A stretch of DNA of 48,401 nt, the filler included, from Jimgerdemannia flammicorona (Eukaryota), in the NCBI GenBank assembly GCA_003990765.1. It is 2 parts of 2 records of this genome, joined end to end, with 100 filler letters (N's around TTAATTAATTAA, not from the genome) between each part and the next. Parts side by side here need not be neighbours in the genome. Positions count along the whole stretch, not along the records: positions 1 to 24,153 come from RBNJ01001018.1; 1 more part is not named here. One strand, written 5' to 3'. Positions within the stretch are counted from its first letter, which is position 1; each line of letters begins with the position of its first letter. The position numbers were made by a program, and so were the translations under genes. Under the pieces are notes generated by a model. It was not told where the DNA came from. It saw only the letters and a program-made list of their open reading frames with translations, and did not search any database. Shown piece after piece: positions 1-48,401 of the stretch.

Positions 1-32
<32 letters not shown>

Positions 33-35
<3 letters not shown>

Positions 36-1197
36 ATTTTTCCCTCTTAGAGTCTCCAGCCTCTCTTCCTTTCATATTATAGCATCAGTATCAGTACTAG
101 TAGACTCATCTCACTCCTTCTTCAGAATATTCTATAGTTTAACCTCTATAATCTCAATCATCTGCTCACTCTTTATCATATCAGATACTCTAAACCAAAC
201 TCTATATATATCTCTCAACTCTATATCCTTCACATTCTGTATAGCTCAAGCATTAGTCCTCAACTTTTACTTCTTTTTTTTCTTTCAGATCTCAAGTATA
301 CTATCATTATAGAGCTACTGGTCTCTTACTTCCCTACTCTCTGCTACTTTCTCCAATACTGCTCCTGTCTTATCTCTGACCTAAGTGCTCACTATTGTCT
401 ATCTGAGCTCTCCTTAGTACTAGTAGTAAATGGCTCCTTTATATCTGCCAACAGGTCTCTCTGGTACTTTCTCTCCTATATCTTCTCTTACAATATCTTA
501 TCTATATAAATCTGCTTTCCATTTACTATCTCTAAGTATATTGATGCTATATATATCTACCAAGCAATTGCTATATACTCCACTGCTCTACTGAGCTCTT
601 TCAAGACCTTCAACAGATCCTTTTTTACCCTCACTACATACCTTATAAATAAATATACTCTATATCATCATAGATAGCTAGTTACAAGCCTTTCTGATAG
701 TCTTCTTTTTAGTAAATTAGAGTCAGATATCCACATCTCTAGTTCTGAATTAGATCCTGACCTGAAATCTAATATTTATAATATTACTATACTCTATTAT
801 GATCTTCTCTATCCTCTTTCTTATCTCAGTCATTATTACTATAAGTACTCCTTTTACTAAAAGCTGAATAACTCTTGGGTCTCACTTTAAATATTGAGCC
901 ATTAGTATTACTATCTTATTAACTATCAATCTAATCTTCAAAGCCTCTTCTAATAGTCTTATTTTTTCAAAATCCACTCCAACTTTATTCTATCTTTTAT
1001 AGAAACTTCACTAAAGCAGCTTTAGCTATCTGCTTTAAGATCAGCTCCAGAACTATCTTTGCTATCACTATAGCTCTTAAAAGTATAATATGATGATAAA
1101 TTCCAAGATTAACTTCTTAAGTAATATAGCCACTACTAGGTCTATTATATTATCTATCAGATATTTGTTCCCTTTATATCCTATCTGCTCAGCTCTG

Positions 1198-1199
<2 letters not shown>
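33..1199 (-). mobile_element. Old, heavily decayed LINE ORF1-region fragment; host of the younger LINE, probably continuing at ~7200-7560
   Basis: Bases ~600-1170 align by eye with 5990-6570 of the adjacent LINE (e.g. aaattccaagattaacttcttaagtaat vs aaactccgagattgacttcttgagcaat), with many C>T/G>A changes. Confidence 0.75.
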
Positions 1200-1231
<32 letters not shown>

Positions 1232-1374
1232 GTCACTTGGACTTCCTTTCTTTATTATACCCATAAATATAGTGAACTCACTCCCTAACTGATCCCCCTA
1301 GGGGCCCTCCCCCCACCTACCCCTACTCTACAAAAGGCTACTTTGTCCAATACTAACTCTACTCTTCCATCACT

Positions 1375-4300
1375 CTATTCACAGATTCTTGCCACTAAGC
1401 CACAACATTGCCCCCATTGAGGACCCCAACTCACCCACCATCCAGTCAGCAGATCTCCCAACAACTCCTCTAACCATAATACCTTCTTCTGTAGCCCCAT
1501 CTGCCACTCCTCCTCAAATACAAAAAGCCAATATCCAGTTAGTCCCACCCATACTGCTAACACCCACTCTACAGTGAGCCAACTATCATCTACACCACCT
1601 ACTAGCCAAGATCTCAAGTCCTCTCAGTGGCCCCCCTCCTCTGCTGGCCATCACTCTACACTCAGTCTATTCCCTATTTCTACCCAAAAGTCCCCCAAAA
1701 CCTCACACTCTCCTAGCCAGTGTTCTGGCATCTATACAAGTCCCCCAGCTTATCCAACATTGTAGTACTTCTCACAATCTAAACAGCCACCATCCACCAG
1801 ATGCCCAGTATGATAATTTAACATGATATTCCTCTGCAGCATTCACCACCATACCACCCAGAACTTGGGAGGAAGCCACCACTGTACCTCAGCACTCTAT
1901 GACCAGATACCTGCCCAGTCTCACTCCTCACTGATCCCTGTCACCTGCCAGCCACTTGGCCAAAGATCTAGGCCAAGACCCTGCTGCAACTCCACTCTAT
2001 CTCCAATATTAAACTCAGTAAGTGAAGCACTCCCCAGAAGCAGTCTATCCCATCACCACATACCAGGACCCCACATCACCTCCCCCTCATTGCCTTGCCA
2101 GCACAGGCTAATTCGGTATGCTCTATCTACCACCTCCCACCAAAAGCCCTTAAACTGCAGTCACTGATTTTCATTCAGCCCCACCAAAGAAAGCAGATCT
2201 CCTGAGGACCCTCGAGGGGAGGACCTCATCTCCCACACCTTCTGCATCAGTGGTACCCATCCTCCTCCCTGTAGTTCAGTAGCTCTCTTCAACCACTAGG
2301 CCCTCAAGCAGTACAACCTCTTAGGGAAATCCACAAGGCCAAGACTCTTCTGACCACTGGTATTACAAGAGTATTCCAACTGATCTGAGATCTCCCCCCT
2401 GTCCAAATCTAATCTCTAGCCACCTTCATCAGTCTCTTCACCACTCAAGCTAGGAAGTCTAGATGATAGGCTATATACCATAGCTTGGAGAACCAGTAGA
2501 CATTCAGAATTGATACATGCCCTACCAGAGAGATATAGCGGCCTCCCCAACCTCGAAGGGCCTCCCCCCAAATGGTCACTCTGCTCTTCCACCACACTTA
2601 TAGCAAGACAGACCCATATATAGAAAGAAAGATGCTCAGATATCACACTACCTCACTAGTAGGGACAATTGTTCCAATGATGTCCCCCCCCACTAGTCCA
2701 TTCCCTAGCACCATTGTCTCACACTTATGCTAGTTGAGCTTTACCCCAGAGTGAGCCTCATACCATTTCACTATTCTCTTAAGTGCCTCAATATCTGCCA
2801 CCAATCTAAGTCCAACCACTATGTTATCTGCAAAGGCCCCCACCTTCCACACTATATCATATATAGAGAGCCCTGCCATCTTCCAGCAAATTCTATCCAT
2901 CAAAGGCTCTAAAGAAAGGGTATATAGCACAGAGGACAGAGGGTCTCCCTGAGGAACTCCTCTTCCCAAGGGAAATGCCAGACCTTAGTAACCATTACAC
3001 ATTAATGCTGCCTGACTGCTATCTAGCAGATTCAATATAGAAACCCAAAATCTTGGGAGAACATCAATTCAATCCAACACCTTGCTCAGCCAAACCTGCC
3101 ATATATGGTCATAGGCCTTCTTCTGGTCCAAAAAGACCAATCTTCCATTCAGTCCATAAGCCCAGGTCCCTTCAATGATACCATGTACCCATACAGTCTC
3201 ATCTCTTATAAGTCTGCCCCTAACAAAGCTCTGCTACTCCTCTCCCAGCACCTGTTGGGTAACTTTCTGCAACCTTGTAACAATTACCTTAGTCACCATC
3301 TTCTTGTCCATATCCAGAAGCATGATCAGTCTCCAATTCTTTCAGTCTTCCCTCCTTCTCTTGTCTTTGTACAATAAGGCCACCAGCCTGAGGTCCTGCT
3401 CTCCAACCCACTCACTACTCTGAAGAACATGGTCACAGAAAGCAGCCATCTCACCCAAAACTCTGGGGACCTTTACCATCTTCTTCCAGAAGTCCCACAG
3501 TAACCCATCCTCCCCTGGTACTGTTCCAAGCTTAGTTGCTACAAGGATACTCTGGATCTTCTCTCCTTATACTGGTAAGATCAAGTTCTGCTACTTGTGG
3601 TGGCCCCCACTCCTCTAGTGTATCTACAATCACTGCCTCATCAGCACTCCCTTCTCTCTCACTCCACAAAACCTGCCATCTCTTCTTCAAAACCCCTAAG
3701 ATTTGTTGTATTCCATGTACCATGTCCCCATTAGCATCTAAGACTCCATCTCACTGATGTCGCACCCTCCTAGCTTTGAGGAGTCTTGACAGGTACCTAG
3801 TAGGCTGCTCAATCTCCTCAAGCTCCTGCCACCAAAGTCTAGCAACCATTCCTTATATATGAGTCTCTTCCTCTTCTCTCAACATCTGTTACAGTTCTAC
3901 TATCTCCAATTTTGCCCACTCTATCCTCCACTCCTCCACCCCATCAGAAGTAAGCAAATTTGCCCAATCCATTTGCAGTCTCCTCAGCCTGCTGGAAGCA
4001 CACCTCATGTGCTTCCTCCTCTATCTCCCAGCTTCTCTACCAGCTCCTCCCTAATAGACCCTCACAGCCTCTTTCAATCTCATCCAATGGACATCCACAG
4101 ACAAACCCTCATATCTCCAGATAAAAACCTTTACCTGAATGTCCTCCACCTATGCATCTCACAACCCCTTCTCAGCCAGCAGGAAGGAGTTAAGGTGCCA
4201 ATGTCCAGGTCCATCTCCACTCCCCCCAAACTGCCCCTACTTCAACAGTCTCCAGTAATCAGACCATGGGCACCACTCTACCTCCAGTGTCTTCCAAACA

Positions 4301-4935
4301 TCAGAACCCCAACACTCAGCTGTCAGAATCTAGTCAATCCTTATACCCAAGCCATTCACCCAATATATGTAGACCCTGGTGTTGCCCCACCATGTTCTGC
4401 CCATATTCCCTAAGGAGCTCAAATTCTCCACCTCCTCCCATGCATCCAGACCTCCACTTCTCTCCCCTGCACTCCTCCCTCCATCTGTTCTATCTAGATG
4501 CTGATCCCAAACCATATTAAAGTCCCCACTGAGAACATCAACCTCTTTCTCTAAGAGAATACCCTCCTCTAGCAGCTTCTTAATCTATGCAATTCTCTCG
4601 CCCCTAACTGCTGGGCAGTAGCAAGAGCCAACCCTCATCAACTCTCACTCTGGCTGATGCCAATCTCCCCAGACCAAGTGATCACCCCAGCTCCTGATTT
4701 CCCTCAAGTCTCCTCTATCCTTCCTCACCAGAATTGCCACTTTTCCAAACCAAGCAATAGTCCTACCCCATTCTCTAGTCCACTCTACCCGATCATCCTC
4801 ATCCTCACACCATATATCCTATAGTAAAAAGAGATCAGCCTCCAATCTTTTGAGCCAAGTAAAAATGTTCTTATACTGCCCAGATCTCCTTAACCCATTC
4901 ACATTCAAAGAGAAAATGTTGGTTGTACTATTCAT
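1375..4935 (-). pseudogene. LINE ORF2 (AP endonuclease + reverse transcriptase), disrupted by stops and frameshifts
   Basis: Starts MNSTTNIFSLNVNGLRR (APE motif I) at 4935. RT motifs LDQKKAYD (~3130), GVPQGDPLSSVLY (~2940) and AFADNI (decayed YADD, ~2830). Confidence 0.9.
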
Positions 4936-4949
4936 AAGAAATAATGTTA

Positions 4950-6801
4950 TATGGCAATCCCATCCTCTACAAGTCCGCATTTGGCTCCTCCTACACCAAG
5001 TCCAAGTTATATTCAGTAGTTAGTTCCCTTTCTCTAGCTTTCCATACCTCCAACCCTTCCAGAAGTTCTACCATCACCCTATCTTCTCTCTCCTCAAAGT
5101 TCTTGTGATACTCCAGACAGGCCTCCTGCCAGAGCTGCAAACCATGACACTCTGCCCAACAGTAGGCTGCCTGCTCACCAGTGACCACTACCAGCTCCAC
5201 CTTCCTCACCTCATCAATCTCATAATCCTCCTCCTCCAGGAAGATTGCAAGAATCTCCACCTTCAGCACCTCTACCACTCCATCTCCATACAGAATTTGC
5301 ACCCAATACTCCTCAGGTATTATCTGCAGATCCACTTCTCCCAATGCCTCAGCCACAAGGTTATCTATCACCTTACTCATCCACAGCAAGTTCCCCACCT
5401 TCTTCTCACTCAGAGTCTCTGGCCACCCTGCATCCAACATCATGGTATCAGCTCCTACACTGGCAGCCTCATCCCACTCCTCCTCAGGGATATCCACCAG
5501 CTTATCCTCACCAACTGCCACCACCTGGCCCCCTTTCACCACATCGAGGACCCCAAAGTGCACTCACTGAGCCCCCTGCATCAGTATATCCACTGTTGTC
5601 CCTCTCTTCACAGCCGGGCCCCTCCTGATAAGAGGGGGGGGGGTGGTATCCAATTTCTGCTCCCAGACCTCAAATGTGCCATCAGTATAGAGATCCTTGC
5701 TCAGTATCTTCCCAGCTCCTTCCTTGCTTGCCTCCACCTCTCCTTTGCCTTTACTAGCCCAGACACTGGCTTCAATGCCCCCAGACCCCTTATCTCCCTC
5801 TGCCTTCTTCTTTGCCTCTTCTTTCATACTTGCTAATAGCTCTCTCTGTCTCCTGCACCCCTGTACCCACTCTCACTGCCTCTTGTTAGTATGAATATAC
5901 TTCCCATCTACAATCTCCAGATGTGTTGACTCCTCAAACACTCTTCAGGCCTTTGCTCTCCTCTCAACCATATCACTCAACTCCTCCAGAGCCTTCAACA
6001 AGTCCTCTTCCTCCTCTTCACTCCCTTTCACCTTTGATACCTTACAGATAAAAGTCTCCCACATTAGTACTGAGGGCCAGTTACCTATCTTCCCTGTGAC
6101 CTCCTTCCCTGCCAGCCAAATCCTGACATTGACATCACCCATTCTGAATGTGGTCCCCTCCTACATCTGGAAGCCAATGTCCACCACATCACCATACTCT
6201 ACCATCACCTCCTCTACCCTCCTCCTAGTCTCCTCCTTTGTCACCATTAGTACCCCTCTCACCAGAAGCTATACCACCCTGGGGTCCCATCTCAAGCACT
6301 GTACCATAGGGACCACCACTTTTCCAACTACTACTCCAATCTTCAGGGCCTCATCCAGTGGGCCCACCTCCTCAAAGCCCACCTCAACCCCCTCCAGACT
6401 CTTCAGGAACTTCATTGAGGCTACCCTAGCCACCTGTTTTGAAATAAGCCCCAGGACCATCCTCACCATCACCACTAAGTCCTAAAAGTACAAGGTGGCC
6501 ACAAACTCCGAGATTGACTTCTTGAGCAATGGGGCCACCACCAGCCCTATTATACTATCTGCCAGGTCTCCCTTCTGCATTGGAGGCCCCTACTCCACCT
6601 TGTCATTAGCTCTCATATCTCTTTTTTTTTCCTGAACCCCTATCATACTCCTATCAACAGTTAGTCCCAGCTATAGTCCCTTCAGCCCCTATACTTACCT
6701 CTCCCCTCTGAGGGTCACTTCTCCTCCTGACACTAGTCTTGTCCTTCTCATCAGCAGTGCTATCTCTGGTTTCAGCAGACCATCCACTCACCTTTATCTT
6801 G

Positions 6802-6860
<59 letters not shown>

Positions 6861-7089
6861 GTTACTTGGACTTCCTTTCTTTATATACCTTTATCTTGTC
6901 AGTAAAGCTAGAGAGACCAGGCCTTCCCCCAGATTCACCAGACACTAGTCCTTCTCCAGAGCCTTCACCACCCTTCAACCCTCTAAAAGCCCCCATCCTT
7001 AATCTATAACCTCTCTCCACATGCTGCCAGCCAAAAGTCCCAGGTCCGCCTGATCCAGCATGCCTGTCAGAAATCTTGCTCAATGACAT
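4950..7089 (-). pseudogene. LINE ORF1, disrupted
   Basis: Series of acidic/coiled-coil minus-strand ORF fragments (4991-5563, 5564-5827, 5945-6142, 6269-6475, 6862-7089) directly upstream of ORF2 and inside the TSD-bounded element. Confidence 0.65.
6804..6886 (-). mobile_element. Extremely 5'-truncated copy of the same LINE family (~29 nt of 3' end + poly(A)) inserted in ORF1
   Basis: poly-T followed by atagttacttggacttcctttctttat matches 1229-1255. Flanked by 14-bp TSD acctttatcttgtc at 6790-6803 and 6887-6900. Confidence 0.9.
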
Positions 7090-8511
7090 TTTTATAGTAT
7101 CTTTTCTCTGAGTTGTATTGAAAACTGTTGCTTGAAGTTTGTGTAATATGAATTATACAAGAAAGAGGTGGCAACTGCCAATGTCTGCTCAGCTCTGCTA
7201 TTAGTAGTCATATGTATCTAAATTTTTTGTCAGATTTCCAGTCATATTGTCATTAGTAATCTCACCTCTACTCTTAGCTATAGCCTCACTAGTCTCTATA
7301 TTAACCTCTCTAGCCATTAATCCACCAGTTCTTTCAGTACTTATTTTTTTCTTCTCCTCAGTCTTACTACTCTAAGTACTTCCAAACTGGTCTCCTGTCA
7401 TTATCTTATTAATAAAACTCATCAGCCTCTACTCTTCTCTATCTCTACCTAATAGTTGACTTCTATTTTACTTTTCTTACTCACTTTCACTACTAAAGAA
7501 CTCCAATCTCATGTTATAGCCCCTTCTAATATATTATCACTTAAAGGTCCTAGATTTATTCAACTCAGTATACTTATTAGAATACTTATTGATCACTATA
7601 TTATTATTATTTTTCTCTAATAAACTATATAAAAGTATATTGTAAAGTTTATATATATAATATGAGAAAAATTATATTTTCTTTTTCTTTATTAACTTAA
7701 TTATTGCTATTTATATTATTATAATGAGATTTATTTATTTATTTATTTTTAATTATTTTAGAAGATATTAATATTTGAGAATATGTTATCTTTTCATTTA
7801 ATATATAAGTATTATTTAAATTTTTAATTATACTTTTCTTTTTTTAAATGAGATAAAAAAAATAAATTAGTTAACTTCTTCTTCAGAATTTTCACCCCTG
7901 TTATAATAACTGAGAACTATCAACTTTAGCTTCAAAATATAAGATATAATAAGATAAATCTTTCTTTAAAAAAATTTAAAAACTATAACTAAAACATTCT
8001 ATTCAAAATTATTAATTAATAGTATTGCAAAGAGATTGACTTGTTATTAAGATTCTAGCCCAGTATTTTTTAATATCTTGACAACTTTAAATATTACAAT
8101 TAATAATAAAGACAGGCTGATTATACGCTTGCTAATATTCCAAGCACATCACGTGATTTAATGAGATTTTCAGTTTAGCCGATTTTGGTTACATGACTGA
8201 GGTCTTTAGGTTGGCTGTGCTATATCTATCTAGGCCACGAATCCAGTCTCTCAGAGTGCCATTGTGACCGCAAAGAACTAGCATACTTTTAAGCAATGTT
8301 ACATTCCCATGAGTCATCTACGGTTATACCTGTCCAAACTCTCAATCAAAGGACACGAGCTCGCCATGGTTGAAAAAAATAAAATGCACCATGAAATCTC
8401 GGGTCCTAACTGTCGAGACCCAATATGGCTTAGTAAAAAAATTGGGATTTCCGTTTATATAACCGATACTGCAAACGCCTCGGCCTATGACATATTAAAT
8501 ATGGATATATA

Positions 8512-8754
8512 TAGTGTTCCAAACGTCTCGGGTCTCGAGTCTCGATGGGGCATCTCGATCGGGACCGGGGCAAGACCGGGTTGTCTTGAGACCGAAATTA
8601 GACCCAGGACGTCTCGATCTAAACTGGGATTAGTACCATAATTACGAGATTGAAAAGTCTTGAATCAGATAATCTCGCCGAGACTGGAATGATCTCGTCT
8701 AGACGAGAGGGTCTCGTAGAGAACAGAACAGTCTCATCACTAACCGAGACACTA
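8512..8754. mobile_element. Putative hAT-type MITE (243 bp)
   Basis: Termini TAGTGT...ACACTA; 8-bp flanks gatatata/gatatatc (7/8 match, TSD-like); many internal GTCTCG/CGAGAC subterminal motifs. Confidence 0.6.
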
Positions 8755-9040
8755 GATATATCTGTGGCCAGACATATATGTATATAATGATGATTAAATG
8801 CCACTGGAAGCAAACTCTCAAAATGGCAATCACCGATGAAGCAGAAACTTGAGACACGATGGGTATCACACAAGCTAGTACTATAATAGCCATGTTTACT
8901 AAAGAGAATGTTCCAGGTATCGTGTGAGGTTCCGAAAAGAGATAGCCGTCACAATTTCGGTACAGCACGATAACTTGCAGACAACTCTCAACTCTTCTCT
9001 TGATCACCGAAAGAAATATCAGTATACACGTTTGCCCCCC

Positions 9041-12000
9041 ATGTCCTCCTCCTTCAAACTTCCAACTCCTTCACTTGACGAAATCAAAGCCTGGGATGAA
9101 AACAGAGTCTTTGAACACTTTCAGCATCCCGCTCACAAATTGAAACCCGAATATGTCGCAATCTTACAAATTCAGGAAGTAGACGGGAACGCTCTTTTTC
9201 AGATTACCAAAGAAGATCTATTGGGACCACCATATAACTTACCTGGTGGACCTGTGGCTAAAATCATCGGTGAGATCGCTCGATTACGAGGTAATTGATG
9301 ATTATCAAATGCAAACGCTTCACGGAATTATTTTCAAGTAAATGATTCCGCTAACAGTTTGAATATTATTCGAATGTTTGGTATCTTAGCTCACTGGAAT
9401 TTTAACATTTCATTTGCATCTAATCTAGGAACAGGCGTCGGTCAGCGTGCATCTCTGGAAGGTGTTATCTTTTTTTTTTTTTTGGTGACAGTCATGTGTC
9501 TTAACACACGAATTCACCATCTTGATTTAATACATAATTTGATTATAGAAAATCACATTGGCGATAAGGAAACCATCGCATTCGAAATGAACACGAGCCT
9601 GCGAAACCTGAATCTATCGGGTATGTAGAAGTGAAGTACGCATTCATCTGTTTAGTGTTCTGCTGGCAACTATGGGTAAAAATTTATATGTTCTACTGTA
9701 GGCAATGGTACTGGCGAGGAGGGAGCCAGCACTCTAGCCGAAGGACCGAAAATGAACACAAACCTGCAAACTTTGGATCTAGACGGTATGTAATAACCAA
9801 GTTCATTGCCTTTATTAATTTAATTTTTAGTTTTCTTTTCTTTTATTTGCTTTTAATTTTATTTTACATTCATCTGTTTGTTGTTGCTGATGGGCTTTTA
9901 TGTGTTCCTCTGTAGGAAATACCATTGTCAAGGATGGAGCCAGCGAACTGGCAGAAGTACCGGAAATGAAAACGAGTCTGCAAAACCTGAATTTAGAACG
10001 TATGTAGGAAGAAAGAAAATTACATTTTTACATTCTCCTGTTTAATCTCCTAGCTGAAAAACACGTGAATACATTTTATGTATTCTTCTGTAGGAAATAC
10101 CATTGGGGAGAAGGGAGCCAGCACATTAATCGAAGCACTGAAAACGAACACCATCCTGCCAACTCTGAATGTAAAAAGTATGTCGGAATGAAGCATATTT
10201 ACATTCTTTACACTTACATTCTGAGCTGTCAGTCATGCATGTGAATGTTATATGTTCCTCAGTAGAAAATGACCTTATCACACAAGCAGAAGCCTTGGTA
10301 ATGATTAGAAGCTTACAAAATCTGGATCTACTGGGTATATATAAATGAAGCACATTACATTTTATTCCTTCTTTTTCGATCCATTTGTTCCATTTCCTGA
10401 CTAACAGTCGTGCATATATATTTATATGGTTCTCTGTAGGGTGTGGAATTGGCGAAGAGGGAGCTAGCATCCTCGCCGAAGAACTGAAAATGAACACGAG
10501 CCTGCAAAACCTGAATCTGGAAAGTATGTTAGTTATTTTGATGCTTTAGCAGACAACCACATGTATAAATTTTTGTATTCCTCTATAGACAATGGTATTG
10601 GCGAGAAGGGGGCCAGCGCACTAGCCGAAGCACTGCAAATTAACACGAGCATGCAAGACCTGAATCTACAATGTAGGAATGAAGCGCGTTATATTTTGCA
10701 TTCATCTCTTTAGTGTGCTGGCGGACAACAATGCATATAAATTTTATGTGTTCTTCTGTAGACAATGATATTAGCGAAAACGGTGCCAGCGCATTATCCG
10801 AAGCATTGAAAATGAACACGAGCCTGGAAAATCTGAATCTATTGGGTATACAGAAATGAAATGCATTACATATTTATATTCATCAGTTTAGTGTTCTAGC
10901 TTACGATTATGCATGTACATCTTATGTAGGCAATGGCATTGGCGAGAAGGGAGCAAGCGCACTTGCCGAAGCACTGAAAATTAACACGAACTTGCAAAAC
11001 CTGAATCTACAATGTATTTAGGAATGATGTACATTATATTTTTGCATCCATCTACCACTCATATCCGTTTATATGTTCCTCTGTAGCCAATGGAATTGGC
11101 GAGAAGGGAGCCAGCGCACTAACCGAAGCACTGAAAATGAACACAAGTCTGCAAAACCTAATTCTATGGTGTATGTAGGAATGAAGCATATGTTATTTTG
11201 CATCTGTTTAGCATTTCGGCCGACAAACACGCATATATAATTAATGTGTTCCTCTGTAGACAACGACATTGGCGAGGAGGGGGCCAGCGCACTAGCCGAA
11301 GCACTGAAAATGAACACGAGCCTGCAAAACCTAGATCTAGGCAGTATGTTGCGAATTATATTTTGTATTCATCTTTTTTGGCATTATTGCTAATACTTAT
11401 GCATACCATTTTATATCTTCCTCTCTAGACAATGGTATTGGCGAGAAGGGAGCCAGCGCGCTAGCCGAAATATTGAAAATAAACACGAGCCTACAAAACC
11501 TGAATCTGGAAAGTATGTAGTAATTAAGTGCATTATATTTTCACAACCATCTGTTTAGCATTCTAGTTGACAACCATGGGAAAATTTTTTGTGTGTTCCT
11601 CCCTAGGAAATATCATTAAGGAGAAGGGAGCCAGCGCATTATTCGAAGCACTGAAAACGAACACCATCCTGCAAAATCTGAACGTAACAAGTGAGTAGGA
11701 ATGAAGCATGCTACATTCTTCGTACCCGTGTTCTGGCTGACAGCCATGTATGTAAATTTTATATGTTCCTCGGTAGGCAATGGCCTTACAGCAATCGCAG
11801 AAGCCCTGATAATGATAAGGAGCCTACAAAATCTGGATCTATCGGGTATGTATGAACGAAATGCATTATATTTATTATTTTCAATCTTTCTGTTTTGTGT
11901 TCCGACTGACAACTATGCACATATATATTTCTCCGTAGGGTGTGGTATTAGTGAGAAGGGGGCCAGCCAAATAGCTGAAGCACTAAAAATGAACACGAGC

Positions 12001-13775
12001 CTGCAAAGCCTGAATCTAAGAAGTATGTTGGATTGAAGTGCATTATATTTTTGCATTTATCTGTTTTATGTTTTAGCAGACAACTGTGTATATTAATTTT
12101 ATGTATTCCTCTGTAGATAATGATATTGGCGAGAAGGGAGCCAGCGCACTAGCCGAAGCACTGAAAATTAATGCGAGTGTGCAAAACCTGAATCTAACAG
12201 GTATATAGGAGTGAAGCGCATTATATTTTTACATTCATTTTTTTAACGTTCTAGCTGAAAAATACGCGGATTTTTTTTTTTTTGCTATTACTCTGTAGAC
12301 AGTCATATTGGCGAGAAGGGAGCCAGCGCTCTAGCCGAAGCACTGAAATGGAATACGAGCCTTCAAACCCTGAAATTATGGAGTACGTAGGAATGCAGCG
12401 CATTACGTTTTTACATTGATCAGTTTGCCATTCTAATCGATAAAAATGAATATATATTTTGTGTATTCCTCTGTAGACACTGTCTCTTTCAAAAAGGATA
12501 TTGGCGATAAGGGAGCCAACGCACTAGCCGAAGCACTGAAAATAAATACGAGCCTGCAAGACCTGGATCTAACAAGTATGTAGGAATTAAGTAAAAATAT
12601 TTTGCATTTGTCTAACTAACCACGCGTACACATTTTGTATGTTCCTCTGTAGACAATTGCATTGGCGAGAGGGGAGCTAGCGCACTGGCTGAAGCACTGA
12701 AAATCAACACGAGCCTGCAAGCCCTGTATCTACATAGTATGTAAGAATGATATTTGCATTCATCTGTTAAGTATTCTAATTGACGCGTATACTTTTATTT
12801 GTTCCTCTTTAGGCAATGTTATTGGCGAGAAGGGCGCCAGCGCAATAGCCGAAGCACTGAAAATGAACACGAGCCTGCAAGTCCTATATGTAGGAGGTAG
12901 GAATGAAGCGCATTTTATTTTTGCATTCATCTGTTTAGTGTTCTAGCTTACAGCCACGCGCATACATTTTTTGTGTTCTTCTGTAGTCAATGATATTGGC
13001 GAGAAGGGAGCCAGTGCACTGAGCGAAGCAATGAAAATGAACACGAGCGTGCAAAACCTGAATCTAACAGGTATATTGGGATCAAGCGCAAGATATTTTT
13101 GCAGTCAGCTCCTTGATGTTCTAGTTGACAAGCATCCATATACATTGTATGTGTTCCTCTGTAGAAAACGGTATAGGTGAGAAGGGAGCCAGCGCACTAG
13201 CCCAAGTACTGAAAATGAACACGAGCCTACAAATCCTGAATCTATTCTGTATGTAGGAATTAAAGCGCATTATATTCTTTTACTTATTTGTTTATTGTTC
13301 TACCTAAAACCACTCATATACATTTTATGTGTTCCTCTGTAGCCAATGGTATAGGCGACAAGGGAGCCAGCGAATTAGCCGAAGCATTGAAAATGAACAC
13401 GGGTCTGCAAAATCTGGATCTAACATGTATGTAGGAATGAAGAATATTCATTTTTGCATTCATCGGTTTAACGTTCTCGCTGCTAACCAGGTGTGTACAT
13501 TTTATGTGTTTGTAGGGAATGGTATTGGCGAGAAAGGAGCTAGCGCACTAGCCGAAGCACTGAAAATGAACACGAGCCTACAAGTCCTTTATGTAGGAGG
13601 TAGGAATGAAGCGCATTTTATTTTTGCATTCATCTGTTTAGTGTTCTAGCTGACAATCACACATATACATTTTATGTGATCCTCTGCAGCCAATTGGAAT
13701 ATTGACGAGAAGGGAAGGAGCGCACTAGCCGAAGCGCAGAAAGTGAACAAAGTCATCTACATTAACCAACTTTAG
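9041..13775 (+). CDS. SAM domain + 25 ribonuclease-inhibitor-like LRR protein (gene 1), one LRR per exon
   Basis: Exon 1 9041-9290 (SAM: W..NRVFEHF...ILQIQEVDGNALFQITKEDLLGPPYNLPGGP). Micro-exon ~9429/9435-9461. LRR exons start at 9549, 9702, 9916, 10094, 10266, 10440, 10589, 10762, 10930, 11087, 11260, 11429, 11607, 11777, 11939, 12117, 12299, 12477, 12653, 12813, 12987, 13165, 13343, 13516, with terminal exon 13690-13775 (TAG). All introns GT-AG phase 1; no stops in the spliced frame. Consensus xNxIGEKGASALAEALKMNTSLQxLxLx. Confidence 0.9.
9549..13775 (+). repeat. Tandem array of ~180-bp exon+intron units (LRR array 1)
   Basis: Repeated exon core attggcgagaagggagccagcgcactagccgaagcactgaaaatgaacacgagcctgcaa and repeated intron gtatgtaggaatgaagcgcatt...ctagctgac...tgtgttcctctgtag. 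Confidence 0.95.
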
Positions 13776-14281
13776 CGGAAACGATTGGACTTCCTATTAT
13801 AGCGAATTTCAATGTATACACCTAGTTAACCGCAGTTTTGCGATCAGGCCATAAAAATACCGTCTGTTTAGTTTTACCTTGCCAATATGGATTCCAAGCA
13901 TCCCAGACCTTTGCGTTCCCATCATACTACTTCGGGGGTGTGACTATGAAAGGTCGATGGTGAGAGTCTTTGTCAATTATGTGGCTCGGCACAATGAGTC
14001 ATGTCAATTTTGCAGGTAGCACAAGTTCGTCATATGACAACCATGCTTACTACAAGAGAATGTTCCGTGTATCGTCATGTGAGGTTTGAAACACAAAAAG
14101 GGATTGCAGTGCAATTTTTGGAGAATGTCGAAGGACCTGATTACCGAGCTTATGGAGCTCGGAGTTATTTTACACGGATAGGTCCCACACGGATAAATAC
14201 CTTGCGAAAATGGTTTTCGTATCGGCGGGCAACTCTCTTCTTGATCACCGAGAGGAAAATCGGTATACACATCAACCCACC

Positions 14282-14699
14282 ATGTCCTCCAAACTTCCAA
14301 ATCCTTCGCTTGACAAAATCGAGACCTGGGATGAAAATAGAGTCTTTGAACACTTTCAGCTTCCGGCTCTCGGATTGAAGCCCGCGCATGCAGAAATCTT
14401 CCAAAAACAGGAAGTCAACGGCAAAGCTCTTATTCAGCTTACCAAAGAAGATCTATTGGCACCTCCATATAACTTGCCTGGTGGACCTGTGACCATAATC
14501 ATGAAAGAGATTTCTCGATTAGGCGGTAACTACAGTCAAATGCAATGGTTTCAAGAAATTATTGTCAAATAATGGTTTTGCCAATAGTTATAAATATTAT
14601 TCAAAGTTCCGTTACCTTTTCTCATCGAAACTTAAACATTTCATTTGTATATATCTGACCTATGAACAGGGTTCGGTCAGTATGCGTTTCCAGAAGGCG

Positions 14700-14737
<38 letters not shown>

Positions 14738-17700
14738 CTTTTTGTAATGGCCATTAGTCACAGTTCACAAATTTGTTATCTTGAATTCTAACATAATTTG
14801 CACTTTAATTATATGTAAAAGCTATCAGCCAAAGTAACGTAAATGCTATTATCAAGAAAAATGTGGCTGACGTCGATGAACTGAAGCATAATATCGAATC
14901 GGTGAGACAGAAGATCGAATCGACAATGAATAAGAAGGATTTTATTTTTTATTTTTTATTTTATTTTTATTTTTTGCAAATTTTATAAAACTTTCCTGAT
15001 TATATTTCATTTTCTCAACATGTATATAGATCGTACAGGGCATAGAGCGTAATACAGAAAAAATAATGAGCGATATGGAAGACATAAAAGTCGATACAAG
15101 AAACATCCACAGCAGCCTCCAGGAACTTAGCGGCAAGGTTGACGGTCTGCCTAAGCTTATGCTTGATATCCATGAGGATACAGTCCCGCGACTCTTCTTC
15201 ATTTTTCCCGAGGATGGTCATTGGTTGGCACCATCAATCGACAGCCTCTTCACCAAAAAGTTCCGTCTATACTTTCTGTGCGAGCACGAAACCACCACGA
15301 CGAAATATTTCCATTTGGCATATCATGGCGGTTATCCTGTCGTCCGACCACGCGAGGTATATTATTTCGATATTCGGTATACCTTGCACTTCAGCTGTCG
15401 AGATACAATTATTTATTTTTCTGCTTATCATATGTCTACTGGCATTTATTTTAGTTTGTAGCTAAATATGGACCATATATACGTACGGTAGGTCTTCTGT
15501 TTGAATCTGAGCGTCCGAACTCTCTTTGCAAACCATCTAACATTTATCGTGCGAAATAGATTATGCCCTATCTAATAACGGCTGTTCGCTTGGGGGAACG
15601 CCTATTAGAATGCGTTCCTGCAGTCGGAAAATCAGCAGCAGAAGTCCTACGGGCGGGCGGTGACGTTGCTTCGATAGCATACAAGGCCACAGAATCGTCA
15701 ATCTTCACAAAACCTGAACTTGAGTTCTGCGCGCAGACTGAGAAAATGTTTGAGATACTTGGAGACAACCCCGAGGCTACTGACAAGCAGGTCACGAAAT
15801 ATACGACTGATACTCCGTCGTTTGTTCAGACGCAAGGAAAACCCCTGGGAATGATGGAAAGGCCTGATCTACGGGAACTTCAAGGTACAGTAATACATTC
15901 ATTTTATCTATTCAAGTGCGCATGCACGGATTTTACTTTATGCTCATTATTTCTTTTGAATTTTTGTTTATAGCTTACCTTCAGGGCTTGGATAATTCCA
16001 ACCGACTTGGAAATCTGCAGCGCGTGCTCCGTCATGGGGAAAATGGTAAAACAACTGTGCGGTGGGTGTGCAAGCGTCACGCCTCGGAATGGGAGACGAC
16101 AAATGCTGTTCGGGATGTTCATATGGTCATCAAGAGTAGCTCCATAGATAACGGCGTGACGTTTGACGACGCGACTTGGGAGCTGACGTTCGCATTGGTT
16201 TTTGGTCTCAATATTCATCTTGTATCTTTATATCTATTTTGTTTTCATACTCAAGATATTGTATTTATTTTAATATCAGGATTCAGAACTTGCCTAATGG
16301 TTCTCTGCATAAATTTCGAAATTCGGTGACGCGCGCAATGTCTGGTATCCCTTTGCGGAAAATCAGGTGGTTAGTTTGACTTTTAGAAACCTTTGCCTGA
16401 TCATAGTGACTAATGAGTGAATAAAATTGTAGCATTATAGATTGTGAAAAGGCTGATTCAGAAGATGTAGAAGCTCTGGTTAATGCCACAACCACCATTG
16501 AAATTCTTAAGTAAATTATGTTAAATTTTTGCTTTATAAACTTAATAAATTAAATATTAACACACTCTTTGCTATTGATATATATCTAGACTTAAAATGA
16601 AGAATATGCAGTATGATCACTTATCATTCAATGTTTTTATTTGACAATAGGTTATAGATCAGAAATCTCTATAGTAATAATTACTAATGAAATTAATCTT
16701 TACTGGTTTATAGATATAAAAATATTCTTCAGAAGTGTCTTCAGCTTCGAGAATTGGATCTCTCAGGTATATTATAATAACTGTTTAATATTTTCATCTG
16801 TGGCGATTTCGTATGAGCTTGTGTAGAGCAATATTTACAGCCAAGAGCAGCTGAGGTTGTGCAAATGAATATGTGTCTTCGAAGTTTGGGAATGTACATA
16901 TGAAAGCAAACTACATCTTTTCATTTATTTCTAACTACCAGCTATATATGTTATTTAGGCAGTCATATTCGCGATAAGGAAACCAAAGTACTAACTGAAG
17001 TATTTAAAAAGAGCACAATCCTGCAAAATCTGAATCTCTCAGGTATGTAGAAATGAAGCATATTTTATTTTTGCATTCCTATGTTAGTATAATAGTTGAA
17101 AATTGTGTATATAATGTATCTGGTAGACAATTACATCGGCGAGATGGGAGCCAGGGCACTAGCCGAAGCACTGAAAATGAACACGAGCCTGCAAAATCTG
17201 GATCTATATGGTATATGAGAACAAAGCGCGCTGATTTTTTCTTTTATTTCGCTTTTTATTTTATCATTTTTCGGTATTGCCGACGGCTGTGAATATATAT
17301 TTTATGTGTTCCTCTGTAGGAAATACCATTGGCGAGAAGGGAGCCAGCGCGCTAGCCGAAGCATTGAAAGTTAACACGAAACTACAAAACTTGGATCTAG
17401 GCAGTATGTAGGAATGAAGTGCATATTCATCTATTTGGTATTCTTGCTAATAACTACAGATATACATACATTTTATGTGTTCTTTTGTAGACAATAGCAT
17501 TGGCAAGGGAGCCAGCGCACTAGCCAAAACATTGAAAATGAACACGGGCCTGCAAAATCTGAATCTGGAAAGTATGTAGGAATGAAGACCATCCTAATTT
17601 TACATTCATCTAGCTGAAAATCATGTGAATACATTTTATGTGTTCCTATGTAGGAAATGGCATTGACGAGGAGGGAGCTAGCGCATTAGTCAAAGCACTG

Positions 17701-17913
17701 AAAACGAACACCATTCTGCAAACTCTGAATGTGAAAGGTGTGTAGGAATGAAGCGTGTTACATTCTTTGCACCCGTGTTTCTTTCTGACGGGCCTACATG
17801 TGATTTTATGCGTCCTCCATAGATAATGCCTTTACCGCACTATCAGAAGCCCTGATAATGATTAGATGCCTACAAAATCTGGATCTATCAGGTATGTATG
17901 AACGAAGCGCGTT

Positions 17914-17958
<45 letters not shown>

Positions 17959-19353
17959 TTTTTTTTTTTGTTTTTTTTGATCTATCAGTTTTGTATTCTG
18001 GCTGACAGTCATGCATATATATTTATTTGTTTCTCCATAGAGTGTTGCATTGGCGAGAAGGGAGCCTGTGCACTAGCCGAAGCATTGAAAATGCACACAA
18101 GCCTGCAAATCCTGAATCTGGAAAGTATGTTGAATTGAAGCGCATTATATTTTTGTATTCACCTGTTCAATGTTTAGACACATATACATTTATGTGTTCC
18201 TCTGTAGACAATTATATTGGCGAGAAGGGAGCTAGCGCACTAGCCGAAGTACTGAAAATGGACACGAGCCTTCAAAACCTTAATCTGGAATGTATGTAGG
18301 AAGGAAACGTATTATATTTTTGATTATATTGGTTTATTGTTCTAGCTGACAACCACACACATACATTTCTGTGTTCCTCTATAGTCAATGGTATTGGCGA
18401 GAAGGGAGCCTGCGCACTAGCCGAAGCGCTGAAAACGAACATGAGCCTGCAGCACCTGGATCTATGGGGTATGTAGAAATAAAGCCTATTTTATTTTTGC
18501 ATTCATCTGTTTAGTGTTCTAGCTGACAGCCATGATATTATACATTTGACGCATTTCTCTGAAGGCAACGGTATTGGCGAGAAGGGGGCCATCGCACTAG
18601 CCGAAGCATTGACAAAGAACAAGAGCCTGCGAAACCTGGTTCTAATCCGTATGTAGGAAGATGCGCGTTATAAAAACTTGCATTCATATGTTTAGTGATC
18701 TAGCTGACAATCACGCGTATACATTTATGTGTTCCTGTGTAGGAAATGATATTGGCGAGAAGGGAGCCAGTGCACTAGCCGAAGCACTCAAAATGAACAC
18801 AAGCTTGCAACACCTGGATCTATGGGGTATGAAAGATTGAAGCACTATATTTTTTATTCATGCATTTAGAATTCTAGCTGACAACTGCATATTTATACTT
18901 TATGTATTACTCTGTAGAAAATGGCATTGGCGAGAAGGGAGCCTGCACACTAGCTGAAGCACTGAAAATTAACACGAGCCTGCAAACCCTTAATCTACAC
19001 AGTATGTAGAAATGAATGCATTAAATTTTGCATTTATCGGTTTACTATTCTAGCCGACAACTTGGTGTATACATTTATGTGTTTCTCTGTAGACAATCAT
19101 ATTGGCGAGAAGGGAGCCAGCGCACTAGCTGAAGCACTGGAAATGAACACGAGCCTGCAAGACCTGAATCTACATTGTATGTATATAGGAATGAAGTGCA
19201 CTATATTTTTGCATTCAACTGTTTAGTGTTTAGGTGACAACCTCATATATATTTTTTATGCATCCCTCTGTAGTGAATGGCGTTGGCGAGGAGGGAAGGA
19301 GCGCACTAGCTGAAGCGCAGAAAGTGAACAAAGTCACCCGCATTAGAGTATAA
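14282..19353 (+). CDS. SAM + coiled coil + central PRLF/RLYFLCE domain + 14 RI-like LRR protein (gene 2), paralog of gene 1
   Basis: Exon 1 14282-14525 (SAM). Micro-exon ~14670-14696. Central exons ~14822-14901, 15030-15356, 15455-15487, 15560-15884, 15974-16187, 16280-16366, 16433-16510, 16590-16610, 16714-16766, 16827-16883 (some boundaries uncertain). LRR exons start at 16959, 17127, 17320, 17491, 17654, 17823, 18041, 18208, 18385, 18565, 18743, 18918, 19093, with terminal exon 19274-19353 (TAA). Confidence 0.82.
16959..19353 (+). repeat. Tandem array of ~180-bp exon+intron units (LRR array 2)
   Basis: Same repeat unit as array 1. Confidence 0.95.
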
Positions 19354-19559
19354 TATCGGCGGAAACGAGGTGGAATGGGAATCCTATTATGGCGAACTTT
19401 GATAAGAAAATATAATGGCAATCCCCACCCTTTTTCTATCATGTGACTGGCGACCAACACTCCCCCCCTACTTCTCTGTTAACGAATTAAATCGTGGCGA
19501 GGAGCTAGCGAAGAGGTTCCCGCATCCCGTAAGGAAGCGAATATATTTTGACTTACGCC

Positions 19560-20580
19560 ACGAGTTGGAGAGATGTCTTTGTCGCTTTGGTCAACGTCAT
19601 TTAAGGTGTTTCGTCTAACAAAGGAAACCTCGACTAGTTCAAGTGGCTTGTTAGCTTGTCCAGAAAGAGTGCTAGAGTATCGTGCTGTCGTTGAAAAAGC
19701 GATACCGGTATTGCGTCTGGTTGGAGAAAGGTTAAAGCTTCAATAATATTTGCTGCCAACGGACTTCGCTCTTGAATTTTTGGAATGGCAAATTCCACGC
19801 CGTAGCGATTGTCTCCTTGTATTTGTTTGGGGTAGCATTGCCCAGCCGGTAAAGAGCAGTTGCGGATTTATTTTAATTAGCCTCAGATAGGATATAGGTA
19901 ATATTTCCGTTTCAATGTATGAGCGCACAATATTGATGGCTAATGGAAAGCGATACAGCTCTTGTGAGATTTCCTTGGCGGTTTTGAAGTTGTCGGAAGG
20001 AGGGTGTGAGCCAAGCAAGGAAGGGCCTCCTCGTTCGCCATCTTGTCCACCTTAATCAGTTATCTCCGTCGGTTGTGGAAAAGTAATCGACTACATCTTT
20101 CGTGCTTTCCATGTTATCCAAAAGTAACAACCATCCCATTCCTTGGCTCGAGCCATCCCCGAATCCGATCAATCAATACGTCCTCATTTCTGGAAGCATC
20201 GACTTGAATGTTTATCATAGCTTCGTCGTCAACCCTCAAAATGCATCTATAGTCGCCTTGCTACTATCAACATCAAGTTAGAAGATAAAGGAATATTCTT
20301 CGCGATGCTGGTAGCAATATTTTAGCATAAGCTCGGATTTTCCCATCCTACCAATGCCTTTGAGAACCCCCGATATGCGCACGCCTTTCGATTGGTTGGT
20401 TTCCATTGCTTCATACCTTTGCCCAGGATGTCCTCTCGGCTTTCAAATCGGTTTGATGTCTCAATCCCAACTGAACATAATTTTTCGTCAATGTTTGCGG
20501 CACTGGCGATTGGCTTGCCGACCGATTCTGGCATTAATTGGGAGGATAGGCCCAATGTTCAAGGTTTTATAAGTGCATGA
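19560..20580 (-). pseudogene. NB-ARC (STAND NTPase, fungal NLR-type) pseudogene fragment
   Basis: In order on the minus strand: NRFESREDIL (F.GRE..L), Walker A LKGIGRMGKSELMLKY (~20365-20320), Walker B GWLLLLDNM (~20135-20110), GLPL-like FPLAINIVRSYI (~19950), then TAWNL.F...PLAANIIEALTFLQPDAIP. Contains stops and frameshifts. Confidence 0.8.
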
Positions 20581-20947
20581 CATATGCAATCATATTTTAC
20601 ACAACCTGTGAAATATGTCATCCATAGGTGCCACAATTTAGTGTGATAACTGAAAAGTAGAGTAGAGTTTTGAGAGCTAGTTGCATCATAGCCAAAGACT
20701 GCGGCTTGCCGTTATTTTTTTCTCATAATCGATATTCTACATCCCATCCCCAAAGTAGCGCGATGGTCTGGTAGGGGTAAAGGTGTCCTTTTGTGGCGAT
20801 TGAGAGGACATGGTGCATGACGAAGTCTGGGATATTTCGAATTCATATTGGCATAAGAGTGCGTGGGTGAATATAACATACGGTAATCGGCGTGATGTAT
20901 TTATGGCCTGAAGGTATAGGTCCCATTATACCTCGTTTTCGCCGATA

Positions 20948-21201
20948 TTATTCATAGTTAATGCGAATGCCTTTGTTCACTTTCTGCGCTTCGGCTAGTG
21001 CGCTCCTTCCCTTGACGCCAATATGCCAATTGGCTACAGCGGAAGACATAAAATTAATATGCGTGGTTGCCAGCTAGAACACTTAACAGTTGAATGCAAA
21101 ATTATAATGCGCTTCATCTGTTAGATCCAGAATTTGCAGGCTTGTGTTCTTTTTCACTGTTTTGGCTAGTGCGCGGGCTCCCTTCTCGTCAATACCATTC
21201 C
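20948..21201 (-). pseudogene. Orphan 3' end of a third LRR-exon gene (one 84-nt LRR exon + terminal exon), inverted relative to genes 1 and 2
   Basis: Exon 21201-21118 encodes NGIDEKGARALAKTVKKNTSLQILDLT with its GT donor deleted; homologous intron; terminal exon 21033-20948 encodes NWHIGVKGRSALAEAQKVNKGIRINYE*. Confidence 0.88.
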
Positions 21202-21255
21202 CTACAGAGGAACACATGCGCGGTTGTTGGACCATGAATTTAGCATGGCAGATAG

Positions 21256-21682
21256 AGCGTCATTCGACATCACGACGCTCGACCTCCTGATGGAGGAATG
21301 CAAGACCAACGGCGATACAATCGATTCGGGGATCCTGCGATTTTCGGGGCAGATTTCACCCGCCGCTCAAGAAACCGCAGGGTACGACAAGGTTTTGTAA
21401 TATGCCATTCAACTCCAAGAACAATTGGATGCTCAAGTTACTCAGATCTCGGACCGCTGCTGCCGTTCACCCCGAGTCATGTTCACCATGATGGAAATAT
21501 AAGGGTGCCCCGGACGTGCTTCTGCGACGATGCACGTGAAGTCGCCGCTTTCTGACGGGCGCTGATTGATCACGCTGAACGAGTCGCAGTGGGAACTGAT
21601 GTGTGCATACACGGAGATTGTGCCCGCGTGCATGACACCCGAGCAGAAGCTGAGGATCATTCACGAATTCCAATCGCGCGGT
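21256..21682 (+). pseudogene. Internally deleted P-type cation ATPase (type II, Na/K-ATPase-like) fragment
   Basis: Motifs in order: GDTIDSGILRF, MPFNSKNNWML, KGAPDVLLRRC, EIVPACMTPEQKLRIIHEFQSRG (cf. EIVFARTTPEQKLRIV). Frameshifted. Confidence 0.75.
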
Positions 21683-22337
21683 AGGAAATCTCTTCTGCAG
21701 TGTTGAAGACGATCGAGTACGGGCGACAGGTGTATGCCAATCTGAAAAAGATGATCCTATTCCTACTCCCTGCCGGTTCGAGGTCTGAGCTCTGACATTT
21801 GATCATCAACGCAATTGCGGGCCTCTGCAATCGTTGTCGTCGATCCAGATAATCATCGTGTGTTATTACGGACAATTTCGCGGCGACGATATTGGTACTT
21901 GAGGGCCCGGAGGCAGATTAGTTATTGCTGCAGCCTAGAAATCCCAAGATTGAATGGCTGGGGATTGGAAACTGCTTTGCCGGCGTATGGATTCATCAGG
22001 ATGATTGAGATGATTTGTTAAATGGTGTTGGCATTCGGGAACTTTCCAGGAGAGGTTTTCCCTTCTCATGGGGTTCGCCGGGCGTCGATCAGAGCTCCCA
22101 TGCGCAATATAATCTTAAATATATTGAATTACCTGCCTCTAAACTGTTTAGTATTTTATTTGGTAACTTAATTTATATACTTTTTTCCTATACATTTTTG
22201 CTAACCCCTAGTAGGTTCTTAATCGTTTCATCATTAATTGATCAAGTCAACGTTTAAATCCGCAAACCCAAACAAAGGCATAACCAAACACATAAATGGA
22301 CGTGTAATCCAATAGTTGTCTTAGCCTCAAGGGCAAC

Positions 22338-22575
22338 ATGGCCTCCATAATGACAGACTCAGCTTATAATGATATACCCATTGTCTGCGTCGATGACATT
22401 GAGCTTAGCGCATGTCTTGCTGTGTTGATTGTCAAGTGTGTTCGAGCATTCGTTGTTGTGTTTCAAATTATCGCTCTATTTCATATCTGCACCGCACCTA
22501 ATCTTCACGTATTAAAAGTGGTCTCCCCAAAAGGCACGCTACCAGCGGCGTTCAAGCTTTCATTTGGAGATTTTA

Positions 22576-22608
<33 letters not shown>

Positions 22609-23780
22609 TTGACGATCGATTTCATTGCATAACAAATATTTTAATAAATATGTTACAATTCACTTAGAGTGTTCATGGTGAGGGTGGTGAGTTCGGGACG
22701 GTGTTCAAAGTGGAGTGTAGTTGGGCGAATTTCGAAAGGTATTGGACGTCAGCTTGCGAAAGCTCGAACGACTTAAGAATGACGAAAGATTAACAACCAT
22801 ATGAACCTCATACAGAGTTATTCGAAATACTGACAAAAACCCCTTTGTGGATGACCATACGAAAGCGTGTTGCTTGTTGGTTCCCTTAACCTCATGTTTT
22901 CCAATAGTGAAATGGTGCCGCATTGAACCTTCATTGGTTGGCGATCAGTTGTGTTGTCTCGAGAGGAGCATTGTAAGGTACTCAATCAACAGGTTACTTA
23001 TCGTAATCTTTGTCGCTTGGTAGGTTATTTCTGTATCCTCCTTCTCGGTCGTTATTTGAGAATTCGGGCTGGGTCTTGCCACGACCCTCGAAAACCTTAT
23101 CCTACAAGCACATTCACGTCATTGTCGAATAACCTGTCGGTGTCTTATGGTTATGACCCTGTAAATGTTATTCTGTGACTTTATCTGACCAACATAAAGA
23201 ACACTGGGATTATCTTGACCATTGCGAATGATATATATATATATATATAACAGCAAGAGATATGTCTGTCTGTCAGTGAGGAGCTTGTCGGGAAGGTTGC
23301 GTGGCATGACACAGTAGGAGGGCTATTACTATCTGTCGAGCATTGTTAATTGTTGCTGACTATGGCTCCATGTGTCGTTACCTGCGCGATGAACAACCTG
23401 AATGCAAGTTGGCATCCTATTGTGACATCTGTGCCATACATAGGGATATGTACATCGTTTGCCTACGGTTATTATGAACGATGCTAATAGCTCTCAATTC
23501 CTAATATTTTTTCCATTCATGAACATAAAATCAATGCCATTCTGGCAGACCACCGGGCGGGCCCAGGCGGGAAATTAGTTTCTCCGAGCTTTTCAAAAAT
23601 AAAATAAAATAAAAACACTCATCACAACACCTTAACTGATTCCATTCAAGCGACAAGGCAGAGATTCTTATGCCGGGCTTATCAAAATAGCTATAGCTCT
23701 GGGTGGCAGTTCCGGTCGAGCGATGAACTGGTGGAGTCGGGATAGGAACGAATGGAAGCCCAGTGTACGACCAACTACTA
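22338..23780 (+). pseudogene. Possible highly decayed protein kinase (TKL-like) remnant
   Basis: Scattered kinase-like motifs in the expected order: GEGGEFGTVFK (~22678), ADYGSMCRYLR (~23355), PNIF...NAILAD (~23500-23550), WKPSVRPT (~23755). No continuous frame. Confidence 0.3.
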
Positions 23781-24153
23781 TCTCTATCCGGCGCCTTTGT
23801 AGTTCATGCTTACCACCGTTCATTTCCTCCACCCAAATGCTAGTCATCACCCTATCTGTCGCCATGCCATCTTCCAATTCACCACACCGTCAATCACGAC
23901 GCACCTTGCCCTATCAACCATTCTCTATTCTATGATTTCTAAAGCTTTCGTCCATAATATCTATTACGATGAAGCACGGCGGTCGTGGTTGGCGCAAGCT
24001 GTGGTAGTGATCTCTATCTCGGCGTCGAAATAGTGAAATAATAATAAAAACTCCAAGGCAACGCCATCATTAGAACTTTTGAAAGAATTTTTTATTTGTT
24101 ACAAAATATACTGGTTTCCGTCCTATTATTTTCACGCTATCTCCAACCCCGAA

Positions 24154-24253
24154 NNNNNNNNNNNNNNNNNNNNNNNNNNNNNNNNNNNNNNNNNNNNTTA
24201 ATTAATTAANNNNNNNNNNNNNNNNNNNNNNNNNNNNNNNNNNNNNNNNNNNN
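24154..24253. other. Assembly gap / artificial contig linker
   Basis: 44 N + TTAATTAATTAA (stop codons in all frames) + 44 N = 100 bp. Confidence 0.95.
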
Positions 24254-24317
<64 letters not shown>

Positions 24318-24827
24318 TGATAAATTAATTTTATTTTATTTTATTTTATTTTATTTTTTTATATTTATAATTTTCATAATTTTTCTATATTACTTATAAA
24401 AAATTATTATTATTATTATTTATAAATTCAAATTTACTTATACTATGATCTAAAAGATATATTATTATAGAAATTTTTAACCCTTCTCTCATAGTGCAGG
24501 CAAATTTGCCTGCGAAAACATTTGGTGTAAAATATCTCACTCTATGCTATATATATGCCCATAAGATAAGTACACATACTTAGCCCCAACATAGGCAAAT
24601 ATGCCTGTAAAAGTTCGGAGAGCAATACTGTAGTCTATACTTTATAATATCATAAGCATGGACTATATACATACAAATGCAGGCAAATATGCCTACTACT
24701 CACTGCATATGCTATCTAATCTCTTTATGCTAGAAGCAGCTATTTTATTGGTAATGCGGATGTAGTATACAAAGTTAGGAAGAAATCCGGAAGTCATTCT
24801 ACACAAAAGGAATCGATAATATATCAC

Positions 24828-24951
24828 TCTTCACTGGAATCAAGCTGAATGACCTCTTCACCGGAATCAAGCTGAATACCTCTTCTTCACCAGAATCAAG
24901 CTGAATGACCTCTTCTTCACCAGAATCGAGCTGATCAACCTCTTCTTCTTC
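24828..24951. repeat. 27-30 bp tandem repeat, ~4 copies
   Basis: Unit ctcttcaccagaatcaagctgaatgac. Confidence 0.85.
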
Positions 24952-26214
24952 GTTCTACTCAGCTTTGCTGTTGAATTCTTTTATATAATACTATAGCCCC
25001 TCTGTAGGAACTCAATCAAAACAGGCAATCTGTTCACCCTTTTTGTTGAGAATGACCATGCCATCTTGTCTGCACTCAGCCCATTGTTGATCATTGACGA
25101 TGAAATATGTTGTATTGTTTTGTGAAATTGCAGTGATTTAGTACTGCTTTACTTATTGCTTGATTATTTTCTTAGTCTCTGATCTTGTTCTCTGCAATGT
25201 CAAATCGTATTTCCTCTTCAATGGTAAGTTGTAGATGTTGGAGTGTTTCACTTGGCAATATTACCATGAACTTGGACACCGTTGGTACCTTGTATAGCAA
25301 TTACTACACGAAGTACAATCGGGCCCTGGCTTTGATACTGAGGGATATTAAGGACATTATTAGGAAATAAACTCTACAAATCCCTAATTAAATGATATAT
25401 AGAGTGAGAATTACTTACTGAAGGTGGTGACAAGCAGCAGGGCAGCAAAGTCTGCTGACAGGCGAAGGAAAGGGGTAACAGAGAGTAGAGCAGCGGGCGG
25501 TGACGGAGCATGAAGGAAAGCGGCAACAGAGTGTGAAGGAAAGTAGTGATAGAGTGTGAAGGAAAGCAGGTAACGACAGGAAGCTTTTAATACGACATAA
25601 TGGCAATAAAACAAACTCACAGAACCTTACAACTTACCTCAGAATTCAGTATAGAATTCGGAAATCTTTCGGAAATTATTCAGATGAAATTCATTACAAC
25701 TACTTACTATATTCATGCTCATAGAATGGTTTTGAGTCTTTCTCGCTGTCTAATTTACCTCAGAATCGGAAATCTTATGGAAATCAGATAAGCAGTGAGT
25801 GGCTTAGGTATTTATTATATCATCCTGCCATTCCATGCCATCCCACACCATCCCACCTTTCACGTCATTCTGCATCTTCGAGACTCGAAGACATGCCCCT
25901 TTCTAAAGCAGACCTTGGCTCATGATACTGATCCTGATCCATCCATTTTACTGTGTACTGCCTTGAGGCCTCGACAACCTCTCTCAGCCTCCCTTCTCAT
26001 GCCTTCAGTACTCAAAAAGCATTGCTCCAGACCTCAAGGGCAGCCACAGTGGTGGGGACTGATCATTTACTTTGCCAAGACTCAAGGCTTTGAGAGGCCC
26101 TCTGTCTTCATAGTCTTTAGGGAGCCTTGGTATACAACAAGTTGGGCTATGATGATATGACTAGTTAGTAATGGCCATTAATGGCCAAATATGTCTATCT
26201 GAGCCCAGCTCAAG

Positions 26215-26560
26215 GGTGAGGTGGTGAGCAATGGAGCACTGAGCAGTGGAGTGCTAAGCGGTGGAGTGGAGCGCTGAGCAGTGGAGTGGAGTGCTGAATG
26301 GTGGAGCGCTAAGCGGTGAAGTGGAGCGCTGAGTGGTGGAGTGGAGTGCTGAATGGTGGAGTGCTGAGTAGTGGAGTGGAGTACTGAGTGGTGGAGCACT
26401 GAGCAGTGGAGCAGTGAGCAGTGGAGCAGTGAGCGGTGGACGGTTGAGTGGAGCGGTGGATGGTTGAGTGGAGCAGTGGATGGTTAAGTGGAGCGGTAGA
26501 TGGTTGAGTGGAGCGGTGGAGTAGTGGGGTAATGGAGTGGAATGGTAGAGTAGTAGAATG
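26215..26560. repeat. G/A-rich low-complexity satellite (gagtg/gagcagtg)
   Basis: Visible degenerate short repeats; a second copy lies at 30170-30460. Confidence 0.9.
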
Positions 26561-26692
26561 GTGAACAGGTACAATCCAACATACATCACATGCCAACAAC
26601 TAACATGCAGCAAAGAGATTTTTTTATTACCTATATACACCATACATGCCAACCACTATAAGCCTTTTAGGGCAACCCGCGCTCATCAGAAT

Positions 26693-27073
26693 TATAACCC
26701 TGTGCATGTCAGCATTGTAACCCCCATGCATGTCAGTATTGTAACTCCTGCACATGTTAGCATTGTAACCCCCGTGCATATCAGCATTGTAACCCCCATG
26801 CATATCAGCATTATAATCCCTGCACATGTCAGCACTGTAATCCCCATGCATGTCAGTATTATAGTACCTGCACACCAGCACATATCAGTACTATAATCCC
26901 CACATATGTCAGCATTACAACCCCCGTGCATGTCAGCATTACAACCCCTGTGCATGTCAGCATTACAATCCCCATGCATGTCAGCATTATAACCCCCATG
27001 CATATCAGCATTACAACTCCTGCATATGTCAGCATTACAACCCCCGTGCATATCAGCATTACAACCCCCTGCA
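26693..27073. repeat. 24-bp minisatellite, ~16 copies
   Basis: Unit gcatgtcagcattgtaacccccat. Confidence 0.93.
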
Positions 27074-27629
27074 CTTAGAACCTTGTTCCTTTAACTTCTT
27101 TCTACCCGAAGATGATGAAGCAGACTCTGATGGTGTCAGCTATTATCCTCTTTTGTCTGAGTTTTGTCGAGGCTGACCTGGAAGGATTGGTATTGAGTAT
27201 GCTGAGCGACATACTATCTGCTCAACAATGCTGTTTCTCATTAACTCCGACCACCCTGTGTAATATTTGCAAAGTTCCTCTAAGTAACAGATTGTATGAT
27301 CTAAATATGACTGTAAATGGAAACAGAAATGTTAACCAAACAATATAAGAGAGAAAATAATAGTAGAAGATAAGTAATTGAAGTAAACCTTTACCTTCAA
27401 CTGTAAAAATCCCAATAACACTGATTCGAACTAATATTTCATATTGCACTAATTTAGAGGTAAATTAAATATATCGATCTGCTGAAACCTGTATGCTTTG
27501 TTATAAGCAAGGTTTATGACATAGACCATAACTTTATGATCTGTTGGTTGAGTTTCCAATCTTATTAAATGAATAATAATAACTGAATAATAACCGAATA
27601 ATACCCGAATAATAAAAATGTCTCATACC

Positions 27630-28040
27630 AACGACCTAGACACCGATAACAAAGACCCATTGCAGCTCCTGGTGGTTAAAACCCCTCAGTGCAATCAGCA
27701 AAATTCTATCCAAGGCATCCTTCATGCCTCACATAATTTTTGACCTGTCACCCCATACTTTGCTCGAGTAAAGCTGCTTGCTCGGTGGAGAGAACTCTAT
27801 GAGCATCACCTCAAGCTGATTCATATAGAGAGATCCAATAACATCTGTTCTTTGCCCCATTTGAACCCAGTCCTCATCTTCAATTTCACTATTCCATCTT
27901 GAGGCAGAGGCAATTAGTGCACTTTCCCCCCTGTGAATAGGATAAATGGAGCAAAACATTAAATTGATGCCCTCTGGGAATTCGATACACAAACCTCTTC
28001 CAATGAGAACTAGAGAACATCTTACTACTTCCATAATAAC
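27630..28040 (-). pseudogene. Decayed PD-(D/E)xK/REase-like gene (Mucoromycota-type hypothetical family); upstream exons may extend to ~29300
   Basis: RGESALIASASR...GQRTDVI...EVMLIEFS...K...DRSKIM*GMKDALD pattern resembles restriction-endonuclease-fold C-termini of Crinkler-like proteins; contains stops. Confidence 0.4.
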
Positions 28041-30169
28041 TTATCAGATAGACTCATTATGATTTTCTCAAAGAGCAGTGAGAAAAATCGAATAATTAAT
28101 ATTGCCTTGGACAACTTATTGGAAATGGCATAATCCATTGAGTAGGAATGGAACCTATAGCAAAAAAATTAAGGGAAGAATGGCTGAGTATGTGACTCAA
28201 ATTCTGGTTAAGGGGCGCTATGGTCCGAACTCACAAGTTCATGAACTGATCGAGAGAAAAAAACAAACTTATATATTACAGACAGTGATGTGAAGCCCCT
28301 CTAATCTGCAAATGTCATCATTTAGGTCATCATCATCTTCAACAACTACTTCGATTTCTTGAAGCATGGATGCAAAACCTCTCTAAAGATTCTATCACAT
28401 TTCCTTAACATTTCTCTACAAAAAGATAAATGGAATGAAAAATGTATTTAACACGCGAAGTAGTGGACAAATCAAGTATGTAATAAAGTAAGATAAATAC
28501 TTACGATACCTTTACAGAGAAATTTGATGGCTTTTTGATAGTTCAAAGGAATCTCCCCTCTCAATACCTCCAATGTATGCTTGAAATTGCTCTGCATCTC
28601 CTTCCAATCTGCCACGGTGACATTCTCATGTAGCTTCTCACTAGAAAGATCAACTATGACATCTTTCCCCTGAGAACCATCATAATATTGACTCCGCTTT
28701 CTAATATGTAATTATTCTCATTCGGTGTCTCTTGTCTCTAGTGATTATGTTTGTAAAAAAAAAAAAAAATACAACTGTTAGCTTGTGGTACATAACTACG
28801 ACGCAAGCAGTACAAAGAGATACATACCTCAGAAAACTTGATTGAATTCTAGAATGCTTTAATTTCCTCTCGGGAATGAGATAAGCTGTGTTATAATTGC
28901 ATTCCAAATGATATCATATGCTTATAGAGAATATACCTTAAGATGGGAATCAGTAAGATAATCAATTTGGCTAACAATGTCAGATAGTGGTTCAGTAGCT
29001 TGGATGTGGGAAAGACTTTCCTTAAATGAGAGATGCAATGAAGCCTTATCCCAGAGATCAATTCCCTTTATACTCTGGATGGACTTCAAAAAATTCATAC
29101 AGCTCCACTCATGCCAGCATGTGGTGGCGAAATAGGGGGCAATGCCAGGAGCTTCTTAGCAAGTATAGTTATTACTCATTATCCTGCAATTCATTAACAA
29201 GACAGGTAAATTAAGGAGAGCAAAATATTTTAAACTAAGAGAAAGCATTAAGTAGCAAAACTGATATACATACCTTCTGTTGCTATTATTGTCAAGAGAG
29301 GTGTGTAGGAATCAAAAGATCAGAAGTGTCAAAGTTACTTGAAGGTAAGAAGTAATAAAAAGGAAGAGGGCAATAAGCCCAATTAAATCGGGACTGTTGT
29401 GCAGTTATTGTCAAGTGACTGCCTTTTAAGTTGGGAAACAAAATCTAGGTAAACTAACCATATTAAGTTAGTGAAAGACATTATCTTACCAATTATCATG
29501 CTTGCAACTATCATGTTTGCAATCTAGGAAATTGATCGGAAATCTTACAGAAAATATTCAGAGATTTATAGTGTTAGTATAGTGTTAACTTGCTGGTTGC
29601 ATTGTTCCCCTAATAATGGAGAAATGAGCCAATAAAGAAAACAAATCGAGTAACAAATAAAGAGAACAACCATCTACCTTTATTGTTCCTATTGTTCCTT
29701 TAACAAAGGAGAAATAAGTGAGGCATTGGACTGGAAACACTCATCTTATTACTGGTCTAACAAGAAGAAACGAGCCACATACATATTAGCATGATTATCA
29801 AATAAAGAAAACAGATAGAGCAACTAATAAAGAGAGCAACCACCTACTTCGTATAATCTCCATTATCCTTATGTTTGAGGTCTATTAGCATTGGTAGCAA
29901 GTCATCAGCAACCTTTCTCCGCCTCCCCTCAGTGACCTCGGAAGTGTCCTCAGCAAACTCTCTCTGGGACTCCAGTACTCAAAAGCCTTGCTCCAGACCT
30001 CAAGGGCAGCCATGGTGGTGGGGACCGATCATTTTCCTCACCATGGCTTAAGGCTTTGGGAAGAAGCCCTGTCTTTGCAGTCTAACCAGTTGGGTTATGA
30101 TGATATGACTAGCTAGTAATGGCTATTAATGGCCAATCCTGTCTCTATCTGAGCCTGACTCAAGGTAAA

Positions 30170-30460
30170 CAGTAAAGCGGTAGAGCAGTGAGTAGTGGAG
30201 CAGTGAGTGGTGGAGCAGTGAGCAGTGAGTGAGCGGTGGAGCAGTGAGCAGTGAAGCAGTGAGTGGTGAGTAGTGGAGTAGTGAGCGGTGAGCGGTGGAG
30301 CAGTGAGTGGTGAGCAGTGAGCGGTGAGCGGTAGAGGGGTGAGTGGTGAGCAGTAGAGCTATGAGTGATGAGCAGTGGAGCAGTAAGTGGTGAGCGGTAG
30401 AGTGAAGAGCAGTGGAGCAGTTGAACGGTAGAGTGGTGGAGCCGTGAGTGGTGAGCAGTA
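30170..30460. repeat. G/A-rich low-complexity satellite (second copy)
   Basis: gagcagtgagtggtg-type repeats. Confidence 0.9.
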
Positions 30461-30699
30461 TAATGCAAAAAGATTAGAGTCTTTGTAAAATATACAATAT
30501 ATACAATACAAGACACATTAAGGATGAATGCCCTACGTACATATGTACTGTTAGTCTTTAAGGCACCCGTGCATGTCAAATTGCAAATGAATTTCCTATG
30601 TAGAGTGGAGGGTGGGTGCTGAAAGGTGACCAAGTTGCAGAATGTTGATGACAGATATCGAGTGCTCAAGTTGCAGTGTTGAAGGGCCAATCATGTTAG

Positions 30700-30809
30700 C
30701 CTCATTGCTGGCTGCATACATACCTCATTGCTGACTGCATGCATGCCTCATTACTGGCTGCATGCATGCCTCATTGCTGGCTGTATATGTACCTCATTGC
30801 TGGCTGCAT
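30700..30809. repeat. 23-bp minisatellite, ~5 copies
   Basis: Unit cctcattgctggctgcatgcatg. Confidence 0.9.
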
Positions 30810-30972
30810 TGTTCTCCCCTAATAAAGATAATAAAGAGGAAATGAGATATGCATCAGCATGATTACCAAATAAAGGAAATAAGGAAACAGACTAATAAGA
30901 GAATACCCACTCACCTCGAATAAGCTTCATTATTCTCATATGCTTCAATAAGAGCAAGAAGCCGAAGTTATA

Positions 30973-33900
30973 GTGAGATTTCATTCTCACATCTATGATG
31001 ATTCTGAATTTGAAACCGATGGTGAGGACTCTGCCGAAGACCCTGAAGATGATGACTATATTGATGAATCCATTAGAGGAAAGGAAGGAAGATCAAAGGG
31101 GGCCGAAAACAAATCATCGACAGTGACGATACATACCAGTGATAACACTGATGGTGAGCAGTTTGAGCAGCTTGACGACTTCATTCAAGACTCCAATAAA
31201 GAATCCAAAGATAAATCTGTTGATGAATCCAAAAGAAAGGAAAAACAGAAGGTGCAAAATATCAACAAAAGCATTAAACGAAAGAGAGGAAGACCAAAGG
31301 GGTCCAAAAACAAATTATCGATGATGACACCAAAGGGGACCAAAAAAAAATCATCGACAGTGATGATTGGCATTCAAGACCCTGATGAAAAAAAGGACTT
31401 ATCTGCAGTTCCTGAATTTGCACGGCTCAAACACATGAAGCCTATTCTCCCAAGACATTCCGCCCTTCCCAATCATCTTGGTGAAACCCCATCTGGTATC
31501 GACGTTTTCCATTTATTCTTTCCTGACATAATGCTGAAAACCATTGTCAACAGAATGAATTACTATGCTGTAGACAAGGATGCCAGAAAAACTGGCAGAA
31601 CATGGAAAGATCTAACTATACCAGAGCTCATTATCTTCATCGCCATTTGTATATACTTCAGTATTTTCCACGCAGGCAGGAATCTAGAGTGGCTTTGGAA
31701 TAATGATGTTCAAAAACCAGTGCATAGAATACTTGAATATATGTCCTGTTATCAGTTCCAACAAATTAAACAATTTCTTCATATCTCTCTGCATGGTATT
31801 CACAATGGCGACTACTATGCAAAGCTCGAACCATTGCTTTCCCACATCCGAACAACTTCCCAATCTATCTATCTCCCAAGTTCCAACATATCCATTAACA
31901 AGATAATGGTATAATTTTCAGGCTATAGCAGAGATACATACTGAATGAAATATAAACCAATCAATGAAGGCTTCAAAATCTTCATGCTATGCAATTACGG
32001 TTATATAGTGACTTCCAAAACTAGTTCAATGTTATATTATTTTTTACTTTTTATTATTTTGAAAATGTAAAAAAAATAGATAAAAATATGAAACTAGAAT
32101 ATATTATAGCCCTATACTAGAGATTTCCATAGATCATAATTTTGTCATATTTGGTATTGTTTTTGCTATTGAAAATAATTTTTAAAAAGGTCTGCGCATT
32201 GGACCAGTTTTGGAATAACCATTTCAATTAACACTAAATGCGATATTGGTTAATACTTTACATAGTCCTCTTTGCCTTATACACTGCACCAACACACCTC
32301 AGCATGCCGTCGATTAAATCCATACATACTTGGCTGAGAATTGCATTCCATTCATCTTCCACACATTCCCAAAGCTTGTATATGCCCTTTGGTAGTTTCT
32401 CATATAGATTAAGCTCCAAACAGTGCATTATGCCCTGAAGGAAGCCGGTTTGAAGGCCACCATAAAGTGAAAGAAACCCCTGACATGTGCCCATCCATAC
32501 CTCTGACATGCGCTCGATTGGGCTTAGGTCCGGGGACTACGCTAGCCAGAAAGCTGTTCTCTATCAATTGTTTACCTGGCATTTCCATACTCATTGTTGA
32601 CTGTCAACTCTTCTGCCAGTACATAAAAGCTCGATACAAATTCGTGTACAAGTATAGAGAGTGGGTTGATGATTGGAAGTGCATTATATTCTTTGACGAG
32701 ACCAAAATCAACCATTTTGGCTCAAAAGACATACTCATATGACACCGACTTTAAAGTTTGGTGGTTCGGGCTACATGAATTACTGTGGTGCAGATATACA
32801 GGATATGTATGCAAAATCGAAGGAACAATGAATGCCGAGCTTTATCAAAGCATCCTTGACAACAAATTAAAGAAATTGATTATGTATTTAAAGATCAATC
32901 AGAAATAACTGATATTTCAACAGGACAATGACTCAAAATATACTCATAAATGGCAACGAAATGGTTCAAGTATAATGACATTTTGCTTGGCCATCTTCTT
33001 GGAGTAGTTTTGTAACCTCGGGGGCTGTATTAGTATTACCACCAGTCATCTGGTGAACTATCCAGGATTTGTCACAATCTGAGAGTATTTTTGGATGACC
33101 TCCTTTTAATGATGTAGTAGAGCAATGCTTCTTTTTAATATGGATTATGGTTGTCTTGCTAACATCAGTCCATTCGGCAATTTGACGTGTCACTACACAG
33201 AGCGATGATGTTTTTTTGAGTGTCCAACGAGATTTTTCTCATTCTTTTTTTAAAAAATAAAAAAAGAGATAGAAAAAAATATATATATATATGAGCGTGT
33301 GGAGAGGGATTAAGAGAATAATCATGCAAAATTTCACACTTATACGGCGAATTTTGATGGTCTGTGATACAAAAATATATTTATTGAAATAGTCATTCCA
33401 AAACTGGTCCAATGTGTGGACTTTTTTAAAAATTATTTTCAATAGCAATATCAATAATAAGTATAATAAAATTAGTATCTATAGAAACCTTTGATATAGG
33501 GCTACAATATATTCTAGTTTAATATTTTTATCTATTTTTTTTACATTTTTAAAATAATAAAAAGTAAAAAATAATAAAACATTGGACCAGTTTTGGAAGT
33601 CACTTATATGAACATTTCTCCCAACTTTGCATACCGTCGATAATAGAGAAATCAAGTGGATTGAGGGGCTTAGCAAAACAGCATCTTTCATGGTTCATCT
33701 TATTGAACAGTTGCCATTCAATACTCAGATATTCAATATCTATATGGACAACTACTTCTCCAACATTGCATTATTCAAATATCTATGATCAAAGGAAATT
33801 GGAGCATGTGGAACAGTTAGACAGGGGTCAAAACAGTTCCCAGAACTACTTAAGATTGGTAAAAAAGCAATGCATGATTAGAATACAACCTCAGGCATAA

Positions 33901-34659
33901 TTGTTGATGATGTTCTGGCATTGGTATAGATAGATAATGGCATGGTCACCATGCTAATGACCATTCATGAACTTATTGGAGCTACATAAATGGAAGATCG
34001 TGCACAGCCGGCGCCATCTAAGACCTACTATCAATAATGCCATGCAAGTTCAAGAAATCTGGGGAAACGATACATAAAAGAAACTAGCGATTCCAAAAGT
34101 TATTGATGATTACAACCATCATATGGGAGGAGTTGACATTGCCGACCAATGTCGTGGATATTACAATACACAGATCAAAGCTAAACGGACTTGGATGCTG
34201 CTTTTCTTTTGGTTGTTAGATATGGCAATCGTCAATTCATATCTGGTGCATCAGATGGTCAGATTAATAATGACTCAGGTTACATTCCAGCTCAATATAG
34301 CTTGGAATCTTATAAAGCTTGCAAATGAAAAAGAAAGCGGAAATAAAATACAAAGAAAAACATGCAGTCGTGTAAGGAAAGAATTGACGATAATACCAGA
34401 TCTGCTACCAAAAAAACATTGTATTACCAAATCTCACAACCTAGATCTGGCCCGACTTACCCCTGGTGATCATTTCCCGAAATATCAAGAAAAACGTGAG
34501 GCATGCATCTGGTGTCGTTATCTGGGGAAGATAGGTTACATCGAAATCAATATGCAGAACCCACCACAAAGCAACATCATTTGCCAGTCTTGTAATATCA
34601 TACTATACATCAATAAGCAACATATCTGCTTCACTGAATATTATATGATGAAAGATTAA
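30973..34659 (+). pseudogene. piggyBac (PGBD/DDE_Tnp_1_7) transposase, decayed and split by a Tc1 insertion
   Basis: Acidic N-terminus and AT-hook KRKRGRPKGSKNK; FHLFFPDIMLKTIV..NYYA, WKDLTIPEL, KPINEGFK. After the insertion: IYMDNYF, GACGTVR, DYNHHMGGVDIADQ and a C-terminal Cys cluster. Confidence 0.92.
32006..33604 (-). mobile_element. Tc1/mariner DNA transposon, decayed, with ~220-bp TIRs and an inverted internal segment
   Basis: TA TSD at 32004-32005 and 33605-33606; TIRs agtgacttccaaaact...agttttggaagtcact. Motifs: HTH (33193-32966, minus), FFDETKIN and FQQDNDSK (plus), W.A*SPDLSPIE and VGAVYKAK (minus). Confidence 0.93.
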
Positions 34660-34770
34660 AGTTTAGTTGTCTTGATATTTGCGTATTCATTCTAAGTTAG
34701 TTTGAGTAGAAATTTAATAAAGATATATCTAGCAATTTTTTTTTTTTTTTTTTTTGAAATTGGTACTTAC

Positions 34771-35190
34771 TTACAGATGCTCCAAATACTGAGACATGAA
34801 TGCATAAGCACCATGGACCTTGTTGATCACACACGAATGCGTAAGTACTGTACAATTGCTGTAATAGTTATCAACAGATGAAGTCAATGAGAATTGCTGT
34901 TTTAGTTTCTGAAATTCGGCCACGAGGTGTTGATGGTCTTCGCCAAGGCATTGATGGTCTTCGTCAAGGTGTAGATGATCTTCGTTAAGGCAATGATGGT
35001 CATCACTAAGGCAATGAAGGTCTTTGCAGATGTCAGAGACTGTATTCGGTAGCTCTTCCTGTGCCATTTTCAAGATGTTGACTAGCATGTAATTGTCAAA
35101 AAAGAGATTTTGTATATGAAAGAGTGAGATCGATCTCAGATCACAAATGGTTTGAGCCACAGATGTCAAAATCATAACCAGATGCCACAA
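34771..35190 (-). other. Short ORF with 21-bp heptad repeats (LxEDHxx), coiled-coil-like; probably element-internal
   Basis: 21-nt tandem repeats at ~34925-35020; no recognisable domain. Confidence 0.25.
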
Positions 35191-36237
35191 AGAGTCAAAT
35201 TATACCTGATTATACACCTAGATTACACCTTTGGAGGGATCTTTGAAAGGATCTTTGAGCGTGTGAAGAGGTTAAAGAAGTTCTTATCGCCATTATCATT
35301 ATTTACAGGAATGCAGATGATGTCATGCAAATTTGCCTGCACGTGACTATAGGATAAGAGATATATATAATATAGAAAATTCACTAAGTTATAAATATAA
35401 AATAATATAGTATTATAATATTAGTTTATCAAAAATCAGTATTTTAATATAAATTTTTATATTGATAATTATAGTATCTAGACTATTTTAACTCTTTGAT
35501 ATTTTATTTCAACTTTAGTTATTTATATTAAGATTAAAATATTAAATTACTAAAGTTTATTAATTTGAATTAATTGAAGATATTATTTTATGAATATCTT
35601 CTTTCTAAAAATCAATATATTATATAATATCCAACTTATTGAGTTTTATAACTTAGTATAATCTAATTCTATTACTATTATTATATAGTAATATACTGTA
35701 ATAAAATCAGATAAAGTAATTTATTATCATTATTTTATTATAGAAATGTTTTTATCTGCAAATCTACAAGTATCACTCATTGTTACGTTTCTGAATATAT
35801 CTTCTATCCAACATCATGAATCTGTATCTTAAAACATAAGGGGTTGAAGTTGTGCAATGCCTTTAGTAATATTATTCTGTAGTACCAAATATGAAGTAAA
35901 CTGTATAGAGCTTTGGCACAAATGTCCATCGCACGCTGATGTCGAGAAAGCGAACTTCTGTACCTCTTGCACAATGGATCTTTATTGGCTTCTAAGTTAG
36001 CAGCGGACCAGAGTACATTACTCCTTCAATGTATTCCAACATTCACATTATACAGCACATTATACGCTCATGAGATGGATGGAAAGTCGGTACTGATCTT
36101 TTGAATCGCATAACAATGCGAAGTTTATGACGCCTAAAAAGGTCAGCACTCCTGATTTTTTTTTTTTTTTTTTTTTGACGGCATTCTCGTAGTATCGCAT
36201 CTTGTACCTTGTCTCTGTAAAATAGAGCGGCAAATAT

Positions 36238-36315
36238 TTTCGTTTCCCGAGCGAGATATATATAGTTTCGTTTCCCGAGCGAGATATATATAGTTCCGTT
36301 TCCCGAGCGAGATAT
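36238..36315. repeat. 28-bp tandem repeat x3 downstream of the NADAR gene
   Basis: Unit tttcgtttcccgagcgagatatatatag. Confidence 0.85.
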
Positions 36316-36435
36316 GGTTAGTTCCTTTGTTGACCAGGGTTTTCATTGAGGCAGAAAGAAGATCACGTTTTATTTCATTTTTCCGTGTCGCCAGATTATA
36401 TGCATACTACATAACGTTCCTCACATAAGTTGGGT

Positions 36436-37237
36436 TTACTTCAAGCTTTCTTTCACCATTACAATATCCCGTATCATCCTTTCCCGCTCCTCCTCAATTT
36501 GCCTCCACAAGTCCTTCATCTTTGCGACATTTACTTCAAACCCAGCCTCCTTTAGCCTGCGCTCTTCGAACTCTCGTATACTACCTCTGATACGCCATAA
36601 CAAATGACCAAGCCTATCCACACCATTCCCTCCATCGCCTCCATCACCCCAATACATGTCGTTTGCCGTGTGCTCGTGCAACTTCGCCGTTCCTGTCGAA
36701 AGCAGCTTGAAATAGAGCGATCGATGTTGGTCTAATTTGAATTTGGCATCAAGCGCCTTCGTCATGAAGCCTTCCTTCTGCTCCTCCCAGTCAATGCGCT
36801 TGAATTGGTCGTATTTGCGTGCAAGATTGAATACATCGCGTGGATAGTGGGCTTGGCGAATGTCGTATTGCAAGGAGTAGTTGCCGGGAAATTTTTGGGC
36901 TTGGACTGAAAAGTGTGGAAGATGCAGAAAGCTCGAGTAAGAGATGGAAAATCTAGATTCCGAATAATCCGAAAATTCACCTGAAACGCGGCGACTGATA
37001 TACCCACAATAGTGCTCTTGTGCACGGCAAACAAAGCATGACATCAAAGCAAAAGGAGCAATGTATGTCAACACGCAATCCACAATGGTGACGAATTGGT
37101 AATGGTATCACACATTCGTTCTCTATACCTGTGGTTTTCCACTTAACGCCTTCGATTTCGACCTCCACTTTTGCAAAATTGGTGAAATCGTAATACTTCT
37201 TCCATTTGTCATAGAACATAATCGTGTCTGTGTGCAT
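36436..37237 (-). CDS. NADAR (YbiA/DUF1768) family protein
   Basis: Exons 37237-37129, 37016-37008 (9 nt) and 36905-36436 splice to IMFY...FTNF...GVKWKTTEHYFQAQKF...W...K..FM..AL.AKF..H..L...LLSTG...L.EHT..D.YWGDGGDG.G..RLG.LL..IR. May be joined to the upstream ORF. Confidence 0.88.
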
Positions 37238-37260
37238 CTTTTGAATGTGATGACGGTGTA

Positions 37261-38106
37261 CTAGGTTGCATGAGCATATTGAACTATCCACTGGCTGGTT
37301 ACTTCATCAGCTGGAAAAGACTTTACCTCCGCCCTGACCCTCGACAATGCCTTGCATAAGTCGTTCCAATCGTTGAGCAGATCTGTCGCTCCCCATTGCT
37401 TGAAGGTGGTTCTCGATGAAGGATGCGGATGGCCGCTCGAAAACACAAATATTTGGAGTGTTTCATCGTCGCAATGGAAACGGAGGTTCTCGAGTGTTAT
37501 GAGCGCTAGTTGCGGGTTTACATGATAATCCAAGATCACCACAACGGGCGTATCGCGCATCCAACAGAAAATCAGCCAACTCATCGTTTCTTTGATAATC
37601 CAATTAATGTCGCTATTTAATGGTGGGTTTAACTCAACGAAGTTATATCCTAGTTCGCTTAGAATCCACTCATACAATTTCCGAGTTTCCAAATTGCGAA
37701 ATGGGATTAGAATGGCGATACCGTGGGGCTGAGGGGGTTGTTGGATGGTCAACATGTGATACGTCTCGCATGGCATGTACTTTGGAAACGCGTAAACAAG
37801 CTCCTCGCTGATTATTTTCACGGGAATTCGACATTCTATCGTCTTGATGAAATCGGCAAATTCCAGCCACAATCGCGCCGGAACAATATACTTCGCATTT
37901 TTGTACTCGCCGTATGTCTGGAGCAATTTTTCGAATTGCTCGAAAGGAATTGCTCGACTCTCACAAGGTGTAGTGCGATCCATATCAATGACGGTGTTGC
38001 TGCCACCTGTGGATTGAGTAACAAGAGGGATCGAGGTACTGGAATAGGTGGACGGTCTTGGATGCGGTTTGTTCCAATTTGGCCAGCAGAAATCGATGAT
38101 TCCCAT
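37261..38106 (-). CDS. Uncharacterised 281-aa ORF immediately upstream of the NADAR exons (separate gene or N-terminal extension)
   Basis: Long open frame in gene-like, CpG-retaining DNA on the same strand, ending 23 nt before the NADAR ATG; no family recognised. Confidence 0.55.
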   Translation of the reverse strand: MGIIDFCWPNWNKPHPRPSTYSSTSIPLVTQSTGGSNTVIDMDRTTPCESRAIPFEQFEKLLQTYGEYKNAKYIVPARLWLEFADFIKTIECRIPVKIISEELVYAFPKYMPCETYHMLTIQQPPQPHGIAILIPFRNLETRKLYEWILSELGYNFVELNPPLNSDINWIIKETMSWLIFCWMRDTPVVVILDYHVNPQLALITLENLRFHCDDETLQIFVFSSGHPHPSSRTTFKQWGATDLLNDWNDLCKALSRVRAEVKSFPADEVTSQWIVQYAHAT

Positions 38107-38596
38107 AATAAGGTTGCTGACAGGAGGGGAGGACGTCGATGTATTTGTTCTAGAAGAGCTGGGTTGCTTGGAACGAAAGGTCTTTGTGGTAAGCTTCGCT
38201 GCTTTGCGATGTGGATGGGGGAAGGGTGTATTCTCTGCGAGCAGCGACAGGGTTCAAATGGCCCAGTCACCATGCGTCATTTGAATCCAGCCTCATACAA
38301 AAGATCAATCACTGAATGCACATTGTCGAAAGCATAAATAATTAAAACGGATAGGTATTGTGGAGACGGGCGACGTGTATTAAGAAGTGGATGCTGTTCC
38401 TTTTTGCCGTTTCTCTGTTTGCTCCATGATATTCAACACATTGAAATATACAATTTTCGAGGTATTCCAAATGTTGACAAACAATGGAGGATCGAATTCG
38501 ACGATTTTCAATCACCGGCGTCGGCTTCAGCGCTTCGCACACACAAAACAGTCATTATCAACTGTTCTTTTATTTCGCATGTTCAATAAACGTGTA

Positions 38597-41227
38597 TCAG
38601 CCATCAATAGATCTCCGCAATGACCGCAACATGGCCTCGCGGAACTCCAGTTCCGAAAACTTGTCGGATGCTGCTGCTCGTGCGTTTTCAGCAATCTCTC
38701 GGTACGCGGCGTCAGGCAGCGATAGGGCCGTATATAGAGCATTCCCGAAGCCCAGGACATCTGAGGCGAGATAGCCTGTCAGAGATAATGAAGGATATGA
38801 GAGAGACGAAACCGATTGGTGACAACAGGAGCCATTGATAGTTCACTATATAACCAAGCGGCCGCGCAATTCATATACCTGTTGGCTTGCCATTATATTC
38901 TACAACTATGTCCATCTGTGGGCCACCTGAGTTGTGCACCACGGGAACTAGACCTGCCGCCTTAATATCAAACGGCGATCGTTATACAGGTATGGCATGA
39001 TAGACTGGAGAAAGAGACAAGATCGATAGACGACGTACGCCAACTTCTTACCATATATTCTACAACGCCGATCCCAAAATGCTCATTCCACATTGTGTGC
39101 AATCCGACCTTTGCTCTACCGAGCCACTCCACCAATTGGGGGAAGGACGCGTTCACCTCAAACCGAACATTGTTCTAGCAAGAGATATATTGCCAATGGG
39201 GGCATAATAAATATTATTAAAGACCTACCCTACCAATTTGTCGAGAATAAAACCAATCATCGAGTAACGAGAGAGAATAAAGAACAATATATTGAAAGCA
39301 AAGTTACATGGATCCCTAAGTGGAGTGCCTCGTCCTTCAGTGCTGTGATGCGATCCTCGTCAGCCTGATTGCGCGAACTGCCAATCAGCACCAGCTCTAC
39401 GCGTTCTGGACCGTCCTGGAACGAAGGGTATGTGTACAGCAGATATCGGAAAGAACGCAGCTGGAGCATATGATCCTTTTCGGGTCTGACGTATCCAAGA
39501 TAATACATCCCAAGTATGTCACAACAGTTGAGGTGTGAGAAGAACTGAAAGGATGATTGGTTTGATACCATGCATACCTCTTCACTTCATCGTAAGATTA
39601 GGAGAGAAAAAAGGGAATGCAATACACGAACTCACCGAAATTGAGACACACTCACCACGAGCCGCTCCCTGCCATACAATGGTAGCGTGTTAAGGTGGTT
39701 TGTATCGCAGGGCGGATATATGATCGTAGCATCTGTTTGCCAAAGCTCGTCGATGTGACCTTTCGTCCAACTGGAATTGACTACGGTGATGTCGGCAAAC
39801 GAGCCACACAAACCGTATACCTTGGCAAACACACGGTAATAACTTTAAATGAGAGGACCAAGGCAAAGATATATAGTGACATCGAGAGAACCTTTTAGGT
39901 ATAGTAGATATGGACTAGTTTAAATGCAACATGATGTGGATCATTACATGAGCTTGCCAAAACTCCAAACCAGGTTCCGGGCTATGGCGGGGTTGTTATT
40001 GTGCTGCGCCGATCGTTCTTGCACTCTTTTCAACATGTCAGAGCTAAGGCATACAATACCGGAATGAAAGAAGCGACAATATTACAAAAAAAAAAAAAAA
40101 AAAGTGGAAAGAGCTACAGGGAACAGGTTCCGAAAGCACAAAGTCGCCTTGATCGAGTTAAATCAAAGATTTACCGGTTTTTGATACGTACCTGATGGTA
40201 GGGTAATGAACATATGCCGCCACTTTAGCGTCAGTGAGTAATTTTACCATCGGATATGTGAAGGCATAGCCCATCGTATCTAGGTAGTATGAAGGCGCCG
40301 CCAAAATGGACGTTGAGAGTCAAGTCATTTAGAAACTCGAAAGGGCGAAAAAGAAACGGCAAAAATTACCAAAGAAAAGATCCGGGATAACCGTATTGAT
40401 TGCTTCCCAGCCGAGAATCAGAGACCCGAGACTCTGCCCAAGAAGTGTGAAACACGGATATCTGCATGACAAACACACGCATTGTCATTGGCGCCATCGA
40501 CGATGTTCAGATTGATGGCAACGCCCAAAATGAAGATAAGATATTCCAAATACCGAGATTCCTCGACCCAACCACGCCGGAAGAGAGATTCAAAACTGAT
40601 TGTTCGAGGGTCTAATTCGATATTGAAACGGGCCTGAGGTGCAGGTTAAGGACACACAAAAGAATTGTAGCCCGATGTAAGGAGAGCCTTGATGAACGTG
40701 ATATCGCGATATCTCAGAGAATCTAATCTCCTCACTGTTGGGGCCAGAAGGAACGCTAGAGTGTAACCTGATCCAGCCTTTACTCTACCTTTACTTTTAG
40801 CAAAATTTCCATCTTGGACACTTCAGTGTCGCCCGTGTAGACGACCGAAACCACATGCGGGTACTGAGCTTGTATGTCTCGGATCGTAGTCCACAGAACT
40901 CGCTCCCCCCCTCCGCCAGCATTGCTGTTAGCACAAGCAAAGAAGGACGGGTCAGGGACAGACGTTGTAAGCCAGTGCGAAGGCCAGGTATAAAATTATT
41001 ACGTGCCAATATGGATGGAAGAAGCCGAGAATGAAGGGCGGTCTATCGTCGACGTCTGGGCTGAGCGGAAGCAAGACGCGTCGCCTGTGAAGGCGGTCGT
41101 TGGAGAGCAGCCTTGCCTTGATGAGGCTTATGAGAGTAAAAGTGGATATGGAGGCGAATCCAATGGCGAAGGATAACAGGAGACAGGCGAGGAAGAATAT
41201 GCTGATGATGTTTTCGATAGGAAGCAT
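38597..41227 (-). CDS. ALG11: GDP-Man:Man3GlcNAc2-PP-Dol alpha-1,2-mannosyltransferase (GT4)
   Basis: Spliced motifs [100 protein letters not shown]-terminal TM; TGA at 38599-38597. Confidence 0.96.
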
Positions 41228-41402
41228 GATTGTAGTCGGGCGAAGTTGGCGGGCTGAGCGGGATATGCGACGAGGTGTGTGGTGACTGGTTTGTTGTAGT
41301 GCGCTTTGCACGTGACACGCGCTCGAACTCAAATTGTCAACCAAGTTGTACAAATTCCTCTCTCTTGTCCAAGCTCCTCTCTCTTGTCACCCACAGCCCC
41401 AC

Positions 41403-42860
41403 ATGTCCGCCACCCTCTACAACCGCAAGAGCCCCGCTGTCAAACGCATCCTTCAAGAAGCTCTTGAGCTTCAGAAGGACCCTTCCATCGAGTACTTTGC
41501 TCGTCCTCTCGAGGTACACATCTTGCTGCGCCATGTTCCCACATTGCCGACAAACCATCTCCACGCCTCCACGCTCACAGCTCACTCCTCTTGTTCAGGA
41601 CAACATATTCGAATGGCACTTCACCGTTCGCGGTCCGTCCGGGACGGAATTTGACGGTGGGAGGTGAGACTTGTAGCGTTGTACCCGCCATTTGCATCTA
41701 TCTGGCTCCACCAACAAACCCACGCTTACTGCGCTACTGATCATCAACGCAATAGGTATCACGGAAGGATCTTGCTTCCCAACGAATACCCTTTTAAGCC
41801 ACCGGAGCTCATGTTTTTGACGGTATGTGGCAAAATGGTCCAAAGTTTTCTGTGCGTCGAATTGTGGAGATCACAAGACGTTTTTGACGGGCTGGGCACG
41901 TTTGACAATGTCACTTCCATCGGTTTCTCCCACTTCATTACTCCAGCCAAACGGTCGGTTTGAGCTGAACAAGAAGATCTGTCTCAGCATTACTGGCTAT
42001 CACCCCGAGTTCTGGCAGCCTGCATGGGGGAGTATGTTTGTTCCCTTTTATTATTATTGCTCTTCGTCAGCAAGAACCTTTCCGATTTTTCTAAACTCAC
42101 GAATTGCTACTTCGACCGCTTTAGTTAGAACCGTCATGGTTGGTATCATGGGCTTTTTCCCAACCAAGGCAAACGGGGCTATTGGTGGCATTGATTACAG
42201 TGAGGAGGAGAGAAAAATTCTTGCCAAACGGTAAGTTCCTTCTCAATCCAGTCAAAAGTGACCTTCCTAATCTCCAATGAGATGTGGACGTATAGACTAT
42301 ACTGTCATGACCCTAATTGAATTTGCTCCACGGATGTACTTAAAACCCTGGTCCTCCCAAGGTCAAGGTCATGGACCTGTCCTACATGTGGCACATCTAA
42401 TATCGAGCATCTATCCGAGGAATCTGAAACAGCATCGACTAGGAAAGCTGCAATTCCAAAGGAACAACAGAAGGATCTGCCACAGTTTTCGTTTGTTTAT
42501 GACGAAGATAAAAAGAAAGCGGCGACTGTAACAGCATCGACAGCGGTGGCCTCATCTTCGATACCGGTATCATCCAAATCTACGGTGGGCATACCAGACC
42601 ACATTACATCGTCCATTCCTACCGGAAGTCGAACACATTCAACATCGCTGGAATCTTCATCCGACGAAACTGGAATAACAGATCCCATGCAAAATTCCTC
42701 CGCACGACAGTTAGCCGGGGAAGATTTGCAACAAGCCCGCATGGCTACCACAGCCGTTGTGCAACCACGACCTCCGCGGTGGCTTGATGGGCTTATTATT
42801 GGGCTTTTCATCTTGATTGCCGGTTTGTTGTTGCGCCGCAGTGATTGGGTGACATTGTGA
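41403..42860 (+). CDS. UBC6: Tail-anchored ER ubiquitin-conjugating enzyme E2 (Ubc6/UBE2J1-type)
   Basis: Spliced YNRKSPAVKRILQE...PLEDNIFEWHFTVRGP...YHGRILLP.EYPFKPP..MFLTPNGRFELNKKICLSITGYHPEFWQPAW; C-terminal TM WLDGLIIGLFILIAGLLLRR. Confidence 0.92.
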
Positions 42861-43200
42861 TACAGCATTCTTTTTACAAATTTTACATTGTGAAGAGTGA
42901 AAACGCACTTAGCAGAAGTTTTTTGACAGCGTATAAAGGATATCTTTTTTTTATTTTTAAGGATATCTGACATTTCATTTTGTATTATTTCTGGCTGATT
43001 TGGCTTAACAATGTGCTACTGGTGTAATAAATTATTTTTATGATAGTAGAGGTAGCTTATTATTAGTTTATTATAATAAAAATTGGAAATATTATTAATA
43101 ATTTAAAATAAATATAATAAAGTTTAACGCCTCACAATATAATATATTATTATATAAATATGTAAATAGAAACCTTAAATAGATAATATTGTTATATATT

Positions 43201-43209
43201 TATTATTAC

Positions 43210-43293
<84 letters not shown>

Positions 43294-43305
43294 CATTATT
43301 ATTAT
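43201..43305. repeat. (ATT)n microsatellite
   Basis: About 35 ATT units in an AT-rich intergenic spacer. Confidence 0.95.
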
Positions 43306-43844
43306 AATTTACTTAATTTATATAAATATATTTTATTTTTAGATATAAAGTAAATATATATTATTAAATAAAAAAAGATAAGTTGCAAATTATAAAAAAA
43401 TAAAGTATTAGTTTTAACATTTAACCAATATTATATATATTTTTTGTTGAACCTGCTTCAAACACGGAGGATTTGAAAATGCAGTAATTGCTTGGACGCC
43501 ACACAACTTTATCCGACAGCCAGGTTGTCGTTGATTGGTTACCCTACGTCAAAAGCTCATGAATAGACAATCACAATAATATCCACTGATATGGTAGATA
43601 ACTAGTGATTGGTGGCGTTGTATGTTGGGCTTCCTGAATTGACCAGATCGGGCAATAACCCTTGTATTTGTTTCTGGTGATAGCGTAGCTGGTTGCCACG
43701 AGCCACGGGCGAAAAGCGGGGATTTATGGAATTCCCGTGATTAGTCCTCCGCTGAACAGTCACTGAAATTGTGTTAACGTCAAATTTGGTTCATTCAAAT
43801 CATCCAGACCCTTCCTTACCTACCCATCTCATCACAACCCCGCC

Positions 43845-46323
43845 ATGGCAGGTTCCCTGTTATTGCCTCCACAGCGGCACTTCTTCAAAGCCGCCATCTT
43901 CGTCGCTTTGATCATCCTGGTGTTCGTCTCTCTTTTCTGGACAGACAACTTCAGCTCCACTGTCGAACCTACAACCACCTCTTCCAACGACGTGACGACC
44001 AAAGCGCCAACCCCCGACAATAGTGTCGTGCATGCCGAAGATCGGAAAGATGTTCGCCAGGCCTATGCTTCGTTCTTGTGCGATCAAGAAATGGTAAGTG
44101 AGCAAGGGTATGTATGTGCGTGCCGATTGCACTCTTCACGGAGTTTATTAATTGTTTTGTCACCAAACAGATAAGCGCTGCCATGGTTTTGGTACACTCA
44201 ATAAAACTGAAAGATACTACACGAGATATTGTGTTGCTCGTTCTTCCGTATGTTTCGGAAGATTCGAGACAGGAACTCATCACACTTGGTGCCAAGATTG
44301 TTGAAATCGAAGAGGTATGCATATATTCTCTGGCGCTCTTGATCGAAAGGGTGTTCGTACTCACACAAACTAACCTTGTTTCTAGGTGCCTTTCCCATTC
44401 AATGCTACACAAGCCAACAAAGGGATCAATAAATCTTGTAGATATTCCAAATTGCACCTCTGGGAATTAACTGACTATGACAAGGTTTGTACATCTCACC
44501 GTGCCACTTCGCGGCCATAGTTATATCTTTCGCCTATTGAAAATCATTAAACTGAACGATGTGCGAAAAACGCAGATCATTTATCTTGACGCCGATACAA
44601 TGGTGGTGGAAAAAATCGACGAACTATTCGACTTTCCAGGTAATTTTTACTTCCGTGCCTGGACCCATTCACTCTCGCCCCCCCCCCCCCCGCTCATATA
44701 ATACCGCTCAATATACAGAGTTCTCCGCTGTGATGGACATGGGCACTACAATGAACACAGGTGTCTTTGTGATGGAACCTTCAAAAGCAACTTTTAATCA
44801 CATGATGTCGGTATATCTTGGAGCCCCTTCGTATAACCACGGTGATCAGGGGTTTCTTAATTGGTACTTCAATTTCACTTCTGGTCGGACCATGTCCGGT
44901 GTGTACAATGTCATGAGCAAATACAAGGTTGGTAGGAACAAATAGTATAAATGCATTGATATTGATTTTATGAAACCAACTAAGTCGATTAACACACTAC
45001 ACTGTACTACAGGATTATGCGTCTGGGAAGGCATTACTCCGCGGCGCGAAGGTGTTGCATTTCACTAGCGAGACCAAACCCTGGTCATTTTACTATTCTC
45101 GACACCGCGACTGGGAGCAGAATTTTGATGCTGGCTTGTTTTACTGGTGGATCAAGACGGAAAGGACGGTGCAACAAATATTGCCAAATGGTAATTGCTT
45201 TTCATAATTGTGAATTTCCTTTTACTAGACGTTACTGGACGAGGGTCTCTTGTGATATGCAATCTAACGTTTTCTCTAAATGGCTCGTCGCGATCACGAA
45301 AATCACGCTCAAAAAGCTCGTCAGACAGAGTTTTCAAATTGGACCAATGTCGGCCGCGTCCCTTATCTCTGCGACAATTACACGCCGAAGTTCGAGGGCC
45401 GCTTTCCGGCAAAGAACCAATTCTCCGTCTTGATCAGCACCTATAACCCAGAACGGATAGTATATTTGGCGAAACTTATACAACACTATGCCGAATCGCC
45501 AAGTGTGCACACCATTTTCATCACTTGGCATAATCCCAATTTGCCAATTAGCCGTCAATTGGCTAATTTAGGGAAAACGCTCCGTGTTCCTCTGAGGTTT
45601 CTACGCCAAAACTACGATTCGTTGAATAATCGATTTAATCCAATTACCAGCTTGCGTACTCCAGCTGTCTTCATCTGCGATGACGATATTCGCGTTCCTA
45701 TCGACGATTTGGAGTTTGCTTTTGAGGTAGGTTCCGATTTACAGCAATTTGCAGTGTCATTAAGAGATTGATGTCGTTATTTTTTGCTAATCGCTACGTC
45801 TTATGATAATGTCTAGGTTTGGAAAACTCGTCAAAACTCCATTGTAGGCCAATTCCCCCGCATGCACAAATACTTTGCCGAAAACCACACCGCGGAGTAC
45901 GTAGTCTCCGGGCCCAGGCACCCCAAGTACAGCATCATTCTTACAAAATCCATGTTCATGAAGGCTGATTTCCTGTTCGCCTACACCTGCCTTCTTCCGC
46001 CGAAAATCCATAAATACGTGGACGATAATCTCAACTGCGAGGACATTGCGATCAATATGATGGCAACTGGAATGACTGGCTCGCTACCGCAGGTGGTGGA
46101 TTCGCACGGACTGCGGGATTTCGGTACGTCGAAGGGGATTAGCACACAGGCTGGACACATGCGTGAACGTTCTAAGTGTATTGCCGATCTGATTGGCATG
46201 TTCAACGGGACGGACCCATTGCTGTACAATATCGATATGTCGATCCGGTTTAACGCGGTACACTTTACGAAGGAAGTGTGGGATGACTGGGATAAGACGC
46301 TGGAAAACAATGATGGGCACTGA
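43845..46323 (+). CDS. Type II membrane glycosyltransferase with fused GT8 (glycogenin/IPUT1-like) and GT64 (EXTL2-like) domains
   Basis: N-terminal TM. GT8 motifs YSKLHLW.LTDYDKIIYLDADT, NTGVFVMEPS, GDQGFLNWYF, HFTSETKPW. GT64 motifs SLNNRF.P, DDDI, YSIILTK..F, NCEDIAIN, RSKC. GT-AG introns. Confidence 0.88.
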
Positions 46324-47114
46324 ACAAGAGCGAAGAATACGGGAAAAATAGGAGGGGGGTTCGGCGTTAAGGACGAGATTCTTGTATACGCCTCTACTGG
46401 ACGTCCCTTGTTTCGGTTCTGGGTTTTGCTTGGGACATCCTTTGTTAGATTTCCAGTCGTTAGATTCCCGGTTCCACTTTCTTTTCTAGCCATTTGATGT
46501 AAACGCATGTACATAATTTATGGAGTGAGAGTATAACTCGACACAAGTAATTCGTTTAGCCGTTCCTAAAACACATTCTCATCATCTTACCACGCTTTCT
46601 CGCTTTCGAAAACAAATAGATATTTACTTTGTGCGTGTGGTATTACAGGATTATGATGTTACCCTTTAGGGATTTCATTGCCAAAAGATATGGTGCTGTA
46701 CGGATGTATGGAAGTGCTGCAGGGAACGAATTCGAGCTCTCAGTTAATACTTTTATGCTGCATTGATAAAGAAAATGATATTAACATAAAATATAATACT
46801 AGTTACAGTAAGATTAATGTAATTGTATATAACTGTCAAAAAGTCTATACTTATAACCAATTAAAGAAATATGTATCTATTTATTAAACAATTAGTTATT
46901 TAAACTAGATAGTTTAAAAATATATAATTAATTTAAGAAAATTACCAGATTTTATAAAAGTTATATTTAGATAAGTTGTTAAATTATATTTTTAAAATAA
47001 ATATATTTATCTCATAATCAATAAAATTTTATTACATCATTAAATACTAAAATATTCTAATGTCTATTTCATTATTTTTATAACAATATACTTTTTTTTA
47101 ATCATAATAACATA

Positions 47115-47565
47115 GGCTCAGGTGGATGGGTCTAAGCGAGCATCACTAACCATAGCTAGTCAACGCTAGTCAGGTATGTGAAATTCACCCTGTACATCAA
47201 GTTTCGCAACTTGGGCAGCTCCATCAAGCAAAGCCTTTATTGAGATCTCCTTCGAGAAACAGAAGTCCTCTCAGAAAGATCTCTCAGGTGTTATTTACAT
47301 CTCTATCTACTATCTATTTACAATCTCAGTACTGAAAGACCTTTTGACTGCCCAACTCCTGATTGATTCACCCACATACACTATATGTCTTTGATGTATA
47401 TATCTCAAAAACAATGACTATCTTCTTTTCTAACTTCTCAGCCTTATTGAGTAATCAATCAAGAAAATGCCCTAATAAAAAATAATTACTGAGTTTATAC
47501 TATAGGTGTTCTATCATTGCAAAGAGTCTCATAAAAGAAAAAGAATAAGAAAATAATAATAAATT

Positions 47566-47650
<85 letters not shown>
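47115..47650 (+). mobile_element. Possible retroposed SINE-like insertion ending in a long poly(A)
   Basis: A higher-GC ~450-bp island in AT-rich DNA with a weakly tRNA-like 5' end, followed by ~84 A (47567-47650). No TSD found. Confidence 0.3.
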
Positions 47651-47654
<4 letters not shown>

Positions 47655-48401
47655 TATTATAATTATTATAGCTCTATATCAATATCTTGCATACTGTATA
47701 TCTATTGAGTCTTTTTTTATCTTTCTTTTCAGCCATCAAATGTGAATTATATTAAATATTATTAGAAGTCACAATATTGCTTTCCTGTAATACTCATTGA
47801 TCAGATTCTTTTCTCTGATATATATATACTTATATATGATGAAACTTATCTCATTATTGAGCTGGCACCTGGCTGGTGTGTTAAATGAGGTCATCAAGGA
47901 AAAGAAGCAGTCAGATAATATATTGAATATTATTTTCACCAAAATAACTATATTATTATATAGAGAAATATCTAAAAAAACTTTTTTTTTTTTAATAAAT
48001 AATTTATCAAGTTAAAAAGATCTAAATATCAGGATCAATAGTATAGACATATATCTCTATTTGGTTTTTACAGACTTCTTTACTATATATCTAGATAAAT
48101 AACTATTATCTAAAATATCTATTATATAAGAGTTTAAAATCTATTTTGATAAGTTCTTTATCATTTAGTCAGTAATAGCTCTTTTATCAATATTCATAAT
48201 AGAGTAGTGGTTTTGTCTTATGATATAAGTGATTAGATTAAGTAGAAATTAACTTATTATTATATATAAGAGCTAAAGGTAAAATCAGAAAGATACCTAA
48301 CAGTATTGAGTACAAATTATAATAATTTAGATTGGATTTTTTTTGGTTACAAAATGAAGCCAATACTATAGTATCTGTTCTATCTTTTTTTTTTTTTTTT
48401 T

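What the first reader, a model, noticed from the sequence alone, without database searches (positions are those of the whole stretch)
9041..19353. Fungal SAM-LRR receptor-like genes built from interchangeable one-LRR-per-exon cassettes (candidate diversifying immune system)
Seen: two intact tandem genes with 25 and 14 LRR exons. Each internal LRR exon has a length divisible by 3 (mostly 84 nt; variants 69, 72, 81, 99) and is flanked by phase-1 GT-AG introns that are themselves homologous, so the exon+intron unit is the unit of duplication. Exons can therefore be skipped, deleted, duplicated or swapped without a frameshift. Known: one-repeat exons occur in vertebrate NOD/CIITA-type LRR regions and in the exon-shuffled LRR/TPR genes of the brown alga Ectocarpus. 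Characterised fungal NLRs use WD40/TPR/ANK sensors, not LRRs. SAM domains are oligomerising signalling modules. Inference: a little-described fungal non-self sensor family whose specificity is diversified by exon shuffling and/or alternative splicing. The ORF track misses it because no exon gives a long ORF.
Basis: partly seen in the sequence, partly recalled or inferred. Interest (0 to 1): 0.92.

Follow-up and report, generated by a model that had tools for sequence, protein, structure and literature searches.

The report
Fungal LRR genes, one repeat per exon
Two neighbouring genes of an Endogonales-type soil fungus encode long leucine-rich-repeat proteins in which every 28-residue repeat sits on its own 84-base exon, a gene layout known from vertebrate NOD-type immune receptors, but nothing yet shows that the fungus uses it to generate receptor diversity.

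Summary
Gene A (9041-13775, 27 exons, 785 aa) and gene B (14282-19353, 25 exons, 904 aa) give open spliced frames. All 37 internal LRR exons have lengths divisible by 3 (31 are 84 nt), and all their flanking introns are phase 1. The introns are homologous to each other (69% identity against 36% for shuffled controls).

Between the SAM-like exon and the LRRs it carries a helical segment and a ~245-aa conserved domain with no Pfam family and no fold match. This domain defines a large family in Mucoromycota fungi (Endogone, Mortierella, Dissophora). Some members also carry RI-type LRR arrays. Gene A looks like a B-type gene that lost this centre by an in-frame deletion.

Variation among repeats is concentrated on the x-positions of LxxLxLxxNxL, the concave face. 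Tests for positive selection were inconclusive. No units are near-identical, no RNA data could be used, and there is no NTPase domain.

Best reading: members of an uncharacterised family of cytosolic LRR binding proteins, whose arrays grew by exon+intron duplication. An immune role and combinatorial splicing remain hypotheses. This is a new variant of a known kind, of moderate interest.

The parts
9041..13775 (+). Gene A: 27 exons, 785 aa. It consists of a SAM-like exon, a 33-nt linker exon and 25 LRR exons.
   Evidence: Spliced model with an open frame; 26 of 26 introns are GT-AG.
9041..9290 (+). Gene A exon 1: SAM-like N-terminal module. It ends in phase 1.
   Evidence: Pfam SAM_1 E 0.018, 15.8 bits, below the cut-off of 23. 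The weak PDB hits are all SAM domains. It is 69% identical to gene B exon 1.
9549..13775 (+). Gene A LRR array: exons 3-27 (24 internal exons plus the terminal exon), all with phase-1 borders. The array includes two 84-69-84 blocks at 10094-10523 and 11607-12022.
   Evidence: TRF period 178 at 11943-13749.
14282..19353 (+). Gene B: 25 exons, 904 aa. It consists of a SAM-like exon, a linker, a helical segment plus conserved central domain, two degenerate LRR-like exons and 14 LRR exons.
   Evidence: Spliced model with an open frame. The frame stays open if exon 2 and/or exon 11 are skipped.
14282..14525 (+). Gene B exon 1: SAM-like module.
   Evidence: Pfam SAM_1 E 1e-4, 23.0 bits against a cut-off of 23; SAM_2 20.3 bits against 20.5. 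PDB hits are ETV6-SAM 7e-7, Sfmbt 5.5e-4 and SARM1 SAM 0.01.
14670..14696 (+). Gene B exon 2: 27 nt, homologous to gene A exon 2, with a GC donor. Its use is doubtful.
14822..16510 (+). Gene B exons 3-9: a helical segment and the ~245-aa conserved central ('X') domain, which has no known family. Intron phases are mixed (0, 0, 0, 1, 0, 2, 2).
   Evidence: Exon 4 (15030-15356) matches Endogone proteins at E 9.6e-32, and 154 cluster representatives match at E<=1e-3. Exon 7 aligns to the family profile (hhalign probability 89.8%, E 1.7e-6). The end of exon 6 aligns just upstream of that. No Pfam, NCBIfam or PADLOC hit. The end of exon 7 is uncertain (16197 or 16221).
16714..16883 (+). Gene B exons 10-11: degenerate LRR-like exons of 53 and 66 nt. 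Exon 11 has a weak GTTTGG donor.
   Evidence: by eye. Neither exon is hit by the nhmmer exon profile.
16959..19353 (+). Gene B LRR array: exons 12-25 (13 internal exons plus the terminal exon), all with phase-1 borders. It contains one 84-69-84 block at 17654-18124.
   Evidence: TRF period 175 at 17974-19330.
20916..21217 (-). Inverted relic of a third family member: the last two LRR exons plus the 3' flank. The donor of the penultimate exon is lost.
   Evidence: nhmmer hits at 21199-21120 and 21024-20967. 85% identity to the 3' end of gene A and 83% to that of gene B. Sequence read.
19630..20442 (-). Stop-ridden relic of a STAND/NB-ARC-type NTPase gene beside gene B. It is context only and not part of the two genes.
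   Evidence: The ORF pieces show a P-loop-like 'GRMGKS' and an 'LLLLDN' motif. Two pieces hit NCBIfam FxSxx_TPR collinearly (E 1e-3 and 1e-4, far below the model's cut-off). Pfam DUF7779 E 0.029.

Best explanation
These are two tandem paralogous protein-coding genes of an Endogonales-type fungus. They belong to an uncharacterised, Mucoromycota-wide family of cytosolic proteins.

The family layout is kept in gene B. It has an N-terminal module (here SAM-like), a helical segment, a conserved ~245-aa domain of unknown fold with conserved Cys/His residues, and a C-terminal ribonuclease-inhibitor-type LRR array. Gene A is a derivative that lost the helical and central part through a deletion of roughly 2.1 kb. 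The deletion stayed in frame because the flanking introns are both phase 1.

In this lineage each 28-residue LRR lies on one 84-nt phase 1-1 exon. The arrays grew by tandem duplication of ~175-nt exon+intron units. The repeat scaffold is under purifying selection. The residues predicted to line the concave beta-sheet face are free to vary, so each repeat offers a different binding surface.

Shown: the gene structure, the homology of the units, family membership of gene B, and the pattern of variation.

Inferred: the proteins are soluble binding or sensor proteins. The SAM-like head may mediate assembly. They may act in recognition of non-self or of endobacteria. The diversity is germ-line, produced by old duplications and point substitution rather than by ongoing shuffling.
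For: - Gene structure.
- Unit homology: (introns 0.69 against 0.36 for shuffled controls).
- Coding constraint: 37 of 37 exon lengths are divisible by 3 while intron lengths are not. The scaffold has pN 0.138 against pS 0.328, and scaffold codon-position diversity is 0.18/0.13/0.24.
- Variation sits on the LRR x-positions. Five of the six highest-entropy positions are 28, 1, 3, 24 and 26, which correspond to x in LxxLxLxxNxL. Their codon diversity is 0.59/0.53/0.46, against a pairwise intron difference of about 0.31.
- Family: exon 4 of gene B matches Endogone proteins at E 9.6e-32, with 154 representatives at E<=1e-3. Named members come from Mortierella, Dissophora and Gryganskiella.
- Relatives with the X domain plus LRR_6: 2 of 20 proteins scanned (P0019, P0024) and 5 of 56 (P0077, P0079, P0115, P0119, P0122). 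P0122 carries about 21 LRR stretches.
- The Mortierella repeats have the same 28-aa consensus, with positions 1 and 28 the most variable in P0122.
- The C-terminal parts of the family profile match RI and NLRP LRR structures (E 5e-19).
- Gene A as a deletion derivative: the 5' parts are 80% identical through intron 2, A exon 3 aligns with B exon 12, and the 3' ends are 85% identical.
- There is no signal peptide or TM-like segment (maximum 19-aa hydropathy 1.1) and no Walker A motif.
Against: - No RNA evidence was obtained for any junction.
- The spliced proteins could not be submitted to Pfam or AlphaFold. Domain calls therefore rest on single exons and on database relatives.
- The SAM call is borderline, and the 2-sequence AlphaFold model (pLDDT 69.6) matched no SAM structure.
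- Positive selection is not established. Tree-based counting gives nonsynonymous rates at positions 1, 3 and 28 of 1.8-2.05 times the gene-wide synonymous rate, but the site-wise binomial tests have p = 0.4-0.65, and position 26 is at 0.53 times that rate. In the pairwise count the hypervariable codons also have raised pS (0.62), giving an omega of 0.65 against their own dS.
- The central domain has no detectable relative of known function, so the signalling logic is unknown.
- The direction of the change (deletion in A rather than insertion in B) is inferred from relatives, not from an outgroup locus.
- Most X-domain relatives carry no Pfam-detectable LRR.
Confidence: 0.55

Rival explanations
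1. One reading: an actively diversifying receptor system. Exon cassettes are currently being swapped, duplicated or deleted between and within genes, and/or combinatorially skipped during splicing, to generate many specificities.
For: - All 37 internal LRR exons are phase 1-1, and any single skip keeps the frame.
- The junction codon is split between exons and encodes one of the most variable residues.
- Units are as similar between genes as within them (0.697 against 0.691 and 0.695), and positional orthology is barely detectable (219 of 2000 and 95 of 2000 permutations reach the observed scores). Past exchange could cause this.
- Exon and intron best matches often point to different units.
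- An inverted 2-exon relic lies 1.6 kb away.
- Human NLRP3 shows that such a layout can be used for alternative splicing (PMC6642158, abstract and section 6).
Against: - No pair of units exceeds 0.90 exon identity or 0.89 intron identity, so no recent duplication or conversion is visible.
- No extra or inverted LRR exons lie inside the introns of either gene, unlike Ectocarpus (PMC3341825 passages).
- The recognisable 84-69-84 blocks keep their internal order in all three copies.
- The uniform distances are equally explained by an old burst followed by saturation under scaffold constraint.
- No transcript data exist for isoforms.
Confidence: 0.15
2. Ordinary, non-immune LRR interaction proteins, for example an inhibitor, adaptor or regulatory scaffold. 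The arrays expanded by neutral tandem duplication, and the variable positions simply reflect relaxed constraint on surface residues.
For: - Measured against their own synonymous changes, the variable codons look about neutral (omega 0.65; site tests non-significant).
- There is no NTPase, death-fold, TIR or other recognised immune signalling domain.
- RI-type LRRs occur in many non-immune proteins. The PDB matches include RNH1, LRRC34, DRC5 and RanGAP1.
Against: - The family is lineage-restricted and strongly multiplied: 154 representatives at 50% clustering and 65 distinct loci from the metagenome scan.
- The locus holds tandem copies, a relic of a third member and a degraded STAND gene. This is a birth-and-death pattern more typical of recognition genes.
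- The variability is confined to the concave-face x-positions and does not extend to all surface positions of the helix side.
Confidence: 0.22
3. Non-functional repeat DNA or decaying pseudogenes that only look like genes.
For: - No exon-containing protein from this species was found in the protein collection.
- Gene B has one GC donor and one weak donor.
- Relics of related genes lie next door.
Against: - Thirty-nine LRR exons have no stop or frameshift despite about 30% divergence between units.
- Exon lengths are conserved modulo 3 in 37 of 37 cases, while intron lengths drift.
- 35 of 37 introns contain in-frame stops, so the openness is exon-specific.
- The scaffold has pN/pS well below 1.
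- Splice donors, branch-point-like CTGAC motifs and pyrimidine tracts are conserved in the aligned introns.
Confidence: 0.06

Closest known systems
Vertebrate NOD/NLRC-type NLR genes (LRR exon organisation; Hoss et al. 2019, PMC6642158, abstract and section 6 read)
   Same: RI-class LRRs, one 28-aa repeat per exon, the exon border at the same place in every repeat within the beta-strand region, strictly frame-preserving exons, and a cytosolic protein.
   Different: No NACHT or other NTPase domain. The N-terminus is SAM-like rather than CARD or PYD. The organism is a fungus. Whether the intron position and phase match the vertebrate ones was not tested here. Alternative splicing is shown for NLRP3 but not here.
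Ectocarpus LRR-ROCO genes (Zambounis et al. 2012, PMC3341825, passages read)
   Same: One LRR per exon of fixed length, the exon+intron unit duplicated, variable concave-face residues, and a proposed receptor role.
   Different: The Ectocarpus exons are 72 nt and encode plant-specific-type LRRs. The proteins carry Roc-COR GTPase domains. Intronic and inverted LRR pseudo-exons show very recent shuffling, and these are absent from the two genes here.
[quoted passage not shown] 2019, PMC6564038, passages read)
   Same: Arrays of equal-length LRR exons with one uniform intron phase and a split 'junction' codon. Growth was by clonal expansion of the exon+intron unit.
   Different: The Tetrahymena exons are 90 bp with phase 2 introns, there are thousands of genes, and the organism is a ciliate. 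Here the exons are 84 nt with phase 1 introns, and only two genes plus one relic are visible in the window.
Hypothetical proteins of Mortierella antarctica (P0024, KAF9989650.1), Gryganskiella (P0019) and Endogone sp. FLAS-F59071 (P0001/P0002)
   Same: They share the conserved central domain. In P0024, P0019, P0122, P0115 and P0119 it is followed by the same 28-aa RI-type repeat consensus.
   Different: No SAM-like head was found in those scanned. Their gene structure could not be examined. The related loci recovered from a metagenome are single ORFs of about 900 aa with no intron in the domain and no RI-type LRR.
Fungal NLRs with highly similar WD40/ANK/TPR repeats (reviews PMC10197012 and PMC5658179, passages read)
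   Same: Tripartite layout in gene B, internally similar C-terminal repeats with variable surface positions, and paralogue-rich, birth-and-death loci.
   Different: Those proteins have NACHT or NB-ARC domains and no LRRs. Their repeats are not split by introns and are kept near-identical by recombination.
SARM1 and LRSAM1 (recalled from general knowledge; only the SARM1 SAM domain appeared in a call)
   Same: SAM domains combined with recognition or signalling modules in innate-immunity-related proteins.
   Different: Different domain order and partner domains (ARM/TIR; RING). Homology was not tested beyond the weak SAM hit.

Membership tests
RI-type leucine-rich repeat (Pfam LRR_6, RNI-like) | Tandem 28-29-residue repeats with an LxxLxLxx(N/C)xL core followed by a helical segment. 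| tested here: met
   Among the 31 units of exactly 28 aa, L25 is present in 31 of 31, L22 in 28, L27 in 26 (V in 5), N2 in 26 (C in 3) and I4 in 30. The consensus is xNxIGEKGASALAEALKMNTSLQNLxLx.
RI-type leucine-rich repeat (Pfam LRR_6, RNI-like) | A Pfam LRR_6 score above the gathering cut-off. | tested here: inconclusive
   3 of 3 single exons tested hit only LRR_6, but at 11.8-17.2 bits against a cut-off of 23.4. The model straddles the exon junction, and the spliced protein could not be submitted. Relatives score 145 bits (P0024) and 279 bits (P0122).
SAM domain (Pfam SAM_1 / SAM_2) | An HMM score at or above the curated cut-off. | tested here: inconclusive
   Gene B scores 23.0 bits on SAM_1 against 23, and 20.3 bits on SAM_2 against 20.5. 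Gene A scores 15.8 bits on SAM_1 against 23. The PDB sequence hits at E<=0.1 are all SAM domains.
SAM domain (Pfam SAM_1 / SAM_2) | The five-helix SAM fold. | tested here: inconclusive
   The AlphaFold model built from 2 sequences has pLDDT 69.6. Foldseek against the PDB gave no match at E<=0.001 and no SAM entry among the top rows. The model is too weak to decide.
NLR / STAND receptors | A central NACHT or NB-ARC P-loop NTPase. | tested here: not met
   Neither model contains a [AG]xxxxGK[ST] motif. None of the exon 3, 4, 6, 7, 8 or 9 translations of gene B hits NACHT or NB-ARC.
NLR / STAND receptors | A tripartite layout: an N-terminal module, a central module and C-terminal repeats. | tested here: met
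   Gene B has the order SAM-like, then helical segment plus X domain, then LRR array. Gene A lacks the central part.
Modular one-LRR-per-exon genes (NOD/NLRC type) | One 28-aa RI-class LRR per exon, with the border at a fixed repeat position and all exons frame-preserving. | tested here: met
   31 of 37 internal exons are 84 nt. 37 of 37 have phase-1 borders, within the codon of repeat position 1. 37 of 37 single-exon skips keep the frame.
Modular one-LRR-per-exon genes (NOD/NLRC type) | Demonstrated alternative use of LRR exons. | not testable with these tools
Exon-shuffled LRR receptor families (Ectocarpus, Tetrahymena) | A homologous exon+intron unit as the repeat. | tested here: met
   Intron identity is 0.69 against 0.36 for shuffled controls. 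TRF reports periods of 175 and 178.
Exon-shuffled LRR receptor families (Ectocarpus, Tetrahymena) | Signs of recent shuffling: near-identical units, and intronic or inverted LRR pseudo-exons. | tested here: not met
   The best unit pair reaches 0.90 exon identity and 0.89 intron identity. No extra profile hits lie inside the genes' introns. The only extra hits are an inverted 2-exon relic downstream.
Exon-shuffled LRR receptor families (Ectocarpus, Tetrahymena) | Positive selection on concave-face residues. | tested here: inconclusive
   Positions 1, 3 and 28 change at 1.8-2.05 times the mean synonymous rate, but the site tests give p = 0.4-0.65. Pairwise omega for the hypervariable codons is 0.65 against their own dS.
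Mucoromycota 'X-domain' family (no Pfam entry) | Presence of the ~245-aa conserved domain (motifs PRLF.(I/V).P, FRLYFLCE, H..(A).H.GY, LGNL.R...G.V.WVC..H). | tested here: met
   For gene B, exon 4 gives E 9.6e-32 and exon 7 gives hhalign probability 89.8%. Exon 6 matches only weakly (13 columns). Gene A lacks the domain.

The most novel reading that the evidence does not exclude
Mucoromycota fungi may have an NTPase-free, NLR-like class of cytosolic receptors. The layout would be a variable N-terminal signalling head (here SAM), a new central assembly domain, and an RI-type LRR sensor. In Endogonales the sensor would have acquired, independently or by very old descent, the same one-repeat-per-exon, frame-preserving layout as vertebrate NOD/NLRC genes. 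Array length and surface could then be varied by exon gain, loss or skipping. Recognition of endobacteria such as the Mollicutes-related endosymbionts would be one possible role; these are reported to have captured host LRR genes (PMC10507103, passages).
Probability: 0.12. Interest if true: 0.85.

Novelty: new variant of a known kind. Interest (0 to 1): 0.5.

Why it matters
Reviews of fungal immunity state that fungal NLRs lack LRR sensors (PMC5658179). These two genes are clear examples of long RI-type LRR arrays in a fungus, with variable concave-face positions and a gene layout otherwise described for vertebrate NOD/NLRC genes, brown algae and ciliates. The arrays are attached to a large, unnamed domain family restricted so far to Mucoromycota.

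If expression and isolate-to-isolate variation were shown, this would give a concrete candidate for LRR-based recognition in early-diverging, endobacteria-bearing, plant-symbiotic fungi. It would also add a further case of exon-modular LRR architecture.

There is a practical point as well. Such genes are easy to miss in annotation, because no LRR exon exceeds 99 nt.

Tried and rejected
- RNA evidence. The look-up of sequencing runs listed two runs that hold 43% and 24% of the sampled words. Their kind is only guessed, and no RNA holder is listed.
- Whole genome. None is held for this window, so paralogues could not be counted.
- Earlier findings. Nothing was found by place, sequence or words.
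- Homologues of the SAM exon among longer proteins: none.
- SAM self-association. Complex prediction with two copies gave 'no answer'.
- Fold of the central domain. The AlphaFold model has pLDDT 79.6. Foldseek against the PDB gave a best E of 1.4. VIA-align wide gave a best Z of 5.7, covering only a helical hairpin at residues 88-168. The beta-rich parts were barely tested.
- Other searches on the central domain. ESM Atlas gave scores of 0.77 to LRR clusters and then no usable hit. PADLOC and NCBIfam gave nothing beyond coiled-coil noise. A profile search against PDB sequences hit only the LRR part.
- Metagenome scan with the X-domain profile. It returned 65 loci whose contig names share one prefix. 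They are single ORFs without RI-type LRRs. They therefore could not show whether relatives share the exon-per-repeat layout.
- Scan of bacterial and archaeal genomes with the LRR-exon profile. It returned 2 weak hits, in an alphaproteobacterial MAG and a Bacteroidales MAG. The scan used a single narrow pattern, so it says nothing about a link to endobacteria.
- Array order between genes A and B. The collinear chain score was reached by 219 of 2000 permutations, and the best 5-unit diagonal by 95 of 2000. This is inconclusive.
- Literature. Searches for a fungal description of exon-per-LRR genes or of this family listed none. The library holds open-access papers only.
- The vertebrate intron phase and position were not compared.

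Full report
Observation. I read 8800-19800 and built exon models by hand with scripts.

Gene A runs from the ATG at 9041 to the stop at 13775. It has 27 exons, a 2358-nt CDS and 785 aa, and all 26 introns are GT-AG. Gene B runs from the ATG at 14282 to the stop at 19353. It has 25 exons, 2715 nt and 904 aa. Twenty-three of its 24 introns are GT-AG, and intron 2 has a GC donor.

All 37 are divisible by 3, whereas the following introns (65-149 nt) fall 18/10/9 over the residue classes. Thirty-five of the 37 introns carry an in-frame stop. Every intron flanking an LRR exon is phase 1. Removing any single LRR exon leaves an open frame in 37 of 37 trials.

The introns are homologous. Mean identity is 0.69 over aligned columns against 0.36 for shuffled introns, and exons are at 0.73. 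Donors, a CTGAC branch-point-like motif and pyrimidine tracts are conserved. TRF reports the units as arrays of period 178 and 175.

Gene B is not SAM-LRR. Exons 3-9 (14822-16510) encode a helical segment and a conserved domain, and exons 10-11 are degenerate LRR-like pieces.

Exon 4 (109 aa) has no Pfam family. It matches two proteins of Endogone sp. FLAS-F59071 at E about 1e-31 (60% identity by BLASTP; 69% over the matched stretch). It also matches 154 cluster representatives at E<=1e-3 in the exhaustive search. Of the ten representatives looked up, the six that carry a source name come from Mortierella species, Dissophora and Gryganskiella. Exon 7 aligns to the family profile directly after the end of exon 6 (hhalign probability 89.8%, E 1.7e-6; the exon 6 match covers only 13 columns at E 0.066). 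tblastn with relatives found only exon 4.

The domain spans about 245 residues. Its invariant or nearly invariant residues include a C-E-C/H motif and an H-x3-H motif.

An AlphaFold model of the Mortierella antarctica copy, built from a 48-sequence alignment, has pLDDT 79.6. It found no convincing structural neighbour: the best Foldseek E was 1.4, and VIA-align reached Z 5.7 on a helical hairpin only. Its function is unknown.

Some family members carry RI-type LRR arrays after the domain. These are P0019 and P0024 among the 20 proteins scanned, and P0077, P0079, P0115, P0119 and P0122 among the 56 scanned. One further protein in that batch has NHL repeats, one has a sub-threshold protein-kinase match, and most have no Pfam domain at all. 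The C-terminal part of the family profile matches ribonuclease inhibitor and NLRP LRR structures (E down to 5e-19).

The layout 'domain + RI-LRR' therefore predates this fungus. Gene A is best read as a B-type gene that lost exons 3-11. The two genes are 80% identical from exon 1 through intron 2. A exon 3 aligns with B exon 12, and the 3' ends are 85% identical. The deletion stayed in frame because both bordering introns are phase 1.

Organism. The window is two contigs joined by an N44-TTAATTAATTAA-N44 linker at 24154-24253.

An ORF on the second contig is 100% identical to a GT64 protein annotated in Jimgerdemannia flammicorona, and 81% identical to the Endogone sp. protein. On the first contig, which holds the LRR genes, the best evidence is the Endogone match of exon 4. 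'Fungal, Endogonales' is thus well supported, but the species only indirectly.

No protein containing exon 4 (of 192 aa or more) or the SAM exon (of 147 aa or more) from this species turned up in the protein collection.

Domains. The repeats are RI-class, with consensus xNxIGEKGASALAEALKMNTSLQNLxLx. Single exons hit only LRR_6, below its cut-off, because the model spans the junction.

The first exon is SAM-like. Gene B reaches the SAM_1 cut-off exactly (23.0 bits), while gene A scores 15.8. The PDB sequence hits at E<=0.1 are all SAM domains: ETV6, Sfmbt, Scm, polyhomeotic and SARM1. A two-sequence AlphaFold model (pLDDT 69.6) was too poor to confirm the fold.

Neither protein has a Walker A motif, a signal-peptide-like start or a TM-like segment. 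They are thus predicted to be cytosolic, and they are not NLRs in the strict sense.

Pattern of variation. Among the 31 units of 28 aa, five of the six highest-entropy positions are 28, 1, 3, 24 and 26. These are exactly the x-positions of LxxLxLxxNxL that face the concave side in known LRR structures. The sixth is position 18.

Nucleotide diversity at these codons is 0.59/0.53/0.46 for codon positions 1/2/3. In the scaffold it is 0.18/0.13/0.24, and the pairwise intron difference is about 0.31. The scaffold is under purifying selection (pN 0.138, pS 0.328).

Positive selection is not shown. Pairwise omega for the variable codons against their own dS is 0.65. On a FastTree/parsimony count, positions 1, 3 and 28 change at 1.8-2.05 times the mean synonymous rate. 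Position 24 is at 1.0 and position 26 at 0.53. The site-wise tests are non-significant (p 0.4-0.65).

The Mortierella relative P0122 shows the same consensus, with positions 1 and 28 the most variable.

History of the arrays. No pair of units is more than 0.90 (exon) or 0.89 (intron) identical. Mean unit identity is the same within A (0.691), within B (0.695) and between them (0.697).

Only the distinctive 84-69-84 blocks (A6-8, A15-17, B16-18) are clearly related. Collinearity of the remaining units is weak (219 of 2000 and 95 of 2000 permutations).

This fits an old burst of unit duplication followed by divergence under scaffold constraint. It does not exclude past exchange between arrays, but nothing indicates current shuffling. 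The exon profile finds no hidden or inverted LRR exons within the genes' introns.

Surroundings. On the minus strand just downstream lie two relics. At 20916-21217 there is a relic of the last two LRR exons and 3' flank of a third family member, 85% identical to gene A and with its donor lost. At about 19630-20442 there is a stop-ridden relic of a STAND/NB-ARC-type gene. It shows P-loop-like and LLLLDN motifs, weak collinear NCBIfam FxSxx_TPR hits and a Pfam DUF7779 hit at E 0.029. The locus therefore shows gene birth and death.

The metagenome scan with the domain profile returned 65 distinct loci. In the 16 loci examined, the domain lies in a single ORF of 554-1027 aa, about 900 aa in most. 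None of the 65 has an RI-type LRR. This shows massive multiplication of the family in a Mortierella-like organism, but gives no information on the exon-per-repeat layout elsewhere.

Comparison with what is known. Human NOD and NLRC genes have one 28-aa RI-class LRR per exon, a fixed border position and strictly frame-preserving exons, and NLRP3 uses this for alternative splicing (PMC6642158, section 6). Ectocarpus ROCO genes have 72-nt one-LRR exons with very recent shuffling (PMC3341825, passages). Tetrahymena has tens of thousands of 90-bp, phase-2 LRR exons (PMC6564038, passages).

Fungal NLRs are reported to lack LRRs (PMC5658179, passages). LRR genes of Mucoromycota hosts are mentioned only as donors of genes found in Mollicutes-related endobacteria (PMC10507103, passages). 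My searches listed no description of exon-modular LRR genes or of this domain family in fungi.

Verdict. The structure is real and the genes look functional. They are a new fungal variant of a known gene architecture, attached to an uncharacterised family. A receptor role is plausible (family multiplication, concave-face variability, birth-and-death locus) but untested. 'Diversification by exon shuffling or splicing' is permitted by the architecture but is not evidenced. Interest is moderate (0.5). The bold reading, an NTPase-free NLR-like immune receptor class in Mucoromycota, has perhaps a 0.12 probability.

Noticed in passing
window 20916-21217 (-): An inverted relic of the last two LRR exons and the 3' flank of a third family member. 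It is 85% identical to the 3' end of gene A, and the donor of the penultimate exon is deleted.
   Followed up: yes
window ~19630-20442 (-): A degraded STAND/NB-ARC-like gene with stops and frameshifts. It shows 'GRMGKS' P-loop-like and 'LLLLDN' motifs, weak collinear hits to NCBIfam FxSxx_TPR, and a Pfam DUF7779 hit at E 0.029. It lies directly beside the 3' end of gene B.
   Followed up: partly
window 24154-24253: An N44-TTAATTAATTAA-N44 linker. The window is two contigs joined artificially, so features on either side are not shown to be physically linked.
   Followed up: yes
window 30952-31914 and 34078-34659 (+): ORFs with a piggyBac-type transposase domain (DDE_Tnp_1_7, E 1.4e-17 and 9e-8) and a weak zf-Tnp_2 match (18.3 bits, below its cut-off of 24). 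Short tandem repeats lie nearby at about 26.2-27.1 kb and 30.2-30.8 kb.
   Followed up: no
window 36436-37107 (-) and 45280-46323 (+): A NADAR-domain ORF (E 1.8e-18), and a GT64 glycosyltransferase gene whose ORF at 45817-46323 is 100% identical to a Jimgerdemannia flammicorona protein.
   Followed up: partly
window 14701-14743, 17917-17978, also 6804-6857, 24254-24308, 47567-47650: Very long homopolymer runs (T43 and T62 inside introns of gene B; T54, A55 and A84 elsewhere). The two in gene B explain its longest introns.
   Followed up: no
window 1-8000: Strong strand asymmetry (GC skew -0.38 to -0.50 over 8 kb). The long ORFs here have no Pfam hit and low-complexity-looking translations.
   Followed up: no
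loci L001-L065; proteins P0011-P0150: The central domain of gene B defines a large unnamed family. It has 154 representatives at 50% clustering and 65 distinct loci from one metagenome scan, some with two copies of the domain per protein. Cys/His residues are conserved (C-E-C/H ... H-x3-H), and no fold match was found.
   Followed up: partly
proteins P0004, P0006, P0008, P0009, P0010, P0018: Short database ORFs of the family run on into a Val codon directly after the conserved 'P(R/K)E'-type motif at the end of the exon-4 homology, then diverge and soon end. This is where exon 4 of gene B meets its GT donor, which suggests the intron position is shared by many paralogues or orthologues.
   Followed up: no

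Follow-up and report, generated by a model that had tools for sequence, protein, structure and literature searches.

The window analysed here, a stretch of 48,401 nt of Jimgerdemannia flammicorona DNA, holds two tandem paralogous genes in which one LRR corresponds to one frame-preserving exon, typically of 84 nt and phase 1 at both ends, and in which two positions of the repeat, x7 and x8, have diverged far beyond the introns that adjoin them. We narrowly favour an explanation in which selection maintains, or creates, differences between repeats in a putative binding surface, alongside exchange that homogenises scaffold and introns. The pattern fits a fast-changing recognition surface, and nothing in it points to a special mechanism at the junctions.

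Two tandem LRR genes and a relic

Between 9549 and 19353 on the + strand lie 39 LRR exons, as the earlier note had claimed, gene 1 holding 25 and gene 2 holding 14; exon tabulation and a repeat HMM agree on this, the HMM (built from the repeats and scanned along the + strand) recovering the identical 39 exons and zero extra. Spliced in silico, gene 1 is an intact ORF of 774 aa in 26 exons, its SAM-like exon followed directly by the 25 LRR exons and every intron AG/GT-bounded and phase 1. The gene-2 model comprises 865 aa in 23 exons, all AG/GT-bounded, and encodes a SAM-like exon, a coiled coil, a central domain and the LRR array. Pfam SAM_1 matches gene 2 at E 1e-4 (23.0 bits) and gene 1 at E 0.018, below the cut-off; a homologue search with the gene-1 SAM exon gave no matches. 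The features are as follows.

9041..13775, + strand: gene 1
9041-9290, + strand: gene 1, SAM-like exon
9549-9620; 9702-9785; 9916-9999; 10094-10177; 10266-10334; 10440-10523, + strand: gene 1, LRR exons (start)
10589-10672; 10762-10845; 10930-11013; 11087-11170; 11260-11343; 11429-11512; 11607-11690, + strand: gene 1, LRR exons (continued)
11777-11845; 11939-12022; 12117-12200; 12299-12382; 12477-12575; 12653-12736, + strand: gene 1, LRR exons (continued)
12813-12896; 12987-13070; 13165-13248; 13343-13426; 13516-13599; 13690-13775 (including stop), + strand: gene 1, LRR exons (end)
9549..13599, + strand: gene 1, array of exon+intron modules of ~175 bp (TRF period 178, 71% matches)
14282..19353, + strand: gene 2
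14282-14525; 14822-14901; 15030-15356; 15455-15487; 15560-15884; 15974-16197; 16287-16366; 16433-16510; 16714-16766, + strand: gene 2, non-LRR exons, open frame throughout
15030..16197, + strand: gene 2, central-domain exons, absent from gene 1
16817..16903, + strand: degenerate LRR-like pseudo-exon within a gene-2 intron
16959-17042; 17127-17210; 17320-17403; 17491-17571; 17654-17737; 17823-17891; 18041-18124, + strand: gene 2, LRR exons (start)
18208-18291; 18385-18468; 18565-18648; 18743-18826; 18918-19001; 19093-19176; 19274-19353, + strand: gene 2, LRR exons (end)
16959..19353, + strand: gene 2, array of exon+intron modules (TRF period 175, 72% matches)
20957..21206, - strand: relic 3' fragment of a third family member (last two LRR exons), convergent orientation

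The pseudo-exon has a weak HMM match (6.9 bits at 16850-16888); inspection by eye found no phase-compatible donor for it, and the open gene-2 model omits it. The relic is 83% identical to 13511-13766, with HMM matches at 21119-21199 (45.8 bits) and 20972-21025, and has no GT donor behind its first exon.

A Mucoromycota family with RI-type LRRs

On sequence grounds we place both genes in a family of Mucoromycota proteins that has LRRs of RI/NOD2 type and no detected NOD domain. In gene 2, a central domain homologous to that of the family lies N-terminal to the LRR array; gene 1 has no counterpart of 14720-16960 and hence lacks this domain. The central-domain exons are 60% identical to a hypothetical protein of Endogone sp., exon 15030-15356 matches residues 242-337 of Podila verticillata P0187 (BLASTP E 3e-15), and exon 15976-16197 matches residues 435-491 of the same protein (hhalign 66.6%, E 5e-5). 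A search with the central domain returned at least 255 proteins at E<=1e-3, the best 120 of which are nearly all from Mortierellaceae and often at neighbouring loci; genes 1 and 2 are closest to Endogonales proteins.

A scan against a Pfam-A copy lacking PF27087, run on the three long central-domain exons among the eight non-LRR exons that follow the SAM-like exon in gene 2, found zero families at E<0.01, NACHT and NB-ARC being absent from the matches, and by eye no GxxxxGK[ST] motif was found in the spliced gene-2 protein. Because the central part of the P0187 AlphaFold model has a pLDDT of 40-60, the gene-2 central part may still be a very divergent NOD; a fold search with this model matched LRR proteins only, and comparison of the central domain with the Protein Atlas was uninformative (best score 0.79).

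The repeats have the RI-type form, 28-29 residues with LxxLxLxxN/CxL and then an amphipathic helix. Single exons score E 0.08-0.28 against Pfam LRR_6, below the cut-off, as expected of only 27 residues, and the homologues P0064 and P0016 pass LRR_6 at 145.5 and 60.3 bits. A 32-aa exon searched against the PDB matched LRRC34 (1.8e-9), NOD2 (6.5e-8) and RI (0.003), and the fold of the P0187 model matches NOD2, RI and NLRP3 at E about 1e-13. From the sequence, the LRR_6 matches of homologues and the homologue fold, the LRRs are classed as RI-type (RNI-like, Pfam LRR_6).

One repeat, one exon, one intron position

Of the 39 LRR exons, 31 are exactly 84 nt, or 28 residues; the other eight measure 72, 69 (three exons), 99, 81, 86 and 79 nt. 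All 38 tabulated introns are AG/GT-bounded and phase 1, the upstream exon giving 1 nt and the downstream exon 2 nt of the codon for residue j, which is x8 of LxxLxLxxNxI, and the additional junction between 16766 and 16959 in the gene-2 model is likewise phase 1. The claim that one variable codon is split 1+2 by every intron was therefore borne out at 38 of 38 junctions.

The introns, 65-149 nt long, are mutually homologous (mean column diversity 0.32 in a MAFFT alignment of 31). Within gene 1, a 62-nt exact match runs from exon nt 75 to intron nt 52 (12887-12948 = 13590-13651), and a 41-nt exact intron match joins the two genes (13615-13655 in gene 1 = 18488-18528 in gene 2). Tracts attributed to exchange measure about 60-100 nt. 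The repeat-unit tree is star-like, with 99% support for two clades only, and divergence between the genes equals divergence within a gene; mean pairwise repeat identity is 65% in amino acids, 74% in amino acids when the five x sites are left out, and 75% in nucleotides.

In the history that we propose, genes 1 and 2 are tandem paralogues of a Mucoromycota-specific family whose proteins would carry an N-terminal domain that varies (SAM-like in this case), then a coiled coil and a central domain, ahead of an RI/NOD2-type LRR horseshoe. From gene 1 the central domain has probably been removed by an in-frame deletion of about 2.2 kb. The arrays would have grown by tandem duplication and exchange of the ~175 bp exon+intron module, equivalent to one 28-residue repeat. 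Every copy would carry a phase-1 intron because the ancestral intron sat behind the first base of codon x8, and since copies inherit that intron, the split codon would be a by-product of module duplication.

Variability concentrates on a few positions

The repeat consensus, jNxIGEKGASALAEALKMNTSLQNLNLx, conceals very unequal variability. Among the 31 regular exons, amino acid entropy peaks at x7 (3.52 bits, 14 residues) and at j/x8 (3.02 bits), followed by x10 (2.42), x3 (2.26) and x5 (1.75), and the helix part is well conserved, mostly at 0.2-1.4 bits per position. This per-site entropy bears out the description of a nearly constant helix against widely varying x positions, and the gene-1 strings offered as examples in the earlier note are correct in seven cases of seven. 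Residue j takes 13 kinds over 38 junctions: G, N, R, S, E, D, Y, K, V, W and A, all 11 of them already listed, with F and L added by gene 2. Mortierellaceae homologues agree: over 160 repeats of 59 such proteins, x7 (3.72 bits), x8 (3.43) and x5 (2.76) vary most. The placing of the variable residues on the beta-strand face holds in part: in AlphaFold models of two homologues, x3-L-x5(-L-x7) alone is scored as strand, whereas x8 and x10 are predicted to lie in the loop just behind it.

Divergence relative to neutral proxies

The x codons proved more variable than the adjacent introns, as the earlier note had expected: mean nucleotide diversity is 0.64 at x7, x8 and x10 (9 nt) and 0.53 over all 15 x-codon nucleotides, against 0.36 in 72 internal intron columns and 0.24 at 23 other third positions (Mann-Whitney p = 7.5e-6, 9e-4 and 4.5e-5). 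At x7 and x8 it reaches saturation (0.70-0.76), and background-level diversity is found already 1-3 nt away from the x codons. Across 15 independent pairs of units, x codons have a dN of 0.69, whereas introns reach 0.36 and synonymous sites elsewhere 0.40 (Wilcoxon p 0.002 and 0.003).

The further expectation of dN/dS above 1 at the x positions divides the tests, which include pairwise counts and marginal-likelihood site tests, with introns aligned by MAFFT. When all sites share a single synonymous rate, the PAML assumption, omega reaches 17 at x7, 6.4 at x8 and 2.6 at x10, and a PAML-like comparison of M1a with M2a gives an LRT of 89.4 and a posterior of 1.0 for x7 and x8, although these figures compare repeats inside one protein, unlike a comparison of alleles or orthologues, and inter-repeat recombination inflates results of the PAML type. 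Positions x3 and x5 are not significantly above neutral (beta 1.47 and 0.84). When synonymous rates are site-specific, x8 alone is nominally positive (p 0.024, which fails correction for 28 sites), and x7 shows alpha > beta because it is saturated. Within x codons, NG86 pN/pS is 0.81, and four-fold synonymous differences are raised as well (77/140, 0.55, vs 1230/3874, 0.32, elsewhere), as would be expected of older or protected divergence and not of fresh adaptive change. In recent clades (three supported, 7 pairs), the ratio of pN at x to the neutral proxy is 1.00. Global omega is 0.61, falling to 0.07-0.3 where the repeat has L, G, A, N or I, and purifying selection acts on the scaffold positions (omega about 0.1-0.35). 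The diversifying selection proposed earlier is thus supported in part: the excess of x codons over introns and third positions stands and the constant-dS tests are positive, but the free-dS and recent-clade tests are not.

The neutral pace in recent clades, the roughly neutral rates of x3 and x5 and the raised synonymous diversity of x codons would all follow if unconstrained x residues simply drifted and appeared hypervariable because exchange keeps scaffold, synonymous sites and introns alike; the mosaic 62-nt tract and the equality of inter-gene and intra-gene divergence also speak for such exchange. We nevertheless think relaxed constraint unlikely, if worth serious attention. Exchange tracts include x codons, that at 12887-12948 carrying x7 and the first position of j, so drift with exchange should homogenise x codons too; moreover, diversity drops to background right beside the x codons, and x7 and x8 are saturated where introns are not.

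Repeat-specific, fixed x residues are the common state of LRR proteins, as the 'x' positions of the LRR consensus imply. Purifying selection on such residues (for example for one invariant ligand), with the rest of each repeat homogenised, would accommodate x codons that diverge highly at synonymous and non-synonymous positions alike with background diversity immediately adjacent. Two sets of matched blocks, g1_4/g1_13/g2_4 and g1_6/g1_15/g2_6, argue against this: their x sites differ at the neutral pace, their scaffold sites at 0.35 of neutral. The arrays are also of unequal length, 25 and 14 repeats, and we regard a fixed surface as improbable.

Under the favoured reading, selection for differing repeats combined with exchange, residues x3, x5, x7, x8 and x10 would be exposed on the concave side, along the strand and the ascending loop, and would change at or above the neutral rate. 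Such a regime would be the one described, in the available part of PMC4986451, for the WD40, ANK and TPR repeats of fungal NLRs that are internally conserved.

The split codon as a proposed source of diversity

The earlier note had also proposed that the split codon itself generates diversity, new exon pairings giving new residues at j, and had observed that no junction creates a stop codon. The observation is correct, for none of the T-ending exons (7 of 38) precedes an exon starting AA, AG or GA. Its reading as purifying selection on the frame was rejected, since any intact ORF shows zero stops and random pairing gives the same result with P 0.07-0.12.

Re-pairing of exons, through RNA skipping or intron recombination, is mechanically feasible: skipping keeps the frame because all exons are symmetric (phase 1-1), and 252 of 378 within-gene skip pairings would alter j, only eight creating stops. 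Exons 12813-12896 and 13516-13599 have in common their 3' part and half of the next intron but lead into differing exons, which makes j V in one case and A in the other; in human NLRs, moreover, exonic LRR modularity has been linked with alternative splicing, according to the accessible portion of Hoss 2019 (PMC6642158). The idea that splitting raises variability fails, however, on the comparison of unsplit x7 (3.52 bits) with split x8 (3.02 bits), and nothing therefore demands junctional diversity. The 13 kinds of residue at j do not exceed the 13.8 obtained by random pairing, and pairings are passed on intact within conserved blocks. Together with the uninformative stop count, these results lead us to consider exploitation of the split x8 highly improbable.

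Comparison with known systems

The nearest relatives are the Mortierellaceae 'RNI-like protein' family (precomputed Pfam labels PF27087 and LRR_6), which share the homologous central domain, the LRR type, hypervariable x7, x8 and x5 and a similar short C-terminal cap repeat. They differ in that the N-terminal domain is SAM-like here and beta-rich in P0187, and in that gene 1 is without the central domain. A literature search, of papers apart from their supplements, found zero papers on this Mortierellaceae/Mucoromycota family.

In plant R-gene and RLP LRRs, the positively selected residues of xxLxLxx are solvent-exposed, and the focus of variation on exposed strand and loop residues is alike here. 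Plant-type LRRs have 23-24 residues and usually not one exon per repeat, and selection on them has been shown between alleles or paralogues, not between repeats within one protein. Diversifying selection on NB-LRRs is also mentioned in the available text of PMC4986451.

The nwd, het-e and het-d arrays of Podospora (WD40, ANK, TPR; Dyrka et al. 2014, PMC4986451) resemble the present arrays, as far as that text was available, in having tandem similar repeats inside a multi-domain protein of a fungus, hypervariability at a few positions of a predicted binding surface, signs of exchange among repeats and paralogues, and an expanded, clustered family. The repeats here are LRRs, by contrast, and the same source states that 'no LRR motifs were found' in fungal NLRs; surveys of fungal NLR-like proteins, in the parts of PMC4986451 and PMC12258605 at hand, describe WD40, ANK, TPR or HEAT repeats, no LRRs, and few NLRs in Mucoromycota. 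In addition, no NACHT or NB-ARC was detected here, each repeat is its own exon, repeat identity is 65-74% rather than the about 85% given for Podospora in the available text of PMC4986451, and positive selection is not robust, being found under constant dS and not with free dS or in recent clades.

Animal NOD/NLRC and NLRP genes likewise have 28-residue RI-type LRRs, one per short frame-preserving exon (available portions of PMC2747839 and PMC6642158), and NOD2, NLRP3 and ribonuclease inhibitor are the closest solved sequences or folds to our LRRs. Here, however, the genes are fungal, the introns are homologous and 65-149 nt long, and no NOD domain was detected. Going solely by the motif that PMC2747839 prints (XLaaNaL...LaaL), the boundary of NOD exons falls before x5 and ours inside x8, three residues later; on that basis the two do not have the shared intron position that common descent of the exon structure would predict.

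Implications

The family is widespread in Endogonales-like and Mortierellaceae fungi and combines animal-NLR-like LRR horseshoes with no detected NOD domain, its surface positions varying as expected of recognition receptors. Were it not a recognition system, these would be ordinary LRR proteins, with the variation that the 'x' positions of LRRs always show. A bolder reading, which we hold to be quite doubtful, is that Mucoromycota, in which NLRs are thought scarce and LRR-type receptors absent, possess a NOD-less LRR recognition repertoire produced by germline module shuffling through homologous introns, each new adjacency giving a new x8 surface residue; its proteins may pair a hypervariable LRR of RI type with a novel central domain and, at the N-terminus, a signalling domain that varies. 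One-repeat-per-exon modules with homologous introns would offer a clean natural case for studying array expansion and exchange. If the family does serve recognition, it would represent a separate fungal route to LRR-based sensing, relevant for plant-associated fungi that host endobacteria.

Gene and exon anatomy

Introns in the window are short and of eukaryotic, fungal style (GTATGT...CTGAC...YAG-like), and two intact genes result when the exons are joined at AG/GT borders. Both a similarity scan and a repeat-derived HMM placed 39 LRR exons on the + strand within 9549-19353, and no further ones on that strand elsewhere in the window.

Genes and relics of the LRR family
9041-13775, + strand: gene 1, opening with a SAM-like exon followed immediately by 25 LRR exons; 774 aa
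14282-19353, + strand: gene 2, a SAM-like exon, 8 exons (coiled coil and central domain) and 14 LRR exons; 865 aa
16817-16903, + strand: degenerate LRR-like pseudo-exon inside a gene-2 intron, skipped by the open gene model
20957-21206, - strand: inverted relic of a third copy, comprising its last two LRR exons; 83% identity to the end of gene 1

No donor of compatible phase was found by eye for the pseudo-exon. In the relic the first exon has lost its GT donor by deletion, and the remaining sequence is probably a pseudogene fragment derived from a third family member. At its 5' end (8989-9483) gene 1 matches 14230-14719 of gene 2 (77% identity), and it then picks up again at the equivalent of position 16963; it is therefore a deletion derivative of a gene-2-like ancestor, ~2.2 kb including the central domain having been lost in frame. 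Gene 1 has no counterpart of 14720-16960, the region holding the coiled coil and central domain; splicing of its phase-1 SAM exon onto the first LRR exon keeps the frame and predicts a SAM+LRR-only protein.

Exactly 84 nt were counted in 31 of the 39 LRR exons; the eight irregular ones (72, 69 three times, 99, 81, 86 and 79 nt) were excluded from codon statistics. In both arrays the introns (e.g. 12201-12298) nearly reach the conservation of synonymous sites and share the blocks GTATGTAGGAATGAAG..., ...TCTAGCTGACAAC... and ...TTTTATGTGTTCCTCTGTAG, which include a branch-site-like CTGAC; three donors read GTAGGA in place of GTATGT. Homopolymer A or T runs of 43-84 nt occur at 6804-6857, 14701-14743, 17917-17978, 24254-24308 and 47567-47650, the second and third inside gene-2 introns. 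Upstream of gene 1, positions 1-8000 are 8 kb of C/T-rich low-complexity sequence (GC skew -0.38 to -0.50) with no clear long ORF. G/T-rich minisatellite arrays (26232-27073 and 30179-30809; periods 15-55 nt) lie on either side of a region whose long ORFs (30952-31914 and 34078-34659) could represent a candidate transposase.

Variability of the repeat surface

The earlier note had described a nearly constant helix part and widely varying x residues (x3, x5, x7, x8 and x10 of LxxLxLxxNxI), and its seven example strings are all correct. Among the 31 regular repeats, amino-acid entropy peaks at x7, the last full codon (3.52 bits), followed by x8, the intron-split residue j (3.02), x10 (2.42), x3 (2.26) and x5 (1.75), against 0-0.8 bits at scaffold positions (L, G, A, I and N). 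The observed variability is genuine and far exceeds what chance would give.

The modules (exon plus intron, one 28-residue repeat each) have mutually homologous introns, with a mean diversity of 0.32 over 94 well-occupied alignment columns and 0.36 over 72 internal columns. The value is 0.24 for third positions of non-x codons, 0.53 when all five x codons (15 nt) are taken together, and 0.64 for x7, x8 and x10 (9 nt), the last exceeding that of neighbouring introns (0.64 vs 0.36). The x-codon differences reach significance (Mann-Whitney p 9e-4, 7.5e-6 and 4.5e-5), and the three highest-diversity columns anywhere in the module lie in x7 and j. Across 15 non-overlapping module pairs, JC-corrected dN at x codons was 0.69, compared with 0.36 for intron divergence and 0.40 for synonymous divergence elsewhere (Wilcoxon p 0.002 and 0.003). 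Sites directly adjoining the x codons show background diversity, and divergence at x7 and x8 far exceeds that of sequence 1-50 nt away.

Structure was judged from models of two homologues rather than of the window proteins: P0064 (single sequence, LRR part pLDDT 70-92) and P0187 from Podila verticillata (50-sequence alignment, LRR part pLDDT 82-96). In both, the strand comprises x3-L-x5(-L-x7), the following loop contains x8, N and x10, and the helix starts at the GA..LAEAL part. The placement of all x positions on the beta-strand face thus stands for x3, x5 and possibly x7, but x8 and x10 fall in the loop. That x3, x5 and x7 would point into the concave face rests on established LRR geometry (excerpts of PMC2747839). 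The best PDB matches of the P0187 model were NOD2, ribonuclease inhibitor (RI) and NLRP3 (E ~1e-13); a 32-residue exon matched LRRC34, NOD2 and RI by sequence.

Tests for selection

A module tree built without x codons was star-like, with 99% support only for (g1_4, g1_13, g2_4) and (g1_6, g1_15, g2_6), where g1_4 is unit 4 of gene 1. A codon-likelihood site test on this tree with one synonymous rate gave omega 17 at x7 (p 1e-15), 6.4 at x8 (p 7e-10) and 2.55 at x10 (p 2.5e-4); neither x3 (1.47) nor x5 (0.84) was significant. An M1a/M2a-type mixture (grid; tree and kappa fixed) yielded an LRT of 89.4 and a selected class of omega 8 containing x7 and x8 with posterior 1.0, and therefore the PAML-type test proposed earlier would come out positive. 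With site-specific synonymous rates, however, only x8 was nominally positive (p 0.024), x7 being saturated (alpha 28 vs beta 6). NG86 inside x codons gave pS 0.62 vs pN 0.50, and among codon pairs of four-fold families matching at positions 1-2, the third base differed in 77/140 at x codons vs 1230/3874 elsewhere. For the seven pairs drawn from the three recent groups with support, x-codon pN was 0.278, against a neutral proxy of 0.277 (ratio 1.00), with scaffold codons at 0.35 of neutral.

Exchange between modules is real: a 62-nt exact match runs from exon into intron, 41-nt exact intron matches link gene 1 and gene 2, and exchange tracts include x codons. Recombination inflates PAML-type tests, a point made in the methods of PMC4986451, as excerpted. 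Constraint acts on scaffold sites, and x sites evolve at the neutral rate or faster. Because the flanks stay at background diversity and the tracts carry x codons, pure drift fits less well than selection keeping the surface different between repeats. Diversifying selection, as first proposed, is plausible, although the tests behind it are undermined by recombination and site-specific synonymous rates, and the data do not demonstrate classical positive selection.

The split codon

As claimed, j is split 1+2 nt: the intron follows the first codon base at all 38 tabulated junctions, and the 39th (16766|16959) has the same phase in the gene-2 model. Descent of all modules from one exon-intron unit with a phase-1 intron would account for the split codon. 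The proposed junctional diversity finds no support, since the unsplit x7 is more variable than x8, and the 13 residues that j encodes across 38 junctions compare with 13.8 kinds after donor/acceptor shuffling. There is indeed no junction stop, but the accompanying argument for purifying selection is not supported: stop-making pairings are 77/1444 of all donor-acceptor combinations, zero in 38 is not significantly low (P 0.12 by formula, P 0.07 by permutation), and an open reading frame would have to lack them in any case.

Within-gene skip pairings create a stop in 8/378 cases and change j in 252/378, making exon skipping with the frame kept possible from these pairings. Strict exonic modularity of RI-type LRRs has been called a precondition for alternative splicing (excerpts of PMC6642158). 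One natural re-pairing was seen: the 3' part and half of the next intron are common to exons 12813-12896 and 13516-13599, but the exons that come next differ, so that j is V in one case and A in the other.

Relatives and known systems

Human NOD genes likewise carry one 28-residue LRR per exon, and NALPs two; by the motif printed in the same source, the NOD boundary precedes x5, whereas here it falls in x8 (PMC2747839, in part). Fungal NLRs have internally conserved repeats that evolve in concert and under positive selection, with hypervariable sites on the binding surface, but those repeats are WD40, ANK and TPR ('no LRR motifs were found'; PMC4986451), unlike the LRRs here. Mucoromycota have few NLRs according to part of a 2025 survey (PMC12258605). 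A Pfam-A search of gene 2's three long central-domain exons returned no NACHT or NB-ARC domain at E<0.01, and the window genes are therefore not NLRs by definition.

The only close protein match to the central exon of gene 2 is an Endogone sp. protein (60% identity). The central-domain search brought up at least 255 proteins homologous to gene 2 in this domain; of the best 120, nearly all bear Mortierellaceae names and are described as 'RNI-like' or hypothetical. Among LRR arrays with a named source, the nearest come from Jimgerdemannia (Endogonales) and Lunasporangiospora (Mortierellaceae). In 160 repeats from 59 Mortierellaceae homologues, chosen by a motif with scaffold residues fixed, x7, x8 and x5 are again the most variable. 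P0016, a Jimgerdemannia homologue, reads with translated intron-like inserts exactly after x7, which suggests the same intron position in its gene. Very similar internally conserved RI-type arrays occur in P0012, P0015 and P0126, proteins from bacterial or unnamed sources, one labelled a Chlamydiae MAG; LRR genes are reported to have moved between Mucoromycota fungi and their endobacteria (excerpts of PMC10507103). The literature searched contained no paper on this central-domain and LRR family. More interesting is the family as such, in which early-diverging fungi have proteins that lack a NOD but carry exon-modular LRR arrays like those of animal NLRs.

Follow-up and report, generated by a model that had tools for sequence, protein, structure and literature searches.

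Two adjacent putative SAM-LRR genes of Jimgerdemannia flammicorona, one with and one without a central Cys/His domain of an uncharacterised fungal family

The window analysed here, a 48,401-nucleotide stretch of the Jimgerdemannia flammicorona assembly GCA_003990765.1 (positions 1–24,153 come from RBNJ01001018.1), contains two neighbouring genes arranged head-to-tail on the plus strand, gene 1 at 9041–13775 and gene 2 at 14282–19353. Their upstream regions, SAM-like first exons, and micro-exons correspond, and both carry arrays of RNI-type LRRs with one repeat per exon; all of the shared exons (SAM-like, micro-exon, and LRR) are in phase 1. Their 5′ parts are homologous, as 14230–14718 and 8989–9483 form a single blastn HSP (76.8% over 500 columns) that takes in the upstream regions at 8989–9040 and 14230–14281. 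MAFFT extends the homology through weaker blocks conserved near 8890–8935 in gene 1 and 14040–14090 in gene 2, and in the 3′ direction across intron 1, the micro-exon, and nearly all of the next intron, the second introns of the two genes aligning until 7 nt short of the gene 1 acceptor. The terminal exons of the two genes are 81% identical. Together with the gene models, these alignments support the original prediction that the upstream region, the SAM exon, the micro-exon, and the first LRR exon are common to both genes.

Gene 1, as modelled from sequence, has 27 exons with an open frame of 786 aa, and all of its 26 introns are GT-AG; no stop or frameshift occurs across the 27 exons (2.36 kb of coding sequence). 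A SAM-like first exon (9041–9290, ending in phase 1) is followed by a 33-nt micro-exon (9429–9461, phase 1 to 1), which MAFFT aligns to that of gene 2, and by intron 2 (9462–9548), which on the MAFFT alignment and pairwise identities contains the junction where the cassette described below is missing. The first LRR exon (9549–9620, phase 1 to 1, with the motif HIGDKET) opens an array of 23 further one-repeat exons (9702–13599), mostly 84 nt long and in phase 1, with a TRF period of 178. The terminal exon, which includes the stop codon, lies at 13690–13775. Two blocks of this LRR array are colinear with the array of gene 2.

The model of gene 2 comprises 24 exons, or 25 if an optional one is counted, and 874 aa in an open frame, with GT-AG introns throughout except for a GC donor after the micro-exon. 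Its SAM-like first exon (14282–14525, ending in phase 1) and 27-nt micro-exon (14670–14696, phase 1 to 1) precede eight or nine extra exons, the cassette, which span 14822–16766 or 14822–16883 and encode 400 or 419 aa. Exon E3 (14822–14901) starts in phase 1 and begins a putatively helical, coiled-coil-like stretch, which continues in E4 (15030–15356) into the first conserved block of the cassette domain (VPRLFFIFP, RLYFLCEH, HLAYHGGY, and RPRE, in that order). E5 is a 33-nt exon (15455–15487) that encodes FVAKYGPYIRT; its join to E4 is matched in the Endogone protein P0002 by the contiguous sequence RPREFVAQFGSYV, and it is consistent with the family alignment. On the same alignment, E6 (15560–15884) is a helical insert ending in DLRELQ, and E7 (15974–16197) carries the second conserved block (AYLQGLD, LGNLQRV, and VRWVCKRH) and the start of a post-domain region. 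This α/β region continues in E8 (16287–16366), the sole in-frame join found and one that is colinear with the family; an alternative E7/E8 splice (16204/16280) was dropped because it runs into a stop. E9 (16433–16510) and E10 (16714–16766, ending in LQLRELDLS in phase 1) complete the block. An optional 57-nt exon at 16827–16883 (phase 1 to 1) encodes a truncated LRR-like segment and has a weak donor, GTTTGG; the frame is open with or without it, and its inclusion gives the 3′ end that was originally proposed for the cassette. The first full LRR exon (16959–17042, with HIRDKET), the counterpart of gene 1 9549–9620, is followed by 12 further one-repeat exons in phase 1 (17127–19176; TRF period 175) and by the terminal exon with the stop codon (19274–19353). 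The joins of the SAM-bearing part to E3 and of E10 to the LRRs are predicted solely from frame, splice signals, and colinearity with the family.

All of the motifs in the original prediction were found in the translated cassette exons, and the cassette behaves as the symmetric unit proposed there, since in the gene 2 model it starts in phase 1 and ends in phase 1 at 16766 and at 16883 alike. The claim that these ~2 kb of extra exons belong to gene 2 only also holds within the window: in a tblastn search with the 400-aa cassette all hits at E < 0.8 were the cassette itself, and blastn of 14822–16940 gave no HSP in the gene 1 region at E ≤ 1e-20. The pair differs by a 2-kb block of exons, so that gene 1 would be a natural domain-deleted copy of gene 2.

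The assignment of the first exons as SAM-like comes from profile comparisons. The gene 2 exon scores 23.0 bits against Pfam SAM_1 (E = 1e-4; cut-off 23) and 20.3 against SAM_2 (cut-off 20.5), and the gene 1 exon scores 15.2 bits against SAM_1 (E = 0.029), under the cut-off. A joint profile of both exons retrieved SAM domains from PDB in 44 of 45 rows, including the polymer-forming SAMs of polyhomeotic, ETV6, Sfmbt, SAMD1, and SARM1. The two-exon profile thus resembles known polymerising SAMs (polyhomeotic, ETV6/TEL, Scm/Sfmbt, and SARM1; best single-domain E ~2e-3 to 3e-3), but its score is borderline, and the gene 1 exon alone falls short of the Pfam threshold. AlphaFold on a shallow two-sequence alignment of the SAM exon gave a model with a β hairpin (pLDDT 70.6), too weak to judge the five-helix SAM fold, which it did not reproduce, and Foldseek with this low-confidence model returned nothing at E ≤ 1e-3. 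A predicted SAM1-SAM2 complex, run without controls, scored 0.01 against a mark of 0.34, which weighs neither for nor against a contact between the two. No homologs of the SAM exon were found at E ≤ 1e-3 in a weak search among longer proteins (69 candidates). Between the two genes the SAM exons are 82.8% identical in nucleotide sequence, with dS of 0.34, dN of 0.16, and dN/dS of 0.47 over 81 codons.

TRF resolves the LRR arrays into tandem units of 175–178 nt with ~71%–72% matches. Repeat positions 28, 3, 24, and 26 have the highest entropies over 30 LRR exons (3.43, 2.38, 2.30, and 1.78 bits); the split first codon is also variable, and the scaffold positions are nearly fixed. Variation would thus seem to be concentrated at positions on the concave face, where it may reflect a sensor role for the LRRs. 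Single LRR exons gave no match to Pfam LRR_6 because the model spans exon borders. The LRRs of gene 2 (13 LRR exons plus the terminal exon) are 42%–48% identical to the LRR_6-positive parts of four relatives, P0024, P0116, P0123, and P0197. Pfam LRR thresholds are reached by 13 of the 150 relatives listed, and PF13516 is found in 22 of 120 relatives from the profile search, which suggests that the C-terminal repeats are divergent in most relatives.

The cassette itself encodes a predicted helical stretch followed by a conserved domain with near-invariant Cys and His residues. On sequence similarity, the domain belongs to a large, unnamed, and uncharacterised family of early-diverging fungi. 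With exon E4 alone as query, phmmer gave 166 representative hits at E ≤ 1e-3 (best 3.8e-32), and a search with a profile of the domain (A3), scored only on the 8,000 candidates sharing most words, found at least 484 long proteins at E ≤ 1e-5. The members are mostly from Mortierellomycotina, with others from Endogone and Rhizophagus and one rotifer record; the taxa represented are Endogone, Mortierella, Podila, Dissophora, Linnemannia, Benniella, Modicella, Haplosporangium, Gryganskiella, Gamsiella, Rhizophagus, and Rotaria. They are annotated just as “hypothetical” or “RNI-like,” and we found no paper on the family, although its lack of a name limits such a search. Several Mortierellomycotina members share contigs in their genomes.

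Eight residues are near-invariant among the 63–77 aligned sequences: Cys (100%), Glu (97%), His (100%), His (99%), and Tyr (100%), followed by Trp (100%), Cys (100%), and His (98%), the columns of these last three holding 63–65 sequences. The first block of the family reads P-R-[LY]-F..[LF]-P, R-L-Y-F-L-C-E, H-[LV]-A-x-H-x-G-Y, P-x-E-F, and Y-G-x-Y in succession, and gene 2 conforms to it; exons E4/E5 have all of the near-invariant residues except that the second Cys is His. Exons E6/E7 likewise match the second block, D-L-R-x-L..[FY]-L...D....L-G-N-L-x-R followed by W-[VI]-C-x-x-H, with its Trp, Cys, and His all present. In the AlphaFold model of one relative (P0073), helices at residues 2–21 and 26–48 precede the first strand, and gene 2 E3/E4 aligns there; the strands that bear the conserved residues are modelled at a block pLDDT of ~79–93. 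The suggestion that the Cys and His residues bind metal agrees with the near-invariance of these positions, which would fit putative ligands, and it is only one of the roles that they would fit.

The closest relative of E4 is BC937DRAFT_91592 of Endogone sp. FLAS-F59071 (P0001; also P0002), at 60% (BLASTP) to 69% (phmmer) identity and E = 3.8e-32. Unlike gene 2, these Endogone proteins are short, fragmentary models (226 and 192 aa) with a non-SAM N-terminus and no LRR part. The Mortierellomycotina relatives (for example KAF9989650.1 of M. antarctica, which is P0024; P0197 of M. alpina; P0116; and P0123) share with gene 2 a colinear helical stretch, both blocks, the linker, the LRRs, and the Cys/His set. 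Residues 147–867 of the spliced gene 2 protein are colinear with P0123 (32.6% over 841 columns, 302 bits), and the protein is colinear with P0197 at 32.9% over 799 columns, indicating that the cassette and the LRRs belong together in other lineages. These relatives differ from gene 2 in their low overall identity (~30%–33%), in having either another conserved N-terminal module or none (a SAM N-terminus occurs in none of those examined), and, in most, in a more hydrophobic helix after the first block (median best 19-residue Kyte-Doolittle mean 1.66 versus 1.02 in gene 2). Both the N-termini and the repeats vary across the family, as they do in modular receptors: one member from Rhizophagus is kinase-like, a different N-terminal module is common to many Mortierella members, and NHL repeats replace the LRRs in one member. 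Gene 1 matches P0123 and P0197 only via its LRRs, and a C-terminal RNI-type LRR array is the only family feature that it has. The phmmer and profile searches, together with the colinearity of the spliced protein, support the view that the cassette consists of a helical stretch and the uncharacterised domain of Mortierella-type LRR proteins.

Searches for known folds in the cassette gave little. Pfam returned only chance-level rows for its exons (E ≥ 0.02), PDB sequences gave only coiled-coil noise with the domain profile (E ≥ 0.35), fold searches for the domain gave no clear match, and the best ESM Atlas score, 0.81, was under the useful range. A PDB sequence search with P0024 matched the LRR part only, to the LRRs of NLRP and NOD2. 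A scan of metagenome loci with E4 produced a single 19-residue match, which was judged to be chance. Walker A (P-loop) motifs are found in none of 77 domain segments and are absent from genes 1 and 2. Pfam Roc, COR, NACHT, and NB-ARC domains were found neither in the gene 2 exons (E ≤ 1) nor among the 150 relatives listed (1e-5 or 1e-4). The only STAND match among these 150, an nSTAND1 in P0146, was judged spurious, the query match being a short repeated stretch. Of the two associations proposed for the domain, that with LRR proteins stands, as the colinear Mortierella-type proteins attest. The resemblance to ROCO/TORNADO1 proteins, or to the region after COR, finds no support, since neither Roc nor COR is matched in the gene 2 exons or the 150 listed relatives; both groups are multidomain proteins with LRRs, but the family described here is without Roc/COR and has its LRRs C-terminal to the domain.

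We put the probability at about 70% that gene 2 is a full-length family member and gene 1 its cassette-deleted tandem paralog, in a reading on which the proteins may have a receptor-like role. The family layout would consist of a variable N-terminal domain (SAM-like in gene 2), a helical or coiled-coil stretch, a Cys/His domain of ~200 residues split by a helical hairpin, a short α/β linker, and RNI-type LRRs. Most likely, gene 2 retains the ancestral architecture, and the cassette disappeared from gene 1 through a deletion running from one intron to another. The promoter-proximal region, SAM exon, micro-exon, and LRR array would have stayed in gene 1, and a ~2.1-kb block of eight to nine exons would have been removed. 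The ends of the deletion would lie within the two flanking introns, placed to introns rather than to a base. As both flanking introns and all of the LRR introns are in phase 1, the frame would have survived, and gene 1 would still encode an intact SAM-LRR protein.

The direction of the change could in principle be the reverse, with a SAM-LRR gene duplicated and gene 2 then taking the eight to nine exons from a family member by recombination in introns (exon shuffling). A symmetric phase-1 block amid phase-1 LRR introns favours insertion as much as deletion; the LRR-like remnant at 16827–16883, on the 3′ edge of the block, may be left over from recombination between LRR units; and our search, a weak one, found no SAM-bearing relative, so there is no outgroup to fix the polarity. 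We nevertheless consider such a gain improbable. The LRRs that come after the cassette in Mortierella-type proteins have almost the same consensus as the LRRs of genes 1 and 2 (the 42%–48% identity noted above), which makes the combination of the cassette with this LRR type the older one, and a gain would require an exact replacement inside an already related LRR gene. Unlikely, though less so, is that gene 1 is a functionless deletion copy, either decaying or never used, with no partnership, its frame open through recent origin or LRR gene conversion. Conversion is plausible between tandem units with ~71%–72% matches and could keep the frame open without selection, and the SAM-exon dN/dS of 0.47 is just moderately low. 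At a dS of ~0.34, however, a neutral coding sequence of 2.36 kb in 27 exons would presumably have acquired stops, frameshifts, or broken splice sites; none is seen, the 26 introns are all GT-AG, and the unique parts (SAM exon, micro-exon, and terminal exon) are intact too. It is very unlikely that the cassette lies outside the SAM-LRR transcript, whether as a separate gene or as alternatively skipped exons, in which case the main product of gene 2 would be a SAM-LRR protein like that of gene 1. Skipping E3–E10 does preserve the frame, and the only non-GT donor is that of the micro-exon preceding the cassette. Yet E3 opens in phase 1, the cassette has no ATG upstream of its residue 40, the SAM exon is only ~300 nt from the first cassette exon, and in relatives one and the same protein holds the domain between N-terminal domains and C-terminal LRRs.

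With gene 2 taken as the full-length member, the layout of the family may be compared with that of NLR/STAND receptors (animal NLRC/NLRP with RNI-type LRRs; fungal NACHT/NB-ARC proteins). In both, an N-terminal domain that varies is followed by a central module and then by repeats that form a superstructure at the C-terminus, and both show big lineage-specific expansions and conserved repeats with few variable positions, but no NACHT/NB-ARC match occurs in the gene 2 exons or the listed relatives, and no Walker A in the 77 domain segments or in either gene. Having LRRs but no NOD, the family here is not an NLR family by definition. Pfam, PDB, and fold searches detected no relative of known function, and any role for the central domain is proposed by analogy. 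The proteins could be receptor-like, with LRRs that sense, a helical stretch and Cys/His domain that take the central place of a nucleotide-binding domain and regulate, oligomerise, or signal, and an N-terminal domain acting as a swappable adaptor or effector. Gene 1 would be a sensor-only or decoy form that could join gene 2 via SAM-SAM contacts. Truncated and paired immune-receptor paralogs are familiar elsewhere, for example as plant sensor/helper NLR pairs and as TIR-only or NB-less copies, and many plant NLR pairs are typically head-to-head. The present genes resemble such pairs in being adjacent paralogs, one of them without the central module, but they lie head-to-tail. A more specific proposal, that the central module is a nucleotide-free switch or oligomerisation module of unrecognised intracellular LRR receptors, in which the SAM-LRR protein (gene 1) is sensor or decoy and the SAM-module-LRR protein (gene 2) executor via SAM polymerisation, is a speculative analogy to which we give a low probability. 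Somewhat less doubtful, but still tentative, is that the central domain acts not as a switch or oligomerisation module but as an effector in its own right, an enzyme with zinc-dependent or Cys/His catalysis, and that gene 1 simply is without the activity. The invariant or nearly invariant Cys, Glu, His, His, Tyr, Trp, Cys, and His, the strands that bear them, modelled at the block pLDDT given above, and the missing P-loop would suit an enzyme; no enzyme family or fold was matched in the Pfam, PDB profile, or fold searches, however, and a structural zinc site fits the residue pattern equally well.

The locus is part of a very large LRR-bearing family in early-diverging fungi whose central module matches no described domain. 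Surveys of fungal NLR-type receptors (PMC4986451, PMC10197012) describe WD40, ANK, and TPR repeats without any LRRs. If the family members are receptors, they would represent a distinct way of building a sensor-switch-effector system and would alter how innate-immunity-like systems of fungi are viewed. If the central module is a nucleotide-free switch, it would fill the role that NACHT/NB-ARC has in NLRs, in hundreds of genes and also in a bdelloid rotifer record, and fungi would have LRR-based receptors that these surveys did not find. The gene pair is a natural experiment, in which the promoter-proximal region, the N-terminal domain, and the type of LRR are shared and the central module is present in one gene and absent from the other, and it offers a direct route to asking what the central module does. 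Should the role of the family prove to be a different one, the pair would still be a clean case of in-frame loss of a whole domain enabled by uniform intron phase.

The DNA of the window is eukaryotic and rich in introns. Gene models were built by reading 8800–9750 and 13950–17150 and joining exons where reading frame and splice signals agreed. Two complete genes lie head-to-tail on the + strand with 506 nt between them. Gene 1 (9041–13775, +) has 27 exons encoding 786 aa, with all introns GT-AG; a SAM-like exon, a 33-nt micro-exon and a first LRR exon (..HIGDKET..) are followed by 23 more LRR exons, and a terminal exon closes the gene. Gene 2 (14282–19353, +) has 24 exons encoding 874 aa. Its first two exons are of the same kind, the micro-exon being 27 nt long with a GC donor, the only non-GT donor; there follow eight exons within 14822–16766, an LRR exon with ..HIRDKET.. 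at 16959, 12 further LRR exons and a terminal exon. A candidate ninth exon of the block (16827–16883, +), in frame from phase 1 to phase 1 and with a weak donor, accounts for the end of the cassette in the original prediction. The models bear out that the cassette is in phase 1 at both ends, with or without this exon, and since all LRR exons of both genes are also phase 1, removing or skipping it preserves the frame.

The presence of the cassette in gene 2 and its absence from gene 1, as first claimed, are confirmed by the gene models and by protein and DNA comparison across the window: no second copy of the 400-aa cassette was found elsewhere in the window, and blastn matched none of its DNA to the region of gene 1. 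A MAFFT alignment of the 5′ parts of the two genes shows homology upstream of the ATG, across the SAM exon and intron 1, and over the micro-exon and almost the entire intron after it, with 14230–14718 and 8989–9483 forming one blastn HSP (76.8% identity). Because this alignment reaches to 7 nt from the acceptor of the first LRR exon of gene 1, the junction in gene 1 lies within the intron before that exon. Gene 2 introns contain poly-T tracts, one of ~45 T after the micro-exon (14697–14745) and one of 62 T at 17917–17978; gene 1 intron 2 has a shorter tract at the place matching the former.

The SAM exons are 82.8% identical (dS ~0.34, dN ~0.16, dN/dS 0.47 over 81 codons) and the introns 71%–78% identical, so the two genes did not duplicate recently. 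Gene 1 shows no stops, frameshifts or damaged splice sites, and an intact gene after so old a duplication argues, by inference, for its continued use; conversion among LRR units could have contributed to its integrity. As to how the difference arose, no outgroup with the SAM exon sets the polarity, and this leaves some room for a gain of the cassette by gene 2. However, the cassette and the same type of LRR are found together in distant lineages, and for this reason a loss from gene 1, by an intron-to-intron deletion of ~2.1 kb, is more likely than a gain.

The LRR arrays of both genes consist of tandem units of 175–178 nt, each an 84-nt exon plus an intron. Across the 30 standard LRR exons a near-fixed scaffold is seen (x-N-x-I-G-E-K-G-A-S-A-L-A-E-A-L-K-M-N-T-S-L-Q-x-L-x-L-x), with entropy maxima at positions 28, 3, 24 and 26 and a split first codon that is variable too; in standard LRR geometry these positions are exposed on the concave face. 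The gene 1 array (9549–13599) is about twice the length of that of gene 2 and contains two blocks colinear with the latter's single array (HSPs 16945–19330 versus 10916–13221, and 17301–19330 versus 9683–11663). A triplet of atypical repeats (..TNTIL..LNV. / short ..ALIMIRSLQNLDL. / GCGI..) is likewise present in two copies in gene 1 and in a single copy in gene 2. Together these point to an internal segmental duplication in the gene 1 array.

The SAM-like exon of gene 2 is a borderline Pfam match, with 23.0 bits against the SAM_1 cut-off of 23, and that of gene 1 scores 15.2. Of the 45 PDB rows retrieved by a joint profile of the two, 44 are SAM domains; at the head are those of ETV6, polyhomeotic-like 3, Sfmbt, SAMD1 and SARM1, which make polymers or rings. 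An AlphaFold model from a shallow alignment (pLDDT 70.6) was too poor to bear out a SAM fold.

Proteins from Endogone and other Mucoromycota are the nearest relatives of the cassette, which makes a fungus of this group the likeliest source of the window. With exon E4 as the only query, a search of 1.84 billion representatives matched 166 proteins at E ≤ 1e-3, of which 13 reach E ≤ 1e-10 and two reach E ≤ 1e-30. The top two are Endogone fragments (69% identity). After them come short unnamed metagenome proteins, then long ones from Mortierella, Dissophora and Podila, along with a Rhizophagus "kinase-like protein" and a Rotaria record. Scoring the 8,000 candidates with most words in common against a profile built from 27 short family members gave 484 proteins of 861–2455 aa at E ≤ 1e-5 among those candidates; the named ones are nearly all from Mortierellomycotina and labeled "hypothetical protein" or "RNI-like protein," and several of the Mortierellomycotina genes share contigs. 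The family and its domain are already in databases as hypothetical proteins, and the sequences are not new. Residues ~147–867 of the spliced gene 2 protein are colinear with Mortierella-type proteins (32%–33% identity over 760–840 columns), so gene 2 is a full-length family member; for gene 1, similarity to these proteins is confined to the LRRs. The E4–E5, E5–E6 and E6–E7 joins are backed by unbroken sequence in relatives, e.g., ..RPREFVAQFGSYV.. of P0002, a relative from the database searches. Both sequence blocks of this unnamed Mucoromycota family, and its association with LRRs, are found in gene 2. Judged from sequence, the cassette appears to be the family's helical stretch, conserved domain and pre-LRR linker. 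The family also occurs in P0019, a record of the bdelloid rotifer Rotaria sp., and similar unnamed ENA proteins exist (P0014, P0026, P0047); the rotifer occurrence could reflect fungus–rotifer transfer, shared ancestry or contamination.

Conservation was counted over 63–77 aligned sequences, gene 2 among them. The first strand of the domain has invariant or nearly invariant P, R, F and P. It is followed by L-Y-F-L-C-E, with Cys in 100% and Glu in 97% of sequences and, directly after it, a residue that is Cys in 88% but His in gene 2; by H-x-A-x-H-x-G-Y (His 100%, His 99%, Tyr 100%); and by a likewise conserved P-x-E-F...Y-G-x-Y. After a variable helical insert come D-L-R, L-G-N-L-x-R and W-x-C-x-x-H (W 100%, C 100%, H 98%). 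This Cys/His pattern fits a putative zinc site or a Cys/His catalytic center. An AlphaFold model of the relative P0073, built with 88 sequences (mean pLDDT 78.3, pTM 0.63), has two N-terminal helices, four strands corresponding to the first block, a long helical hairpin, two strands corresponding to the second block, and a last alpha/beta region that looks like the start of an LRR solenoid. The helix after Y-G-x-Y is membrane-segment-like in 43 of 74 members (best 19-residue Kyte-Doolittle mean of at least 1.6; 1.02 in gene 2); in the P0073 model it lies in the hairpin, packed on the domain. For the domain, Pfam gave no match on the gene 2 exons or in 150 listed relatives, PDB sequence searches returned only LRR matches or coiled-coil noise, and Foldseek found no fold match at E ≤ 1e-3. 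The domain is uncharacterized, with no described relative found by these searches. Walker A motifs are absent from all 77 domain segments and from genes 1 and 2.

LRR-type Pfam families reach threshold in 13 of the 150 listed relatives, and PF13516 is found in 22 of 120 listed profile matches. Single cases among the 150 have C-terminal NHL repeats in place of LRRs (P0103, E = 1.9e-33), a weak HEAT match (P0142) or a kinase-like N terminus (P0131, from Rhizophagus); such pairings show domains assorted combinatorially, in the manner of NLR families. P0146 (WD40/nSTAND1) was judged a spurious member, its match to the query being a short repeated stretch only. Many Mortierella- and rotifer-type members share an N-terminal module of ~80 residues (family alignment columns 1–140), roughly ..Q.F....(variable)..W.D[IV]...FP ... 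P..I..HP[GD]V.L.VV.., for which Pfam gave no match; the SAM-like exon of gene 2 stands in its place, and a weak search found no SAM-bearing relative. Roc, COR, NACHT and NB-ARC domains were found in none of the 150. Of the original prediction, then, the cassette itself and its Mortierella-type LRR-protein domain, the latter supported by the colinear alignment, hold up; the resemblance to ROCO/TORNADO1 proteins is not supported. Having no Roc-COR and no NOD, gene 2 is neither a ROCO protein nor an NLR. In published surveys the repeats described for fungal NLRs are WD40, ANK or TPR, and LRRs are absent (PMC4986451, PMC10197012). No mention of the family was found in full-text literature, which weakly suggests that it has yet to be described.

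Elsewhere in the window, a split piggyBac-type transposase (30952–31914 and 34078–34659, +; DDE_Tnp_1_7 E = 1.4e-17 and 9.1e-8, with a weak zf-Tnp_2), its two ORFs ~2 kb apart, is probably interrupted or degenerate. It, a NADAR-domain ORF (36436–37107, −; E = 1.8e-18) and a two-exon GT64 glycosyltransferase gene (45280–46323, +; E = 1.9e-23 and 7.7e-27) are ordinary neighbors. Just downstream of gene 2, three adjoining open frames (19479–20051, −) may resemble the helical region that, in fungal NB-ARC/NLR proteins, comes after the nucleotide-binding domain; Pfam gave nothing for them at E ≤ 0.01. The + strand of 1–8000 is strongly C-rich (GC skew −0.38 to −0.50 in four successive 2-kb windows, ~0 elsewhere) and has several overlapping open frames rich in Pro/Ser/Thr/His; no tandem repeats were found there at a score of at least 150, and two of its ORFs had no Pfam match.

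The family may be laid out like modular intracellular receptors, with an N-terminal domain that can be exchanged (SAM, kinase-like or others), a conserved central module preceded by a helical stretch, and C-terminal repeats, LRR or rarely NHL, whose variation is concentrated on the putative binding face; its very large expansions in particular lineages and its clustered genes would belong to the same layout. Such an architecture would be a version of the receptor design in which another module takes the place of the nucleotide-binding one. The central module would link ligand sensing by the repeats to oligomerization or signaling without nucleotide hydrolysis. Gene 1, lacking the module, would serve only as a sensor, as a regulator or as a decoy, and its product could be brought to that of gene 2 via SAM–SAM contacts. 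A pair of genes with and without the central module offers a useful way of getting at what the module does.
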